64,000 bases of DNA from Utricularia gibba. Taxonomy: Eukaryota; Plantae; Magnoliophyta. The stretch covers positions 1,915,592 through 1,979,591 of the forward strand of contig NEEC01000020.1 in the NCBI GenBank assembly GCA_002189035.1. The letters run 5' to 3'. Of the stretch, positions 1 through 64,000 are shown one piece after another. A model generated the notes under the pieces. The model saw only the letters and a list, made by a program, of their open reading frames with translations, was not told where the DNA came from and made no database searches. Positions within the stretch are counted from its first letter, which is position 1; each line of letters begins with the position of its first letter. Position numbers and translations under genes: made by a program.

Positions 1-3000
1 GCATTATAAACAACCTAACTATAGGTAAACCAAAAGTTAGGAAAATCGAGGATTTGGGTAGACTTGAATTCTTGTATTGTTAGAAAAATGATTATCAAAT
101 TGGGTAGTTAACTGTGGTAATAATCGTGTCACTCCTAGAAATCTCAAAGCATTGCATTACCTTATTATAGTTAATTTTTGAATTTTCCTATTATCTCTTT
201 ACTACATTTTATCGTAAACTTGTCTTACTCTTAACGTAAACTTAATCTTTTATCCGTAACACAAACTGAATGCATTGGTTTCACATAGCAAGCACCTAGC
301 TTCTTGTATTCGACCTTAGTCTACTATGCTCATATTTTTCGTATGATTGGATGTGAATTAAGTTTGTAAATTTATTTGATAAGAGATATTTACAATTTTA
401 ACGACATATAAATTTTTCGTTTATCAGAGCAGTCCTGGAATCCACTAGGTATGTTGATTACCAATCTCTACATCAAACTGAAATTGAGGTTAGGGATAGG
501 TTTCATCATAGACATCTTTTGTGTGTCTTTGAAATCAACTTGCCTACGTGTGGTGAGTTATGCTATAAGTTCTATGCTACATCTAATTATTACATTTCTG
601 CCAAAGTGGACAAACCTAAGATTATTTGTTTTCGGTTATTAGGGGTTGAGAATAAATTGTCGTTAGTTGAATGGAATAAATTGTTAGATGTCATCACCCT
701 TACGGGAACTTAATTCCTTGAATTTCAAACTTCTTATTTCGATTTTTCATCAGAAAACGAGTGTGATCCCAGTGAAGTGCAAGAGATTTTGAATATTAGA
801 GCTTTGCTTGCTGATGCGAAGTAGAGTGGGTAGGAAAAGGACAATCTCCTTGCATTGTTGACATTTAATTACCTACATTGCTATTCAATTATGTGGAGAT
901 TCCATGTTAACTGACATGAACGTTAATTATGAAGATCACGGTCTCCCAATAGGTATCACATTTTTTCAAAAGCATTGGAATGAAGTAGAGGAAGAGAGGA
1001 TACTACATGTTTGTGATTTCCCAATAGAAGAAAGGTGCGTACAAAGAGATTGTGCATGTGCCAATAGCAAAAGAAGTACTAGCTGTATAAATCACCTGTA
1101 ACTAGAAAGGATCAATGAACAACATGTGAATTACTATTGCGATGAAAAAACTAAATAAAATGTTCAAATGCGAAAAGAAAATGATATAGAAACAGTGTTT
1201 GCTTGAAATCACTTTTAGTTCTTCGCACTGAAAGAAAATGATATAGAAAATCGCTTGAAAATCATCTCCACCCCGCCTTGGGTATGCATTGAAAATATTT
1301 TTCTTTTTCTCAGTGTTCTTGACATTTGTAGGTACTCCCCTCCCCCTTCCATTTTTCAACTTTTTGACTATTGTCATTTATGTTTCCTTCCATATCCTTT
1401 TTTTCCACTGTTATTACATTTTTCAAAGATAATCTCTCTCTTTTTTCTTTGTTGCATGCCGCAATTTTATATGCAGAATTTGGAGATGCTTTGATGGAAA
1501 AAACTTGCGACAAAACTCTTTAAATAGGATGTTAGAATCAAATATTGGCTAAATCGATGATTTAATCTATTTTAATAATAATAATATAAATTAAAAAATA
1601 TCGAAAATTATATTTAAAACATCTACTTTTATTACTAAATACATTAATTTTATAGGTTAACTAAAAAAACATGTATTATCATCTTTTTAATCAAAAATAC
1701 AATCTTTGTTTTCTTTATTTTCCTTGATTTTATGCTTGTCAATAGGTGACATGATTTGACATTCTCCGTTCACTATATTCTTTAAATACATTTTCTTTGT
1801 CGAAAAATCATTTTCATTGTGATAAACGAAAAATTTACACATATCGTGAATATGCAAATATTCCTATTAAATAAAATTTATAAACCTAATACACATCAAA
1901 ACATAATATAATTATGAGGATAGTATTTAGGGTCGAACATGAAGAGCAGGTGTTTGTTATATGATTGTCAATGTATACAATTAGTGTCACTTTGATAGAT
2001 TTAATCTTAATTAGGACTAAGTCAAACATACAATAAAATATATTAAAGAAAAGAAACAAACTTTTGAACTCGATTGTACCTAAGATGAGATGGGGTGGTG
2101 TCTTGGGACTCTTAGAGTTAACATGCAAATTGTTACAACTATTTCTCCTAAATCATAAGTCATTCACATAACAAGCAAAGGTCTAAGTCTACTCAAATCT
2201 TTGTTTTCCCTAAATTTTAGTTTACCTCTAATTAAAGTTATTCTAGTGAGCTTCACTACTTACTTCTCGTGGATCTATTCTGATTTGTATAGAAATAATG
2301 TGACACTTGATTGTTTTGATTTAGTGAACAACAAGCTTATTAACCCCCTCTACCCCAAAGCATCATTAGGTGTTTTAGCTACTCATGATAAAAGAAAATA
2401 AAGTGTTTTTATAATATAATTGAAGTAACATTTTGTTCTCAAAGTTAAATAACAACAAAGTAGCACATAACAGAAATAAAAATGGTAAATTGTTTATGCA
2501 ATAAAGCTAGAATTGTTCTCAGCTAAGAATAATGTGCTCCTAGAACGGAAGAAATCTTCGAAGGTAACCTTGTTTTTCTCGATGGTCCTTCTTATTCTTT
2601 TAGGTGTTCTTGCTATGGGGAGATATTTTCTCATAAGTGTGTGTCCCCACTTCAATGGTCCTCTTCCCTCTTCTCTCTCCCATCATTTTTAAAAATAAAA
2701 GGGATCAAGTACCATACGTATGCATTTGTGAATTGTGATTTTTAGTGCTTTATATGATATTTTTCTACTCTTTTTATCTAATAACAAATTAAATAATATT
2801 AAATTAGCAAATTGAAAATAAAGGGGATCAAATATAGCATTATTATAAACAATGAAAACTAAATGTGCCATTCAAATAGTAGCGGACTAAATATATAATT
2901 TATTTAAACCATGCAAATTAAAGTGAACGGTGGGAATGTATCATCCCATTTGATTTGAAGACTGATTTTTCGAAACAATGATTATTAAATATGTACTATA

Positions 3001-3100
3001 TTTAAACACTTCAGAATTCTTAAGGCAGTGTTTGTCACCTTAGATTTACACAGTAATGCAAAGTTTCTTTTATTGTTTGTTATGGTATGCACCACTTTTC

Positions 3101-3558
3101 TGTGGTGGGTCGTCTCATCCCAAAAAGTCCACTGAAGTAACCGCTTTGGCGTTATAAAGTCCCTGTTGCTGAATCAATGAAGAAGACGATAGGGGAACTC
3201 CAGGTTTCCTGAACCTGCTTCGATAGATCAGTGCACCCAAGAAAGAAGGGTGAATGGGGAAGAAGTTCTCTAAGGAAGTACTGATCGGTGAGCAGGAATT
3301 GTGAGACTTGGAGCACTGGCATTGATTCATTATTGTTGTAAACCTGTTCTTGGAACTATGAATGTTACTGTACTTCTGTAAACCATGATAGTGAAACGTC
3401 AGCCTCGTCTCGAGCACCTAAGGTTTTTCCCGAAATAGGTTTCCTCGCTAGAATTTCTTGTGTGTTGCCCATTTCATTTTCAGAGTTTTTCTCACAAGTT
3501 CGCCGATCGGCTTGGTGGTGTTCTTATAGATTGGTGTTACATTGTTAGTATCCTATCA
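3101..3558. mobile_element. Solo LTR (458 bp) inserted about 200 bp downstream of the AADC stop codon
   Basis: TG...CA termini flanked by the 5-bp direct repeat TTTTC (3096-3100 and 3559-3563). The paralogous block at 14871-14890 shows the empty site (accacttttc|atagtgaaaa). Confidence 0.85.
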
Positions 3559-3762
3559 TTTTCATAGTGAAAAGTAAATTGAGCGAAACTCCCAGTAGCT
3601 AGATACAACCACCGGAAGATTTTGAAGAGTAAGGGAAATTAATGTGTTCATTGATGTCTAAATGCAGGCAAATCATTCAGATTCTTGGAATCGGATGAAC
3701 ATGATGAAAGTCATAACAATGGGAGCGCAAATGAACAAAGATGCTGATAAAACTTGATTCAC

Positions 3763-6255
3763 CTAATTCAATAGCTGAGAAGCCTTTTCATGAATTGTTT
3801 TCCAAGCTGCAACTACATGTCTTTCTTCTGTTAGTGGTGCTCCCACGGCGAATCGCAGTATGAATTTATTGGAGAGAACCTACAAATGGTTCAAACTTCC
3901 AATTTGTAAACGACATACAAGTGAAGGAAAGCTAGCAGAACAAGATCATGGACATACAGTGTGGGAGATGAAGAGAGTCCCACTGGAGTTTACAGCATCC
4001 AACAGGCTGCGGTTTAGTTCATTTGCAAGGTGTTCTTTACCACCAGATGGCGGGCAAAGGCGAAAGCAGACTAGAGAGAATTTTCGTGGCACAACCACCT
4101 GCAGATCAATACGTTCAAGGAATCATCGAACAATAAAAAGTCAGTAACAGGCCCTGTGATGAGATCCAATGAAAAGCACATGAAAACACCTCAAATCTTG
4201 GGTCTTGCTTCACAAGCTCCTCGAAGGTAATGGCCAATTTGATGTGATTCCTTATGTATGCCCGCAAGTTTTCGAGCCCATAAAGCCTCAAAACCATATA
4301 CAACTTTAGAGATCTGGAATATAGGAGCATAAGTTCAATCACATGAGTGTCAAAGCTGACATTGAATCAACTCCCAACAAGCAATAAGGCAATAATAGTG
4401 GCTACAAGAAAGCTCAGTATGTCATAGACCTAAAACGCCGTCCCAAAGGTATTTGCCAGTCCTTGTAATCAACCACCTTATCATCTAGCGAAGCCTGATC
4501 AACAACCAAAAAAATTGTAATACGTGATAACCAAAAAATAAAAAAAAAAGCGAGAGAGAGAGAAGAAGAGAAGCCACTGATAATAACTTGCTTTGTTTTT
4601 TAGGTACTCGGGATTGGTTGATAATGACTGGATGAGAGCCCCTTTATCCTATTGAAAACATATCACACTTCAGAAATTTTAGTGCGTTCAGTTGAGTCTA
4701 TCAAAGAGATTAGACTACTTACTTTCACCCACAAGGCCGAGCAGTCGAAGTTGGTCAAAAACCACTTGTGTGCATTCATGTTGAAAGAGTCAGCCGCCTC
4801 AACTCCATGAATATAGTGATTCAATTCGGGGCAAATACAAGCACTCCCAGCATAGGCAGCATCCACATGGAGCCATATTTGATTAGCCTAAAATGCTCTC
4901 AAAACATTGAAATTACATTCCCACAAGCGGTTTTATAAAGATTGCAGTGCAGTTACACATAAGTTGCTTACCTTTGCAACCGTTGCAAGTTCACTCAGAG
5001 AGTCAACAGAACCTGATGATGTTGTTCCGACCTGCAAAAAATGAGCAAAAAGTTCAATCACGATGAAAAGAAGAAACATTTAATTAACTGAATCAATTTG
5101 CCTCCACTCAACTTACAGTAGCACACAGGAAGAAAGGGATTAAACCAGAGGCTATGTCATGCGAGATTGCATCACTGAGGGTTTTAGGTGACAAGGAATA
5201 ATCTGTAGAAGAATCTGCTTCAAGAACTCGACAATTTTCCTCATAAATCCCTAGAATCTGCCATAAAAATGTGAATAATGAAGGTGTTTCTCACAAAGTT
5301 ATCAACCATCACTGTACCTTGCAGGCTTTCAGTAAACTAGAATGAGTCTGATCAGAGCTATAAGCCACGAGTTTGCCGATGGCATCTTTTCCAATTCTCT
5401 TAAGAACCTTATCGCGAGCAGCTATTAGCACAACTAAAACTGCTTCACTTGCAGTACCCTGTATTACTCCCCACCTCCTCCTGAGCATACAAGATGATCT
5501 TATCATTGATAATAAATTTCATGATCACAAAATAAACATAAGCATTGACTTTCTGAGAGAATACCTGTAGACAGAAATTGGTTAGGAAGCTGAAGTGCTT
5601 TCCCCAGCCAATCGAGAACTATAGTTTCGAGTTCTGTAGCAGCAGGGGAAGCTATCCAACTAAATCCAACAATGTTTATGCCAGCACTTAGCATCTCCCC
5701 CAAGAATCCAGCCACACTACTATTGGATGGAAAATATGCAAAATAACCTGGGCTTTGCCAATGAGTCACTCCTGGCAATATTTTGTCTTTCACATCTATA
5801 CACATAGAGTGTCCAAAATTTTAACAAGTTTTAGAAAGAATATCTTTAATAATTTGAAGACTTTATCTTTTCTACCATCCAAAACGCTTTGCAATGTTTC
5901 AGGGCGAGATGGTGCAGCATCAGGGAGAAGTTCTCTCAGATATCCCGGCTAAAAATGCATACGCAAACTACCCATAAGCATCTGAGGAGTGTGGTAAGTT
6001 GTCCATTCATTACAACAAAAAAATTAGTAAAAGAAAAACCTGGACTTGGCTTAGAACTGGAAAGGATTCTATGTTCTTGTAATAATCAGCAATGAAGTCC
6101 ACCATCTTGTGGCCGTATTCCCTAAGCTGCTCTGAGTCCATTGGTTTCAATTCACCTTCCCTGTTACCCCGAAAGTGGAGGTCATCACTTAGCAATGACG
6201 AATAAGAGTAATCAACGTACATGTTAAAGCTTCCCCGCAATTGTTGAGCGTCCAT
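3763..6255 (-). CDS. Group II PLP-dependent aromatic L-amino-acid decarboxylase (tyrosine/DOPA decarboxylase family, intron-rich type), 13 exons, with one apparent 1-bp frameshift at 5469-5472
   Basis: Manual splicing gives [12 protein letters not shown]|[27 protein letters not shown]...VLSQVQ|PGYL...|[18 protein letters not shown]...|[10 protein letters not shown]...SDQTHSS|...FFLCAT|VGTTSS...|HVDAAYAG...NAHKW (PLP lysine)...|[10 protein letters not shown]|...[13 protein letters not shown]|RSLKL...|...SHT|[22 protein letters not shown]...QLLN*. Exon 1 is 6255-6221, exon 2 6160-6040, exon 3 5948-5876, exon 4 5795-5565, exon 5 5480-5318; the last exon ends at TAG 3765-3763. One GC-AG intron donor lies at 4591. 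Confidence 0.93.
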
Positions 6256-6283
6256 TGCCTTCAGCCACCCACGACGTTGCTGA

Positions 6284-6660
6284 GCGAGAATAAAGCAGCA
6301 AAAACGAATGAGGATGAGAAATCCAAATCAACTCCATTCCGAATATCTCCATCAAGAAGGCCAATTTTTTTTTTGGTTCTTTTCCACTTTTGTGAACTTT
6401 TTTCTTTATTGATAAATTCGATTTCTATATAAACTATAAAATTTATTAATACAAACAACGTTAATGTAATTTTAATTTATTACTACGAACCTTCGATGAG
6501 TGGAAGGATATCGGTTCTTTCCGGTGGACTGGCGCACGGACTCAGCGGAGAAGTCCACGGTGTCGCAGCGGTGGGGTGCTCGTAAAATCCGACTCGGTGG
6601 TTCTTCAAAATAGATATACAGAAATGAGATGGATTTTGGGTGGCTGAGGTTTGGAGAGTT
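6284..6660 (-). promoter_or_regulatory. Putative 5'-UTR exon (about 6660-6490) and 5'-UTR intron of the AADC gene
   Basis: GC-rich island ending in AG|GTTCGT on the minus strand near 6490, then an AT-rich tract and a CTCAG acceptor near 6284. Inferred from composition and splice consensus only. Confidence 0.35.
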
Positions 6661-7944
6661 TGTTCACTCACCCTCCAAACTAATATAGTTTCCCAAATCA
6701 TATGTTTTGATTTCAAATGAATCAATTTTTCAACAGAAGAAAGATGTCCCTCAAAAATCAATATACTTACAATTCAATCAATGTAAATAATGACATACTC
6801 ACAGAACAAAAAAAAATGAAAGAATTGAATTACATTAAATATAAACAAATTTTAATAAATCTAAAGTTTTTCAAAAACTCAACATGTAAGCATTATTTTC
6901 AAAATACATTACACTTAGAAATTGTTATTAATGATAGTGAAGACTTTCGTATATAACTAAAGAAATAAGTCTATTTAAAGAAAAAATACAAATACTAATA
7001 ATCAAGTAGGAACACATTAGCCTAACTTTACTCTAATTGGTTCAATTTAATTAGATTGATCTTATTTCCATATTCTTCATAGGTTTATTAATTGGTTTAT
7101 AATCCTTCAAAAATTCATGATTCTTTCATACCCTTGATCTAATGATATTTGTTTCATTTTCATTCTCTGTCTTTGATAACTATGTTCTCATCATGAATTC
7201 TTCGTTGTTGTAAAAGTATTGAGAATGAAAATTCAACTATTTTACATAATGTAAAATACATTTTATTAAAAAATAATTTCATTTCCTTTGTCATAATTTA
7301 TTAAATAATACTTATATTTCATTTTTTTATATCATTTTGGATATTTACATGCCTTTTTGACTTATTTCATTAAAAGAGAATAAATTTTAAGAATTTTCTT
7401 TTTACTGCGATTTGAAATCAATAAATCTTTAAATAAAAGTCACATTTTCAATTGGTGACTAATTCTTATATTATTTTCTAATGCTTTTCAAGGTATTTTC
7501 CTGTTTCAATCCTTTTTCCATGGCTTCAAGTTTGCAGTGGCCTTCCCCTTGCCACGACCGCCACTTGGATGCATCCATTGACAATTCCACTTTCTTATGC
7601 GGTAGGGTAGACATGGGCATGAATCATGCTTGCAACAACTCGAGGTCCAACCCACCTAGGTAGGTCTGTGGGTCAACCCAATTCGACTGGTTCACATGTT
7701 GACCCGAATGTGGATCAATCTGTAGACTCGTACAGATCTTCAACAAACACAAAACAAATTTCGTGGCATTTTCTCCTCTAATCTTAGGGCAAAATATAAA
7801 ACCTCTGTATACAATCATCTCTAGCAAGGATTTCTCCAAAGGAATTAATCATTGAAATGAAAAGAAATGAGTGAGTGCCACATGACTATGGAATACAACG
7901 GAGACTTACAAATCCTCACCCACAAATTGTAAATACATAATGTA

Positions 7945-8400
7945 ACCATCTAATCTAAAGATATTAGCAATCCACGAACAAGAGGTGATTTTGAATCCAA
8001 GTCTATTCTCAAGAGACTGAATCTCTTGTAACCAGACTTTAAAAGAAAGGAAATTAGGAGACACACTTTAGAAAGAGAAGGAATTGGAAGTGATAATCTT
8101 AGTACACCACTAGCTAAAAGTTTGATAAGTCAAGAGTGTTCAAGCACTCAAAAAAGAAGAAACTCCTCACAATATACATGAAATGAACTAAATGTCTTCA
8201 AACAGTATATCTCTAGAATATTTAGACTTTAAAATTGAGCTCTAACATTACAAAGCCCAAAATAATTAAAAAAAAAGCCTAAAAAGTCCAATAACACACA
8301 TGAAAGATGAGAAGATGTTTGGGTTCTAAGATAGATTTAAAGTCCAGTAGTTGAACTCCTTTAATGGTAAGACTTCAAACTCAATGTTATGGGACCTGGT
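7945..8400 (-). mobile_element. Truncated CRM-type gypsy LTR fragment
   Basis: Reverse complement resembles the LTRs at 24121-24755 and 43851-44455 (for example the cttatcaa...ttgaa and gcaagaga...agact blocks). Confidence 0.6.
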
Positions 8401-8900
8401 TGTGATAGGGGCGAGCAGACCTTCCAATGTGGAGGATACGGACTGGAAATGGTCGCACTTGAAGGCTATGGCAAAGATGAATCTGTGCATCGACAATAGC
8501 CTATCGCACCATATTAGTGAGTTTGCTGATGCCCAACAGCTGTGGAAGGCATTGGAGTAGATGTTTCGTCCAGACAATGCACTCAACAAGATAGCTCAAT
8601 ATAAACATATGTCCATGTTACGGTTCAAAGACAGAGAATCGATGTCAGAGCATCTAAGTCAATTCAAAGACATTGTTGATCAAATGATGTTTGTGAAAAT
8701 GAGTTTTGATGAGGAAATTCAAGTCATTCAGCTAATGGACATGCTACCCAACTCTTGGGAGACTTTGATAATCACAATGAGTAATTCTGCCACTAGTGGG
8801 CTGAAGTATGATGCCGTGGCTACGACGTTGCTTCAAGAGGAGTTGTGCAGACGCAATACTGGCCTGGAAAAATGTTTTGATGCTAAGAACACTCTTGCCT
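8370..8900 (+). mobile_element. Degenerate Ty1/copia gag fragment
   Basis: ORFs 8351-8560 and 8561-8944 (LWKALE*MFRPDN...MSEHLSQFKDIVDQM...LPNSWETLI) resemble copia gag, with an internal stop. A related copy lies at 23400-24090. Confidence 0.75.
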
Positions 8901-9159
8901 ACTGTCAGGACCCATGCTCAGGGCCCAAGAGGCATGAGGCATGACTAGAGTTAATTTGAAAAATACCCACTGTGTTTTACTGTGTTTAGAAAACTACACA
9001 CCCTACGTGTATTTTTTTGTGCTTAGTGTGTGTGAGAGAAATGGACAGTGGGTACCTTTCAAAATGACCCGACATGACTACCAAGTCCTATTAACGTTAG
9101 GACTCAAGGCAACTTAACCCCTTTGTAGTATGGAGAAATGACATTAAGTTGGCTACATA

Positions 9160-12100
9160 TATACTAACTCACAACCGTTCAAACATGTAAAAGGGACTAC
9201 GTTCAGCCTACATAGCATATTCCTCACAACGTAGTTTTGTACAGCCATTTCAAATGATGATGGATCTCCTATCAATAATCCAGCCAAAATATCAGCTACA
9301 GCATCTTGGACATCATCATTCAACTTGGAGAAACTTATTGTAGGAGCCTTGTTTCTTTTGCTTTGTCTTATGTTAGTAATATGACTATCTTCATTATCTA
9401 TTGAATCTTTGATGTTTTTGTATTTCCTTCCTCGCCAATCATGATCAGATGGGTAATAATTTTCATCATCAGTATCAGGTTCCTCTCCATTAGATTCATC
9501 TGTTGATAAGTCTTCTGCATTCGTGCCATGCTCCTCTTCTGGAACTTCGAAATTCCCATCTGAATATTGATCATTGGCCTGATGCGATTGTTCGTGTAAG
9601 GGTTCTAAGATTGATTTTTGAATCTTTATGGACGATTTCTGAAGTTGATGTTGAGTTCTCATTCACCTGTATATTTTCAATTCCATCTTAAGTTTCTTGG
9701 TTTGTTGAATTGTTGGAAGAGATGTTTTGAGTCATGTGACATAGGTCACCTTTCACGTGAGTGTTATGCCCTCCAAGATATTTATGAGCTTCTGCATTAT
9801 TCAAAGAAATGCAATCATCAATCAAAGTGTACTTTGCACCTTCATCAAAAGAGACATCATGACTAAAGATGAATTTCTTCTGGGCAGGTATATAAATTTT
9901 GTATCCCTTGGTAGTGCTGCTATAACCAACAAATACACCACAAACATATTTCTTTTCAAGTTTTCTTTGTTTTTGGTCTGATACATGAGTAAAACACAAA
10001 CTACCAAAGATTCTGAAATGATCAACCCTTTTAATATAACCATGCCATTTTTCATAGATGTTTTTTCCACTAATCGTCCTGGAAGGAAGCAAGTTCAATA
10101 GATATACAGATGTAGATACCGCTTCAGCCGAGAAATTTACAAAAAGATCTTTCTCAAACAATAGGCATCTTGACATATCAAGAATTGTTCTGTTTTTCCT
10201 TTCACATATACCATTATGTTGTGGAAAATATGGTACTGTAAATTGATGCATGATTCCCTCATTTTCACAGAACATTCTCATGCTATTATTGTAGAATTCA
10301 CTTCCATTGTCTGACCTAATTATCTATAAAGAGCATCCACTCTGATTCTCAGTCATCACTTTGAATTTTTGAAAGATATGAGGAACTTTTTACTTGCTTT
10401 TAAGAAAGTAAACCCAACAATAACGTGATTAATCATCAATAAATGTAACAAAATATCTACTCTCTCCCAATGAACATTCCTTAAATGGTCCACAAACATC
10501 TGTATGCACAAGTTCTAATTTCTCCTTTGCTATTGAATCACTGAAATAAAATGGCTTTCTACATTATTTGCCTTGATGGCACACTTCACATATGTCATCA
10601 GCAAACTTGATGTCTTTCAATTCCAATACTTCCTTATTCTTCTGCAATATATTCAGATTGTTGAAGCTATAGTATCCAAATCGTTTGTGCCAAAGGCTGC
10701 TTTGATCCTGAAGTGAGAAAATACAACTTTTATGATCACTGATCATGATTTGGTAGAGATTGTAGGTGGTCAACATAACATGGAATTCAATCTTCGTTTT
10801 TGGATCAGCAACCTTAACTTTAGTGGTTGTACCACCAGCATCCTTCATCAGCTCAATGTCAAAACCTTGCCTGCTCAATTGACCAAAGCTTAATAGGTTC
10901 TGTTTGAGGTTCGGTGAATAATAAACATCATCAACTTGAACAATTACTTCTTTTAGCATGAGTAAAATGCTTTCTTTGCCAACAATGCCAATATTTTCAC
11001 TAGTGCACATGCTTACCTCCTTCCCAATCTTTTCAAGCTAGAGAAATGATCTTGTATCACAACATACATGATAGGAGGCGCCAGAATCCAAATACCAGCC
11101 TTTAGCAACTTTAATTGGATTTGACATTCCACATACCTTGTCAATGTGGCCTCTTTGATTGCATTTCGTGCACAAAGCATCAGGCTTCCACCAGCAAAAC
11201 TCACTCCTGTGATTCTGTTTGTTGCAATGCTTGCAAGCATTTGTGCTTAAAGTTCAACAATCTTCACTCTTGTGGTTGGATTTATCACAATGCCTGCACT
11301 TCTGATTACCCATGGTTGAAGTTGGGATTTATGTTGTTGATTGTTTGATGGCTGTTGATTTCACATCCTTGACATTGTTAGTTGCACCTGAGTTTATATT
11401 CATATTCTGCATTTTGGTGAGGAGAGTGGCTTCACCATAAGTTTTCTCAACCTCATAACCATCTCTTAGTTCCAATCTCTTTTTTGTAGATTGCAACTCA
11501 ATCATGAACTCTCTAAATGTTGGCTCTGGAGTAACAGAATATTTAGGATACAGTTGATGGAGCTTTCCTTTAATAATGTGAAGGATTTTCTTTTTGTCTC
11601 AAGTGCACATAACTTTGGCTCGAATCTTGCAGGTAGGCTCATGATTGCCTTGCTAATCACCTTTTGATCCTCAAGTTTCCCCCTCCTCGAATCTCCTTCA
11701 CAAGCTTAGTGGTATGTTCGTAATAGACTTGCATGGTTTCATTGTCTAACATTTTATTCCTCTCAAAGTCCTCCAGCTTGTTTTTACATATTATCTCTCT
11801 GAGTTTGGCATCACCATCATAATGGGATTTGATAGTATCCCATATTTCTTTCGCTGATTGACACTCTGCAATATCATCAAATAGATGTTCAGAGATGGCT
11901 TGATATAAGGCATCCATTGCTTCATCTTTTCTCTGTTGAAGATACTCAGCTTCCTCTTGCCGTTCTGATGTAGATTTGCTTGTTACTGTAATAGCTTGAA
12001 TCTCCCTTTCAACAACATCTCAAATCTTTCCCACTCGAAGGTAGCTACGCATCTTTTTGACCCAACTTCCATACTGAGAACCATCAAATATTGGAGGTCC

Positions 12101-12235
12101 TCTACCAGATGACATCATAGCCACGGTTTGGCAAGCTTCGGGTTGATACTTGGTAAACCACTAAGTAAAAACGCCGAACGGTAAATAAAATACTGAAACG
12201 AACACAAGTTTGAGAACCTTACTGCTCCGATACCA
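9160..12235 (-). mobile_element. Ty1/copia element copy A: PBS, gag, protease, integrase; truncated at the RT start, frameshifted
   Basis: PBS TGGTATCGGAGC at 12235-12224; gag MSSGRGPPIFDG; zinc knuckle; WYLDSG protease; SLWHKRFG; integrase [16 protein letters not shown] and HNGICERKNRT. The 5' LTR is replaced by a hairpin. Confidence 0.92.
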
Positions 12236-12361
12236 TGTTGAAATTCAGGATCCAATGGGTCAGGTGAGCGTACACGTGAAGCCCAAGTATACAAGAAACA
12301 TGGATACTTGGGCTTCACGTGTACGCTCGCCTGACCCATCGGATCCTGAATTTCAACATGG
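12233..12361. repeat. Near-perfect fold-back hairpin with 58-bp arms, 2 mismatches and a 13-nt loop
   Basis: ccatgttgaaattcaggatccaatgggtcaggtgagcgtacacgtgaagcccaagtat-acaagaaacatgg-atacttgggcttcacgtgtacgctcgcctgacccatcggatcctgaatttcaacatgg. Confidence 0.95.
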
Positions 12362-13085
12362 GAGACAGGACATGGAAACTTCTGAAAGGGTCATTGGTGA
12401 TAGCAAAAGGTCATATGGTCGGACGTTTGTATAAAACAGAGCTCAAGCACAAGATGGTTGAGCTGAATGTTGTCTCTGGTTCAACCGCATGCTATGAGCT
12501 TTGGCATCAAAGACTGGGATATTTATCTGAGATGGGTGTTTAGCGATTATTGAGCAGCGGTCAGATCGAAGACCCTAGGACTACAAGTGGCTGTGAGAGT
12601 TGTATCTATGGCAAACAACATCGGGTATCATTTCGATCTAACTTAGAGGTTCTTTTCGTAGATGTTGGCAGACTCGTAAATGTCTCAACTACTGGTGGGA
12701 TGAGACATTATTTACTCTTTGTGGATGATGCCACCAGAAAGACTTGGATATATCTTGTGAAAAAGAAATCTGATGTGTTTGAATACTTCAAGCAATTTCA
12801 TCGTAGGGTGGAAAGAGAAGCAACTACAAAACTCAAGTGCTTCTGGAGTGATAATGGAGGCGAGTTTTGGGTGATGAATTGAAACGGTATTGCTTGGAGC
12901 TGGGTATTAGAAAAGTGGCAACGAAACCTAAAACACCGCAACACAACCCAATTGCAGAGAGATTGAATAGAACCTTGTTTGACAAGGTGCGCTGCATGCT
13001 GAAAAATGCTACGCTTCCTGTAAGGTTCTGGGGGGAAGCCTTGAAAACTGCTTGTTATCTGTCAAATAGGAATCCAAAACATACT
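12362..13085 (+). mobile_element. Ty1/copia (Tnt1-like) pre-integrase and integrase fragment
   Basis: WKLLKGSLVIAKG, LWHQRLGY, CESCIYGKQHR, FVDDATRKTW, SDNGGEF, PQHNPIAERLNRTL. Confidence 0.85.
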
Positions 13086-13556
13086 AGACTCGACTCTAAA
13101 CCCTAGATTGACTCTCTGATCGCCCACACTTGACTCTTCTTCTAGGTCTTCGTGTTTGGATCTTTATATAATGGTGGGGATTTGTCGGGTTTTCTTGATG
13201 GACTCTCATCAAATCTTCTATCTGAATCTTCTAAGATTTTATACAAATCTTCTAGGATAAGATCCAAATTTTCTAAGATAAGATGTGAATCTTATCTTAT
13301 CCAAGAATCTTTGACCGAGTCTTCGTCTGGATAGACCAAATCTTTGCGTCCATCAAGGTCAACTCGAAAATCCTCCAAATAATTCCAAATTCGTCATGAA
13401 AAATCACAAAACACACTTTGCCTCCAAAAGATCAAAGTGGTATGAAAGATATAAAATTCTTCTAAAAACATAAAGAAAGTGGGATAAAAAGAATGCAAAA
13501 CTCATTTAAGTGAGTCCTAAAAAGTACAAATATAAGTGACACAAAATCACTTATCA
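13086..13556 (+). mobile_element. Probable gypsy (Athila/Tat-like) LTR 3' fragment
   Basis: Low-complexity tcttcta repeats ending in ...cacttATCA. Assigned by resemblance only. Confidence 0.35.
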
Positions 13557-14084
13557 ATATTCTTTAAATAACTTTTCTTAATCAAAAAATCACTTATAGC
13601 ACAGCGCGTAGGGGAATGATATTCTAATACCGCTCTAAGCATATCTGATCTACAACAGCCGTAAGTAACCATTGTAGGTTACCAAATAGTGAGTCATTTC
13701 TTGGTTGTCCCTACCACCCCTTATTAGATAGGCCCTCCTCAAAATACACCTTGTCAGGGAGTGTTGCTCCTCTGTTCATCCTTATCGGAGAGAGTGGAAC
13801 GCGGCAGGGATTAAAGACCACATATCCTTCTCCGTAACACCAAGTTATAAGAAGAAAATTGGCATGGGAAATTGTAGGGGTGTAAATGTTGCATTTTGAA
13901 AGGAAAAAATAAGATATTTATAGGGGTGTGGTCCACTTATTTATCAAATTCCCTCGAGTTCCTGTTCCTTCACCGTTGTCTTAGTTTCACATGCTTTTGA
14001 TTGTTTTTCTTCTCATAGTTCAATTGTCTTTTGGAATTGAATGATGCTTGCGGTTATTAGTTTTGAAATAAAAGGCACAAGTAT

Positions 14085-15133
14085 TGCATGTATGCATTTG
14101 TGAATTGTGATCTTTAGGGCTTTCTATATTATTTTTATCTAATTACCAATTAAATAATATTAAATTGGCACATTGAAAACAAAGAGGATCAAATATAGCA
14201 TTATTATAAACAATGAAGACTAAATGTGCCATTCAAATTGTAGCAGACTAAATATATCATTTATTTAAACCATGCAAATTAAAGTAAGTAGTGGGAATGC
14301 ATTATCCCATTTTGATTTGAAGACTATATTTCATTATTTGAAATAATGAAATAGCAAACATTTTCAAACAATGATGATTAATTATGTACTATATTCAAAC
14401 ACTTCAGAAGAAAAATCCTTTATGCAAAAATGTTGAGGGCTAATCATATATGATATGATAAATGATGGAGATCAAACATTTTGAGACGACAAACAATAAG
14501 GATCAATTATAAAAGAATAGGAACTAACAACACACTTTTCATTGAATAGTAGGGATCAAATTTGCCCATGAATAAATAGACTTGATTAGAGATAACATTT
14601 CTTTAATATCCAAACAGTGGGGGTAAAAAGTATTTACTTGCTTTGTCATTTACATAAACAATGAAAAGCCCATTCATATCATTTTCCATATTGAATTGGG
14701 AAAGTGTCTGCTTTAGACCGTTGTAGCTCAAATGTATATTTTACACCACAAATTTGATGTGCTTGTTCTTCATGAAGAAAGATTTGGATTTCACACTTCT
14801 TAAGGAAGTGTTTGCCACCTTCGATTTACATAGTAATGCAAAGTTTATTCTTTTGTTTGCAATGTTATGCACCACTTTTCATAGTGAAAAGTAAACCGAA
14901 CAAAACTCCCAGGCAGCTACATAAAACCACCGGAAGATTTTGAAGAGTTTAAGGGAAAGTAATGTGTTCATTGATGTCTAAATGCAAGCAAATGATTCAG
15001 ATTCTTTCAATCGGATGAACATGATGAAAGTCATAACAATGGGAGTGCAAATGAACAGAGTTGCTGTTAAAAATTGATATACCTAATTCAGTACCTGTGA
15101 AGCCTTTCCCTGAATTGTTTTCCAAGTTGCAAT
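14085..15133 (-). pseudogene. 3' remnant of a second AADC copy (last about 16 codons plus 3' flank)
   Basis: Diverged direct-repeat copy of 2710-3812. The minus strand encodes ATWKTIQGKASQVLN* (TAG 15085-15083), versus [15 protein letters not shown] in the intact gene. It is cut at 15133 by a copia LTR. Confidence 0.85.
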
Positions 15134-18100
15134 TGTTGTTGCAAGAAAAATAGAGTCTTGGGAAGTAACAAAAAAGTAATGCTTATGAGATCACATTGGA
15201 TGAAAAACAACTCATGAACAATAAGAATGATCAAAAACCCTATTGACACGCATTCCTAGTAGGATTTATATATACCCAATACCTAGGTTACCCAACAGTG
15301 GGCCACAATCGTTGAAAACACACAAAAAGCCCAACAACTCGAATCCAACACTTCCATGCTCGAACTCAACACCTTTTTATCTGAAATATAACATTATGAC
15401 ACAAGATTAGTGCTTTCAATCACCTTCAAGCTTTGGATTGAGGCTGATCTCCAACACTCCCCCCCAGACCGAGATCTCCCAACTTGAGAAAGTCTTCCAT
15501 AGTCATGAGATTCATGTTCTTCCTTGCTAGCTCAAACTGAACTCTGTTCAAACCTTTGGTGAGCCCATCAGCAAGCTGATTCCCACTCTCAACATACTGC
15601 ACTTTAATCTTCTTTTCCTTGATGTAATTCCTTATGACATGATACCTGATTCTTATGTGTTTGGCTTTGCTGAAGTTCGTCGGATCCTTGGCAATGGAGA
15701 TTACAGCTCGATTATCCATAAGCAGATGTGTAGCTTCCTTTTGTATGAATCCAAGTTCGTTTAGCATCTGCCTCAACCAAACACAATAGTTCGAAGCCTG
15801 TGCTGCTGAGATGTATTCTGCTTCAGCTGTTGATTGTGCTACCACTTTTTGTTTCTTCGAAAACCAGACTATAGGGGTCTTGTTTAAGAAGAAGAGTGCA
15901 CCTGATGTACTCTTGCTATCTTCAGCCATACCATAATCACTATCTGAGTAGGCTCTAAGTTTCAAGACTGGTTTTTCACCTTCATAAGGATAGAACAATT
16001 CGAAATCAGTAGTAGATTTTATTTACCTGAAAGCTCTTTTCACAGCTGCCATGTGAGTTGTTGTTGGTTTATTGAGGAAGCGAGATGAGACATTTACACA
16101 AAAACACAGGTCAAACCTTGTATGCTGGAGATAAATGAGGCTTCCAATCATACTTCTATAAGTAGTAGAATCCACATTCCTTCTCTGATTGTTCTCACCA
16201 ATCACCTGTTTGTAATCCAAAGGGGTTTTTGTAGGATTGACATCTTTGAACCCAAACCTTTCAAGAAGTTCATTACAATACTTCTTCTGAGATATGAATG
16301 TTCTAACACCTGCAAGTTGATGAATTTCCATGCCTAGATAGTAGGACATCATTCCAAGGTCAGTCATCTTGAATTCATTTTTGAGAAGGGCTTTGAATTC
16401 TTCAATCTTCCTTTCATCACCTGAACTAATCATAAGATCATCCACATATACGCTAACAAATAAACGATCATCTCCCTTTCCTTTAACGTAAAATGAGTAA
16501 TCACTATATGTTTTTCTCAAACCAATACCCTGGAGAAAGTTATCCATGCGTTCATTCCATGCTCTAGGAGCTTGCTTCAACTGATAGAGAGATTTCTTTA
16601 ACTTCAATACCTTGTCTTCATGACCTGACACTTCGAAGCCCTTTGGTTGTTCAACAAAAACAACCTCCTCCAACACACCATTCAAGAATGCAGTCTTGAC
16701 ATCCATGTGATGCACTTTCCATCTATGAGCAGTTGAAATGGCAAGAAGTACTTTAATCGTGTCAAATCTTGCTACCAGTGCAAAAATCTCATGAAAATTT
16801 ATTCCTTTGATCTGACTATATCCCTTGGCTACTAATCTAGCCTTATATTTGTTGATAGAACCATCTGCATTCATCTTGGTTTTGAATAACCACTTGAGGT
16901 CAATAGGTTTGAAACCCCTATCCTTGGGTTTATCCACTAACTCCCATGTTTCATTTTCAAGTATAGAATTCATTTCTTCCTTCATGGTCTCTCTCCATTT
17001 CGGATTTTGTACAGCCACTTCAAATGATGTTGGATCTCCTGTCAATAATCCAGCCAAAATATCAGCTACAGCATCTTGGACATCATCATTCAACTTGGAG
17101 AAACTTATTGTAGGAGCCTTGTTTCTTTTGCTTCTTCTAATGTCCGTAACATGACTATCTTCATTATCTATTGAATCTCTTATGTTTTTGCATTTCCTCC
17201 TTTGCCAATCACGATCAGATGGGTAATAATCTTCATCATCAGTATCAGGTTCCTCTTCATCAGATTCATCTGTTGATGAGTCTTCTGCATTCGTGCCTTG
17301 CTCCTCTTCTGGATTTCGAAATTCCCATCTGAATGCAAATCATTGGCCTGATGAGATTGTCCATATAGGGGTTCAGAGTTTGATTCTGAATTCTCATTGG
17401 ACAAGTCATCTTGATTTGTGACCTTCTCCTCCTCTAGAGCTGGAAAATTCTCATCTGAATGCTGATCATTTACTTGATTTGAATCTTCATGAACGAGTTC
17501 TGAAGTTTCTTGGTTTGTTGAATTCCTCGAAGAGAAGTTTTGAGGCATGTGTGTCTAGAGGTCTCTTTTCACATGGGTGCTATGCCTTCCATGACTTTTA
17601 TGAGCTTTTGCATCATTCAGAGAAATGCAATTATCAATTAAAGTATACCTTGCACCTTTATCAAAAGTGACATCATGGTTGAAGATAAATTTCTTCTGTT
17701 GAGGTAGATAAACTTTATATCCCTTATTAGTGTTGCTATAACCAACAAATACACAAGATACAGATTTCTTATCAAGTTTTTCTCGTTTTTGGTCTGTTAC
17801 ATGAATAAAACACAGACTACCAAAGATTCTGAGATGATCAACCTTTTTAATATAACCATGCCATTTTTCATGTGAAGTTTTTCCACTAATCGCCCTTGAG
17901 GGAATCAAGTTCAATAGATATACATATGTAGATACCGCTTCAGCCCAGAAATTTACAGGAAGATCTTTCTCAAACAATAGGCATCTTGACATATCAAGGA
18001 TTGTTCTGTTTCTCCTTTCACATATACCATTCTGTTGTGGAGAATATGGTACGGTGAATTGATGCATGACTCCCTCATTTTCACAAAACATTCTCATGCT

Positions 18101-20930
18101 ATTATTATAGAATTCCCCTCCATTGTTTGACCTAATTATCTTTAAGGAGCATCCACTCTGATTCTCAATCATCACTTTGAATTTTTGAAAGATATGAGGA
18201 GCTTCTGACTTGCTTTTAATAAAGTAAACCCAACAATAACGTGATTAATCATCAATAAATGTAACAAAATATCTACTCTCCCCCAATGAACATTCCTTAA
18301 ATGGTCCACAAACATCTGTATGCACAAGCTCTAATTTCTCCTTTGCTATTGAATCACTGGAATAAAAGGGCTTTCTACACTGTTTACCTTGATGGCACAC
18401 TTCACATATGGCATCGGCAAACTTGATATCTTTCAATTCTAGTATCACAACATACATGATAGGAGGTGCCAGAGTCCAAGTACCAGCCTTTAGCATCTGA
18501 GGCTACTGTCAATAAAGCACACTCATACTCAAAAGGATTTTCAAAAGTTATTTCTGGCTCATCTTCAAAGTAGGTAAAGGATGCATGTGATTTCTCATCT
18601 TTGGAAGTAGCCTTCTTGTTATGCTCAATTTTGATTGGATTTGACATTCCACATACCTTGTCAAGATGACCTATTTGATTGCATTTCGTGCACAAAGCAT
18701 CAGGCTTCCACCAACAAAACTCACTCCTGTGATTCTGTTTATTGCAATGCTTGCAAGCATTTGTGCTGAAAGTTCAACAATATTCACTCTTGTGGTTGGA
18801 TTTATCACAATGCCTGCACTTCTTATTACCCATCGTTGATGTTGGGAATGACGTTGGTGAATGTTTGATGGCTGTTGACTTGATATCCTTGACATTGTTA
18901 ATTGCACCTGAGTTTATATTCATATTCTGCATTTTTGTAAGGAGAGCAGCTTCACCATAAGCTTTCTCAACTTCATAACCACCTCTTAGTTCCAATCTCT
19001 TTTGTATAGATTGCAACTCAATCATGAACTCTCTAAATGTTGGCTCTGGTGTAACAGGATATTCAGAATACAGCTGATGGAGCTTTCATTCCATGTCACA
19101 AGACTGATGATGCTTCGCTTGTTGCCGATTTATTCTTCATGGAGATTGTTCGGCTTCATGGTATGCCATTTACCATTGTAAGTGATCGTGACACAAAGTT
19201 TCTTAGCCACTTTTGGCGTACACTTTGGAGTAAGTTGGGTTTAGCATACAATAGAGCAGTACATTCTTCTACTCATTGTTCTCCTTTTGAAATTGTGTAT
19301 GGTTTTAATCCTCGTGCTCCTATAGACTTGTTGCCCTTGCCATCTGATGAATTTCGTAGTTTTGATGCCATCAGAACACTGCATGAGAAGGTTCGAAATC
19401 AATTGGAAGCCAAAAACAGGGAGTATGCAGCTAAAGCTAATAAACATAGGAAGAAAGTTACTCTACAACCAGGAGATTGGGTTTGGGTACATTTTCGAAA
19501 GGAAAGATTTCCAAGCAAGAGACATTCAAAGCTTTCACCCAAAGGAGATGGATCCTTTCAAGTCATTGAGAAAATCAATGAAAATGCTTATAAGATTGAT
19601 CTTCCAGGTGAGTTTTCGGTGCACTCCACGTTCAATATTGCTGACTTAGTTCCTTGTGATGTAGATGGTGATGATTCAAGGATGAATCTGCTAAAGGAAG
19701 GGGGATGATGAGATCATGGATGCTGTAGATTATCACAATGAAGATAAGGTTTACAAGATCAATAATCTAACATTGATTTCAGTTGGGCCAATCATTAGAT
19801 TAAGAGCAAGAAGGAATCAGGAAGCGCTTAAGAGCTTATGGGCCAATCAACCAAGCTATGAGGTGTTTGGCATGGAATTCAACATTCTCAAAGTGCATCA
19901 ACTTGATTAGAGAAGACCTATTATTTCCAAATACATTATTATTACTACTTTTCCTGTAATAAGTCCCAATCGTTCATCTATAAAAGAAGGCCTTACTCAT
20001 GTTTTGGACAACTTGAATTGTAATAACTTTTGAGAGCAAATTCTCCTTCTTTGAGTTCTTGTAGAACTTAGAGTTATCAAGCCTTGTTTGTGGTGTCTAG
20101 TGTGTGGTTTATCACTCCCAGTTCCTTCCTTGATTCTGTGAGTGTGGTACCATTTCATAGTTTGGGTTGCAATAATCTTTCAATCCTTGAGGGCCAACTT
20201 CTTTTTCTTGAAGGATTGCTTCTTTTCAGCCAAGATCTGGTTTGCCAATCACTTGTTGATTGGAGGGTCATATCACATGATACAAGGCATTCATTGCTTC
20301 ATCTTTTCTCTGTTGAAGATACTCAGCTTCCTCTTGCTGTTTTGATGTGGATTTGCTTGCTATTGTAATAGCCGAAATCTCCCTTTCTACAACATCCCAA
20401 ATCTTTCTGAACGAAGGTAGCTACGCATCTTTTTGACCCCGCCCATACTCAGAACCATCAAATATTGGAGGTCCTCTACCAGATGCCATCATAGCCACTG
20501 TTTGACAAGTTTTTGGTTGATATTTGGTAATCCACTAAGTAAAAAACGTTGTACGGTAAATAATATACTGAAACAAACAGAGTTTTGAGAACCTTACTGC
20601 CATGATACCATGTTGAAACAAGAAAGATAGCGTTTTTGGAAGGAACAAAAGTGTAATGCTTATGAGATCACCTTGGATGAAAAACTCATGAACAATAAGA
20701 ATGACAGAAAACCATATTGACACGCATTTCTAGTAAAGTTTATATTTATCCAATACCTGGGTTACCCAATAGTGGGCCAAAATTATTGAAAACACACAAA
20801 AAGCCCAACAACTCGAACCCAACACTTCCGTGCTCGAACCCAACTTCTTTTTATCTGAAACATGACATTATGATACAAGATTAATGTTTCCAATCACCTT
20901 CAATCTTTAGATTGAGGCTGACCTCCAACA
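15134..20930 (-). mobile_element. Ty1/copia element copy B with two ~320-bp LTRs (15134-15456 and 20611-20930), internal deletion and a gypsy fragment in gag
   Basis: TGTTG...CAACA LTR termini; PBS tggtatca at 20610; PPT ggtctggggggag at about 15457-15470; RT ORF 16023-17093 (YVDD); RNase H ORF 15426-15998; integrase ORF 17555-18175. No matching TSD. Confidence 0.92.
19091..20275 (+). mobile_element. CRM-type gypsy integrase C-terminus plus 3' LTR (19706-20275) inside copia gag
   Basis: ORF 19139-19708 ([17 protein letters not shown]...[14 protein letters not shown]...[15 protein letters not shown]); PPT aaaggaaggggga; LTR TGATG...TATCA containing a GPIIRLRARR CR-motif-like segment. Confidence 0.88.
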
Positions 20931-21270
20931 GGTTCCACCAAAGGTGGGCAGCTCCTCCCAGGTTGTAGATTTACCCCTAAATGAGGATCCAGAGACGGCT
21001 ACACCTGTGCTTTAACAGCTAAGATGATCAGCACGATAATCTTATTCTTGTCACAGAAGAAGGTGAACCAAAATCAGTGGAGGATGTGATGCGGTCACCG
21101 GATAAAGGAAAATGGCTAGAAGCAATGAGGGATGAGATGCAATCTCTGTGGAAGAATAAGACATACATACTCACAGAACTACATGTGGGAAGGATAGCAA
21201 TGGATAATAAATGGATCTTCAAGCTGAAGAAAAATCCTAATGGCACCATACTAAAGCAAGGATTGTGGTA
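20931..21270 (+). mobile_element. Ty1/copia RT-start fragment
   Basis: EEGEPKSVEDVMRSPDKGKWLEAMRDEMQSLWKNKTY...KWIFKLK. Confidence 0.75.
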
Positions 21271-22539
21271 AGTAAGCCCATAATGTAAAAATGGGCTGCT
21301 CAATAACAGGCTGCTCAATGAGATGCGCCTGATTGTCACCTCCCACCACATCTACAATTCGTGGAAGTGGAATATATCGAGCAGGGGTGGAGCCTGATCC
21401 AAGGAGGGGAGTTCTGTTTGAACGTTGGAAATGGTGGATCAACACAGCAGCTACAGGAGGAGTGATCACAAGGAATGTGTGTTTCCTGCGCTGAGTGTGC
21501 CTTGTAGTTGCTCTATGTGTGTTGATCAAGTGTGGTTCCTCTTGTTTGTAGTGAACTCTGAAATATGGGGTGACTAACCAGATAACAGAAGGTTTTGCCA
21601 GCCAAGGTGTTGGGTTTTTTACTTGAAACATTTTTCGCACATTCAACTGAGTTTACAGGGTCTCATAATTGATAAACAATAAGGTTTTTCCTTCAAGAAT
21701 TTGAGCAATGGTGGTATAATTTACTTTGTTGTTTGGTAGGTAATCTAGCAATGAATTTCCTAGTGAAGTCATCCTCCACCCCAAGAAGAAGGTAGTGACA
21801 CTTGTCAAATAATTCAAATAAAATTTAAAAAATCTAAATTTCTTCGACAACTAACAGTAAAAGTATTGTTCCCAAAATATATTACATAAATTTTTAAGAC
21901 TCTTGAGTAAGACCTTTTTTATATAACTAAAAAGTTAGTCTATTCAAAGGAGAAGTCTGATAACATTTATGGAATGGTAAAAAAGAACCATGGGTCATTT
22001 TGATAAGATTGAAATTATTGCTATGTTGCAGTGATTATTGCAAATGAAATTATCAAAGAATTGGTCCTCTAAAAAATCATTAGTCCCCTTATCTCTAACA
22101 CCAATGATCACTCATGGAAATCCTATAATATTTCATAAAGTCATCGACATAGATTTTAATTTCAGATTTCAATTTTAGGGACAGTTCCTTTAAAGGTCCA
22201 CATAAATCGTTTGGATGACGTTCAGTTTGTCATCACTGCAACTCATACTCAGATAAATGGTCTATCACATTCTTCACAACAGTATTTAAAGAACAATATT
22301 TCTTAGTTTTCCGATTTCTCCCTTCTATTATAATAGTTTGAGATTTCTTATTCCATAACGACCAAGTCTCTTATGCAACATTTGTGATTTTTCAAAATCA
22401 GAGAAAACTACTTTTTGTGTTCCAGCAGGTTTGAATTGATACAAGTTATCGCTCATTCTAGTAGCCACCATTGAATTTTTGGTTCACAATTTCATAATCT
22501 TTACTCCATTTTCCAATAGTACCAATTGAAATTTCTGAT

Positions 22540-22700
22540 TTTGTAACTAACCTAGGCTTAGAAGATTCTGAACCACTTCTGGAGCATAACAGACTTCTGC
22601 AATCACTACAAATCCTCCGGAAATAGATAGTTGAATTTTCCCTTTTCCCAATATCCTACAGAACTCTTCATCATCGATCAGGCTCCATGTACTCCACTTC
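22540..22700 (-). mobile_element. Degenerate copia protease-region fragment
   Basis: GKGKIQL...EVCYAPEVVQNLLSLG resembles the post-protease V.YVP.L..NLLS.G motif. Confidence 0.5.
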
Positions 22701-23399
22701 CACCAATTGTGGATGTAGTGGGTGGTAACTGTCAGGTGCATCTCACGCCTCAATTTGAGCCTGTTATTGAAAGCCCATTTGAACATTATGTGCTTACTTA
22801 CGTCCTACACATGTTGCATTTGGGTTATAGAAGCAAGTATCCGGTGTGTGGTAATGCCTAGAGCAACGTACTTGGTGTTTGATTTTTTGGACTAGCAAAT
22901 TTTTTACGAATGAACCCGCTTTTCCGTAGAAGGAAGATACAAATTCAGTTAGTTTCCTTCAATGGGCTGGAAGTGATATTGGGCCCCACAAGATGATATT
23001 ATATTGCTGGGCCATTTTGTGATCAGTTGTGATAATGGGATGATGCAGCAATGGTATGGGTGCCCATTTGAAGGGGTATATGGTTTCTGTTTGGGAGCAT
23101 GATCGCTGGTACAATGGTGAGGAAATCATTGTTGCTGAGTGTGTGAGTGCATGTAATTGCTATTGGTGTACCAGAGCTTGTGAGCTGTTGTAATTCTGGT
23201 TCCATGTTTTTAATTGCTACTCTTCCAAAGGGTGAATCCAAGCCTAAGGTGTTTCCCAGTTTTCTGGGTTTTACCTCGTAAAAATGCAGGTGTCTTGCAT
23301 ATTAATACTAAATCATTCCAAGGTCGTAAAAACAGCCAAAGTTCATCGCAAATTTGGAGCTTGTGATACAATTAATTTTCGAATTGATATCAGAGGTAT

Positions 23400-24090
23400 A
23401 GATGAAGATTAAATCCATTCTAATGTGCAAAGACTTATGGCATCCTGTAATCAGCAGCTCCAACAGACCTGCGAATGTTGAGGAGGCAGATTGGTGTACC
23501 GTTTACATTTAGAGGCAGTAGCCATTATGAATTTATGTATTGACAACAAATTTTAAGGCATTATCCGGTCTGAACATTTATGGCGCAACATCTGTTGAAA
23601 GCGTTAAAAGACATGTTCAGACCGGATAATACCTTAAACAAACTTACTTTGTATCAAAGTATATCTAGATTGAAATAAAAAGATGGGTGATTCCGTCTCG
23701 GAGGATTTGACCAGGCTTAAGGACATTGTGAATCGCATGGTATAGGTGAAAATGAGTTTTGATGAAGAAATTTAAACAATACAACTGATGGGTACTCTAC
23801 CGGACTTGTGGGAGAGACTTGTTATTGCCTTGAGCAATTTTGTGCATGGTGGTATGAAATTCGATGCCGCTGTATCATCGCTGTACGAGGAGCACACGAG
23901 ACGAAATGCAGGAATTGAGAAATATAGTGGCTCTAAATCCACATTGACGTATAATGAGGGAACTCATAGAGGCCGAACAACTAAGGGAGGTAATAGTAAA
24001 GGGAGAGCTAAGTCCTAGCAGCATGAACAATTTCAAAGTAAGACAGGAAAGCATACAAGGCATAAGAAGAGGCATAAGGAGAAGCGTAAA
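23400..24090 (+). mobile_element. Degenerate copia gag fragment, related to 8370-8900, with an internal 25-bp-arm hairpin
   Basis: LWHPV...RPANVEEADW, MFRPDN, LPDLWERLVIALSN; multiple stops. Confidence 0.7.
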
Positions 24091-24120
24091 TGATAGTATG
24101 TTTTTATTGTGAAAAGAAGG

Positions 24121-27100
24121 TGATGAGCCCCATGAAGATAATGCAGCATATTTAAAGAACGATGAGAAATTTGATCAACTAAACACATTAGAGATAAAGA
24201 TTATTCTTCTATGACCAATTATAAGAAGTAAGAACAAGATGGTTGAAGCTAAACTCAACGGTCTATTCAACACTATTGGAATCACAATTGGGACTAAAGT
24301 ATTACCATTAAGGAGTTCAACTATTGGAGTATCAATTTAACTTAAAGTCCAAAACATCACCCCATCTTTCATGGGTGTTATTGGATTTGTAGACTTTCAT
24401 TTCTTATTTAGTTTGGGCTTTGAAATGTTGGACCCAATTATAGAGTATAAATACTCTAGAGATGTACTCTTTGAGAACCTTTTAGTTCATTTTGATGTAT
24501 CTTGTGAGGATTTTCCTCTTCTTTGAGTGGTTAAACACTTTTGACTTATCAAGCTTTGAATTTGTAGTAACCTAGAATTATCACTTCCATTTTCTTGTCC
24601 TTCTGAAATATAGCTCCTTAAGTCCTTTTCTTTCAAAGTCTGGTTGCAAGAGATTCGTTCTATTGAGAGTAGACTTAAGTGAGTTCTTTTCTAAGCTTCA
24701 AAATCACTTATTATTTGTGGGTTGCTAATTTTTTTAGATTAGAGAGTCACATCATTTGGTAACAGAGCGTTGAGTTCTTTCTCTTTATTAGAATCCTGTT
24801 CTTGTGTTAGATCATCCATTCCTGCTCATTGAAAAAAAAATGTTCAAGCTACATTCTTCTTAGTACTTTTGTCTTTGGCACAAAAAAAAAAAAAAAAAAC
24901 TTCGGTGGAGGGGAAGTTTATTCTGAAAGACCTCGAAATCCACTTTGAATTGAGTAGGAGGAACATCATCAAGATCAAATTCAAGTGTGAGAAAGAGAAG
25001 GAGGTTGAAGCTGAACACCCATCAATTGTCAATGAATTATTGTCCACTCTTCTACTTCACCCATTACAACAAGTAATATATTTCTTATTCTCTTTTATTT
25101 GAATAACCCATTCCCTGTCATTTACTTGTCCCTATCATCTAATTGGACTTCTGCCTTTGTTTATTGCCCATTCCCTTTTTTCTACAATCTCACAAGTAAC
25201 ATACCTCGGGTTTAGTGCCCTTTCACCTGCTTTTTTTATTCTCATTGGTTTATTGTCCATTGTTTTTGTTTATGTACTGCAACAAGCAACAAACTTACAT
25301 CCATCACACTTCGTGTCTCTATCTTTTGACAATTAACACTGCCACACTCAAATTATGCTGTAATTTGGTGGGATCAATTGGTGAGTAAACGAAGGATTGA
25401 TTATGAGGAACCAATTCATACTTGGGATGAGATGAAAAGAGTCATGAGTGTTGATGAATGAAAGATAGAGTCTTGGGAAGTTACAAAAAGGTAATGCTTA
25501 TGGGATTACCGTTGATGAAAAACAACTCATTAACAATAAGAATGACCGAAAACCTAATTGACACGCATTCCTAGTAGGGTTTATATATACCCAATACCTA
25601 AGTTACCCAATAGTGAGCCACAATCATTGAAACCCCTATCCTTGGGGTTTATCAACTAACTCCCATATTTCATTTTCAAGTATAGAATTCATTTCTTCCT
25701 TCATGGGCTCTCTCCATTTCGGATTTTGTACAACCACTTCAAATGATGTTGGATCTCCTGTCAATAATCCAGCCAAAATATCAGCTACAGCATCTTGGAC
25801 ATCATCATTCAACTTGGAGAAACTTATTGTAGGATCCTTATTTCTTTTGCTTCTTCTAATGTCCGTAACATGACTATCTTCATTATCTATTGAATCTTTG
25901 ATATTTTTGCGTTTCCTCCTTTGCCAATCACGATCAGATGGGTAATAATCTTCATCATCAGTATCAGGTTCCTCTCCATCAGATTCATCTGTTGATGAGT
26001 CTTCTGCATTCGTGCCTTGCTCCTCTTCTGGGATTTTGAAATTACCATCTGAATGCAGATAATTGGTCTGATGAGATTATTCATATAGGGGTTCTGAGTT
26101 TGATTCTGAATTCTCATTGGATGAGTTATCTTGATTTGTGACTTTCTCCTCCTCTGGAGGTGAGAAATTCTCATTTGAAAATGCTGATCATTTAATTGAT
26201 TTGAATCTTCATGTACGAGTCCTAAAGTTTCTGGGTTTGTTGAATTCCTGGAAGAGAAGTTTTGAGGTATGTGTGTCCTGAGGTCTCGTTTCACATGGGT
26301 GCTATGCCTTCCACGACTTTTATGAGCTTCTGCATCATTAAGAGAAATGCAATCATCAATTAAAGTATACCTTGCACCTTTATCAAAAGTGACATCATGC
26401 TATTGCAGAATTCACCTCCATTGTGTGATCTAATCATTTTCAACGAGCATCCACTCTGATTCTCAATCATCACTTTGAATTTTCGAAAGATATGAGGATC
26501 TTCTGACTTGCTTTTAAGAAAGTAAACCCAACAATAACGTGAATAATCATCAATGAATGTAACAAAATATCTAATCCCCCTAATGAACATTCCTTAAATG
26601 GTCCACAAACATCTGTATGCACAAGCTCTAATTTCTCCTTTGCTATTGAATCACTGGAATAAAAGGGATTTCTACACTGTTTACCTTGATGGCACACTTC
26701 ACATATGGTATCGGCAAACTTGATGTCTTTCAATTCCAGTACTTCCTTATTCTTTTGCAATATTTTCAGATTGTTGAAGTTATAGTGCCCAAAACGTTTG
26801 TGCCAAAGGCTACTTTGATCCTGAAGTGAGAGAATACAACTTTTACAATCACTGACCATGATTTCGTAAAGGTTGTAGGTGGTCAACACACCATGAAATT
26901 CAATCTTTGTTTTTGGATCAACAACCTTAACTTTAGTGTTTATACCACCCGCATCCTTCATCAGCTTAATATCAAAACCTTGCCTGCTCAATTGGCCAAA
27001 GCTCAACAGGTTTTGTTTGAGGTTTGGTGAATAATAAACATTATCAACTTGCACAATTCCTTCTTTTAGCAAGAGTAAAATGCTTCCAACAATGAGAAGG

Positions 27101-27300
27101 CGATTTGTTCGAAACCATTACCAAAGAAATGTTTATCAACGGTAGCAGAATCTCAAGCCCGCTCAAGGTCAGTGTAGGAATATTGGAAGGAAATGGAGAT
27201 CTTGATGAATAGAGCCAATGTTCATGAAGATAGGCAAGCAACTATGACTAAGTTACTTCATGGGATGAATAAAGAGATTGCAAATATTGTGGAGCTTCAG
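24121..27300 (+). mobile_element. CRM-type gypsy: 5' LTR 24121-24755, PBS, UTR and a deleted gag, interrupted by a copia derivative
   Basis: LTR TGATG...CACATCA followed by tttggtaacagagc (Met-PBS-like). Gag WWDQL...TWDEMKRVM|RRRFVRNHYQR is split by the insertion at 25449-27091. Confidence 0.85.
25449..27091 (-). mobile_element. Multiply deleted copia derivative (copy C) with intact TSD
   Basis: Starts TGTTG and ends TCCAACA, flanked by ATGAG at 25444-25448 and 27092-27096. The interior is a patchwork of LTR, RT-start, linker and integrase pieces of the same family as copies A and B. Confidence 0.85.
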
Positions 27301-29379
27301 AAGATTGCCCATCCTTCTCTCACTTTCATTGTTATTATCTGTGGCATACATGATCTCATCACATCATAAGGCTGATTTGCTCAATCCATTTTATGATTTA
27401 AACATCTCCTTCGATGCCTTTCAAAGTAGTGGAGCATCAATAAACTAATTACTTTTTTGGGACAAGGTGTTGTGAATACAAAGGGTTCATAATCACGACA
27501 GCTTTTCTAGTACAGGCATTGCCAATCTGGAACCGCCATTGCCATGGCCCATATCCATGGTAAAAAAAAGCCCACATCTTTACTGCAAGTCTGAGTCAAC
27601 ACCAGGACGTAAAGCCCCTTGACACTAATAACCCTTATGAAGACAAGGACAAGAATTTTTGTTGAAATACTACACCATAGCTCCTGTAGTATGCATGAGA
27701 TGCAGCACCCGGTCTAATTACAATGGAAATCATACTATATCTAAAGATTTTACAGCGGTCAAAATGCCCTTTAAAATAAAAGAGAATATCAGGAGAACCA
27801 TTTCAGAATGAGAAGTAATTTCGAGTGATGATCTTTAGACATCACAAGTTCAAGAACTTGATAAGTCATATGTATTCAATCACTTAAAAAAGAGTAAGTG
27901 CTTCACAAGATGCATAAAACAAGCAAAAATCCCCCAAAGAGTACATTTGTATAGTATTTATAATATACAATAGAGCCCTAAAATTATTCAATTCAAACAA
28001 AATAAACGAAAAGACCCATGAAGTTCAATAGCGCACATAAAAAATGAAGACATATTTTAGTCTATAAGGCAGACTTGAAGCCCAACTACTAACTCAATAT
28101 TATTGATTAGAAACTTAAGTGTAACTTAAATTCTTGCTTTTACTTCTTATAATTAGTGCAATGTATGTATATTCACTTCTGCAATATCCCCAATATTCTT
28201 CAAATGCTATTCATCATATTACTGGGATTCATCAGAAAACATGGCTTCGCTCACTCTCATGTTGTATCCTCTATGCCATATCTTCTGAAACAATAACAGT
28301 TCAGGTATTCCCAAGTCTTGTTACCACCAATGTTTACTTGGCAACACAGGTCAATATCACTCAATGTTAAGAATGGCATGTGGATTTTCCTATAACCTGC
28401 ACATGCAACACCTCTGTTGCTTGTTTATAGTACATCCCATACTAGTGTTGTCCTTATCCTTAACTACTATCATCGATGGAGCATGAGTTTTTAGTGGCAT
28501 CTGACTTATCCCTAATCTTTCAGGTATGCAAATGGCTTCAGACATGACCAACCACTACATGTACACTCACTATCTGTGGCACGAGTCTGTATTGGGCACC
28601 CTTGAATGAAAACGAAATCATTTTTTGATTGTTGAATCTTTTGACCTTTGTTTACTAGAACAACTTGAAAATATGAGAGGCTCGAATGGTGTACTAACTG
28701 CCTTGCTTGTCCATTATCTTCCTACACTTGGAAAAAATTTTTTGCAGCTCCCAAGCCATTGATAGCGTGAAGTTGCTCGTGCAAATCGTGGTGAAAGATT
28801 CAACAGACGTGGAATGGCTATTTCACCAATAAATGATGGAACTAACGTATATCATACATAAATAATCATTGACAGGGTTTATCAAATCATAGTCAATATA
28901 TAATCGAAAGAAGCTGAGAATACAACCAAGAATATTGTGCACGTTAGAAGAGAGATTCACGCACCCAGGGATTAGGGGTATGTTATCAAGGGCTAAGCCA
29001 AGTTCCTACTTTAAATGATCATGGTCTGGATAAATTGGCACTAGGGAAAGGAACAACACCAGCATGGGGTTTGTTAAAAACAACCAATAGTAGACTTGCA
29101 AGTGTTGCATAAAAGAATACCCACATAGTATTCTTACAATAAGGGTGATGCTGACTCAAATTACTCCATATATACTAGTAAAGAAATTATTTTAGTAAAC
29201 AGAAGGGGCTAATTTCAGGGAAGGGGAAGAGGAGGAATCAACAGAAGAACAAGGGATTCTGTGAGATTTAGTTGTAAGAAGGATTTACTTCTCTGAAGAA
29301 TGAGACAACTGGGATAAATGCTATTGTCAATTATCAGAAACATATTTTTTCATGTTTCTGTGAAACAATATTTGATTAT

Positions 29380-30220
29380 GTGCTTATGTGATTAATTGTT
29401 GTTTTAGTTGAAAATACATCATTCTCTTGTGTTCTTTATTGCTCTCAAGTGGCGAACAGGGCATGTTCCTTTGAATCATTCTTTTTTTTTGTTGTTTGGT
29501 TTTGGAAAACCCTTTTAGAGTCCTTAAAACGCTTTGAGGGTTCTTTAACAAGTTCGCTTGAGGTTTTGGAGCCCCTTTTGATTTTTTTGCAAATGCGTTT
29601 TACCCTTTTGAAGTGTAAGGAACATTCATGGTTCCTTCTTTTATGTGCTATGTGAACATATCTTTGAGATTGGTGAGGGGTGGGGATCCACACTCCTAGC
29701 ACCACTAATGAACTTGGATAATACATGATCAACCTTTTAGGACTTGGATGTGATGCCAAAGTCAAAGATTCAAGGAATTTGAGCAAAGATAGACTATGAG
29801 ACTCACAATGTGGTTATGTGCTTGTTCTTGGGATCTTATGCTCAATAACTCTTGTTTTTCTTCATTCATGTTTATGTTTTACGAAATTACTGTTGCATCA
29901 TCCCTCTGTGTTTTAAACTTGTTCCAGGTGTAGAAGGGTGAAGGTCTAGTGAGCAACCAAATTAGGAGTATGACAATCTAGGTCATGCAAGGTCTTGAAG
30001 TAGATGTGGGAATTTTAGCTATGATATGACTTATGTGCTGTGTAGGCTAGAGGAAGCTTCTACGCATGTTGTTATGGCTAGGAGTCCATGTATATGTAAT
30101 TGACCTAATGTTATCTTCGTATGTTATATAAGAGTTAGGTTGCCTTTGCTTCTAATGTTGTTTAGTGTTTGATAATCATGTCTCATGGCTCCAGCACGTG
30201 AGCATGGGTTATGTGAAATC
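29380..30220. mobile_element. Degenerate gypsy (Athila-like) LTR/3' region; mirrored at about 60140-60980, with a related older copy at about 49600-50170
   Basis: Shared blocks ccacactcctagca and gcaaagatagac..tgagactcac between 29690-29810 and 49740-50010. The family assignment is by resemblance only. Confidence 0.45.
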
Positions 30221-30430
30221 AAATAACAAAATTGTTAATTTTCTAATAGAGGAAAAATGATATTAAACACCTACTTTAGTTGACCATGTGATTATCTTAT
30301 TTATTTCTAAATGAGAAATGAATTAAATATAAACCCACACTGCGGATGTGGTTTTTTCATTCTGTCGTGTTATTACACATTTATTACTGAACATAATAAT
30401 GAATAATATATACCAGAAAACCTGATTACA

Positions 30431-30998
30431 TGATGAGATCATAGATGCTATAGATTATCCCAATGAAGATAAAGGACACAAGATCAATAATCCTCCATTG
30501 ATTTCAATTGGGCCAATCACTAGATCTTGAGTAAGAAGGAATCAAGAAGTGCTTAAGAGCTTATGGGCCAATCAACCAAGCTATGAGATGTTGGACATGG
30601 AATTCAACATTCTCAAAGTGCATCAACTTGATGAGAGAAGGCCCATTACTACCAAATACATTATTATTACTACTTTTCCTGTAATAAGGCCCAATCCTTC
30701 ATCTATTTAATAAGATCTTACTCATGTTTTGTACAACTTTTATTGTAATCACTTTTGAGAGCTATTCTCCTTCCTTGAGTTCTTGTAGAACTTAGACTTA
30801 TCAAGCCTTGCTTGTGGTGTCTAGTGCGTGGTTTATCACTCCCAATTACTTCTTTGATTCTGTGAGTGTGGTACCATTTCATAGTTTGGGTTGCAAGGAT
30901 CTTTCAATCCTTGAGGGCCAACTTCTTTTTCTTGAGGGATTGCTTCTTTCAACCAAGATCTGGTTTGCCAATCACTTGTTGATTGGAGGGTCGTATCA
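30431..30998 (+). mobile_element. CRM solo LTR with perfect TSD; mirrored at 59359-59926
   Basis: TGATG...TATCA termini flanked by TTACA on both sides. Confidence 0.92.
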
Positions 30999-31359
30999 TT
31001 ACATCTCTGCGAAGTAGGTTTTGATTTGGCAGGCGATTGCATAAACTGAGATAGCAAACATGTATGATATACAATCATCAACATCAGCCTTCCAGTTAGA
31101 ATAAGCAAGCATCTGTGTCGCGACTCCATTCATCGACCAATTAGAATAAAAGTACTTGTGAGATGTGAATATTCCTTGAGAAAATTGCTAACACCTGAAT
31201 GCCTAAATATTAAGACAAAGTGCATAGTTCATTCATTTCAATCTGAGTCAGAAGCTGAGACTAGAATTCGTCATAAGCTGCATTTTCCTTTCCGCGGAAA
31301 CATATAGACTTCATTTGTAAAGTATGATTTGATATTCCTGACAATATCGATTTGATCAG

Positions 31360-31530
31360 AACAAGCAAACCATGCTCGAAGGGCTTGTTTCAACCCTTAC
31401 AAGGCTTTCATCAACAATGAAAGCTTTGTTGAATATTCAATTCTATCGAAACAAGAAGGATGAGTAATGTAGATAGCATCCTCAGGATTACCGTTGAAGA
31501 AGGCTTGCTTAACATGGAAATGATACCGAA
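31360..31530 (-). mobile_element. Old copia RT fragment; mirrored at about 58830-59000 (+)
   Basis: HVKQAFFNGNPEDAIYITHP...KAL*GLKQALRAWF. Confidence 0.7.
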
Positions 31531-32765
31531 AGCACAGAAAGATACCATAGATGGTCAGAAGAGTCTGAGATAAGTTAACTGCTGCAAAAGGTGTCTAGAT
31601 AATCATACCTTTAACTTGATCATATTCCTTTTCACAACCAATCTGGCATTCCGTTCGTCAAGCCACTCTTCTGAGTTTAATTTAGTTCGGATAACTCATT
31701 TTAGGCGAATGATTCTTCTGTCGATGGATGCATTAACAACCTCCCATCTGCATTTATTTATCGTCACAAGTTCCTTCTCCTTTGCGGCCTTCCAAAAACT
31801 TGAAGAGAATACTTCAGACACAAACTCAGGATCTGCATATTAGTAGTTTAACAGAATGGTTTAAACGGATGTCCAACATCTGTACACAGAACACTACTCT
31901 TCCGTGCATGAAGAAGAGAAAAACCACTTCTCTTATTTTGAATTTACATTAATTATTTAGCTGCTTGACCATTTAGTTGACATTTTATCTTGTTGATTGG
32001 CTGGTTAATGAATGTAAATCATATGCATCATAATTTTGCAATCAAAACTCAATTATGGCGAAAAAGTCTTACTAAATACATTTTTATAATTTTCTGTTAA
32101 TTTATTTGGTAATACTTCCATAATTTGGCATGACTAAATTTGGGAAATATTTGCATGATTTGCTATGACTATTATGGTAACAAACCGCAGCTCGGACTTC
32201 CTCGTGTCCTTTTTCTTCCTATTTTTATATTTTCTCTTACTCGCTAACGGAAGAAAGTGACTTATTAATGCTCCCGTTTTCTTCCTGCTTTATTTCTTGG
32301 GTTTCTGTCATTCGGCTGAGAGGGAAACTGTTGGTTTATTCCATGTTCTGAGCTTGGGCGTTGAATAATGAATAAGATGGGGCGATTGAAGAGCACTGCT
32401 GCTTGGCGTACATGGGACTTACATCCTGTAAGTGTCATGCTGATTTCGTAAAGTTTATTTATTTAAGTTTCTGAGCAATCATGGGTTTTCCATTGCCTGG
32501 TATCACCGAGGATGATGGTAACAATCACTAGTCGTAAGTTGGCAAACTCATTCGGTGGTAAAGACAACCTAGGGGTATTAGGAAAAAAATATTCACAATA
32601 CTTATGATAAAATGACATTTCGTCTCGTGAATAGGATATGCTCAAATTGTGTCGTTACAAGGTAGATTTCCTCTCTGTTCACCTTTCAAACTCCCGGGAA
32701 ATCAGCTGATAAATGCTTCTTTTTCATATGCTACGGAAAGTCATATATGTGAATAACACCATATC

Positions 32766-35207
32766 ATGCAGGTAGCTGCAACACGTGTTCCATATAGAAG
32801 AAGTCTTTTCTCCAAGCTGCTGGGCAGCATCGAATTGGAACTCGCACTGGTAGGATTGGGCGCAGGCCTCATGGTGCTACTGCTATGCGCAATCCTCATT
32901 TTGAAAGTTAGAGCTGCAAAAAAGGAGAAGCATTTGCGCAATGCTCTGATAAGGCAAATGGAAGCTACTCAACAATCCGAAAAGAAGAGCATGAGCAAGA
33001 GCCTTGTCTTTGCTAGAGCAAGCCATGACATGCATGCCGCCTTGGCTGCGTTGAGTGGTATAACAGAACTCTGTCGTCATCAGTTGTACCAGAGTACTTA
33101 TTCCAGGTCAGATACAGACGCGAACCTCAAGTTAATGGAAGCTTGCATAAGTGATCTTTCAGGTTATTTATTCGTCTTCTATCCGTGGTCGATCGCTTTA
33201 TATCAACTCACATTTTCACTTTCAGTGATTGTTGCTCTAAACGCAGGAATTCTGAAATCTGTTCTTGATAGCAGTAGGATCGAGGCTGGGAAAATGCAGC
33301 TAGTGGAGGAGAGATTTTCCTTGGAAGAGCTACTAGAAGACGTTGTTGATTTTTATCACCCCATGGGCATCAAGAAAGGAATTGATGTGATTCTAGATCC
33401 TGGTGATGGTTCTCTTATCAGGCTTTCTCACGTCAAAGGAGATAGACGCAAACTAAAGCAAATCCTAGGCAACTTACTGAGCAACGCTGTTAAATTTACG
33501 TCAGAGGGGCATGTCATTGTTAGAGGATGGGCTAGAAAACCAAGCGCGGACTTTTTGATAAATGCGACAGGTGAACGACAATCATCAAGAAATGAGTCAA
33601 CAGTGGTTCGCAGAAATCCGAATTTGCTGGAGTATTGGTTTGAAGTGAGCGACACAGGTACCGGAATACCCAAGGGGAGAAGACAAATGGTGTTTGAAAA
33701 TTATGTGCAAGTCGAGGGGTCAGCACCCGACCAAGAAGGCACTGGTCTTGGGCTGGGTATCGTGCAGTCCCTGGTATGTTGCATTTAAAACGCTCATTCA
33801 GTTTAGCCACATTGATCCATACCAGGAATTTCTAGTGATGAAAAGGGTCACTAACTCTGTCGCATTTGAATTCAGGTTCGTTTAATGGGAGGAGAAATTG
33901 AGATAGTTGAAAACGAAGGCCAAGGAATTGGTACCTGCATTAGATTTAACGTACTCATGGAGGCAGAAGCATCACACTGCCCAATTGCAACGTTAGACAG
34001 AGGATATAGCTCTTCCCATTTCTGCAGCTGGAGAAGTCTCATTCAAAACTATTACAGCAAAGTAGAAAGATCTGGAGTAATAATCTTCATCCACAACCAA
34101 AAAAGGTGCACGGTCCTGCAAGACTTCATGAGGAGACTCGAAATAAACGTGCAAGTTGCCATAAACTGTAACCACCTCATTGAAATACTGAGAAATATCA
34201 AGCAAGGGATTTCACAATCTAGTATTGGCAGCTCAAGCAACTCAAGGAGAGATGGGATTGCTACCTCATGGCGCAAGTTAGAAGAAACTCCCTTGGCTGC
34301 TGTTGACTGGGCACACACAGATTCTGTTCCTTGGAGGAAGATGAAATTCATTCTGGTTGTCATTGATATACGCGTAGGAGAATTCCATGACATCGACATC
34401 ACCCTAGGTAATTTCAGAAGAGACTTACCTGAATATTGCTGCAGCAGAGTCATCTGGTGTGACATACCAGACATCACTGACAATGACACCCCCTGCATCG
34501 ATGTTAGTAAACTGCCTTCATCTGATTTGGTCATACGCAAACCTCTTCATGGATCCCGATTGTATCAAACAATTGGCCTTTTGCCTGAATTTGGTGGGAT
34601 TCCAACAACAAGGGGTGAAAGTTTGCATGCTGACATATCCTCTCAAACCATATGCATTAAAGAAGTTGGTACACAAGAAGTCGAGGATTCTAATGACATG
34701 AACCCACTGAAGGGGAAGAGAATCCTTGTTGTTGATGACAATGCCGTTGGGAGAATGTTAGCCAAATCAACTGTTGAAACGCTTGGTGGCAGCATAGTCG
34801 TATGTGAAAGTGGGGAAAAGGCTTGCGAACTTGTTTCCATATTGCTCAAAGATGGAAGATGGGATTCTTCGGTCCCTTTCAGCTGTATCCTAATGGACTG
34901 TGAGGTAGGTATATAAAGCACGAAACTATCACTTTTTTTCAAATATTTTCCCTAATGTGCTGACACATCGATGATGATTCAATATCATGAAATGCAGATG
35001 GAAGGAATGGATGGGATTGAAACAACGAAGAAGATAAGAGAATTAGAAGACACCCATGGTGCTCATACACCAATTTGGGCATTGACTGCACATCATCCGG
35101 GGGATGAGATAAACAAAATGATTCAGGCTGGAGCAGATGGGTATATCACCAAACCATTGACAAAGGAAACGCTTCTATCATGCTACCTGAAAAAAAGAAA
35201 CAAGTAA
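32766..35207 (+). CDS. CKI1: CKI1-like hybrid histidine kinase, copy 1 (about 720 aa; single TM + HisKA + HATPase + receiver; no ectodomain seen)
   Basis: Exons 32766-33162, 33247-33773, 33876-34904 and 34998-35207 with GT-AG introns give 2163 nt without a stop. CKI1-diagnostic LIRQMEATQQSEKKSMSKS..FARASHD (His codon 33024-33026); N box NLLSNAVKFT; G1 DTGTGIP; F box VFENYVQV; G2 GTGLGLGIVQSL; KPLHGSRL..LPEFGG; receiver VVDDN, MDCEM (Asp 34896-34898), ALTAH, TKP. The exact start is uncertain. Confidence 0.9.
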
Positions 35208-35419
35208 AATAGGATTGCGTTTTACTGACTAACGTCCCGTGCCATTGAATTTTTTGTTTTGTTACTACATTCATAATCTTGAGGGCTCTAGTGATATCAT
35301 ATTTTGCTACTCTTATTGGCGGAGAATGGCGTTACTTCGACACAGGAAATATCATATATACGTACTTTAGTATCTTTCTAGACATTCCACGTAAATCATA
35401 CTACTTTTTGTAAGGGAAA

Positions 35420-36795
35420 TCCAGCAAGTTTGTGCTAAAGTAAGAAAGGATCCATGAAGCTAGGAAACAAGACATGGGATTGAAGTGGGTGGTCCCACAC
35501 ACGTAATATGAAGTGCTTCAAATGTCTTGGACATGTGCTTCAAGAAGAAGACTATGATTTTAAAAGATTCTGAAGATATTGAATTACCGATTTAGAGCGT
35601 AAGTGCACATGAAGTAAAGAAGACAGATGATGATGTGAACAGAAACCTATCGAAAGCAAATATTTGGTGGCTAGATAGACTATGGTCATGGATATTTAGC
35701 CGATGGAGGAACAAGAGAACGCATTACATGCATGACACTTATCTAATGCTAAGGTTTGCAGCCTCATAATCGATGGAGGTAAATGCACGAATAATGCTAG
35801 TTCTCTCATGGTGGAGAAATCCAACGTCCTATTCTAATGCATCCACATCTATATCAGTTGTAATAGTTGAACGCAAAGAGTGAAGTAAGGTTACTAAACA
35901 AGTTCTTATTACAATCTTCATTGTGAAAATACACGATGAGTTTCTTTATGATGTGGTACCCATGCACGCAGGATAAATTCTATTAGATGTCCTTTGCACT
36001 GTAATAGGAGGATGGCACCTGATAAATATGCCAACAAATACTTCTTCTCCATCAAAGGTAAACGAATCATCCTGGTGCCTTAATCTTCTAGTGGGGCACA
36101 TGAATATCAATGGAAGATTAATGCTGCTATGAAATCTTTAATTGAGTTGAAAGATGAGAGTATAAGAGAAATGAAAGAGAAAATCGAGAGAAAAGGACAT
36201 CAATAAAAGAGAGTGAAAAGAAGGAGGTGTGATGAGATCATGGATGCTACAGATTATTCCAATGAAGATAAAACACACAAGTTCTATAATTCTCCATTGA
36301 TTTCAATTAGGCCAATCACTAGATTAAGAGCAAGAAAGAATCAAGAGATGTTTAAGGGCCTATGGGCCAATCAACAAAGCTATGAGGTGTTCAGAGAATT
36401 CAACCTTCTCAAAGTGAATCAACTTGATTACAGAAGGTCCATTACTCCCAAATATATTATTATTACTACTTTTCTTCTAAGAAGGCCCAATCATTTATCT
36501 ATATAAGAAGGAATTTACTCTTGTTTTAGACAACTTTGATTGTAATCTTTTTTGAGAGCAATGCTTCTTCTTTGAGTTCTTGTACAACATAGACTTATCA
36601 AACCTTGCTTGTGGTGTGTAGTGTGTGGTTTATCACTCCAAATTCTTTAATTGATTCTGTGAATGTGGTTGCATTTCATAGTTTAGGTTGCAAGGATCTT
36701 TAAATCCTTGAGAGCCAACTTCTTTTCTTTGAGAGATTGCTTCTTTTCAACCAATATCTGGTTTGCCAATTACTTCTTGATTGAAGGCCGTATCA
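35420..36795 (+). mobile_element. Deleted CRM element: zinc knuckle/protease relic plus 3' LTR 36230-36795; mirrored at about 53563-54940
   Basis: CFKCLGH, VCSLIIDGG; purine-rich tract preceding TGATG...TATCA. Confidence 0.75.
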
Positions 36796-36959
36796 AGATG
36801 AATAAGGAAATAGTGAGAAAAAAAGAAATATAATGTCTCATTGTAAGGATGAGTAATGTGAAACATATATTGCACTTGTATAACAATAAGAAACATAGGG
36901 GCAGAAATCCATTTCTCTTGCCCTTATTGAAAGAGCCTGTGTTACATACTCTAACTCAC

Positions 36960-38050
36960 AAAAGGATATTCCTACTTGTATGATACTTGTATGTATGGGT
37001 TCATTGATGTCATCCTAAATCGGTTCCAGGATTTCAACCACACAAAGGAATAGAACATTGAATTGACTTTGTTCCAGGTTCTCAACTCCCTAGTGGATGA
37101 ACTTGTGGCAAAAGGCTTGGTGAGGGAAAGTGATAGCCCATACTGCATTCCAATTTTATTGGTGTCTAAACATGAGGGAACAAAGAAAATGTTCACAGAT
37201 TGCTGGGCGATTCACCAAAGAACGGTTACGTACAACTATCATATGTCTAGGCTTAATGACATGGTAGATTAATTTTACGGATAATGTATTTCATGTAAAA
37301 TAAATTGATGTTGTTGATATTATTAAACTTGGATGAGGAGGGGGGATGAATGCAAGAATGCTTTCGAAGTTGATGTTGGTTATGCTTTTTAAATTGACTA
37401 ATGCATCTAATACTTTAATTATATTAATGAATCATGTACTACACCGTCTTCTTGGTAAATTTGCTGCTGTTTTCTTCGATGATATTCTCTAGCATGCAAT
37501 TAATTCGCATGCTCCAACAGACTTTTTGCCATTTCATCTCATGAAGTTGAATCCATTGATTGTGCTGAGAAAGTAGATGCCATCAGAACACTTCTCAAGA
37601 GATTCGAAACCATCATGAAGTTAAAAAATAGGGTAATTAGCAAACACGAAGAAACATTGATCAGCATGCAGATTGGATTTGGGTACCTTTGCAAAAGCGT
37701 AGATTTACATCCAAGAGATATTCAAAATTAGCACCTAGAGGAATTGGACCATTTCAAGTCAGTGAGAAAATCGATGATAATACATTCAAAATTGACCTAA
37801 TAGTGGAGGTTTATGTACATTCTATATTCAATATTGCTCAATTGATTCCTTGTGATGTAGATGCTGATCTTCATGAATAAATCTGCTAAAGGGCAGTGGA
37901 GATGATAAGATCATGGATACTAGTGATGAAAACAATGAAAATGAACGAAAGAAGGATCCTCCAATGATTTTGCTTGGACCAATCATTTGATAAAGATCAC
38001 TAGAAAATCCAGAGTTTCTGAAAAGATTACTAGTCAATGATGTCTAAGGT
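36960..38050 (+). mobile_element. Highly deleted CRM RT/integrase relic and LTR stub; mirrored at about 52310-53400
   Basis: LVRESDSPYCIPILLVSK...MFTDCWAI...MSRLNDMVD; KLAPRGIGPFQV. Confidence 0.75.
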
Positions 38051-39296
38051 TCAACCTATTTGAGTCAAGGTTGCTCATTACTCCCTAGTGAACAAAATGC
38101 AACTTTTATTTTGAGCAAGCACACATCTCACCCAATATAAGAATGGTCTTACTTTTGTATGATTGTCGACTTCAAGCTAGATCTACCTTAACCCCCATAA
38201 TCAATTAAAATCTGAAAGTGATTAGTTGTTTTGATGTCATGAGATCAAGCATAAAGATGTAAAAGAGTGCATCAAGAACTTCAAGCTTGAGGATTGACGC
38301 GTAAAAATCGTGTATTTTTCTTTCTTCTTTAAATTTCTTTTCTTTACTTCCTTGTTGCCTGTTTCTTTTACCTCTTTTTTAGGATGTCAAATTATAAAAG
38401 TGAATACCAGAAAGATGACTCATTGGATGAGAAGTTCGCTTTGAATTCTTTGCAACAAGGATTTTAAAAATTGTATCTTTTTTCTCTTCAAAATATTGGA
38501 ATAACCTAAGGTGTACAAAATAATCATACTTCTTGAAGGCCTCGTTGTGTGCGAATGCCTCAACGCAACAACACTGAACTTGAAGGCATCAGTGATCAAT
38601 GGAGTGAAAAGAGCGTTGTAAAAAGAGATAGAATCTAAATTGAATGACAGCTTCAAGAATAACAAGTATCTTGTTATTCAAAGTATCTTGTTCGTATGAT
38701 TAACAAGTATTCAATGACAGCTTCAAGAATAAGCATTCTTTCACTTATAGTGCACACTTGATGAGATAAGCTCCTGAGTCTCTATGGGAGGCACATACGA
38801 TGCAAGTGAGAATCTTAAGTGATGCTAGAGCACTATATGGAGCGAATGGGAATTGTGAAGACGAGGTTCTTAATATAGCAGAGATGGGTGGCGAAAAGGA
38901 ACCAAAAAAAAAAACGGTGCAAAAGAAATTTATTTAGGAAGAACTCGATATTTACTCTCAATTGAGTATCAATAATATTAAGATGAAGTGTGTGAAAAAC
39001 GAGGGTGCTGGTAATCTACAATTTGTCAGTATGATTACATTATAAAATTTCATTTGTTTCTTGCTCATTTCTCTACGTTAGCCACTCCTACAAGTAATCT
39101 ATTTACTTGTCACAATCATCTTTGATAAATCTTAAGCAAGATGATGAAAGATGATGATGGGCATTTAAAGATGTTGTATATGTGGCACAAATGGAAAATA
39201 TGAATAAATGTTAAGAATCTATTGAACCATATTACGTTAGAAGTTTGGCTTAAAATGTTGGAACCAAAGGCGCTCAACAACATCCAAAAGAGTATA

Positions 39297-39865
39297 TGAT
39301 AAGATCATGGATGCTATAAATTATGACAATGAAAATAAAGGAGATAAGATCAATAATCCTCTATTGATTTCAGTTGGACCAATCACTAGATCAAGAGCAA
39401 GAAGGAAACAAGAAGTGCTTAAGAGCTTATGGGCCAATCAATCAAGCTATGAGGTGTTGTGCATGAAATTCAACATTCTCAAAGTGAATCAACTTGATTA
39501 GAGAAGGCCCATTACTACCAAATACATTATTATTACTACTTTTCCTCTAATAAGGCCCAATTCTTCATTTATTTAAGAAGACCTTACTCATGTTTTGGAC
39601 AACTTTGATTATAATAACTTTTGAGAGCTATTCTCCTTCCTTGAATTCTTGTAGAACTTAGACTTATCAAGCCTCGCTTGTGGTGTATAGTGTGTGGTTT
39701 ATCACTTCCAATTCCTTCCTTGATTCTGTGAGTGTGGTACCATTTCATAGTTTGGGTTGCAAGGATCTTTCAATCCTTGAGGGCCAACTTCTTTTTCTCG
39801 AGGGATTGCTTCTTTTCAACCAAGATCTGATTTGCCAATCACTTGTTGATTGGAGGGTCGTATCA
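39297..39865 (+). mobile_element. CRM solo LTR; mirrored at 50493-51061
   Basis: TGATA...TATCA, flanked by GTATA/GTATG (TSD with one mismatch); GPITRSRARR motif. Confidence 0.88.
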
Positions 39866-40299
39866 GTATGAAATATCAATTATATGAAATAATTTAAAAG
39901 ATCATCAAAAAGTACATCTTGAGATTATTTATAATTTAGAATTGGGTTCTAACATTTCAAGACCCAAACTAAATAAAAAAAACTGACAAGTAAAATAACA
40001 CACATGAAAGATGAAAAGACATATTGGCCTCTAAGGTAGATTCAACATCAAGTAGTTGAACCCCATTAATGGTAAAAGTTCAAGCGCATGGTTTATAACA
40101 ATAATGTTGAGTAGAGTGTTCAGTGTAGCTTCAACTATCTTGCTCCTACTCCTTGTCATTAGTTATGATGGAATGATATTACTATCCAAATTGTCCACTT
40201 GTACACCATATGTTGATCAAATCTTCTAGTGATGATTCCATTCCAAATATGTTGATCAAATCTTCTTAATACTATTTTGTTATTCAGGAAGACGTAACT

Positions 40300-41000
40300 A
40301 TTTTTTTGAGATATTTCCATGCCCAAAAACTAACTGGCCAGTCCAAGATCTGTGAGATCATAGCACGGCCAATGCTCTTCAATTAATTGAGAGCAAAAAA
40401 TAGGTCATCAACGTATGAACGCAATAATTTATCCCTTAGGTTCTTCTTCAAGTAGCGGGTAGTATTATTTTGACTTCTCTGAAATCCATGCTCAATGAAG
40501 TAAGTGTGCCATTATTTTGCTGCTGGCTTTAGACCATATATGTCTTCCTTCAAGCCTCCATTTAATAACGAACTCTTCATATCAAGGTGATGTAACTTCC
40601 AGTTGTTGCATGCTGCATAGGCAATTAGCAGCTTCATTGTATCTAGATGACCCATTGGTGCAAAGCTTTCGAGATAATCCATTCCAGCCTTATCTGATTT
40701 TTCTTTTATTTCATTCTTCTCATCCACTTCAGGCTATGAGGTTTAACAGTATTTGGAGCATCACCACTTCTGAGCCTCCATGCTCACTTCCGAAATTCCG
40801 TGATGATATACACTCCTGTTTCGTTATTTTGGATTGCTCCAATCATGCCCATCTTCACACTCAGTGCACTCCTCAAAGTTTCTGAGGGAGTACTGGAAGC
40901 GTTGATCGAGTCTGGATTAGGAAATAGGCTCGATAAGGAGGCTGGTGATTGAAGTTCGCCATTGAAAGGGGTAAGGTTCCAGTGCCAACTTTTTTATTCA
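40300..41000 (-). mobile_element. Degenerate copia RT fragment
   Basis: GMDYLESFAPMGHLDTMKLLIAYAACNNWKLHHLDMKS. Confidence 0.7.
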
Positions 41001-41185
41001 TCAACAATGATGTCACAGCCTATTTCTACTCTATTGGCTTTCATGTTTAGTTCACCATTGAAATGACTAAGAAAAAACTGACATTCGCACTCTAGTCTAA
41101 CTTACTGCGTTTTTCTTTTGGCACATATATATATCACAGAGTGTCAGGACCCATGCCCAGGGCCCAAGAGGCATGAGGCATGACT

Positions 41186-43420
41186 GTCAAGTCCTTATGA
41201 CATGATACCTGATTCTTATGTGTTTGACTTTGCTGAAATTTGTTGGAACCTTGGCAATAGAGATTGAAGCTCGATTATCCATAAGCAGATATGTAGCTTC
41301 CTTCTGAACGAATCGAAGTTCGTTTAACATTTTTCTCAACCAAACGCAATAGCTCAAAGCATGTGCTACTGAGATGTATTCTGCTTCAAGTGTTAATTGC
41401 GCTACCATCTTTTGTTTCTTTGAAAACTAGACTACAGGGCTCTTACTTAAGAAGAAGAGTGCACTAGATGTACTATTGCTATCTTCAGCCATATCATAAT
41501 CCCTATCTAAGTACGCTCTAAGTTTAAAGACTTATTTTTCCCCTTCATAGGAATAGAACAATCCAAAATCAGTAGTGCATTTTATGTACCTGAAAGCTCT
41601 TTTTACAGCTGGCATGTGAGTTGTTATTGGTTTATTCAGGAAGCGAGATCAGACATTTACACAAAAACACAGGTCATGCCTTGTATGCTGGAGATACATG
41701 AGGGTTCCAATCATACTTTTATAAGTAGTAGCATCCACATTCCTTTCCTGATTATCTTCTCCAATCACCTGTTTGTAATCCAAATGAGTTTTTGAAGGAT
41801 TAACATCTTTAAACTCAAACCTTTCAAAAAGTTCATTACAGTACTTCTTTTGAAATATTAATGTTCCAACACCTGCAAGTTGATGAATTTCCATGTCTAA
41901 ATAATAGGAAATCATTTCAAGGTCAGTTATCTTGAATTCAATTTTAAGTAGAGTTTTGAATTTTTTAATCTTACTTTCATCACCTAAGGTAATCATAAGA
42001 TTATGAACATATAAGCTAACAAATAACCGATCATCTCCCTTTCCTTTAAGATATAGTGAGTGATCGCAATATGTCTTTATGAAACCAATACCCTAGAGAA
42101 AGTTATTCATGCTATAGGAGCATGCTTCAACCCATAGAGAGATTTTTTTAGCTTCAATACTTTGTATTCATGACCAAAAACTTCAAAGCCCTTTGGATGT
42201 TCAACAAGAACAACCTCCTCCAAAACACCATTCAAAAACGAAGTTTTCACATTCATGTGATGCACTTTCCATCCATGAGTAGCTGAAATAGCAAGAAGTA
42301 CTTTAATCATGTCAAATCCTTCTACTGGTGCAAAAATCTCATGAAAGTTTCTTATTTTGATTTGACTATATCCCTTGGCTACTAATCTACACTTATATTT
42401 GCTAACAGAACCATCTGCGTTGATTTTGCTTTTGAAAACTTTATCCTTAGATTTGTAAACTAACTCCCAGGTTTCATTTTCAAGTATAGAATTCATTTCT
42501 TCCACCATGGAAACACTCTATTTCGGATTTTATACTACCACATCAAATGATGCTGGATCTATTGTCAATAGTCCAGCCAGAATATCAGCTACGGTATCTT
42601 TAAAATCATCATTCAACTTGGAAAAACTTATTTTAGGAGTCTTGTTTCTTTTGCTTCGTCTTATGTCAATAACCTTATCACCTCCATAATCGATTGATTG
42701 TCTAATGCTTTTGCATTTCTTTCCTTGCCAATCACGACCAGATGGGTAATAATCCTCATCATCAGTATCAGGTTCCAAAACTTGAAGATGATTGAAAGCA
42801 CTAATCTTGTGTCATAATGTCATATTTCAGATAAAAAAGTGTTGGGTTCGAACATGGAAATGTTGGATTCGAGTTATTGGGCTTTTTTGTATGTTTTCAA
42901 TAATTGTGGCCAACTGTTGGGTAACCTAGATATTAGGTATATATAAACCCTACTAGAAATGCGTGTCAATTAGGTTTTCGGTCATTCTTATTGTTCATGA
43001 GTTGTTTCTTTATTAAGGGTGATTTCATAAGCATTACCTTTTATTACTTCCCAAAACTCTATCTTTCATTCATCAGCATCCATCAAATTCATTTGTTAAT
43101 AAATTTTCTGCAATTATACCTTGCTCCCCTTTTGGGAGTTCGAAATTTCCATCTGAATATTGATCATTGGCCGGATGTGATTGTTCACATAAGGGTTCTG
43201 AGATTGATTCTGAATTCTCAATGGATGAGTCATCTTTATTTGGGCATTCTCCTCTTCTGGAAGTGGGAAATTCCCATCCGAACACCGATCATTTACTTGA
43301 TTCACTGAAGAGTTCTTAAAATAATTTTGAGTTCTTATTCACTTGTATTTGTTCACTTCCATCTTCAATTTTTGATTTATTCAATTTCTGGAAGAGATGT
43401 TTTGAGGCATGTGTGTCCAT
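41186..43420 (-). mobile_element. Copia copy D (RNase H-RT-linker, degenerate) with an oppositely oriented family LTR piece at about 42780-43050
   Basis: ORFs 41187-41408, 41649-41996 and 42107-42508 parallel copy B. The segment 42780-43050 is the reverse complement of the 15134-15456 LTR. Confidence 0.85.
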
Positions 43421-43423
43421 AGT

Positions 43424-46400
43424 TAATGAGCCCCAGGAAGATAATGAAATGTATTTGAAGAATGATGAAAAGTTTGTCCAAGGGAACACATTAGAAACAA
43501 AGATGATTCCACCAGGACCAATGACTAGGAGCAAGACAAAGATGGTTGAATATACACTTAAGCGTCTACTCAATACCATTGGAATCAAACATGGGCTTGA
43601 AGACATCCCATCAAAAGAGTTCAACTACTTGAAAGTGGATTTATCTTAGAGCATTGGACTTTTTAGACTTTTTTATTTCATTTAATTTGGGCCAAATAAT
43701 GTTAGAGCCCAATCCTGCAGTATAAATACTCTAGAGTTGTACTATTTCAGGATCTTTAATCATTTTCATGGATGTTGTGAGTATTCTCCTTTTTTTTGAG
43801 TGCTTGAACACTCTTAACTTATCAAGCTTTGAGCTTGTGGCGTTCTAGGATGATGAGCCCCAGGAAGATAAATGAAGTGTATTTAAAGAATGATGAGGAG
43901 TTTGTTCAAGTGAACAAATTAGAAAGAAAGATGATTCCACCAGGACCAATGACTAGGAGCAAGACAAAGATGGTTGAAGATACACTTAAGGGTCTACTCA
44001 ATACCATTGGAATCAAACATGGGCTTGAAGACATCCCATCAAAAGAGCTCAACTACTTGAAGATGGACTTAACTTAGAACATTGGGCTTGTTAGACTTTT
44101 CTATTTCATTTAGTTTGGACTATGTAATGTTAGAGCCCAATTCTAGAGTATAAATACTCTAGAGATGTACTAATTCAGGATCTTTGGTCATTTTATGTAT
44201 CTTGTGAGGATTCCCCTCTCCTTTGAGTGCTTGAACACTCTTAACTTATCAAGCTTTGAGCTTGTGGCGTTCTAGGATTATCACTTCCAATCAATCTCTC
44301 TTTTCTGAAGTGTGGCTCCTAATTTTCTTTGTTTCGAAGTCTGGTTGCAAGAGATTTATTCTCTTGAGGGTAGACTTGGGTGGGTTCTCTTCTAAGCTTC
44401 AAAATCACCTCTTTTTTGTGGGTTGCTAATCTCTATAGATTAGAGGGTCACATCATAGTATTATCACTTTCAATACCTCTCTTTCCTGAAGAGTGCCTCC
44501 TAATTTTCTTTGTTTCGAAGTCTGGTTGCAAGAGATTCATTTTTTTGAGGTTAGACTTGGGTGGATTCTCTTTTAAGCTTCAAAATCACCTCTTGTTCAT
44601 GGATTGCTAATCTCTATACATTAGAGGGTCACATCATTTAGTATCACAGCTTTGGGTTCCTTCTTCATAATATTATCCTGTTCTTGAAAAAAAAAAAAAA
44701 ACGTTCAAGCCACATCCTTCTTCGTAATTTTGGCTTTGACAAAAAAAAAAAAAAAAAAGGGTTCACAGGAAGTTGATTGAGGAAGAGCTCGAAATTGAGT
44801 GTCAATTGAATAGCAAAAACACCTGGAAAATATCAACTTCAAGGGTGTTAAAAGAGAAGGAGAGTGGAGGTGAATACCCATCACCAATCACTATCATCCA
44901 TTATTTTATATGTTTCCTTATGACCCACGTCTCTAGTTTTCCCATATCACCAAGCAACCACTTTATTGTTGTTTTCCTTATCTTGATCCCCATTCCTTGT
45001 CACTTACTTGTCCGTACAATTCCAGTTCGCTATTCTCTTTGTTAATTGCCCATTCCTATGTTTCTGCAATTTCACAAGAATTATATTTAGTATGTAGTGC
45101 TCATTCCTCTGTTTTCATCTTATCTTACCTTGTGTCCATCCCTCCTATTTATCTACTGCAACAAACAACCAACATAATTCAACCAATCCCGCCTTTTTTG
45201 TCTCTATTTTGAGACAATTAACACTGCCAATCTCACCTAACCCCATCATAACACCATAATCAATTATAATCTGGAAGTGATTAATTTTTGAGGTGTCACG
45301 AGGTCAAGCATGATAATGTTATGGAGTGCATCAAATTCTCTTTTCTTTCTTGAGACAATTAAGACTTGAAGCTTGGGGATTGATTGATAAACCTTGTGTG
45401 TGCTTCTTTGCTCTTTCACTTTATTCTCTTTTTTTTCTCTTGCTGCTCGTTTTCTTTTGTCTTCTATTTAGAATGTCAAATTCAAGAAGTGAGCATGAAA
45501 AGGATGATTTACCGGATGAAAAGTTCACTTTCAGAGCTGTGCAACAATTATTTGAAAAATTGCATCGTATTTTGGAAAATATAAATGTCAGGCTTGATGA
45601 ACACGAAAATTCTCTACAAAATGTTGCAAGAGCCGAAAGACAAGATAATTATGCTGCTGGGAGGGGTGGAGGCATTCAAATGCATCAACGCATCAACACT
45701 GAACATGACTTAAGTGATCAATGAAGTGCGAGGACTGTTGGAAGAAGAAATCGAATCCTGAATACTGATGAAGAAGATGACTACCTTGAATATGGTGAAA
45801 ATGATTTTCTTCATGGTGATACAAGAAGATTTCGAGATCAGGGAGGCAGGAGAAACAGAGGAAGAATTGGAAAGGATGCTAACAACATCAAGATGAAGAT
45901 ACCTCAATTTCAAGGAAACAATGATGCAGATGCATATCTCCAATGGGAAACAAGAGTAGAACATGTGTTTGATTGTAACAACTTCTCTAAAGAAAAGAAA
46001 GTATGATTAGCTTGCATGGAATTCAGTGATTATGCGGTAATTTGGTGGGATCAATTGGTTGCTAAAAGAAGGATTGACTCTGAAGAACCAACTCATACTT
46101 GGGCTGAGATGAAAAGAGTCATGAGGAGGCGATTTGTTCCAAACCATTACCAAAAAGATGTTTATCAGCGTTTGCAGAATCTCAAGTAGGGCTTAAGGTC
46201 AGTGTATGAATATTGGCAGGAAATGGAGATCTTGATAAATAGAACCAATCTTCATGAAGATAGGAAAGCAACTATGGCAAGGTTCCTTCATGGGATGAAT
46301 AAGGAGATTGCAAATATGGTAGAGCTTTATCACTACATTGAGATGGAGGACATGATTCATATGGCCACGAAACTTGAGAAACAACTCTCTAATAAGAGCT

Positions 46401-48478
46401 TTACTCGAGATTTTAACAACAGGGCCCCCGATTGGAGATTTGAAGTACTAAGAAGATGTTGGAGAGAAATAAAGGGAAGTCATCAATGTAAAACTTCAAA
46501 TTCGATATCCTATCAAGTTCCAAGCAAGGGGAACGAACAACACCTCAAATAGGCACTTCAAGGAACATAAAGTGTTTCAAGTGCTTGGGGCATGGACATA
46601 TTGCTTCTGAATGTCCAAATAAACGAGCAGTGGTTAGTGAGGATGATGATGATTTCGTGGAGACAGAAGCTGAAGTGAGTGATGAGGATGAATTGCCTGA
46701 TTCTGGAGAATTATTAGTCACTCGAAGGACACTTAACATTTGAGTGAAGGATAATGATGAACAAAGGGAAAATTGTTTTCAAACCGGTGCTTTGTTAATG
46801 GGAAAGTGTGCAACCTGATTATTGATGAAGGTAGTTTAACCAAAGTTGCCAGCCACATCTTGGTGGAGAAATTGGGACTACCAACCGTAAGACATTCTAA
46901 GCCTTATAACTTGCAGTGGTTCAATGAAGGAAGTGAGGTAATGCTACCAAACAAGTGCTTGTGGCATTTTCTATAGGGAGACATGAAGATGAAATCCTAT
47001 GTGATGTTGTTCCTATGCATGCAAGTGATATTCTTCTTGGGATGTCTTGAGAATATGATAGAAGAGCGTTTCATGACGGTTTCATGAACAAGTATTCCTT
47101 CCATCATAATGGACGCTCTATCACACTTGCTCCATTATCTCCAAAGGAGGCACATGAAGATCAAGTTAGGATCCTTAGTGATGGTAGAGCCCTGCATAGT
47201 GCTAATGGAAAACACCAAGAGGACGTGCCTAAGGGAGAAGAGATGAGTGGAGTGTAAATGAGTGAAAAAAGTGGAGAGAAAAGAAGTGATGGGAAGGAAT
47301 TGAGTGGAAAAAAGGATGAAAATGTGTGCAAGATAGAAAGTGGAAACATGAGGATTTTAGAAATTGAGAAAAAAAATGAGAGTCTCTTAACAAGGACAAG
47401 CGAGATTAGACACTCACTTCATGCTAGTCAACCATTCCTTGTAGTTATGTACAAGGATGAAGTTCCTACTTTCCCTAACAAGACTTCACCCATTTCATCT
47501 TGTATTGTGTCTCTTTTACAGGTATATCAAGATATATTTCCAAAAGAACTTCAAGGCCTACCTCCCCTTAAAGGGATTGAGCATCAAATTGACCTTGTGC
47601 CAGGAGTACAACTCCCAAACCGAAAAGCCTACCGAGCCAATCTAGAGGAGACGAAGGAAATACAAAAGCAAGTTGAGCAACTGATGTCTAAAGGATTTGT
47701 GCGTGAGAGCATGAGCCCTCGCTCTGTGCCGGTGTTATAGGTTGCAAAGTCTGATGGAACCTTGTGGATGTGCACTGATTGTCGCGCCATCAACAACATC
47801 ACAATCAAGTATAGACATCCTATCCCTAGACTTCAAGATATGCTTGATGAATTGCATGGTGCTTGAGTTTTTAGTAAAATTGATTTGAGAAGTGGATATT
47901 ATCATATTAGAATAAAGGAAGGTGATGCCTTTTGGATTAACTAATGCTCCTAGCACCTTTATGAGATTGATGAATCACGTTCTTACGCCTTTTATAGGTA
48001 GATTTGTAGTTGTTTATTTTGATTATATTCTGATCTATAGCAATAGTATTAAGGAACATGTCGGGCATTTGAAAGATGTGTTAAATACTCTAAGAAAAGA
48101 AAAATTATTTGCTAACATAAAAAAGTGTGTCTTTTGCACAAATAGTGTTTCTTTTCTAGGATATGTTGTAAGTGATGCAAGAGTAGCTGTGGATGAAATC
48201 AAAGAAGTTAGGAGTTTTCATGGATGTTGTGAGGGTTCTCCTCTTCTTTGAGTGCTTGAACATTCTTAACTTATCAAACTTTGAGCATGTGGCGTCCTAG
48301 GATTATCACTTCCAATCCCTCTCTTTTCGGAAGTGTGGCTACTAATTTTCTTTGTTTCGAAGTGTGATTGCAAGATATTCATTTTCTTGAGGGTAGACTT
48401 GGATGGATTCTCTTTTAACCTTCAAAATCACCTCTTGTTTGTGGGTTGCTAATCTTTATAGATTAGAGAGTCACATCA
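43424..48478 (+). mobile_element. CRM-type (chromovirus) gypsy element: 5' LTR with a nested solo LTR, PBS, gag, protease, RT, and a truncated 3' LTR
   Basis: Gag from about 45473 (KIPQFQGNND..YLQWE, WWDQL, RRFVPNHY); CFKCLGHGH; CNLIIDEGS; [35 protein letters not shown]; LTR end CACATCA at 44636 and 48478. Many stops. Confidence 0.92.
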
Positions 48479-48639
48479 CTAGACTTATCAAGCCTTGCTT
48501 GTGATTCCATTTCATAATTAGGGTTGTAAGGATCTTTCAATCCTTAAGTGACAACTTTTTCCTCCCTGAGGAATTGCACCTTTTAAACCAAGTTATGCTT
48601 TTCCATTAGTTTGTTAATTGGAGGATCGTATCATGTACT

Positions 48640-48960
48640 CTCTTAAATGTAAATCATAAGTGGTCACACATTTTATGCTGTTCAAGTCAATGAGTGTGAT
48701 TCACAGCCAACAGAAAATTCTTGCCATCAGATCCTAAAATAATGGAGAATATACCCACCTTGAACTCAAATACGTTAGTCAAGAAAGTGAATTTGTTCAC
48801 CAGTTCACGGCACCATGAACTCAACAGCAAAATGGTATCTGTAAAAGGAAAAACAAGTCCGTCATGGTGCATTGTTGTGCATTGTTTACTGCTCGAAAAG
48901 AAGATGCCTAGGTATAAATCCTGAACAGACTACCCACAAAAGAGACCAAAGGAAGCAAGA
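48640..48960 (+). mobile_element. Degenerate copia integrase fragment
   Basis: RS*NNGEY...HQFTAP*TQQQNGICKRKN. Confidence 0.6.
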
Positions 48961-50185
48961 CTTCCCATGAACTGTGATACAAACAAGAAACCTTATGTTG
49001 ATCAATTTAAATTGCTCACTTCTCTGTGTTATGGTGTGTGACATCTATTGCTGGAGTTTAGCATAATACCTCCCTAATGATCATGGTTATGTATGAAATC
49101 AATAAAGGATGGGCCCCATACCGGTATGGAGGTTGTTTTTATTAACCAATGGAGATGGGGCAGGTGCTATCTAAAAGGAAGAGCCACATGGCAAATTCAA
49201 GATAGAGGGGATGCTGACTCATGATGTCTCCTAGGTTCAGGTGAATAGAGTCACGTTGGAGAAAACTGGAGAATCATAGTTGAATAGGAAGGAGGGTAGA
49301 GAATACAGCCAGTGAGAAGGGGAGAGTTCATGGTTCTAGTTGTGGGAAGTGATTATTTCTATAGAGAGTAAGGTAAGTGGGATGAGTGCTACTATTTTTA
49401 TAAGCATGTTTTGATGCTTCTCTGGAACATATGTGATTGATTGCCTATGTGTCATTATATGTTGTTTTAGAAAGATTTCTTTCCTGTTTTCATTAACCTG
49501 TTTTTCTTGGTGTGAAAAGTCCAGCATGGCACGTCCTTCTGATCTTAGGGTTTCAAATCTATTTAGAGTCCCTAAAATCCTCCTTTCAAAACCTAAATGG
49601 TTCTCTTCCAAGGATTAGGTGACCTTGTTGGCCGGTTACCAAACAAGTATTCCCTTTCGAAGTGCATAGAATGCTCAATGTTATTTCTCTATGTGCTATG
49701 TGAACATATGATAGTAAATGGAGAGGAGTGTGGGACCCACACTCCTAGCAACAAGGTTTTAACCATTTGATTCATGCCTAAATATGTCAGACATGTATGA
49801 GGCAACCCTATGGGGTAAGCCAGTCAAGAAAGGCCAGGGAACACGTTATATTCATGCTATGGTCTGAGTTTAGAGGTGATGTTCGGTTGGTGCCTCTTCT
49901 GAACACTACTAAAGGACTTAGGCAATACATGACCCATTTCCTAAGATATGGAGGTGATGCCTAAGCTGAAGGGTCAAGGGGATTGGGCAAAGATAGACAA
50001 TGAGACTCACTAATTGGATATGTGCTTGTCTTTGAGATTTTATGCTCAAACACCCTTTCTTTACTTCATGCATGTTTATCTTTTACCAAACCTCAGTAGC
50101 ATGACCACTCTATGCTTTAACTTGTTCCAGGTGTAGAGCGGAATGGTGAAAGGTCTGGTGATCAACCAAGGTTGTGGTTCAGCTG

Positions 50186-53100
50186 TTCCATCATAACTAA
50201 TGACAAGGAGTAGGAGCAAGATAGTTGAAGCTACACTGAACACTCTACTCAACACTATTGTTATAAACCATGCGCTTGAACTCTTACCATTAATGGGGTT
50301 CAACTACTTGATATTGAATCTACCTTAGAGGCCAATATGTCTTTTCATCTTTCATGTGTGTTATTTCACTTGTCAGTTTTTTTTATTTAGTTTGGGCCTT
50401 TAAATGTTAGAACCCAATTCTAAATTATAAATAATCTCAAGATGTACTTTTTGATGATCTTTTAATTTATTTATATAATTGATATTTCATACTGATACGA
50501 CCCTCCAATCAACAAGTGATTGGCAAATCAGATCTTGGTTGAAAAGAAGCAATCCCTCGAGAAAAAGAAGTTGGCCCTCAAGGATTGAAAGATCCTTGCA
50601 ACCCAAACTATGAAATGGTACCACACTCACAGAATCAAGGAAGGAATTGGAAGTGATAAACCACACACTATACACCACAAGCGAGGCTTGATAAGTCTAA
50701 GTTCTACAAGAATTCAAGGAAGGAGAATAGCTCTCAAAAGTTATTATAATCAAAGTTGTCCAAAACATGAGTAAGGTCTTCTTAAATAAATGAAGAATTG
50801 GGCCTTATTAGAGGAAAAGTAGTAATAATAATGTATTTGGTAGTAATGGGCCTTCTCTAATCAAGTTGATTCACTTTGAGAATGTTGAATTTCATGCACA
50901 ACACCTCATAGCTTGATTGATTGGCCCATAAGCTCTTAAGCACTTCTTGTTTCCTTCTTGCTCTTGATCTAGTGATTGGTCCAACTGAAATCAATAGAGG
51001 ATTATTGATCTTATCTCCTTTATTTTCATTGTCATAATTTATAGCATCCATGATCTTATCATATACTCTTTTGGATGTTGTTGAGCGCCTTTGGTTCCAA
51101 CATTTTAAGCCAAACTTCTAACGTAATATGGTTCAATAGATTCTTAACATTTATTCATATTTTCCATTTGTGCCACATATACAACATCTTTAAATGCCCA
51201 TCATCATCTTTCATCATCTTGCTTAAGATTTATCAAAGATGATTGTGACAAGTAAATAGATTACTTGTAGGAGTGGCTAACGTAGAGAAATGAGCAAGAA
51301 ACAAATGAAATTTTATAATGTAATCATACTGACAAATTGTAGATTACCAGCACCCTCGTTTTTCACACACTTCATCTTAATATTATTGATACTCAATTGA
51401 GAGTAAATATCGAGTTCTTCCTAAATAAATTTCTTTTGCACCGTTTTTTTTTTTGGTTCCTTTTCGCCACCCATCTCTGCTATATTAAGAACCTCGTCTT
51501 CACAATTCCCATTCGCTCCATATAGTGCTCTAGCATCACTTAAGATTCTCACTTGCATCGTATGTGCCTCCCATAGAGACTCAGGAGCTTATCTCATCAA
51601 GTGTGCACTATAAGTGAAAGAATGCTTATTCTTGAAGCTGTCATTGAATACTTGTTAATCATACGAACAAGATACTTTGAATAACAAGATACTTGTTATT
51701 CTTGAAGCTGTCATTCAATTTAGATTCTATCTCTTTTTACAACGCTCTTTTCACTCCATTGATCACTGATGCCTTCAAGTTCAGTGTTGTTGCGTTGAGG
51801 CATTCGCACACAACGAGGCCTTCAAGAAGTATGATTATTTTGTACACCTTAGGTTATTCCAATATTTTGAAGAGAAAAAAGATACAATTTTTAAAATCCT
51901 TGTTGCAAAGAATTCAAAGCGAACTTCTCATCCAATGAGTCATCTTTCTGGTATTCACTTTTATAATTTGACATCCTAAAAAAGAGGTAAAAGAAACAGG
52001 CAACAAGGAAGTAAAGAAAAGAAATTTAAAGAAGAAAGAAAAATACACGATTTTTACGCGTCAATCCTCAAGCTTGAAGTTCTTGATGCACTCTTTTACA
52101 TCTTTATGCTTGATCTCATGACATCAAAACAACTAATCACTTTCAGATTTTAATTGATTATGGGGGTTAGGGTAGATCTAGCTTGAAGTCGACAATCATA
52201 CAAAAGTAAGACCATTCTTATATTGGGTGAGATGTGTGCTTGCTCAAAATAAAAGTTGCATTTTGTTCACTAGGGAGTAATGAGCAACCTTGACTCAAAT
52301 AGGTTGAACCTTAGACATCATTGACTAGTAATCTTTTCAGAAACTCTGGATTTTCTAGTGATCTTTATCAAATGATTGGTCCAAGCAAAATCATTGGAGG
52401 ATCCTTCTTTCGTTCATTTTCATTGTTTTCATCACTAGTATCCATGATCTTATCATCTCCACTGCCCTTTAGCAGATTTATTCATGAAGATCAGCATCTA
52501 CATCACAAGGAATCAATTGAGCAATATTGAATATAGAATGTACATAAACCTCCACTATTAGGTCAATTTTGAATGTATTATCATCGATTTTCTCACTGAC
52601 TTGAAATGGTCCAATTCCTCTAGGTGCTAATTTTGAATATCTCTTGGATGTAAATCTACGCTTTTGCAAAGGTACCCAAATCCAATCTGCATGCTGATCA
52701 ATGTTTCTTCGTGTTTGCTAATTACCCTATTTTTTAACTTCATGATGGTTTCGAATCTCTTGAGAAGTGTTCTGATGGCATCTACTTTCTCAGCACAATC
52801 AATGGATTCAACTTCATGAGATGAAATGGCAAAAAGTCTGTTGGAGCATGCGAATTAATTGCATGCTAGAGAATATCATCGAAGAAAACAGCAGCAAATT
52901 TACCAAGAAGACGGTGTAGTACATGATTCATTAATATAATTAAAGTATTAGATGCATTAGTCAATTTAAAAAGCATAACCAACATCAACTTCGAAAGCAT
53001 TCTTGCATTCATCCCCCCTCCTCATCCAAGTTTAATAATATCAACAACATCAATTTATTTTACATGAAATACATTATCCGTAAAATTAATCTACCATGTC

Positions 53101-56100
53101 ATTAAGCCTAGACATATGATAGTTGTACGTAACCGTTCTTTGGTGAATCGCCCAGCAATCTGTGAACATTTTCTTTGTTCCCTCATGTTTAGACACCAAT
53201 AAAATTGGAATGCAGTATGGGCTATCACTTTCCCTCACCAAGCCTTTTGCCACAAGTTCATCCACTAGGGAGTTGAGAACCTGGAACAAAGTCAATTCAA
53301 TGTTCTATTCCTTTGTGTGGTTGAAATCCTGGAACCGATTTAGGATGACATCAATGAACCCATACATACAAGTATCATACAAGTAGGAATATCCTTTTGT
53401 GAGTTAGAGTATGTAACACAGGCTCTTTCAATAAGGGCAAGAGAAATGGATTTCTGCCCCTATGTTTCTTATTGTTATACAAGTGCAATATATGTTTCAC
53501 ATTACTCATCCTTACAATGAGACATTATATTTCTTTTTTTCTCACTATTTCCTTATTCATCTTGATACGGCCTTCAATCAAGAAGTAATTGGCAAACCAG
53601 ATATTGGTTGAAAAGAAGCAATCTCTCAAAGAAAAGAAGTTGGCTCTCAAGGATTTAAAGATCCTTGCAACCTAAACTATGAAATGCAACCACATTCACA
53701 GAATCAATTAAAGAATTTGGAGTGATAAACCACACACTACACACCACAAGCAAGGTTTGATAAGTCTATGTTGTACAAGAACTCAAAGAAGAAGCATTGC
53801 TCTCAAAAAAGATTACAATCAAAGTTGTCTAAAACAAGAGTAAATTCCTTCTTATATAGATAAATGATTGGGCCTTCTTAGAAGAAAAGTAGTAATAATA
53901 ATATATTTGGGAGTAATGGACCTTCTGTAATCAAGTTGATTCACTTTGAGAAGGTTGAATTCTCTGAACACCTCATAGCTTTGTTGATTGGCCCATAGGC
54001 CCTTAAACATCTCTTGATTCTTTCTTGCTCTTAATCTAGTGATTGGCCTAATTGAAATCAATGGAGAATTATAGAACTTGTGTGTTTTATCTTCATTGGA
54101 ATAATCTGTAGCATCCATGATCTCATCACACCTCCTTCTTTTCACTCTCTTTTATTGATGTCCTTTTCTCTCGATTTTCTCTTTCATTTCTCTTATACTC
54201 TCATCTTTCAACTCAATTAAAGATTTCATAGCAGCATTAATCTTCCATTGATATTCATGTGCCCCACTAGAAGATTAAGGCACCAGGATGATTCGTTTAC
54301 CTTTGATGGAGAAGAAGTATTTGTTGGCATATTTATCAGGTGCCATCCTCCTATTACAGTGCAAAGGACATCTAATAGAATTTATCCTGCGTGCATGGGT
54401 ACCACATCATAAAGAAACTCATCGTGTATTTTCACAATGAAGATTGTAATAAGAACTTGTTTAGTAACCTTACTTCACTCTTTGCGTTCAACTATTACAA
54501 CTGATATAGATGTGGATGCATTAGAATAGGACGTTGGATTTCTCCACCATGAGAGAACTAGCATTATTCGTGCATTTACCTCCATCGATTATGAGGCTGC
54601 AAACCTTAGCATTAGATAAGTGTCATGCATGTAATGCGTTCTCTTGTTCCTCCATCGGCTAAATATCCATGACCATAGTCTATCTAGCCACCAAATATTT
54701 GCTTTCGATAGGTTTCTGTTCACATCATCATCTGTCTTCTTTACTTCATGTGCACTTACGCTCTAAATCGGTAATTCAATATCTTCAGAATCTTTTAAAA
54801 TCATAGTCTTCTTCTTGAAGCACATGTCCAAGACATTTGAAGCACTTCATATTACGTGTGTGGGACCACCCACTTCAATCCCATGTCTTGTTTCCTAGCT
54901 TCATGGATCCTTTCTTACTTTAGCACAAACTTGCTGGATTTCCCTTACAAAAAGTAGTATGATTTACGTGGAATGTCTAGAAAGATACTAAAGTACGTAT
55001 ATATGATATTTCCTGTGTCGAAGTAACGCCATTCTCCGCCAATAAGAGTAGCAAAATATGATATCACTAGAGCCCTCAAGATTATGAATGTAGTAACAAA
55101 ACAAAAAATTCAATGGCACGGGACGTTAGTCAGTAAAACGCAATCCTATTTTACTTGTTTCTTTTTTTCAGGTAGCATGATAGAAGCGTTTCCTTTGTCA
55201 ATGGTTTGGTGATATACCCATCTGCTCCAGCCTGAATCATTTTGTTTATCTCATCCCCCGGATGATGTGCAGTCAATGCCCAAATTGGTGTATGAGCACC
55301 ATGGGTGTCTTCTAATTCTCTTATCTTCTTCGTTGTTTCAATCCCATCCATTCCTTCCATCTGCATTTCATGATATTGAATCATCATCGATGTGTCAGCA
55401 CATTAGGGAAAATATTTGAAAAAAAAGTGATAGTTTCGTGCTTTATATACCTACCTCACAGTCCATTAGGATACAGCTGAAAGGGACCGAAGAATCCCAT
55501 CTTCCATCTTTGAGCAATATGGAAACAAGTTCGCAAGCCTTTTCCCCACTTTCACATACGACTATGCTGCCACCAAGCGTTTCAACAGTTGATTTGGCTA
55601 ACATTCTCCCAACGGCATTGTCATCAACAACAAGGATTCTCTTCCCCTTCAGTGGGTTCATGTCATTAGAATCCTCGACTTCTTGTGTACCAACTTCTTT
55701 AATGCATATGGTTTGAGAGGATATGTCAGCATGCAAACTTTCACCCCTTGTTGTTGGAATCCCACCAAATTCAGGCAAAAGGCCAATTGTTTGATACAAT
55801 CGGGATCCATGAAGAGGTTTGCGTATGACCAAATCAGATGAAGGCAGTTTACTAACATCGATGCAGGGGGTGTCATTGTCAGTGATGTCTGGTATGTCAC
55901 ACCAGATGACTCTGCTGCAGCAATATTCAGGTAAGTCTCTTCTGAAATTACCTAGGGTGATGTCGATGTCATGGAATTCTCCTACGCGTATATCAATGAC
56001 AACCAGAATGAATTTCATCTTCCTCCAAGGAACAGAATCTGTGTGTGCCCAGTCAACAGCAGCCAAGGGAGTTTCTTCTAACTTGCGCCATGAGGTAGCA

Positions 56101-59100
56101 ATCCCATCTCTCCTTGAGTTGCTTGAGCTGCCAATACTAGATTGTGAAATCCCTTGCTTGATATTTCTCAGTATTTCAATGAGGTGGTTACAGTTTATGG
56201 CAACTTGCACGTTTATTTCGAGTCTCCTCATGAAGTCTTGCAGGACCGTGCACCTTTTTTGGTTGTGGATGAAGATTATTACTCCAGATCTTTCTACTTT
56301 GCTGTAATAGTTTTGAATGAGACTTCTCCAGCTGCAGAAATGGGAAGAGCTATATCCTCTGTCTAACGTTGCAATTGGGCAGTGTGATGCTTCTGCCTCC
56401 ATGAGTACGTTAAATCTAATGCAGGTACCAATTCCTTGGCCTTCGTTTTCAACTATCTCAATTTCTCCTCCATTAAACGAACCTGAATTCAAATGCGACA
56501 GAGTTAGTGACCCTTTTCATCACTAGAAATTCCTGGTATGGATCAATGTGGCTAAACTGAATGAGCGTTTTAAATGCAACATACCAGGGACTGCACGATA
56601 CCCAGCCCAAGACCAGTGCCTTCTTGGTCGGGTGCTGACCCCTCGACTTGCACATAATTTTCAAACACCATTTGTCTTCTCCCCTTGGGTATTCCGGTAC
56701 CTGTGTCGCTCACTTCAAACCAATACTCCAGCAAATTCGGATTTCTGCGAACCACTGTTGACTCATTTCTTGATGATTGTCGTTCACCTGTCGCATTTAT
56801 CAAAAAGTCCGCGCTTGGTTTTCTAGCCCATCCTCTAACAATGACATGCCCCTCTGACGTAAATTTAACAGCGTTGCTCAGTAAGTTGCCTAGGATTTGC
56901 TTTAGTTTGCGTCTATCTCCTTTGACGTGAGAAAGCCTGATAAGAGAACCATCACCAGGATCTAGAATCACATCAATTCCTTTCTTGATGCCCATGGGGT
57001 GATAAAAATCAACAACGTCTTCTAGTAGCTCTTCCAAGGAAAATCTCTCCTCCACTAGCTGCATTTTCCCAGCCTCGATCCTACTGCTATCAAGAACAGA
57101 TTTCAGAATTCCTGCGTTTAGAGCAACAATCACTGAAAGTGAAAATGTGAGTTGATATAAAGCGATCGACCACGGATAGAAGACGAATAAATAACCTGAA
57201 AGATCACTTATGCAAGCTTCCATTAACTTGAGGTTCGCGTCTGTATCTGACCTGGAATAAGTACTCTGGTACAACTGATGACGACAGAGTTCTGTTATAC
57301 CACTCAACGCAGCCAAGGCGGCATGCATGTCATGGCTTGCTCTAGCAAAGACAAGGCTCTTGCTCATGCTCTTCTTTTCGGATTGTTGAGTAGCTTCCAT
57401 TTGCCTTATCAGAGCATTGCGCAAATGCTTCTCCTTTTTTGCAGCTCTAACTTTCAAAATGAGGATTGCGCATAGCAGTAGCACCATGAGGCCTGCGCCC
57501 AATCCTACCAGTGCGAGTTCCAATTCGATGCTGCCCAGCAGCTTGGAGAAAAGACTTCTTCTATATGGAACACGTGTTGCAGCTACCTGCATGATATGGT
57601 GTTATTCACATATATGACTTTCCGTAGCATATGAAAAAGAAGCATTTATCAGCTGATTTCCCGGGAGTTTGAAAGGTGAACAGAGAGGAAATCTACCTTG
57701 TAACGACACAATTTGAGCATATCCTATTCACGAGACGAAATGTCATTTTATCATAAGTATTGTGAATATTTTTTTCCTAATACCCTAGGTTGTCTTTACC
57801 ACCGAATGAGTTTGCCAACTTACGACTAGTGATTGTTACCATCATCCTCGGTGATACCAGGCAATGGAAAACCCATGATTGCTCAGAAACTTAAATAAAT
57901 AAACTTTACGAAATCAGCATGACACTTACAGGATGTAAGTCCCATGTACGCCAAGCAGCAGTGCTCTTCAATCGCCCCATCTTATTCATTATTCAACGCC
58001 CAAGCTCAGAACATGGAATAAACCAACAGTTTCCCTCTCAGCCGAATGACAGAAACCCAAGAAATAAAGCAGGAAGAAAACGGGAGCATTAATAAGTCAC
58101 TTTCTTCCGTTAGCGAGTAAGAGAAAATATAAAAATAGGAAGAAAAAGGACACGAGGAAGTCCGAGCTGCGGTTTGTTACCATAATAGTCATAGCAAATC
58201 ATGCAAATATTTCCCAAATTTAGTCATGCCAAATTATGGAAGTATTACCAAATAAATTAACAGAAAATTATAAAAATGTATTTAGTAAGACTTTTTCGCC
58301 ATAATTGAGTTTTGATTGCAAAATTATGATGCATATGATTTACATTCATTAACCAGCCAATCAACAAGATAAAATGTCAACTAAATGGTCAAGCAGCTAA
58401 ATAATTAATGTAAATTCAAAATAAGAGAAGTGGTTTTTCTCTTCTTCATGCACGGAAGAGTAGTGTTCTGTGTACAGATGTTGGACATCCGTTTAAACCA
58501 TTCTGTTAAACTACTAATATGCAGATCCTGAGTTTGTGTCTGAAGTATTCTCTTCAAGTTTTTGGAAGGCCGCAAAGGAGAAGGAACTTGTGACGATAAA
58601 TAAATGCAGATGGGAGGTTGTTAATGCATCCATCGACAGAAGAATCATTCGCCTAAAATGAGTTATCCGAACTAAATTAAACTCAGAAGAGTGGCTTGAC
58701 GAACGGAATGCCAGATTGGTTGTGAAAAGGAATATGATCAAGTTAAAGGTATGATTATCTAGACACCTTTTGCAGCAGTTAACTTATCTCAGACTCTTCT
58801 GACCATCTATGGTATCTTTCTGTGCTTTCGGTATCATTTCCATGTTAAGCAAGCCTTCTTCAACGGTAATCCTGAGGATGCTATCTACATTACTCATCCT
58901 TCTTGTTTCGATAGAATTGAATATTCAACAAAGCTTTCATTGTTGATGAAAGCCTTGTAAGGGTTGAAACAAGCCCTTCGAGCATGGTTTGCTTGTTCTG
59001 ATCAAATCGATATTGTCAGGAATATCAAATCATACTTTACAAATGAAGTCTATATGTTTCCGCGGAAAGGAAAATGCAGCTTATGACGAATTCTAGTCTC

Positions 59101-62100
59101 AGCTTCTGACTCAGATTGAAATGAATGAACTATGCACTTTGTCTTAATATTTAGGCATTCAGGTGTTAGCAATTTTCTCAAGGAATATTCACATCTCACA
59201 AGTACTTTTATTCTAATTGGTCGATGAATGGAGTCGCGACACAGATGCTTGCTTATTCTAACTGGAAGGCTGATGTTGATGATTGTATATCATACATGTT
59301 TGCTATCTCAGTTTATGCAATCGCCTGCCAAATCAAAACCTACTTCGCAGAGATGTAATGATACGACCCTCCAATCAACAAGTGATTGGCAAACCAGATC
59401 TTGGTTGAAAGAAGCAATCCCTCAAGAAAAAGAAGTTGGCCCTCAAGGATTGAAAGATCCTTGCAACCCAAACTATGAAATGGTACCACACTCACAGAAT
59501 CAAAGAAGTAATTGGGAGTGATAAACCACGCACTAGACACCACAAGCAAGGCTTGATAAGTCTAAGTTCTACAAGAACTCAAGGAAGGAGAATAGCTCTC
59601 AAAAGTGATTACAATAAAAGTTGTACAAAACATGAGTAAGATCTTATTAAATAGATGAAGGATTGGGCCTTATTACAGGAAAAGTAGTAATAATAATGTA
59701 TTTGGTAGTAATGGGCCTTCTCTCATCAAGTTGATGCACTTTGAGAATGTTGAATTCCATGTCCAACATCTCATAGCTTGGTTGATTGGCCCATAAGCTC
59801 TTAAGCACTTCTTGATTCCTTCTTACTCAAGATCTAGTGATTGGCCCAATTGAAATCAATGGAGGATTATTGATCTTGTGTCCTTTATCTTCATTGGGAT
59901 AATCTATAGCATCTATGATCTCATCATGTAATCAGGTTTTCTGGTATATATTATTCATTATTATGTTCAGTAATAAATGTGTAATAACACGACAGAATGA
60001 AAAAACCACATCCGCAGTGTGGGTTTATATTTAATTCATTTCTCATTTAGAAATAAATAAGATAATCACATGGTCAACTAAAGTAGGTGTTTAATATCAT
60101 TTTTCCTCTATTAGAAAATTAACAATTTTGTTATTTGATTTCACATAACCCATGCTCACGTGCTGGAGCCATGAGACATGATTATCAAACACTAAACAAC
60201 ATTAGAAGCAAAGGCAACCTAACTCTTATATAACATACGAAGATAACATTAGGTCAATTACATATACATGGACTCCTAGCCATAACAACATGCGTAGAAG
60301 CTTCCTCTAGCCTACACAGCACATAAGTCATATCATAGCTAAAATTCCCACATCTACTTCAAGACCTTGCATGACCTAGATTGTCATACTCCTAATTTGG
60401 TTGCTCACTAGACCTTCACCCTTCTACACCTGGAACAAGTTTAAAACACAGAGGGATGATGCAACAGTAATTTCGTAAAACATAAACATGAATGAAGAAA
60501 AACAAGAGTTATTGAGCATAAGATCCCAAGAACAAGCACATAACCACATTGTGAGTCTCATAGTCTATCTTTGCTCAAATTCCTTGAATCTTTGACTTTG
60601 GCATCACATCCAAGTCCTAAAAGGTTGATCATGTATTATCCAAGTTCATTAGTGGTGCTAGGAGTGTGGATCCCCACCCCTCACCAATCTCAAAGATATG
60701 TTCACATAGCACATAAAAGAAGGAACCATGAATGTTCCTTACACTTCAAAAGGGTAAAACGCATTTGCAAAAAAATCAAAAGGGGCTCCAAAACCTCAAG
60801 CGAACTTGTTAAAGAACCCTCAAAGCGTTTTAAGGACTCTAAAAGGGTTTTCCAAAACCAAACAACAAAAAAAAAGAATGATTCAAAGGAACATGCCCTG
60901 TTCGCCACTTGAGAGCAATAAAGAACACAAGAGAATGATGTATTTTCAACTAAAACAACAATTAATCACATAAGCACATAATCAAATATTGTTTCACAGA
61001 AACATGAAAAATATGTTTCTGATAATTGACAATAGCATTTATCCCAGTTGTCTCATTCTTCAGAGAAGTAAATCCTTCTTACAACTAAATCTCACAGAAT
61101 CCCTTGTTCTTCTGTTGATTCCTCCTCTTCCCCTTCCCTGAAATTAGCCCCTTCTGTTTACTAAAATAATTTCTTTACTAGTATATATGGAGTAATTTGA
61201 GTCAGCATCACCCTTATTGTAAGAATACTATGTGGGTATTCTTTTATGCAACACTTGCAAGTCTACTATTGGTTGTTTTTAACAAACCCCATGCTGGTGT
61301 TGTTCCTTTCCCTAGTGCCAATTTATCCAGACCATGATCATTTAAAGTAGGAACTTGGCTTAGCCCTTGATAACATACCCCTAATCCCTGGGTGCGTGAA
61401 TCTCTCTTCTAACGTGCACAATATTCTTGGTTGTATTCTCAGCTTCTTTCGATTATATATTGACTATGATTTGATAAACCCTGTCAATGATTATTTATGT
61501 ATGATATACGTTAGTTCCATCATTTATTGGTGAAATAGCCATTCCACGTCTGTTGAATCTTTCACCACGATTTGCACGAGCAACTTCACGCTATCAATGG
61601 CTTGGGAGCTGCAAAAAATTTTTTCCAAGTGTAGGAAGATAATGGACAAGCAAGGCAGTTAGTACACCATTCGAGCCTCTCATATTTTCAAGTTGTTCTA
61701 GTAAACAAAGGTCAAAAGATTCAACAATCAAAAAATGATTTCGTTTTCATTCAAGGGTGCCCAATACAGACTCGTGCCACAGATAGTGAGTGTACATGTA
61801 GTGGTTGGTCATGTCTGAAGCCATTTGCATACCTGAAAGATTAGGGATAAGTCAGATGCCACTAAAAACTCATGCTCCATCGATGATAGTAGTTAAGGAT
61901 AAGGACAACACTAGTATGGGATGTACTATAAACAAGCAACAGAGGTGTTGCATGTGCAGGTTATAGGAAAATCCACATGCCATTCTTAACATTGAGTGAT
62001 ATTGACCTGTGTTGCCAAGTAAACATTGGTGGTAACAAGACTTGGGAATACCTGAACTGTTATTGTTTCAGAAGATATGGCATAGAGGATACAACATGAG

Positions 62101-64000
62101 AGTGAGCGAAGCCATGTTTTCTGATGAATCCCAGTAATATGATGAATAGCATTTGAAGAATATTGGGGATATTGCAGAAGTGAATATACATACATTGCAC
62201 TAATTATAAGAAGTAAAAGCAAGAATTTAAGTTACACTTAAGTTTCTAATCAATAATATTGAGTTAGTAGTTGGGCTTCAAGTCTGCCTTATAGACTAAA
62301 ATATGTCTTCATTTTTTATGTGCGCTATTGAACTTCATGGGTCTTTTCGTTTATTTTGTTTGAATTGAATAATTTTAGGGCTCTATTGTATATTATAAAT
62401 ACTATACAAATGTACTCTTTGGGGGATTTTTGCTTGTTTTATGCATCTTGTGAAGCACTTACTCTTTTTTAAGTGATTGAATACATATGACTTATCAAGT
62501 TCTTGAACTTGTGATGTCTAAAGATCATCACTCGAAATTACTTCTCATTCTGAAATGGTTCTCCTGATATTCTCTTTTATTTTAAAGGGCATTTTGACCG
62601 CTGTAAAATCTTTAGATATAGTATGATTTCCATTGTAATTAGACCGGGTGCTGCATCTCATGCATACTACAGGAGCTATGGTGTAGTATTTCAACAAAAA
62701 TTCTTGTCCTTGTCTTCATAAGGGTTATTAGTGTCAAGGGGCTTTACGTCCTGGTGTTGACTCAGACTTGCAAAGATGTGGGCTTTTTTTTTACCATGGA
62801 TATGGGCCATGGCAATGGCGGTTCCAGATTGGCAATGCCTGTACTAGAAAAGCTGTCGTGATTATGAACCCTTTGTATTCACAACACCTTGTCCCAAAAA
62901 AGTAATTAGTTTATTGATGCTCCACTACTTTGAAAGGCATCGAAGGAGATGTTTAAATCATAAAATGGATTGAGCAAATCAGCCTTATGATGTGATGAGA
63001 TCATGTATGCCACAGATAATAACAATGAAAGTGAGAGAAGGATGGGCAATCTTCTGAAGCTCCACAATATTTGCAATCTCTTTATTCATCCCATGAAGTA
63101 ACTTAGTCATAGTTGCTTGCCTATCTTCATGAACATTGGCTCTATTCATCAAGATCTCCATTTCCTTCCAATATTCCTACACTGACCTTGAGCGGGCTTG
63201 AGATTCTGCTACCGTTGATAAACATTTCTTTGTAATGGTTTCGAACAAATCGCCTTCTCATTGTTGGAAGCATTTTACTCTTGCTAAAAGAAGGAATTGT
63301 GCAAGTTGATAATGTTTATTATTCACCAAACCTCAAACAAAACCTGTTGAGCTTTGGCCAATTGAGCAGGCAAGGTTTTGATATTAAGCTGATGAAGGAT
63401 GCGGGTGGTATAAACACTAAAGTTAAGGTTGTTGATCCAAAAACAAAGATTGAATTTCATGGTGTGTTGACCACCTACAACCTTTACGAAATCATGGTCA
63501 GTGATTGTAAAAGTTGTATTCTCTCACTTCAGGATCAAAGTAGCCTTTGGCACAAACGTTTTGGGCACTATAACTTCAACAATCTGAAAATATTGCAAAA
63601 AATAGGAAGTACTGGAATTGAAAGACATCAAGTTTGCCGATACCATATGTGAAGTGTGCCATCAAGGTAAACAGTGTAGAAATCCCTTTTATTCCAGTGA
63701 TTCAATAGCAAAGGAGAAATTAGAGCTTGTGCATACAGATGTTTGTGGACCATTTAAGGAATGTTCATTAGGGGATTAGATATTTTGTTACATTCATTGA
63801 TGATTATTCACGTTATTGTTGGGTTTACTTTCTTAAAAGCAAGTCAGAAGATCCTCATATCTTTCGAAAATTCAAAGTGATGATTGAGAATCAGAGTGGA
63901 TGCTCGTTGAAAATGATTAGATCACACAATGGAGGTGAATTCTGCAATAGCATGATGTCACTTTTGATAAAGGTGCAAGGTATACTTTAATTGATGATTG
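50186..64000 (-). repeat. Arm 2 of the giant inverted repeat (continues past the window end)
   Basis: Reverse complement of 26350-40173 with few visible differences. Confidence 0.98.
55151..57592 (-). CDS. CKI1: CKI1-like histidine kinase, copy 2 (mirror of copy 1) with an apparent 1-bp deletion at 56470-56471; pseudogene or sequencing error
   Basis: ORF translations match copy 1 except that ATG GGA GGA reads ATG GAG GAG AAA TTG AGA TAG, stopping just after the G2 box. Exons are about 57592-57196, 57111-56585, 56482-55455 and 55360-55151. Confidence 0.85.

Follow-up and report, generated by a model that had tools for sequence, protein, structure and literature searches.

A predicted CKI1-clade histidine kinase gene in Utricularia gibba without nearby ectodomain exons

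Introduction

CKI1 acts as the master switch in specifying the identity of the central cell, the precursor of the endosperm; it activates the AHP/type-B ARR phosphorelay independently of cytokinin and is required for central-cell fate. To our knowledge, the ligand of its ectodomain has never been found, and a naturally sensor-less CKI1 kept by selection, if one exists, would provide a ready-made test of the importance of this domain. In the standard layout of the protein, two N-terminal membrane helices flank an extracytoplasmic domain of ~300 amino acids (PMC7402358). A gene of the carnivorous plant Utricularia gibba, located in a 64-kb stretch of contig sequence that was analyzed as a whole and is referred to here as the window, raises the question of whether such a protein is maintained in nature or whether an open reading frame has simply survived in a gene fragment. 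The original prediction described this gene as a sensor-less CKI1 comprised of one membrane helix, a kinase, and a receiver, and took it to be kept under selection. A literature search returned no paper pairing Utricularia with CKI1, and none describing an ectodomain-less CKI1.

Gene Structure and CKI1 Identity

The open reading frame list and the sequence itself give four exons with canonical GT-AG introns at positions 32766–35207 of the plus strand (Table 1). Three same-frame ORFs are joined through three introns of 84, 102, and 93 nt into a 2163-nt coding sequence of 720 codons plus a stop; the first intron is in frame and free of stops, and so reads as part of a 340-aa ORF. The encoded protein begins with 25 residues and a single membrane helix, which lead into a histidine-kinase core and then a receiver domain. 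Residues 26–48 are its sole hydrophobic segment and are followed by KVRAAKKEKH, in agreement with the predicted short N-terminal tail, single helix, and basic residues after it.

All of the kinase and receiver motifs that the original prediction called intact are present, namely the H box ASHDMH (residues 85–90, with His87), the N (LLSNAVKFT), G1 (DTGTGI), F (VFENYVQV), and G2 (GTGLGLGIV) boxes, and the receiver motifs VVDDN, LMDCE, LTAH, and TKP. The strictly catalytic residues are all intact, as are six of the six splice sites, though the motifs are not unaltered throughout: the Arg at H+3, found in ~96% of 186 relatives, is replaced by His, and the Pro that follows the phospho-Asp of the receiver is replaced by Glu ("MP" to "ME"). 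Changes are found at 18 of 155 near-invariant sites. In Pfam searches, HATPase_c scores 56.4 bits (cut-off 26.4) and Response_reg 52.8 bits, while HisKA, searched with the exon-A piece, reaches only 13.8 bits and falls under its cut-off.

The phospho-accepting His lies in a His-Asp ("HD") motif in the CKI1 clade and in an "HE" motif in AHK1 and the cytokinin receptors (bioRxiv 10.1101/2023.09.10.556599), and the H box of the Utricularia copy carries the clade-typical "HD." The best match of the receiver among solved structures, with its first half alone as the query, is the receiver domain of Arabidopsis CKI1 (3mm4, E 3.8e-8). Phylogenetic analysis nests the copy within Lamiales CKI1 as sister to Genlisea aurea (SH-aLRT 99), both on long branches, and the end branch of the Utricularia copy is very long (0.95–1.04). 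Two 1122-aa representatives considered as an Arabidopsis CKI1 anchor for the tree were rejected, as they score only ~100 bits against 3mm4 and are not AtCKI1. A library search and word searches, using ORF pieces or relatives as queries, found no relative with more than 61% identity. Judged by its sequence, the gene belongs to the Lamiales part of the CKI1 clade.

Table 1. Positions of the gene, its motifs, its mirror copy, and neighboring repeats within the window.
Feature	Coordinates	Strand	Content or remark
Exon A (ancestral exon 4)	32766..33162	+	25-residue N-tail, TM2, H box
Start ATG of truncated CKI1 copy	32766-32768	+	
Conserved exon-4 acceptor AG	32770-32771	+	ancestral exon start at 32772 (GTA, Val)
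Second membrane helix (TM2)	32841-32909	+	in exon A
H box with His87	33018-33059	+	in exon A
Intron A/B	33163..33246	+	84 nt, GT-AG
Exon B (ancestral exon 5)	33247..33773	+	remaining dimerization/phosphotransfer (DHp) domain and ATP-binding domain
Exon B motifs	N box 33474-33500; G1 33651-33668; F box 33690-33713; G2 from 33738	+	
Exon C (ancestral exon 6)	33876..34904	+	end of G2 box (LMGGEIEI), poorly conserved linker, first half of receiver
Exon C receiver motifs	DD 34728-34742; phospho-Asp in LMDCE from 34890	+	
Exon D (ancestral exon 7)	34998..35207	+	second half of receiver and TAA stop
Exon D receiver motifs	T 35079-35093; K 35145-35159	+	
LTR-like repeat, Ty3/gypsy family	30424..30990	+	1.78 kb upstream of gene
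Same LTR-like repeat	36223..36787	+	1.0 kb downstream of stop codon
Left palindrome arm	26350..40173	.	extends at least to mirror image of the window's right end
Palindrome spacer	40174-50185		
Right palindrome arm	50186..64000	.	99.85% identical to left arm
Mirror copy of whole gene	55151..57592	-	exons A, B, and D letter-identical

The Missing Ectodomain and its Breakpoint

The CKI1-like gene of Primulina has seven exons, of which the Utricularia gene matches exons 4–7, and only the second membrane helix of the CKI1 pair is retained. A processed (retro-)pseudogene was rejected as the origin of the copy, since three introns are kept at their ancestral positions. The first membrane helix (TM1) and the ectodomain are missing at the DNA level across at least 32.7 kb upstream, which, together with the frame and the placement in the CKI1 clade, bears out the predicted sensor-less architecture. 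None of 36 N-terminal probes matches the 64-kb window in tblastn searches (E ≤ 1e-2); in a control of equal search space, 36 of 36 match the Primulina locus with E ≤ 1e-7. A profile HMM run on all six-frame peptides of the window and a probe of Genlisea exons 3 and 2 returned only noise. The tblastn searches with the 36 N-termini were extended to E values of up to 20, and two candidates from the window were rejected: a stretch at 25157–25336 ("AHSLF..ISQVTYLG") with an E value of 2.2, which is low-complexity, AT-rich, and without exon signals, and a TM1-like match at 31981–32097 with an E value of 1.9.

An ancestry in which orthologues of this lineage normally go without the ectodomain would account for the architecture differently, but in Genlisea, the nearest relative, ectodomain exons are retained ~100 bp upstream (L002:3862-4119 and 4205-4810). 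The loss is thus specific to the Utricularia copy or its lineage.

A phase-0 exon-4 acceptor (CAG/GT., encoding Val, with a Pro seven residues on) is common to Primulina, Genlisea, and Cornus. The break in homology falls inside ancestral intron 3, just upstream of this acceptor, giving the copy a precise breakpoint at the intron-3/exon-4 boundary. The "start" ATG lies within the last 6 nt of the ancestral intron, immediately 5′ of the conserved acceptor.

Palindrome, Transposons, and Neighborhood

The gene has recently been doubled in an inverted duplication with arms of at least 13.8 kb, the left of which extends as far as the window edge allows it to be followed. The second, mirror-image copy (57592–55151, minus strand) was absent from the original prediction. 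Within the gene, the arms differ only by two homopolymer-length changes. One is a T-run in the last intron that differs in length between the copies; the other, in exon C of the mirror copy, is GG for GGG opposite 33885–33887 (~56472), which causes a 1-nt frameshift inside the G2 box and may be an assembly error.

The copy sits between old gypsy/copia relics. These had been expected to begin ~900 bp upstream, a distance that proved too short, since the nearest recognizable repeat ends at 30990. Further copies of the same LTR-like repeat lie at 19699–20266 and 39290–39856, and the copies are 9–18% diverged from one another. Dating by LTR comparison was rejected, as the four LTR-like copies pair poorly and the closest pair (B–D) does not represent the two LTRs of one element.

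Transposon capture and movement of a gene fragment (a Pack-MULE, a Helitron, or hAT-type transduplication), which would make the locus a passenger rather than a gene, is very improbable. It would fit a short fragment of ~2.45 kb of CKI1 homology with introns kept and foreign flanks, but fragments acquired by capture tend to be smaller and rearranged, and the LTR-like repeats on either side are old insertions independent of each other, not a matched pair. No element ends, such as terminal inverted repeats, were seen around the fragment: the region from 29.5 to 37.5 kb contains no bracketing inverted repeats of 18 nt or more, its sole bracketing repeats being old LTR-like copies in direct orientation, though diverged termini would escape this search.

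In the Genlisea, Eucalyptus, and Syzygium loci, CKI1 is followed downstream, in tail-to-tail orientation, by a BRWD/bromodomain gene. In tblastx searches, the Genlisea flanks find no match in the window and strong matches in the Eucalyptus and Syzygium loci, and the Utricularia copy lies outside the conserved CKI1 neighborhood. Upstream of the copy, the window holds a tyrosine-decarboxylase-like gene on the other strand.

It is improbable, though less so than transposon capture, that the gene is truly full length, with exons 1–3 lying more than 32.7 kb upstream across a transposon-bloated intron 3 or split off by misassembly. The homology break lies exactly in an intron, where a transposon insertion would be tolerable, and both the homopolymer-length discrepancies between the assembled arms and the extension of the left arm to the window-edge limit are consistent with this explanation. 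Such a gene would nevertheless need an intron of more than 32 kb containing the tyrosine-decarboxylase-like gene, where intron 3 of the relatives measures ~90–150 nt, and a bloated intron does not explain why the downstream BRWD neighbor is missing too.

The Start Codon and Upstream Region

The original prediction that all three frames upstream of the ATG meet stops within ~200 nt holds, with a stop in frame 0 at 12 nt and in the other two frames within ~100 nt. Among 15 upstream ATGs in the 500 nt before the start, two open uORFs overlapping it; a TATA motif was not seen upstream of the copy. Position −3 of the ATG is an A. A search for conserved non-coding sequence between the 1.78 kb upstream of the copy and the region upstream of the Genlisea gene gave no more than two matches, each of them short, weak, and opposite in strand. 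Contigs from four small runs carrying the same species label match only the LTR-like repeat at 30430–30998, with 90–95% likeness, a match that says nothing on expression.

Selection, Age, and the Origin of the Copy

Whether the truncated form has been kept by selection was approached through its substitution pattern and its open frame. The rough branch dN/dS of the copy is ~0.23, against ~0.28 for Genlisea; this branch-wide value is low and not near 1, as expected by the original prediction, and its match to that of Genlisea argues against a long neutral phase. The further argument of the original prediction, that an open frame amid decayed transposons implies selection, does not follow. A neutral frame of 720 codons stays open with a probability of ~0.08 at 1% divergence and can survive up to about that divergence, so that the open frame alone does not imply selection on the truncated form. 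If the copy were as old as the 9–18% diverged LTR-like copies, neutrality would be excluded.

The preferred reading, held with slightly less than even confidence, is that the Utricularia gene arose from the lineage's CKI1 as a 5′-truncated copy made at the DNA level, most probably a recent partial duplicate whose frame is still open through youth. The copy comprises ancestral exons 4–7 with their introns; the truncation or duplication would be young enough (less than ~1% neutral divergence) to leave the frame perfect, and the apparent start codon would be a chance ATG from the end of the old intron. The intron-remnant ATG, the uORFs, the missing TATA motif, the altered motif sites, the low HisKA score, and the non-syntenic position all favor a young fragment; the low dN/dS, the divergence of the LTR-like copies, the intact catalytic and splice sites, and the indication from other plants that truncated CKI1 forms can be maintained speak against it.

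A real if minority possibility is that the copy is a functional, selectively maintained sensor-less CKI1 that acquired a new promoter or 5′ exon, uses the former TM2 as its anchor, and provides a constitutive signal or modulates full-length CKI1 by heterodimerization. The complete frame with canonical splice sites and all catalytic residues, the branch dN/dS, the persistence of the frame amid transposon copies diverged by 9–18%, the A at −3, and the independent ectodomain-less loci of other plants (see below) are in its favor. Against it stand a start codon that is an intron remnant behind overlapping uORFs, the non-syntenic position in a transposon nest, the frameshift in the mirror copy, and the atypical residues that replace the H+3 Arg and the Pro of the receiver. 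An idle or weakly expressed fragment seems more probable than a regulator maintained by the plant.

If transcribed and translated from this ATG, the gene would yield a hybrid histidine kinase anchored in the membrane, with a short outer tail, a cytosolic kinase, and no sensing domain. The predicted product would dimerize via its DHp helices, autophosphorylate on His87, and pass the phosphoryl group to the receiver Asp in LMDCE and on to AHP proteins, acting alone or as a heterodimer with full-length CKI1. A larger proposal, that the Utricularia copy is expressed and works as a CKI1 devoid of a sensing domain and that, together with the Myrtales, Cornus, and Ziziphus cases, it shows flowering plants repeatedly shedding the ectodomain and keeping the rest, is tentative and on balance unlikely. 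If true, it would mean that the CKI1 ectodomain is dispensable for core signaling. The window alone cannot show selection for a sensor-less CKI1, as the copy may be merely a young fragment.

Comparison with Known Systems

The Utricularia copy resembles Arabidopsis CKI1 (AT2G47430) and its orthologues (Primulina tabacum XP_075489711.1, Genlisea aurea M569_02940) in being an "HD" hybrid histidine kinase with N, G1, F, and G2 boxes and a C-terminal receiver, in having no CHASE domain, and in the exon–intron positions of exons 4–7. It differs from them in the absence of exons 1–3, and with them TM1 and the roughly 300-aa extracytoplasmic domain, in not lying beside the BRWD gene, in the replacement of the H+3 Arg by His and of Met-Pro by Met-Glu in the receiver, and in its very long end branch.

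Bacterial sensor kinases expressed without a periplasmic domain, such as the cytoplasmic fragment of EnvZ, likewise have a kinase core that can dimerize and autophosphorylate with signal-independent output. They are laboratory constructs, and full-length CKI1 is already ligand-independent in assays, so that the effect of ectodomain loss is not predictable from them.

Further parallels are the ectodomain-less CKI1 loci present in Eucalyptus, Syzygium, Cornus, and Ziziphus. The Myrtaceae encode short proteins annotated as "histidine kinase CKI1" (Eucalyptus grandis, 752 aa; Syzygium oleosum, 757 aa; Corymbia, 759 aa; Psidium, 744 aa) that, like the Utricularia copy, have few N-terminal residues, one membrane helix, a kinase, and a receiver, and no ectodomain exon was found at the DNA level within 10 kb upstream of CKI1 in Eucalyptus and Syzygium. 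Unlike the Utricularia copy, which is non-syntenic, lineage-specific, and placed in a transposon nest, they occupy the syntenic CKI1–BRWD locus and are conserved from genus to genus, as is the sequence upstream of them. Branch lengths are normal in Eucalyptus and Syzygium, and the Myrtaceae genes have the appearance of the regular gene of their lineage.

Cornus florida (730 aa) and Ziziphus jujuba (XP_048332298.2, 771 aa) carry independent 5′-truncated CKI1-like paralogues that, as in Utricularia, lack both a BRWD neighbor and any ectodomain exon within 10 kb, and homology of the Cornus paralogue begins at the same exon-4 acceptor. In the tree, the partner of each is a full-length relative from its own plant family, from the same genome in Cornus and from the sister genus Rhamnella in Ziziphus. 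Their branch lengths are ordinary, with end branches as short as those of full-length kin, in contrast to the very long Utricularia branch. These short end branches, and the finding that the Myrtales in the sample carry only short CKI1 forms, indicate that truncated CKI1 forms can be maintained. Natural cases better suited to asking what the CKI1 ectodomain contributes are the syntenic Myrtaceae genes and the paralogues of Cornus and Ziziphus.

Structure and Identity of the Truncated CKI1 Gene

The gene studied here (copy 1) is confirmed as a 5′-truncated CKI1 gene, comprising exons 4-7 of the ancestral gene and cut in intron 3, that lies at a non-syntenic position in a nest of transposable elements (TEs) and is duplicated in mirror image. 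It is listed as three same-frame ORFs, and joining out three canonical GT-AG introns (84, 102, and 93 nt) gives a coding sequence of 2163 nt (720 codons and a stop). Intron 1 is in frame and without a stop, and is therefore hidden inside a 340-aa ORF. The product begins with 25 residues, followed by a single strongly hydrophobic helix (residues 26-48) and a basic stretch. The kinase part that comes next has all five boxes (H as ASHDMH, plus N, G1, F, and G2), and a long linker joins it to a C-terminal receiver in which DD, D, T, and K are all present. Pfam scores were 56 bits for HATPase_c, 53 bits for Response_reg, and only 13.8 bits for HisKA on the exon-A piece, and the first half of the receiver best matched the solved Arabidopsis CKI1 receiver (3mm4, E 3.8e-8). 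The spliced coding sequence and its domains thus bear out the description in the original prediction of a short N-terminus, one membrane segment, basic residues, and intact kinase boxes and receiver.

In a library of 1.84 billion protein representatives, the best matches were plant CKI1-type kinases with at most 59% identity, named at source as "histidine kinase CKI1(-like)" from Primulina, Penstemon, Rehmannia, Striga, and others. Full-length relatives are mostly 1000-1150 aa and carry two membrane helices (TM1 and TM2) ∼300 residues apart; the single helix of copy 1 aligns with the second. Trees built on the shared region only place the protein within Lamiales CKI1, in agreement with its predicted identity, as sister to Genlisea aurea (SH-aLRT 99), a pairing that carries some risk because both sisters are long branches. 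The end branch of the window protein is very long (0.95-1.04 vs. a median of 0.12-0.28).

Features of the window and of two related loci
Sequence	Feature	Coordinates	Strand or note
Window	Tyrosine/aromatic amino acid decarboxylase exons	3860-6255	minus
Window	Ty3/gypsy integrase SH3 domain	19139-19705
Window	LTR-like repeat	19699-20266	direct copy
Window	Ectodomain look-alike	25157-25336	dismissed
Window	Palindrome left arm	26350-40173	inverted repeat
Window	LTR-like repeat	30424-30990	direct copy, one side of copy 1
Window	Ectodomain look-alike	31981-32097	dismissed
Window	CKI1 copy 1	32766-35207	plus
Window	Copy 1 ORFs	32766-33788, 33885-34916, 34971-35207	plus
Window	LTR-like repeat	36223-36787	direct copy, other side of copy 1
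Window	Second integrase SH3 domain	37689-37877
Window	LTR-like repeat	39290-39856	direct copy
Window	Palindrome right arm	50186-64000	inverted repeat
Window	CKI1 copy 2	57592-55151	minus, mirror of copy 1
Genlisea aurea KE527792.1 (L002)	Ectodomain exons 2 and 3	3862-4119, 4205-4810
Phlomoides rotata (L005)	CKI1 annotated as two genes	5998-9995, 10001-13882

Breakpoint and Missing Ectodomain

The Primulina CKI1 gene has seven exons: the first three account for TM1 and the ectodomain, and the fourth begins 22 residues ahead of TM2 at a phase-0 acceptor (CAG/GTT, Val..Leu-Pro). The 5′ end of copy 1 reads ATG CAG/GTA GCT ... GTT CCA and shares with it the acceptor, the phase, the first Val, and a Pro seven residues on, a layout that recurs in Genlisea and Cornus. 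By this match of acceptor and phase, the apparent start codon belongs to the final six bases of ancestral intron 3 and is an intron remnant. A TAA lies 12 nt upstream of it. Fifteen ATGs occur within 500 nt upstream, two uORFs (opening at 32713 and 32728) run across the start, and a TATA motif was not seen within 1 kb upstream. These features are weak evidence that translation does not begin efficiently at 32766, save where the transcription start is very near or splicing adds a new 5′ exon. Among the sequencing runs listed by one search, none contained the sequence, and contigs from four small runs under the same species label (RNA or DNA) matched the window only at the LTR-like repeat, at 90-95%.

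A tblastn search of the 64-kb window with N-terminal sequences from 36 full-length relatives yielded no ectodomain match at E ≤ 1e-2, and in the same search space the Primulina ectodomain exon was found by 36/36 (E between 1e-7 and 1e-87). A profile HMM run over all six-frame window peptides returned only noise, as did the Genlisea ectodomain exons used as probes; two weak look-alikes were dismissed on inspection. The predicted lack of an ectodomain thus holds across the window, and a more distant location of these exons, or a misassembly, is considered improbable. In Genlisea, the closest relative, intact ectodomain exons lie unannotated directly upstream of a gene model deposited as "partial," whose protein (M569_02940) begins inside TM2. 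Genlisea probably has a full-length gene, and, with these exons intact, lack of the ectodomain is not characteristic of Lentibulariaceae as a family.

Palindrome and Genomic Surroundings

Copy 1 lies in one arm of a palindrome, so the gene occurs twice. The two arms, which flank a 10-kb spacer, share 99.85% identity over 13.8 kb; the left arm stops exactly where the right edge of the window sets the limit, so that the arms, at least 13.8 kb long, may in truth be longer. Within the gene they differ at two places only, a T-run of unequal length in the last intron and a G-run that is GGG in copy 1 (33885-33887) and GG in copy 2 (56470-56474), where it shifts the frame inside the G2 box (LMGGEIEI to LMEEKLR and a stop). 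Substitutions are concentrated in the innermost ∼300 bp, and elsewhere the arms differ mostly by small indels, mainly of homopolymer length; the frameshift may therefore be a homopolymer assembly error, or it may be a real lesion.

In Genlisea, a BRWD/bromodomain gene lies tail-to-tail with CKI1, 205 bp apart, and Eucalyptus and Syzygium have the same neighbor after CKI1, which marks the adjacency as old. The window contains nothing similar to the BRWD gene or to the upstream PPR gene of Genlisea, and the CKI1-homologous stretch is therefore only ∼2.45 kb, flanked by foreign DNA. Four LTR-like repeats of a Ty3/gypsy family (∼570 bp each), 9-18% diverged from one another and without clean pairing, include one copy on either side of the gene, and copia and gypsy relics occur in the wider region. 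No transposon termini were found to bracket the ∼2.45-kb stretch in a search for inverted repeats of 18 nt or longer over 29.5-37.5 kb, which would miss diverged termini; capture by a transposon is rated very unlikely. One integrase SH3 domain directly precedes the first LTR-like copy, and the second lies 1.4 kb before the fourth. Further off are exons of a pyridoxal-dependent decarboxylase gene (Pyridoxal_deC, 82 bits on one exon).

Constraint and Age

Compared with 45 relatives, the window protein has changed 18/155 near-invariant columns (11.6%), vs. 8.6% in Genlisea and 1-5% in most others. Three residues past the phospho-His (H+3) it carries His where ∼96% of 186 relatives have Arg, and in the receiver Met-Pro it has Glu for a Pro kept in ∼95%. 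When codons were compared among the window copy, Genlisea, and Primulina, dN/dS was about 0.23 on the window branch (dN 0.243, dS 1.05) and about 0.28 on the Genlisea branch (dN 0.124, dS 0.44), values that are rough because dS is near saturation and that indicate a fast lineage, not relaxed selection.

The proposal that copy 1 is a sensor-less kinase maintained by selection draws on the 720 open codons, and the rough branch ratio, which is not near 1, speaks in its favor. The open frame stands, but selection is not forced by it: in simulations of neutral decay with one indel assumed per ten substitutions, a reading frame as long as this one remains intact with a probability of ∼0.28 at 0.5% divergence, ∼0.08 at 1%, and <0.01 at 2%, so the open frame points either to a recent truncation or to selection on the truncated form. 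A maintained sensor-less kinase is possible, if rather doubtful. The best explanation, put forward tentatively, is that copy 1 would be a partial duplicate of recent origin, its frame not yet decayed.

Comparison With Short CKI1 Forms in Other Plants

Many database CKI1 models have only one helix ahead of the kinase, and six of these (Genlisea, Phlomoides, Cornus, Ziziphus, Eucalyptus, and Syzygium) were examined at the DNA level. Phlomoides rotata was rejected as a case of loss, being a single gene annotated as two, with an ectodomain part (287 aa) and a kinase part (676 aa) separated by ∼3 kb that are probably an insertion in intron 3. On one contig of Erythranthe guttata chromosome 12, several CKI1-like models of 746-912 aa (tags 12G0517-0525; P0219, P0221, P0225, P0244, P0302) were observed; in those of 746-774 aa, all four N-termini inspected have the ectodomain reduced to its last third, and a full-length 1065-aa copy with a neighboring tag occurs in another assembly. 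A literature search found no paper discussing ectodomain-less CKI1 genes.

The paralogues of Cornus florida (730 aa) and Ziziphus jujuba (771 aa) are independent 5′-truncated copies, non-syntenic, with neither an ectodomain exon within 10 kb nor a BRWD neighbor; in Cornus, homology begins at the exon-4 acceptor, and its initial ∼20 codons do not share the frame of the annotated start. Neither Eucalyptus grandis (752 aa) nor Syzygium oleosum (757 aa) shows an ectodomain exon within 10 kb. Both of these genes occupy the syntenic BRWD locus, and their upstream region is conserved between the two genera. In the tree, short forms are scattered, each beside a long form of its own order, except for an all-short Myrtales clade of four Myrtaceae genera and Melastoma, and their end branches are of ordinary length. 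Ectodomain-less CKI1 has therefore arisen several times and can persist.
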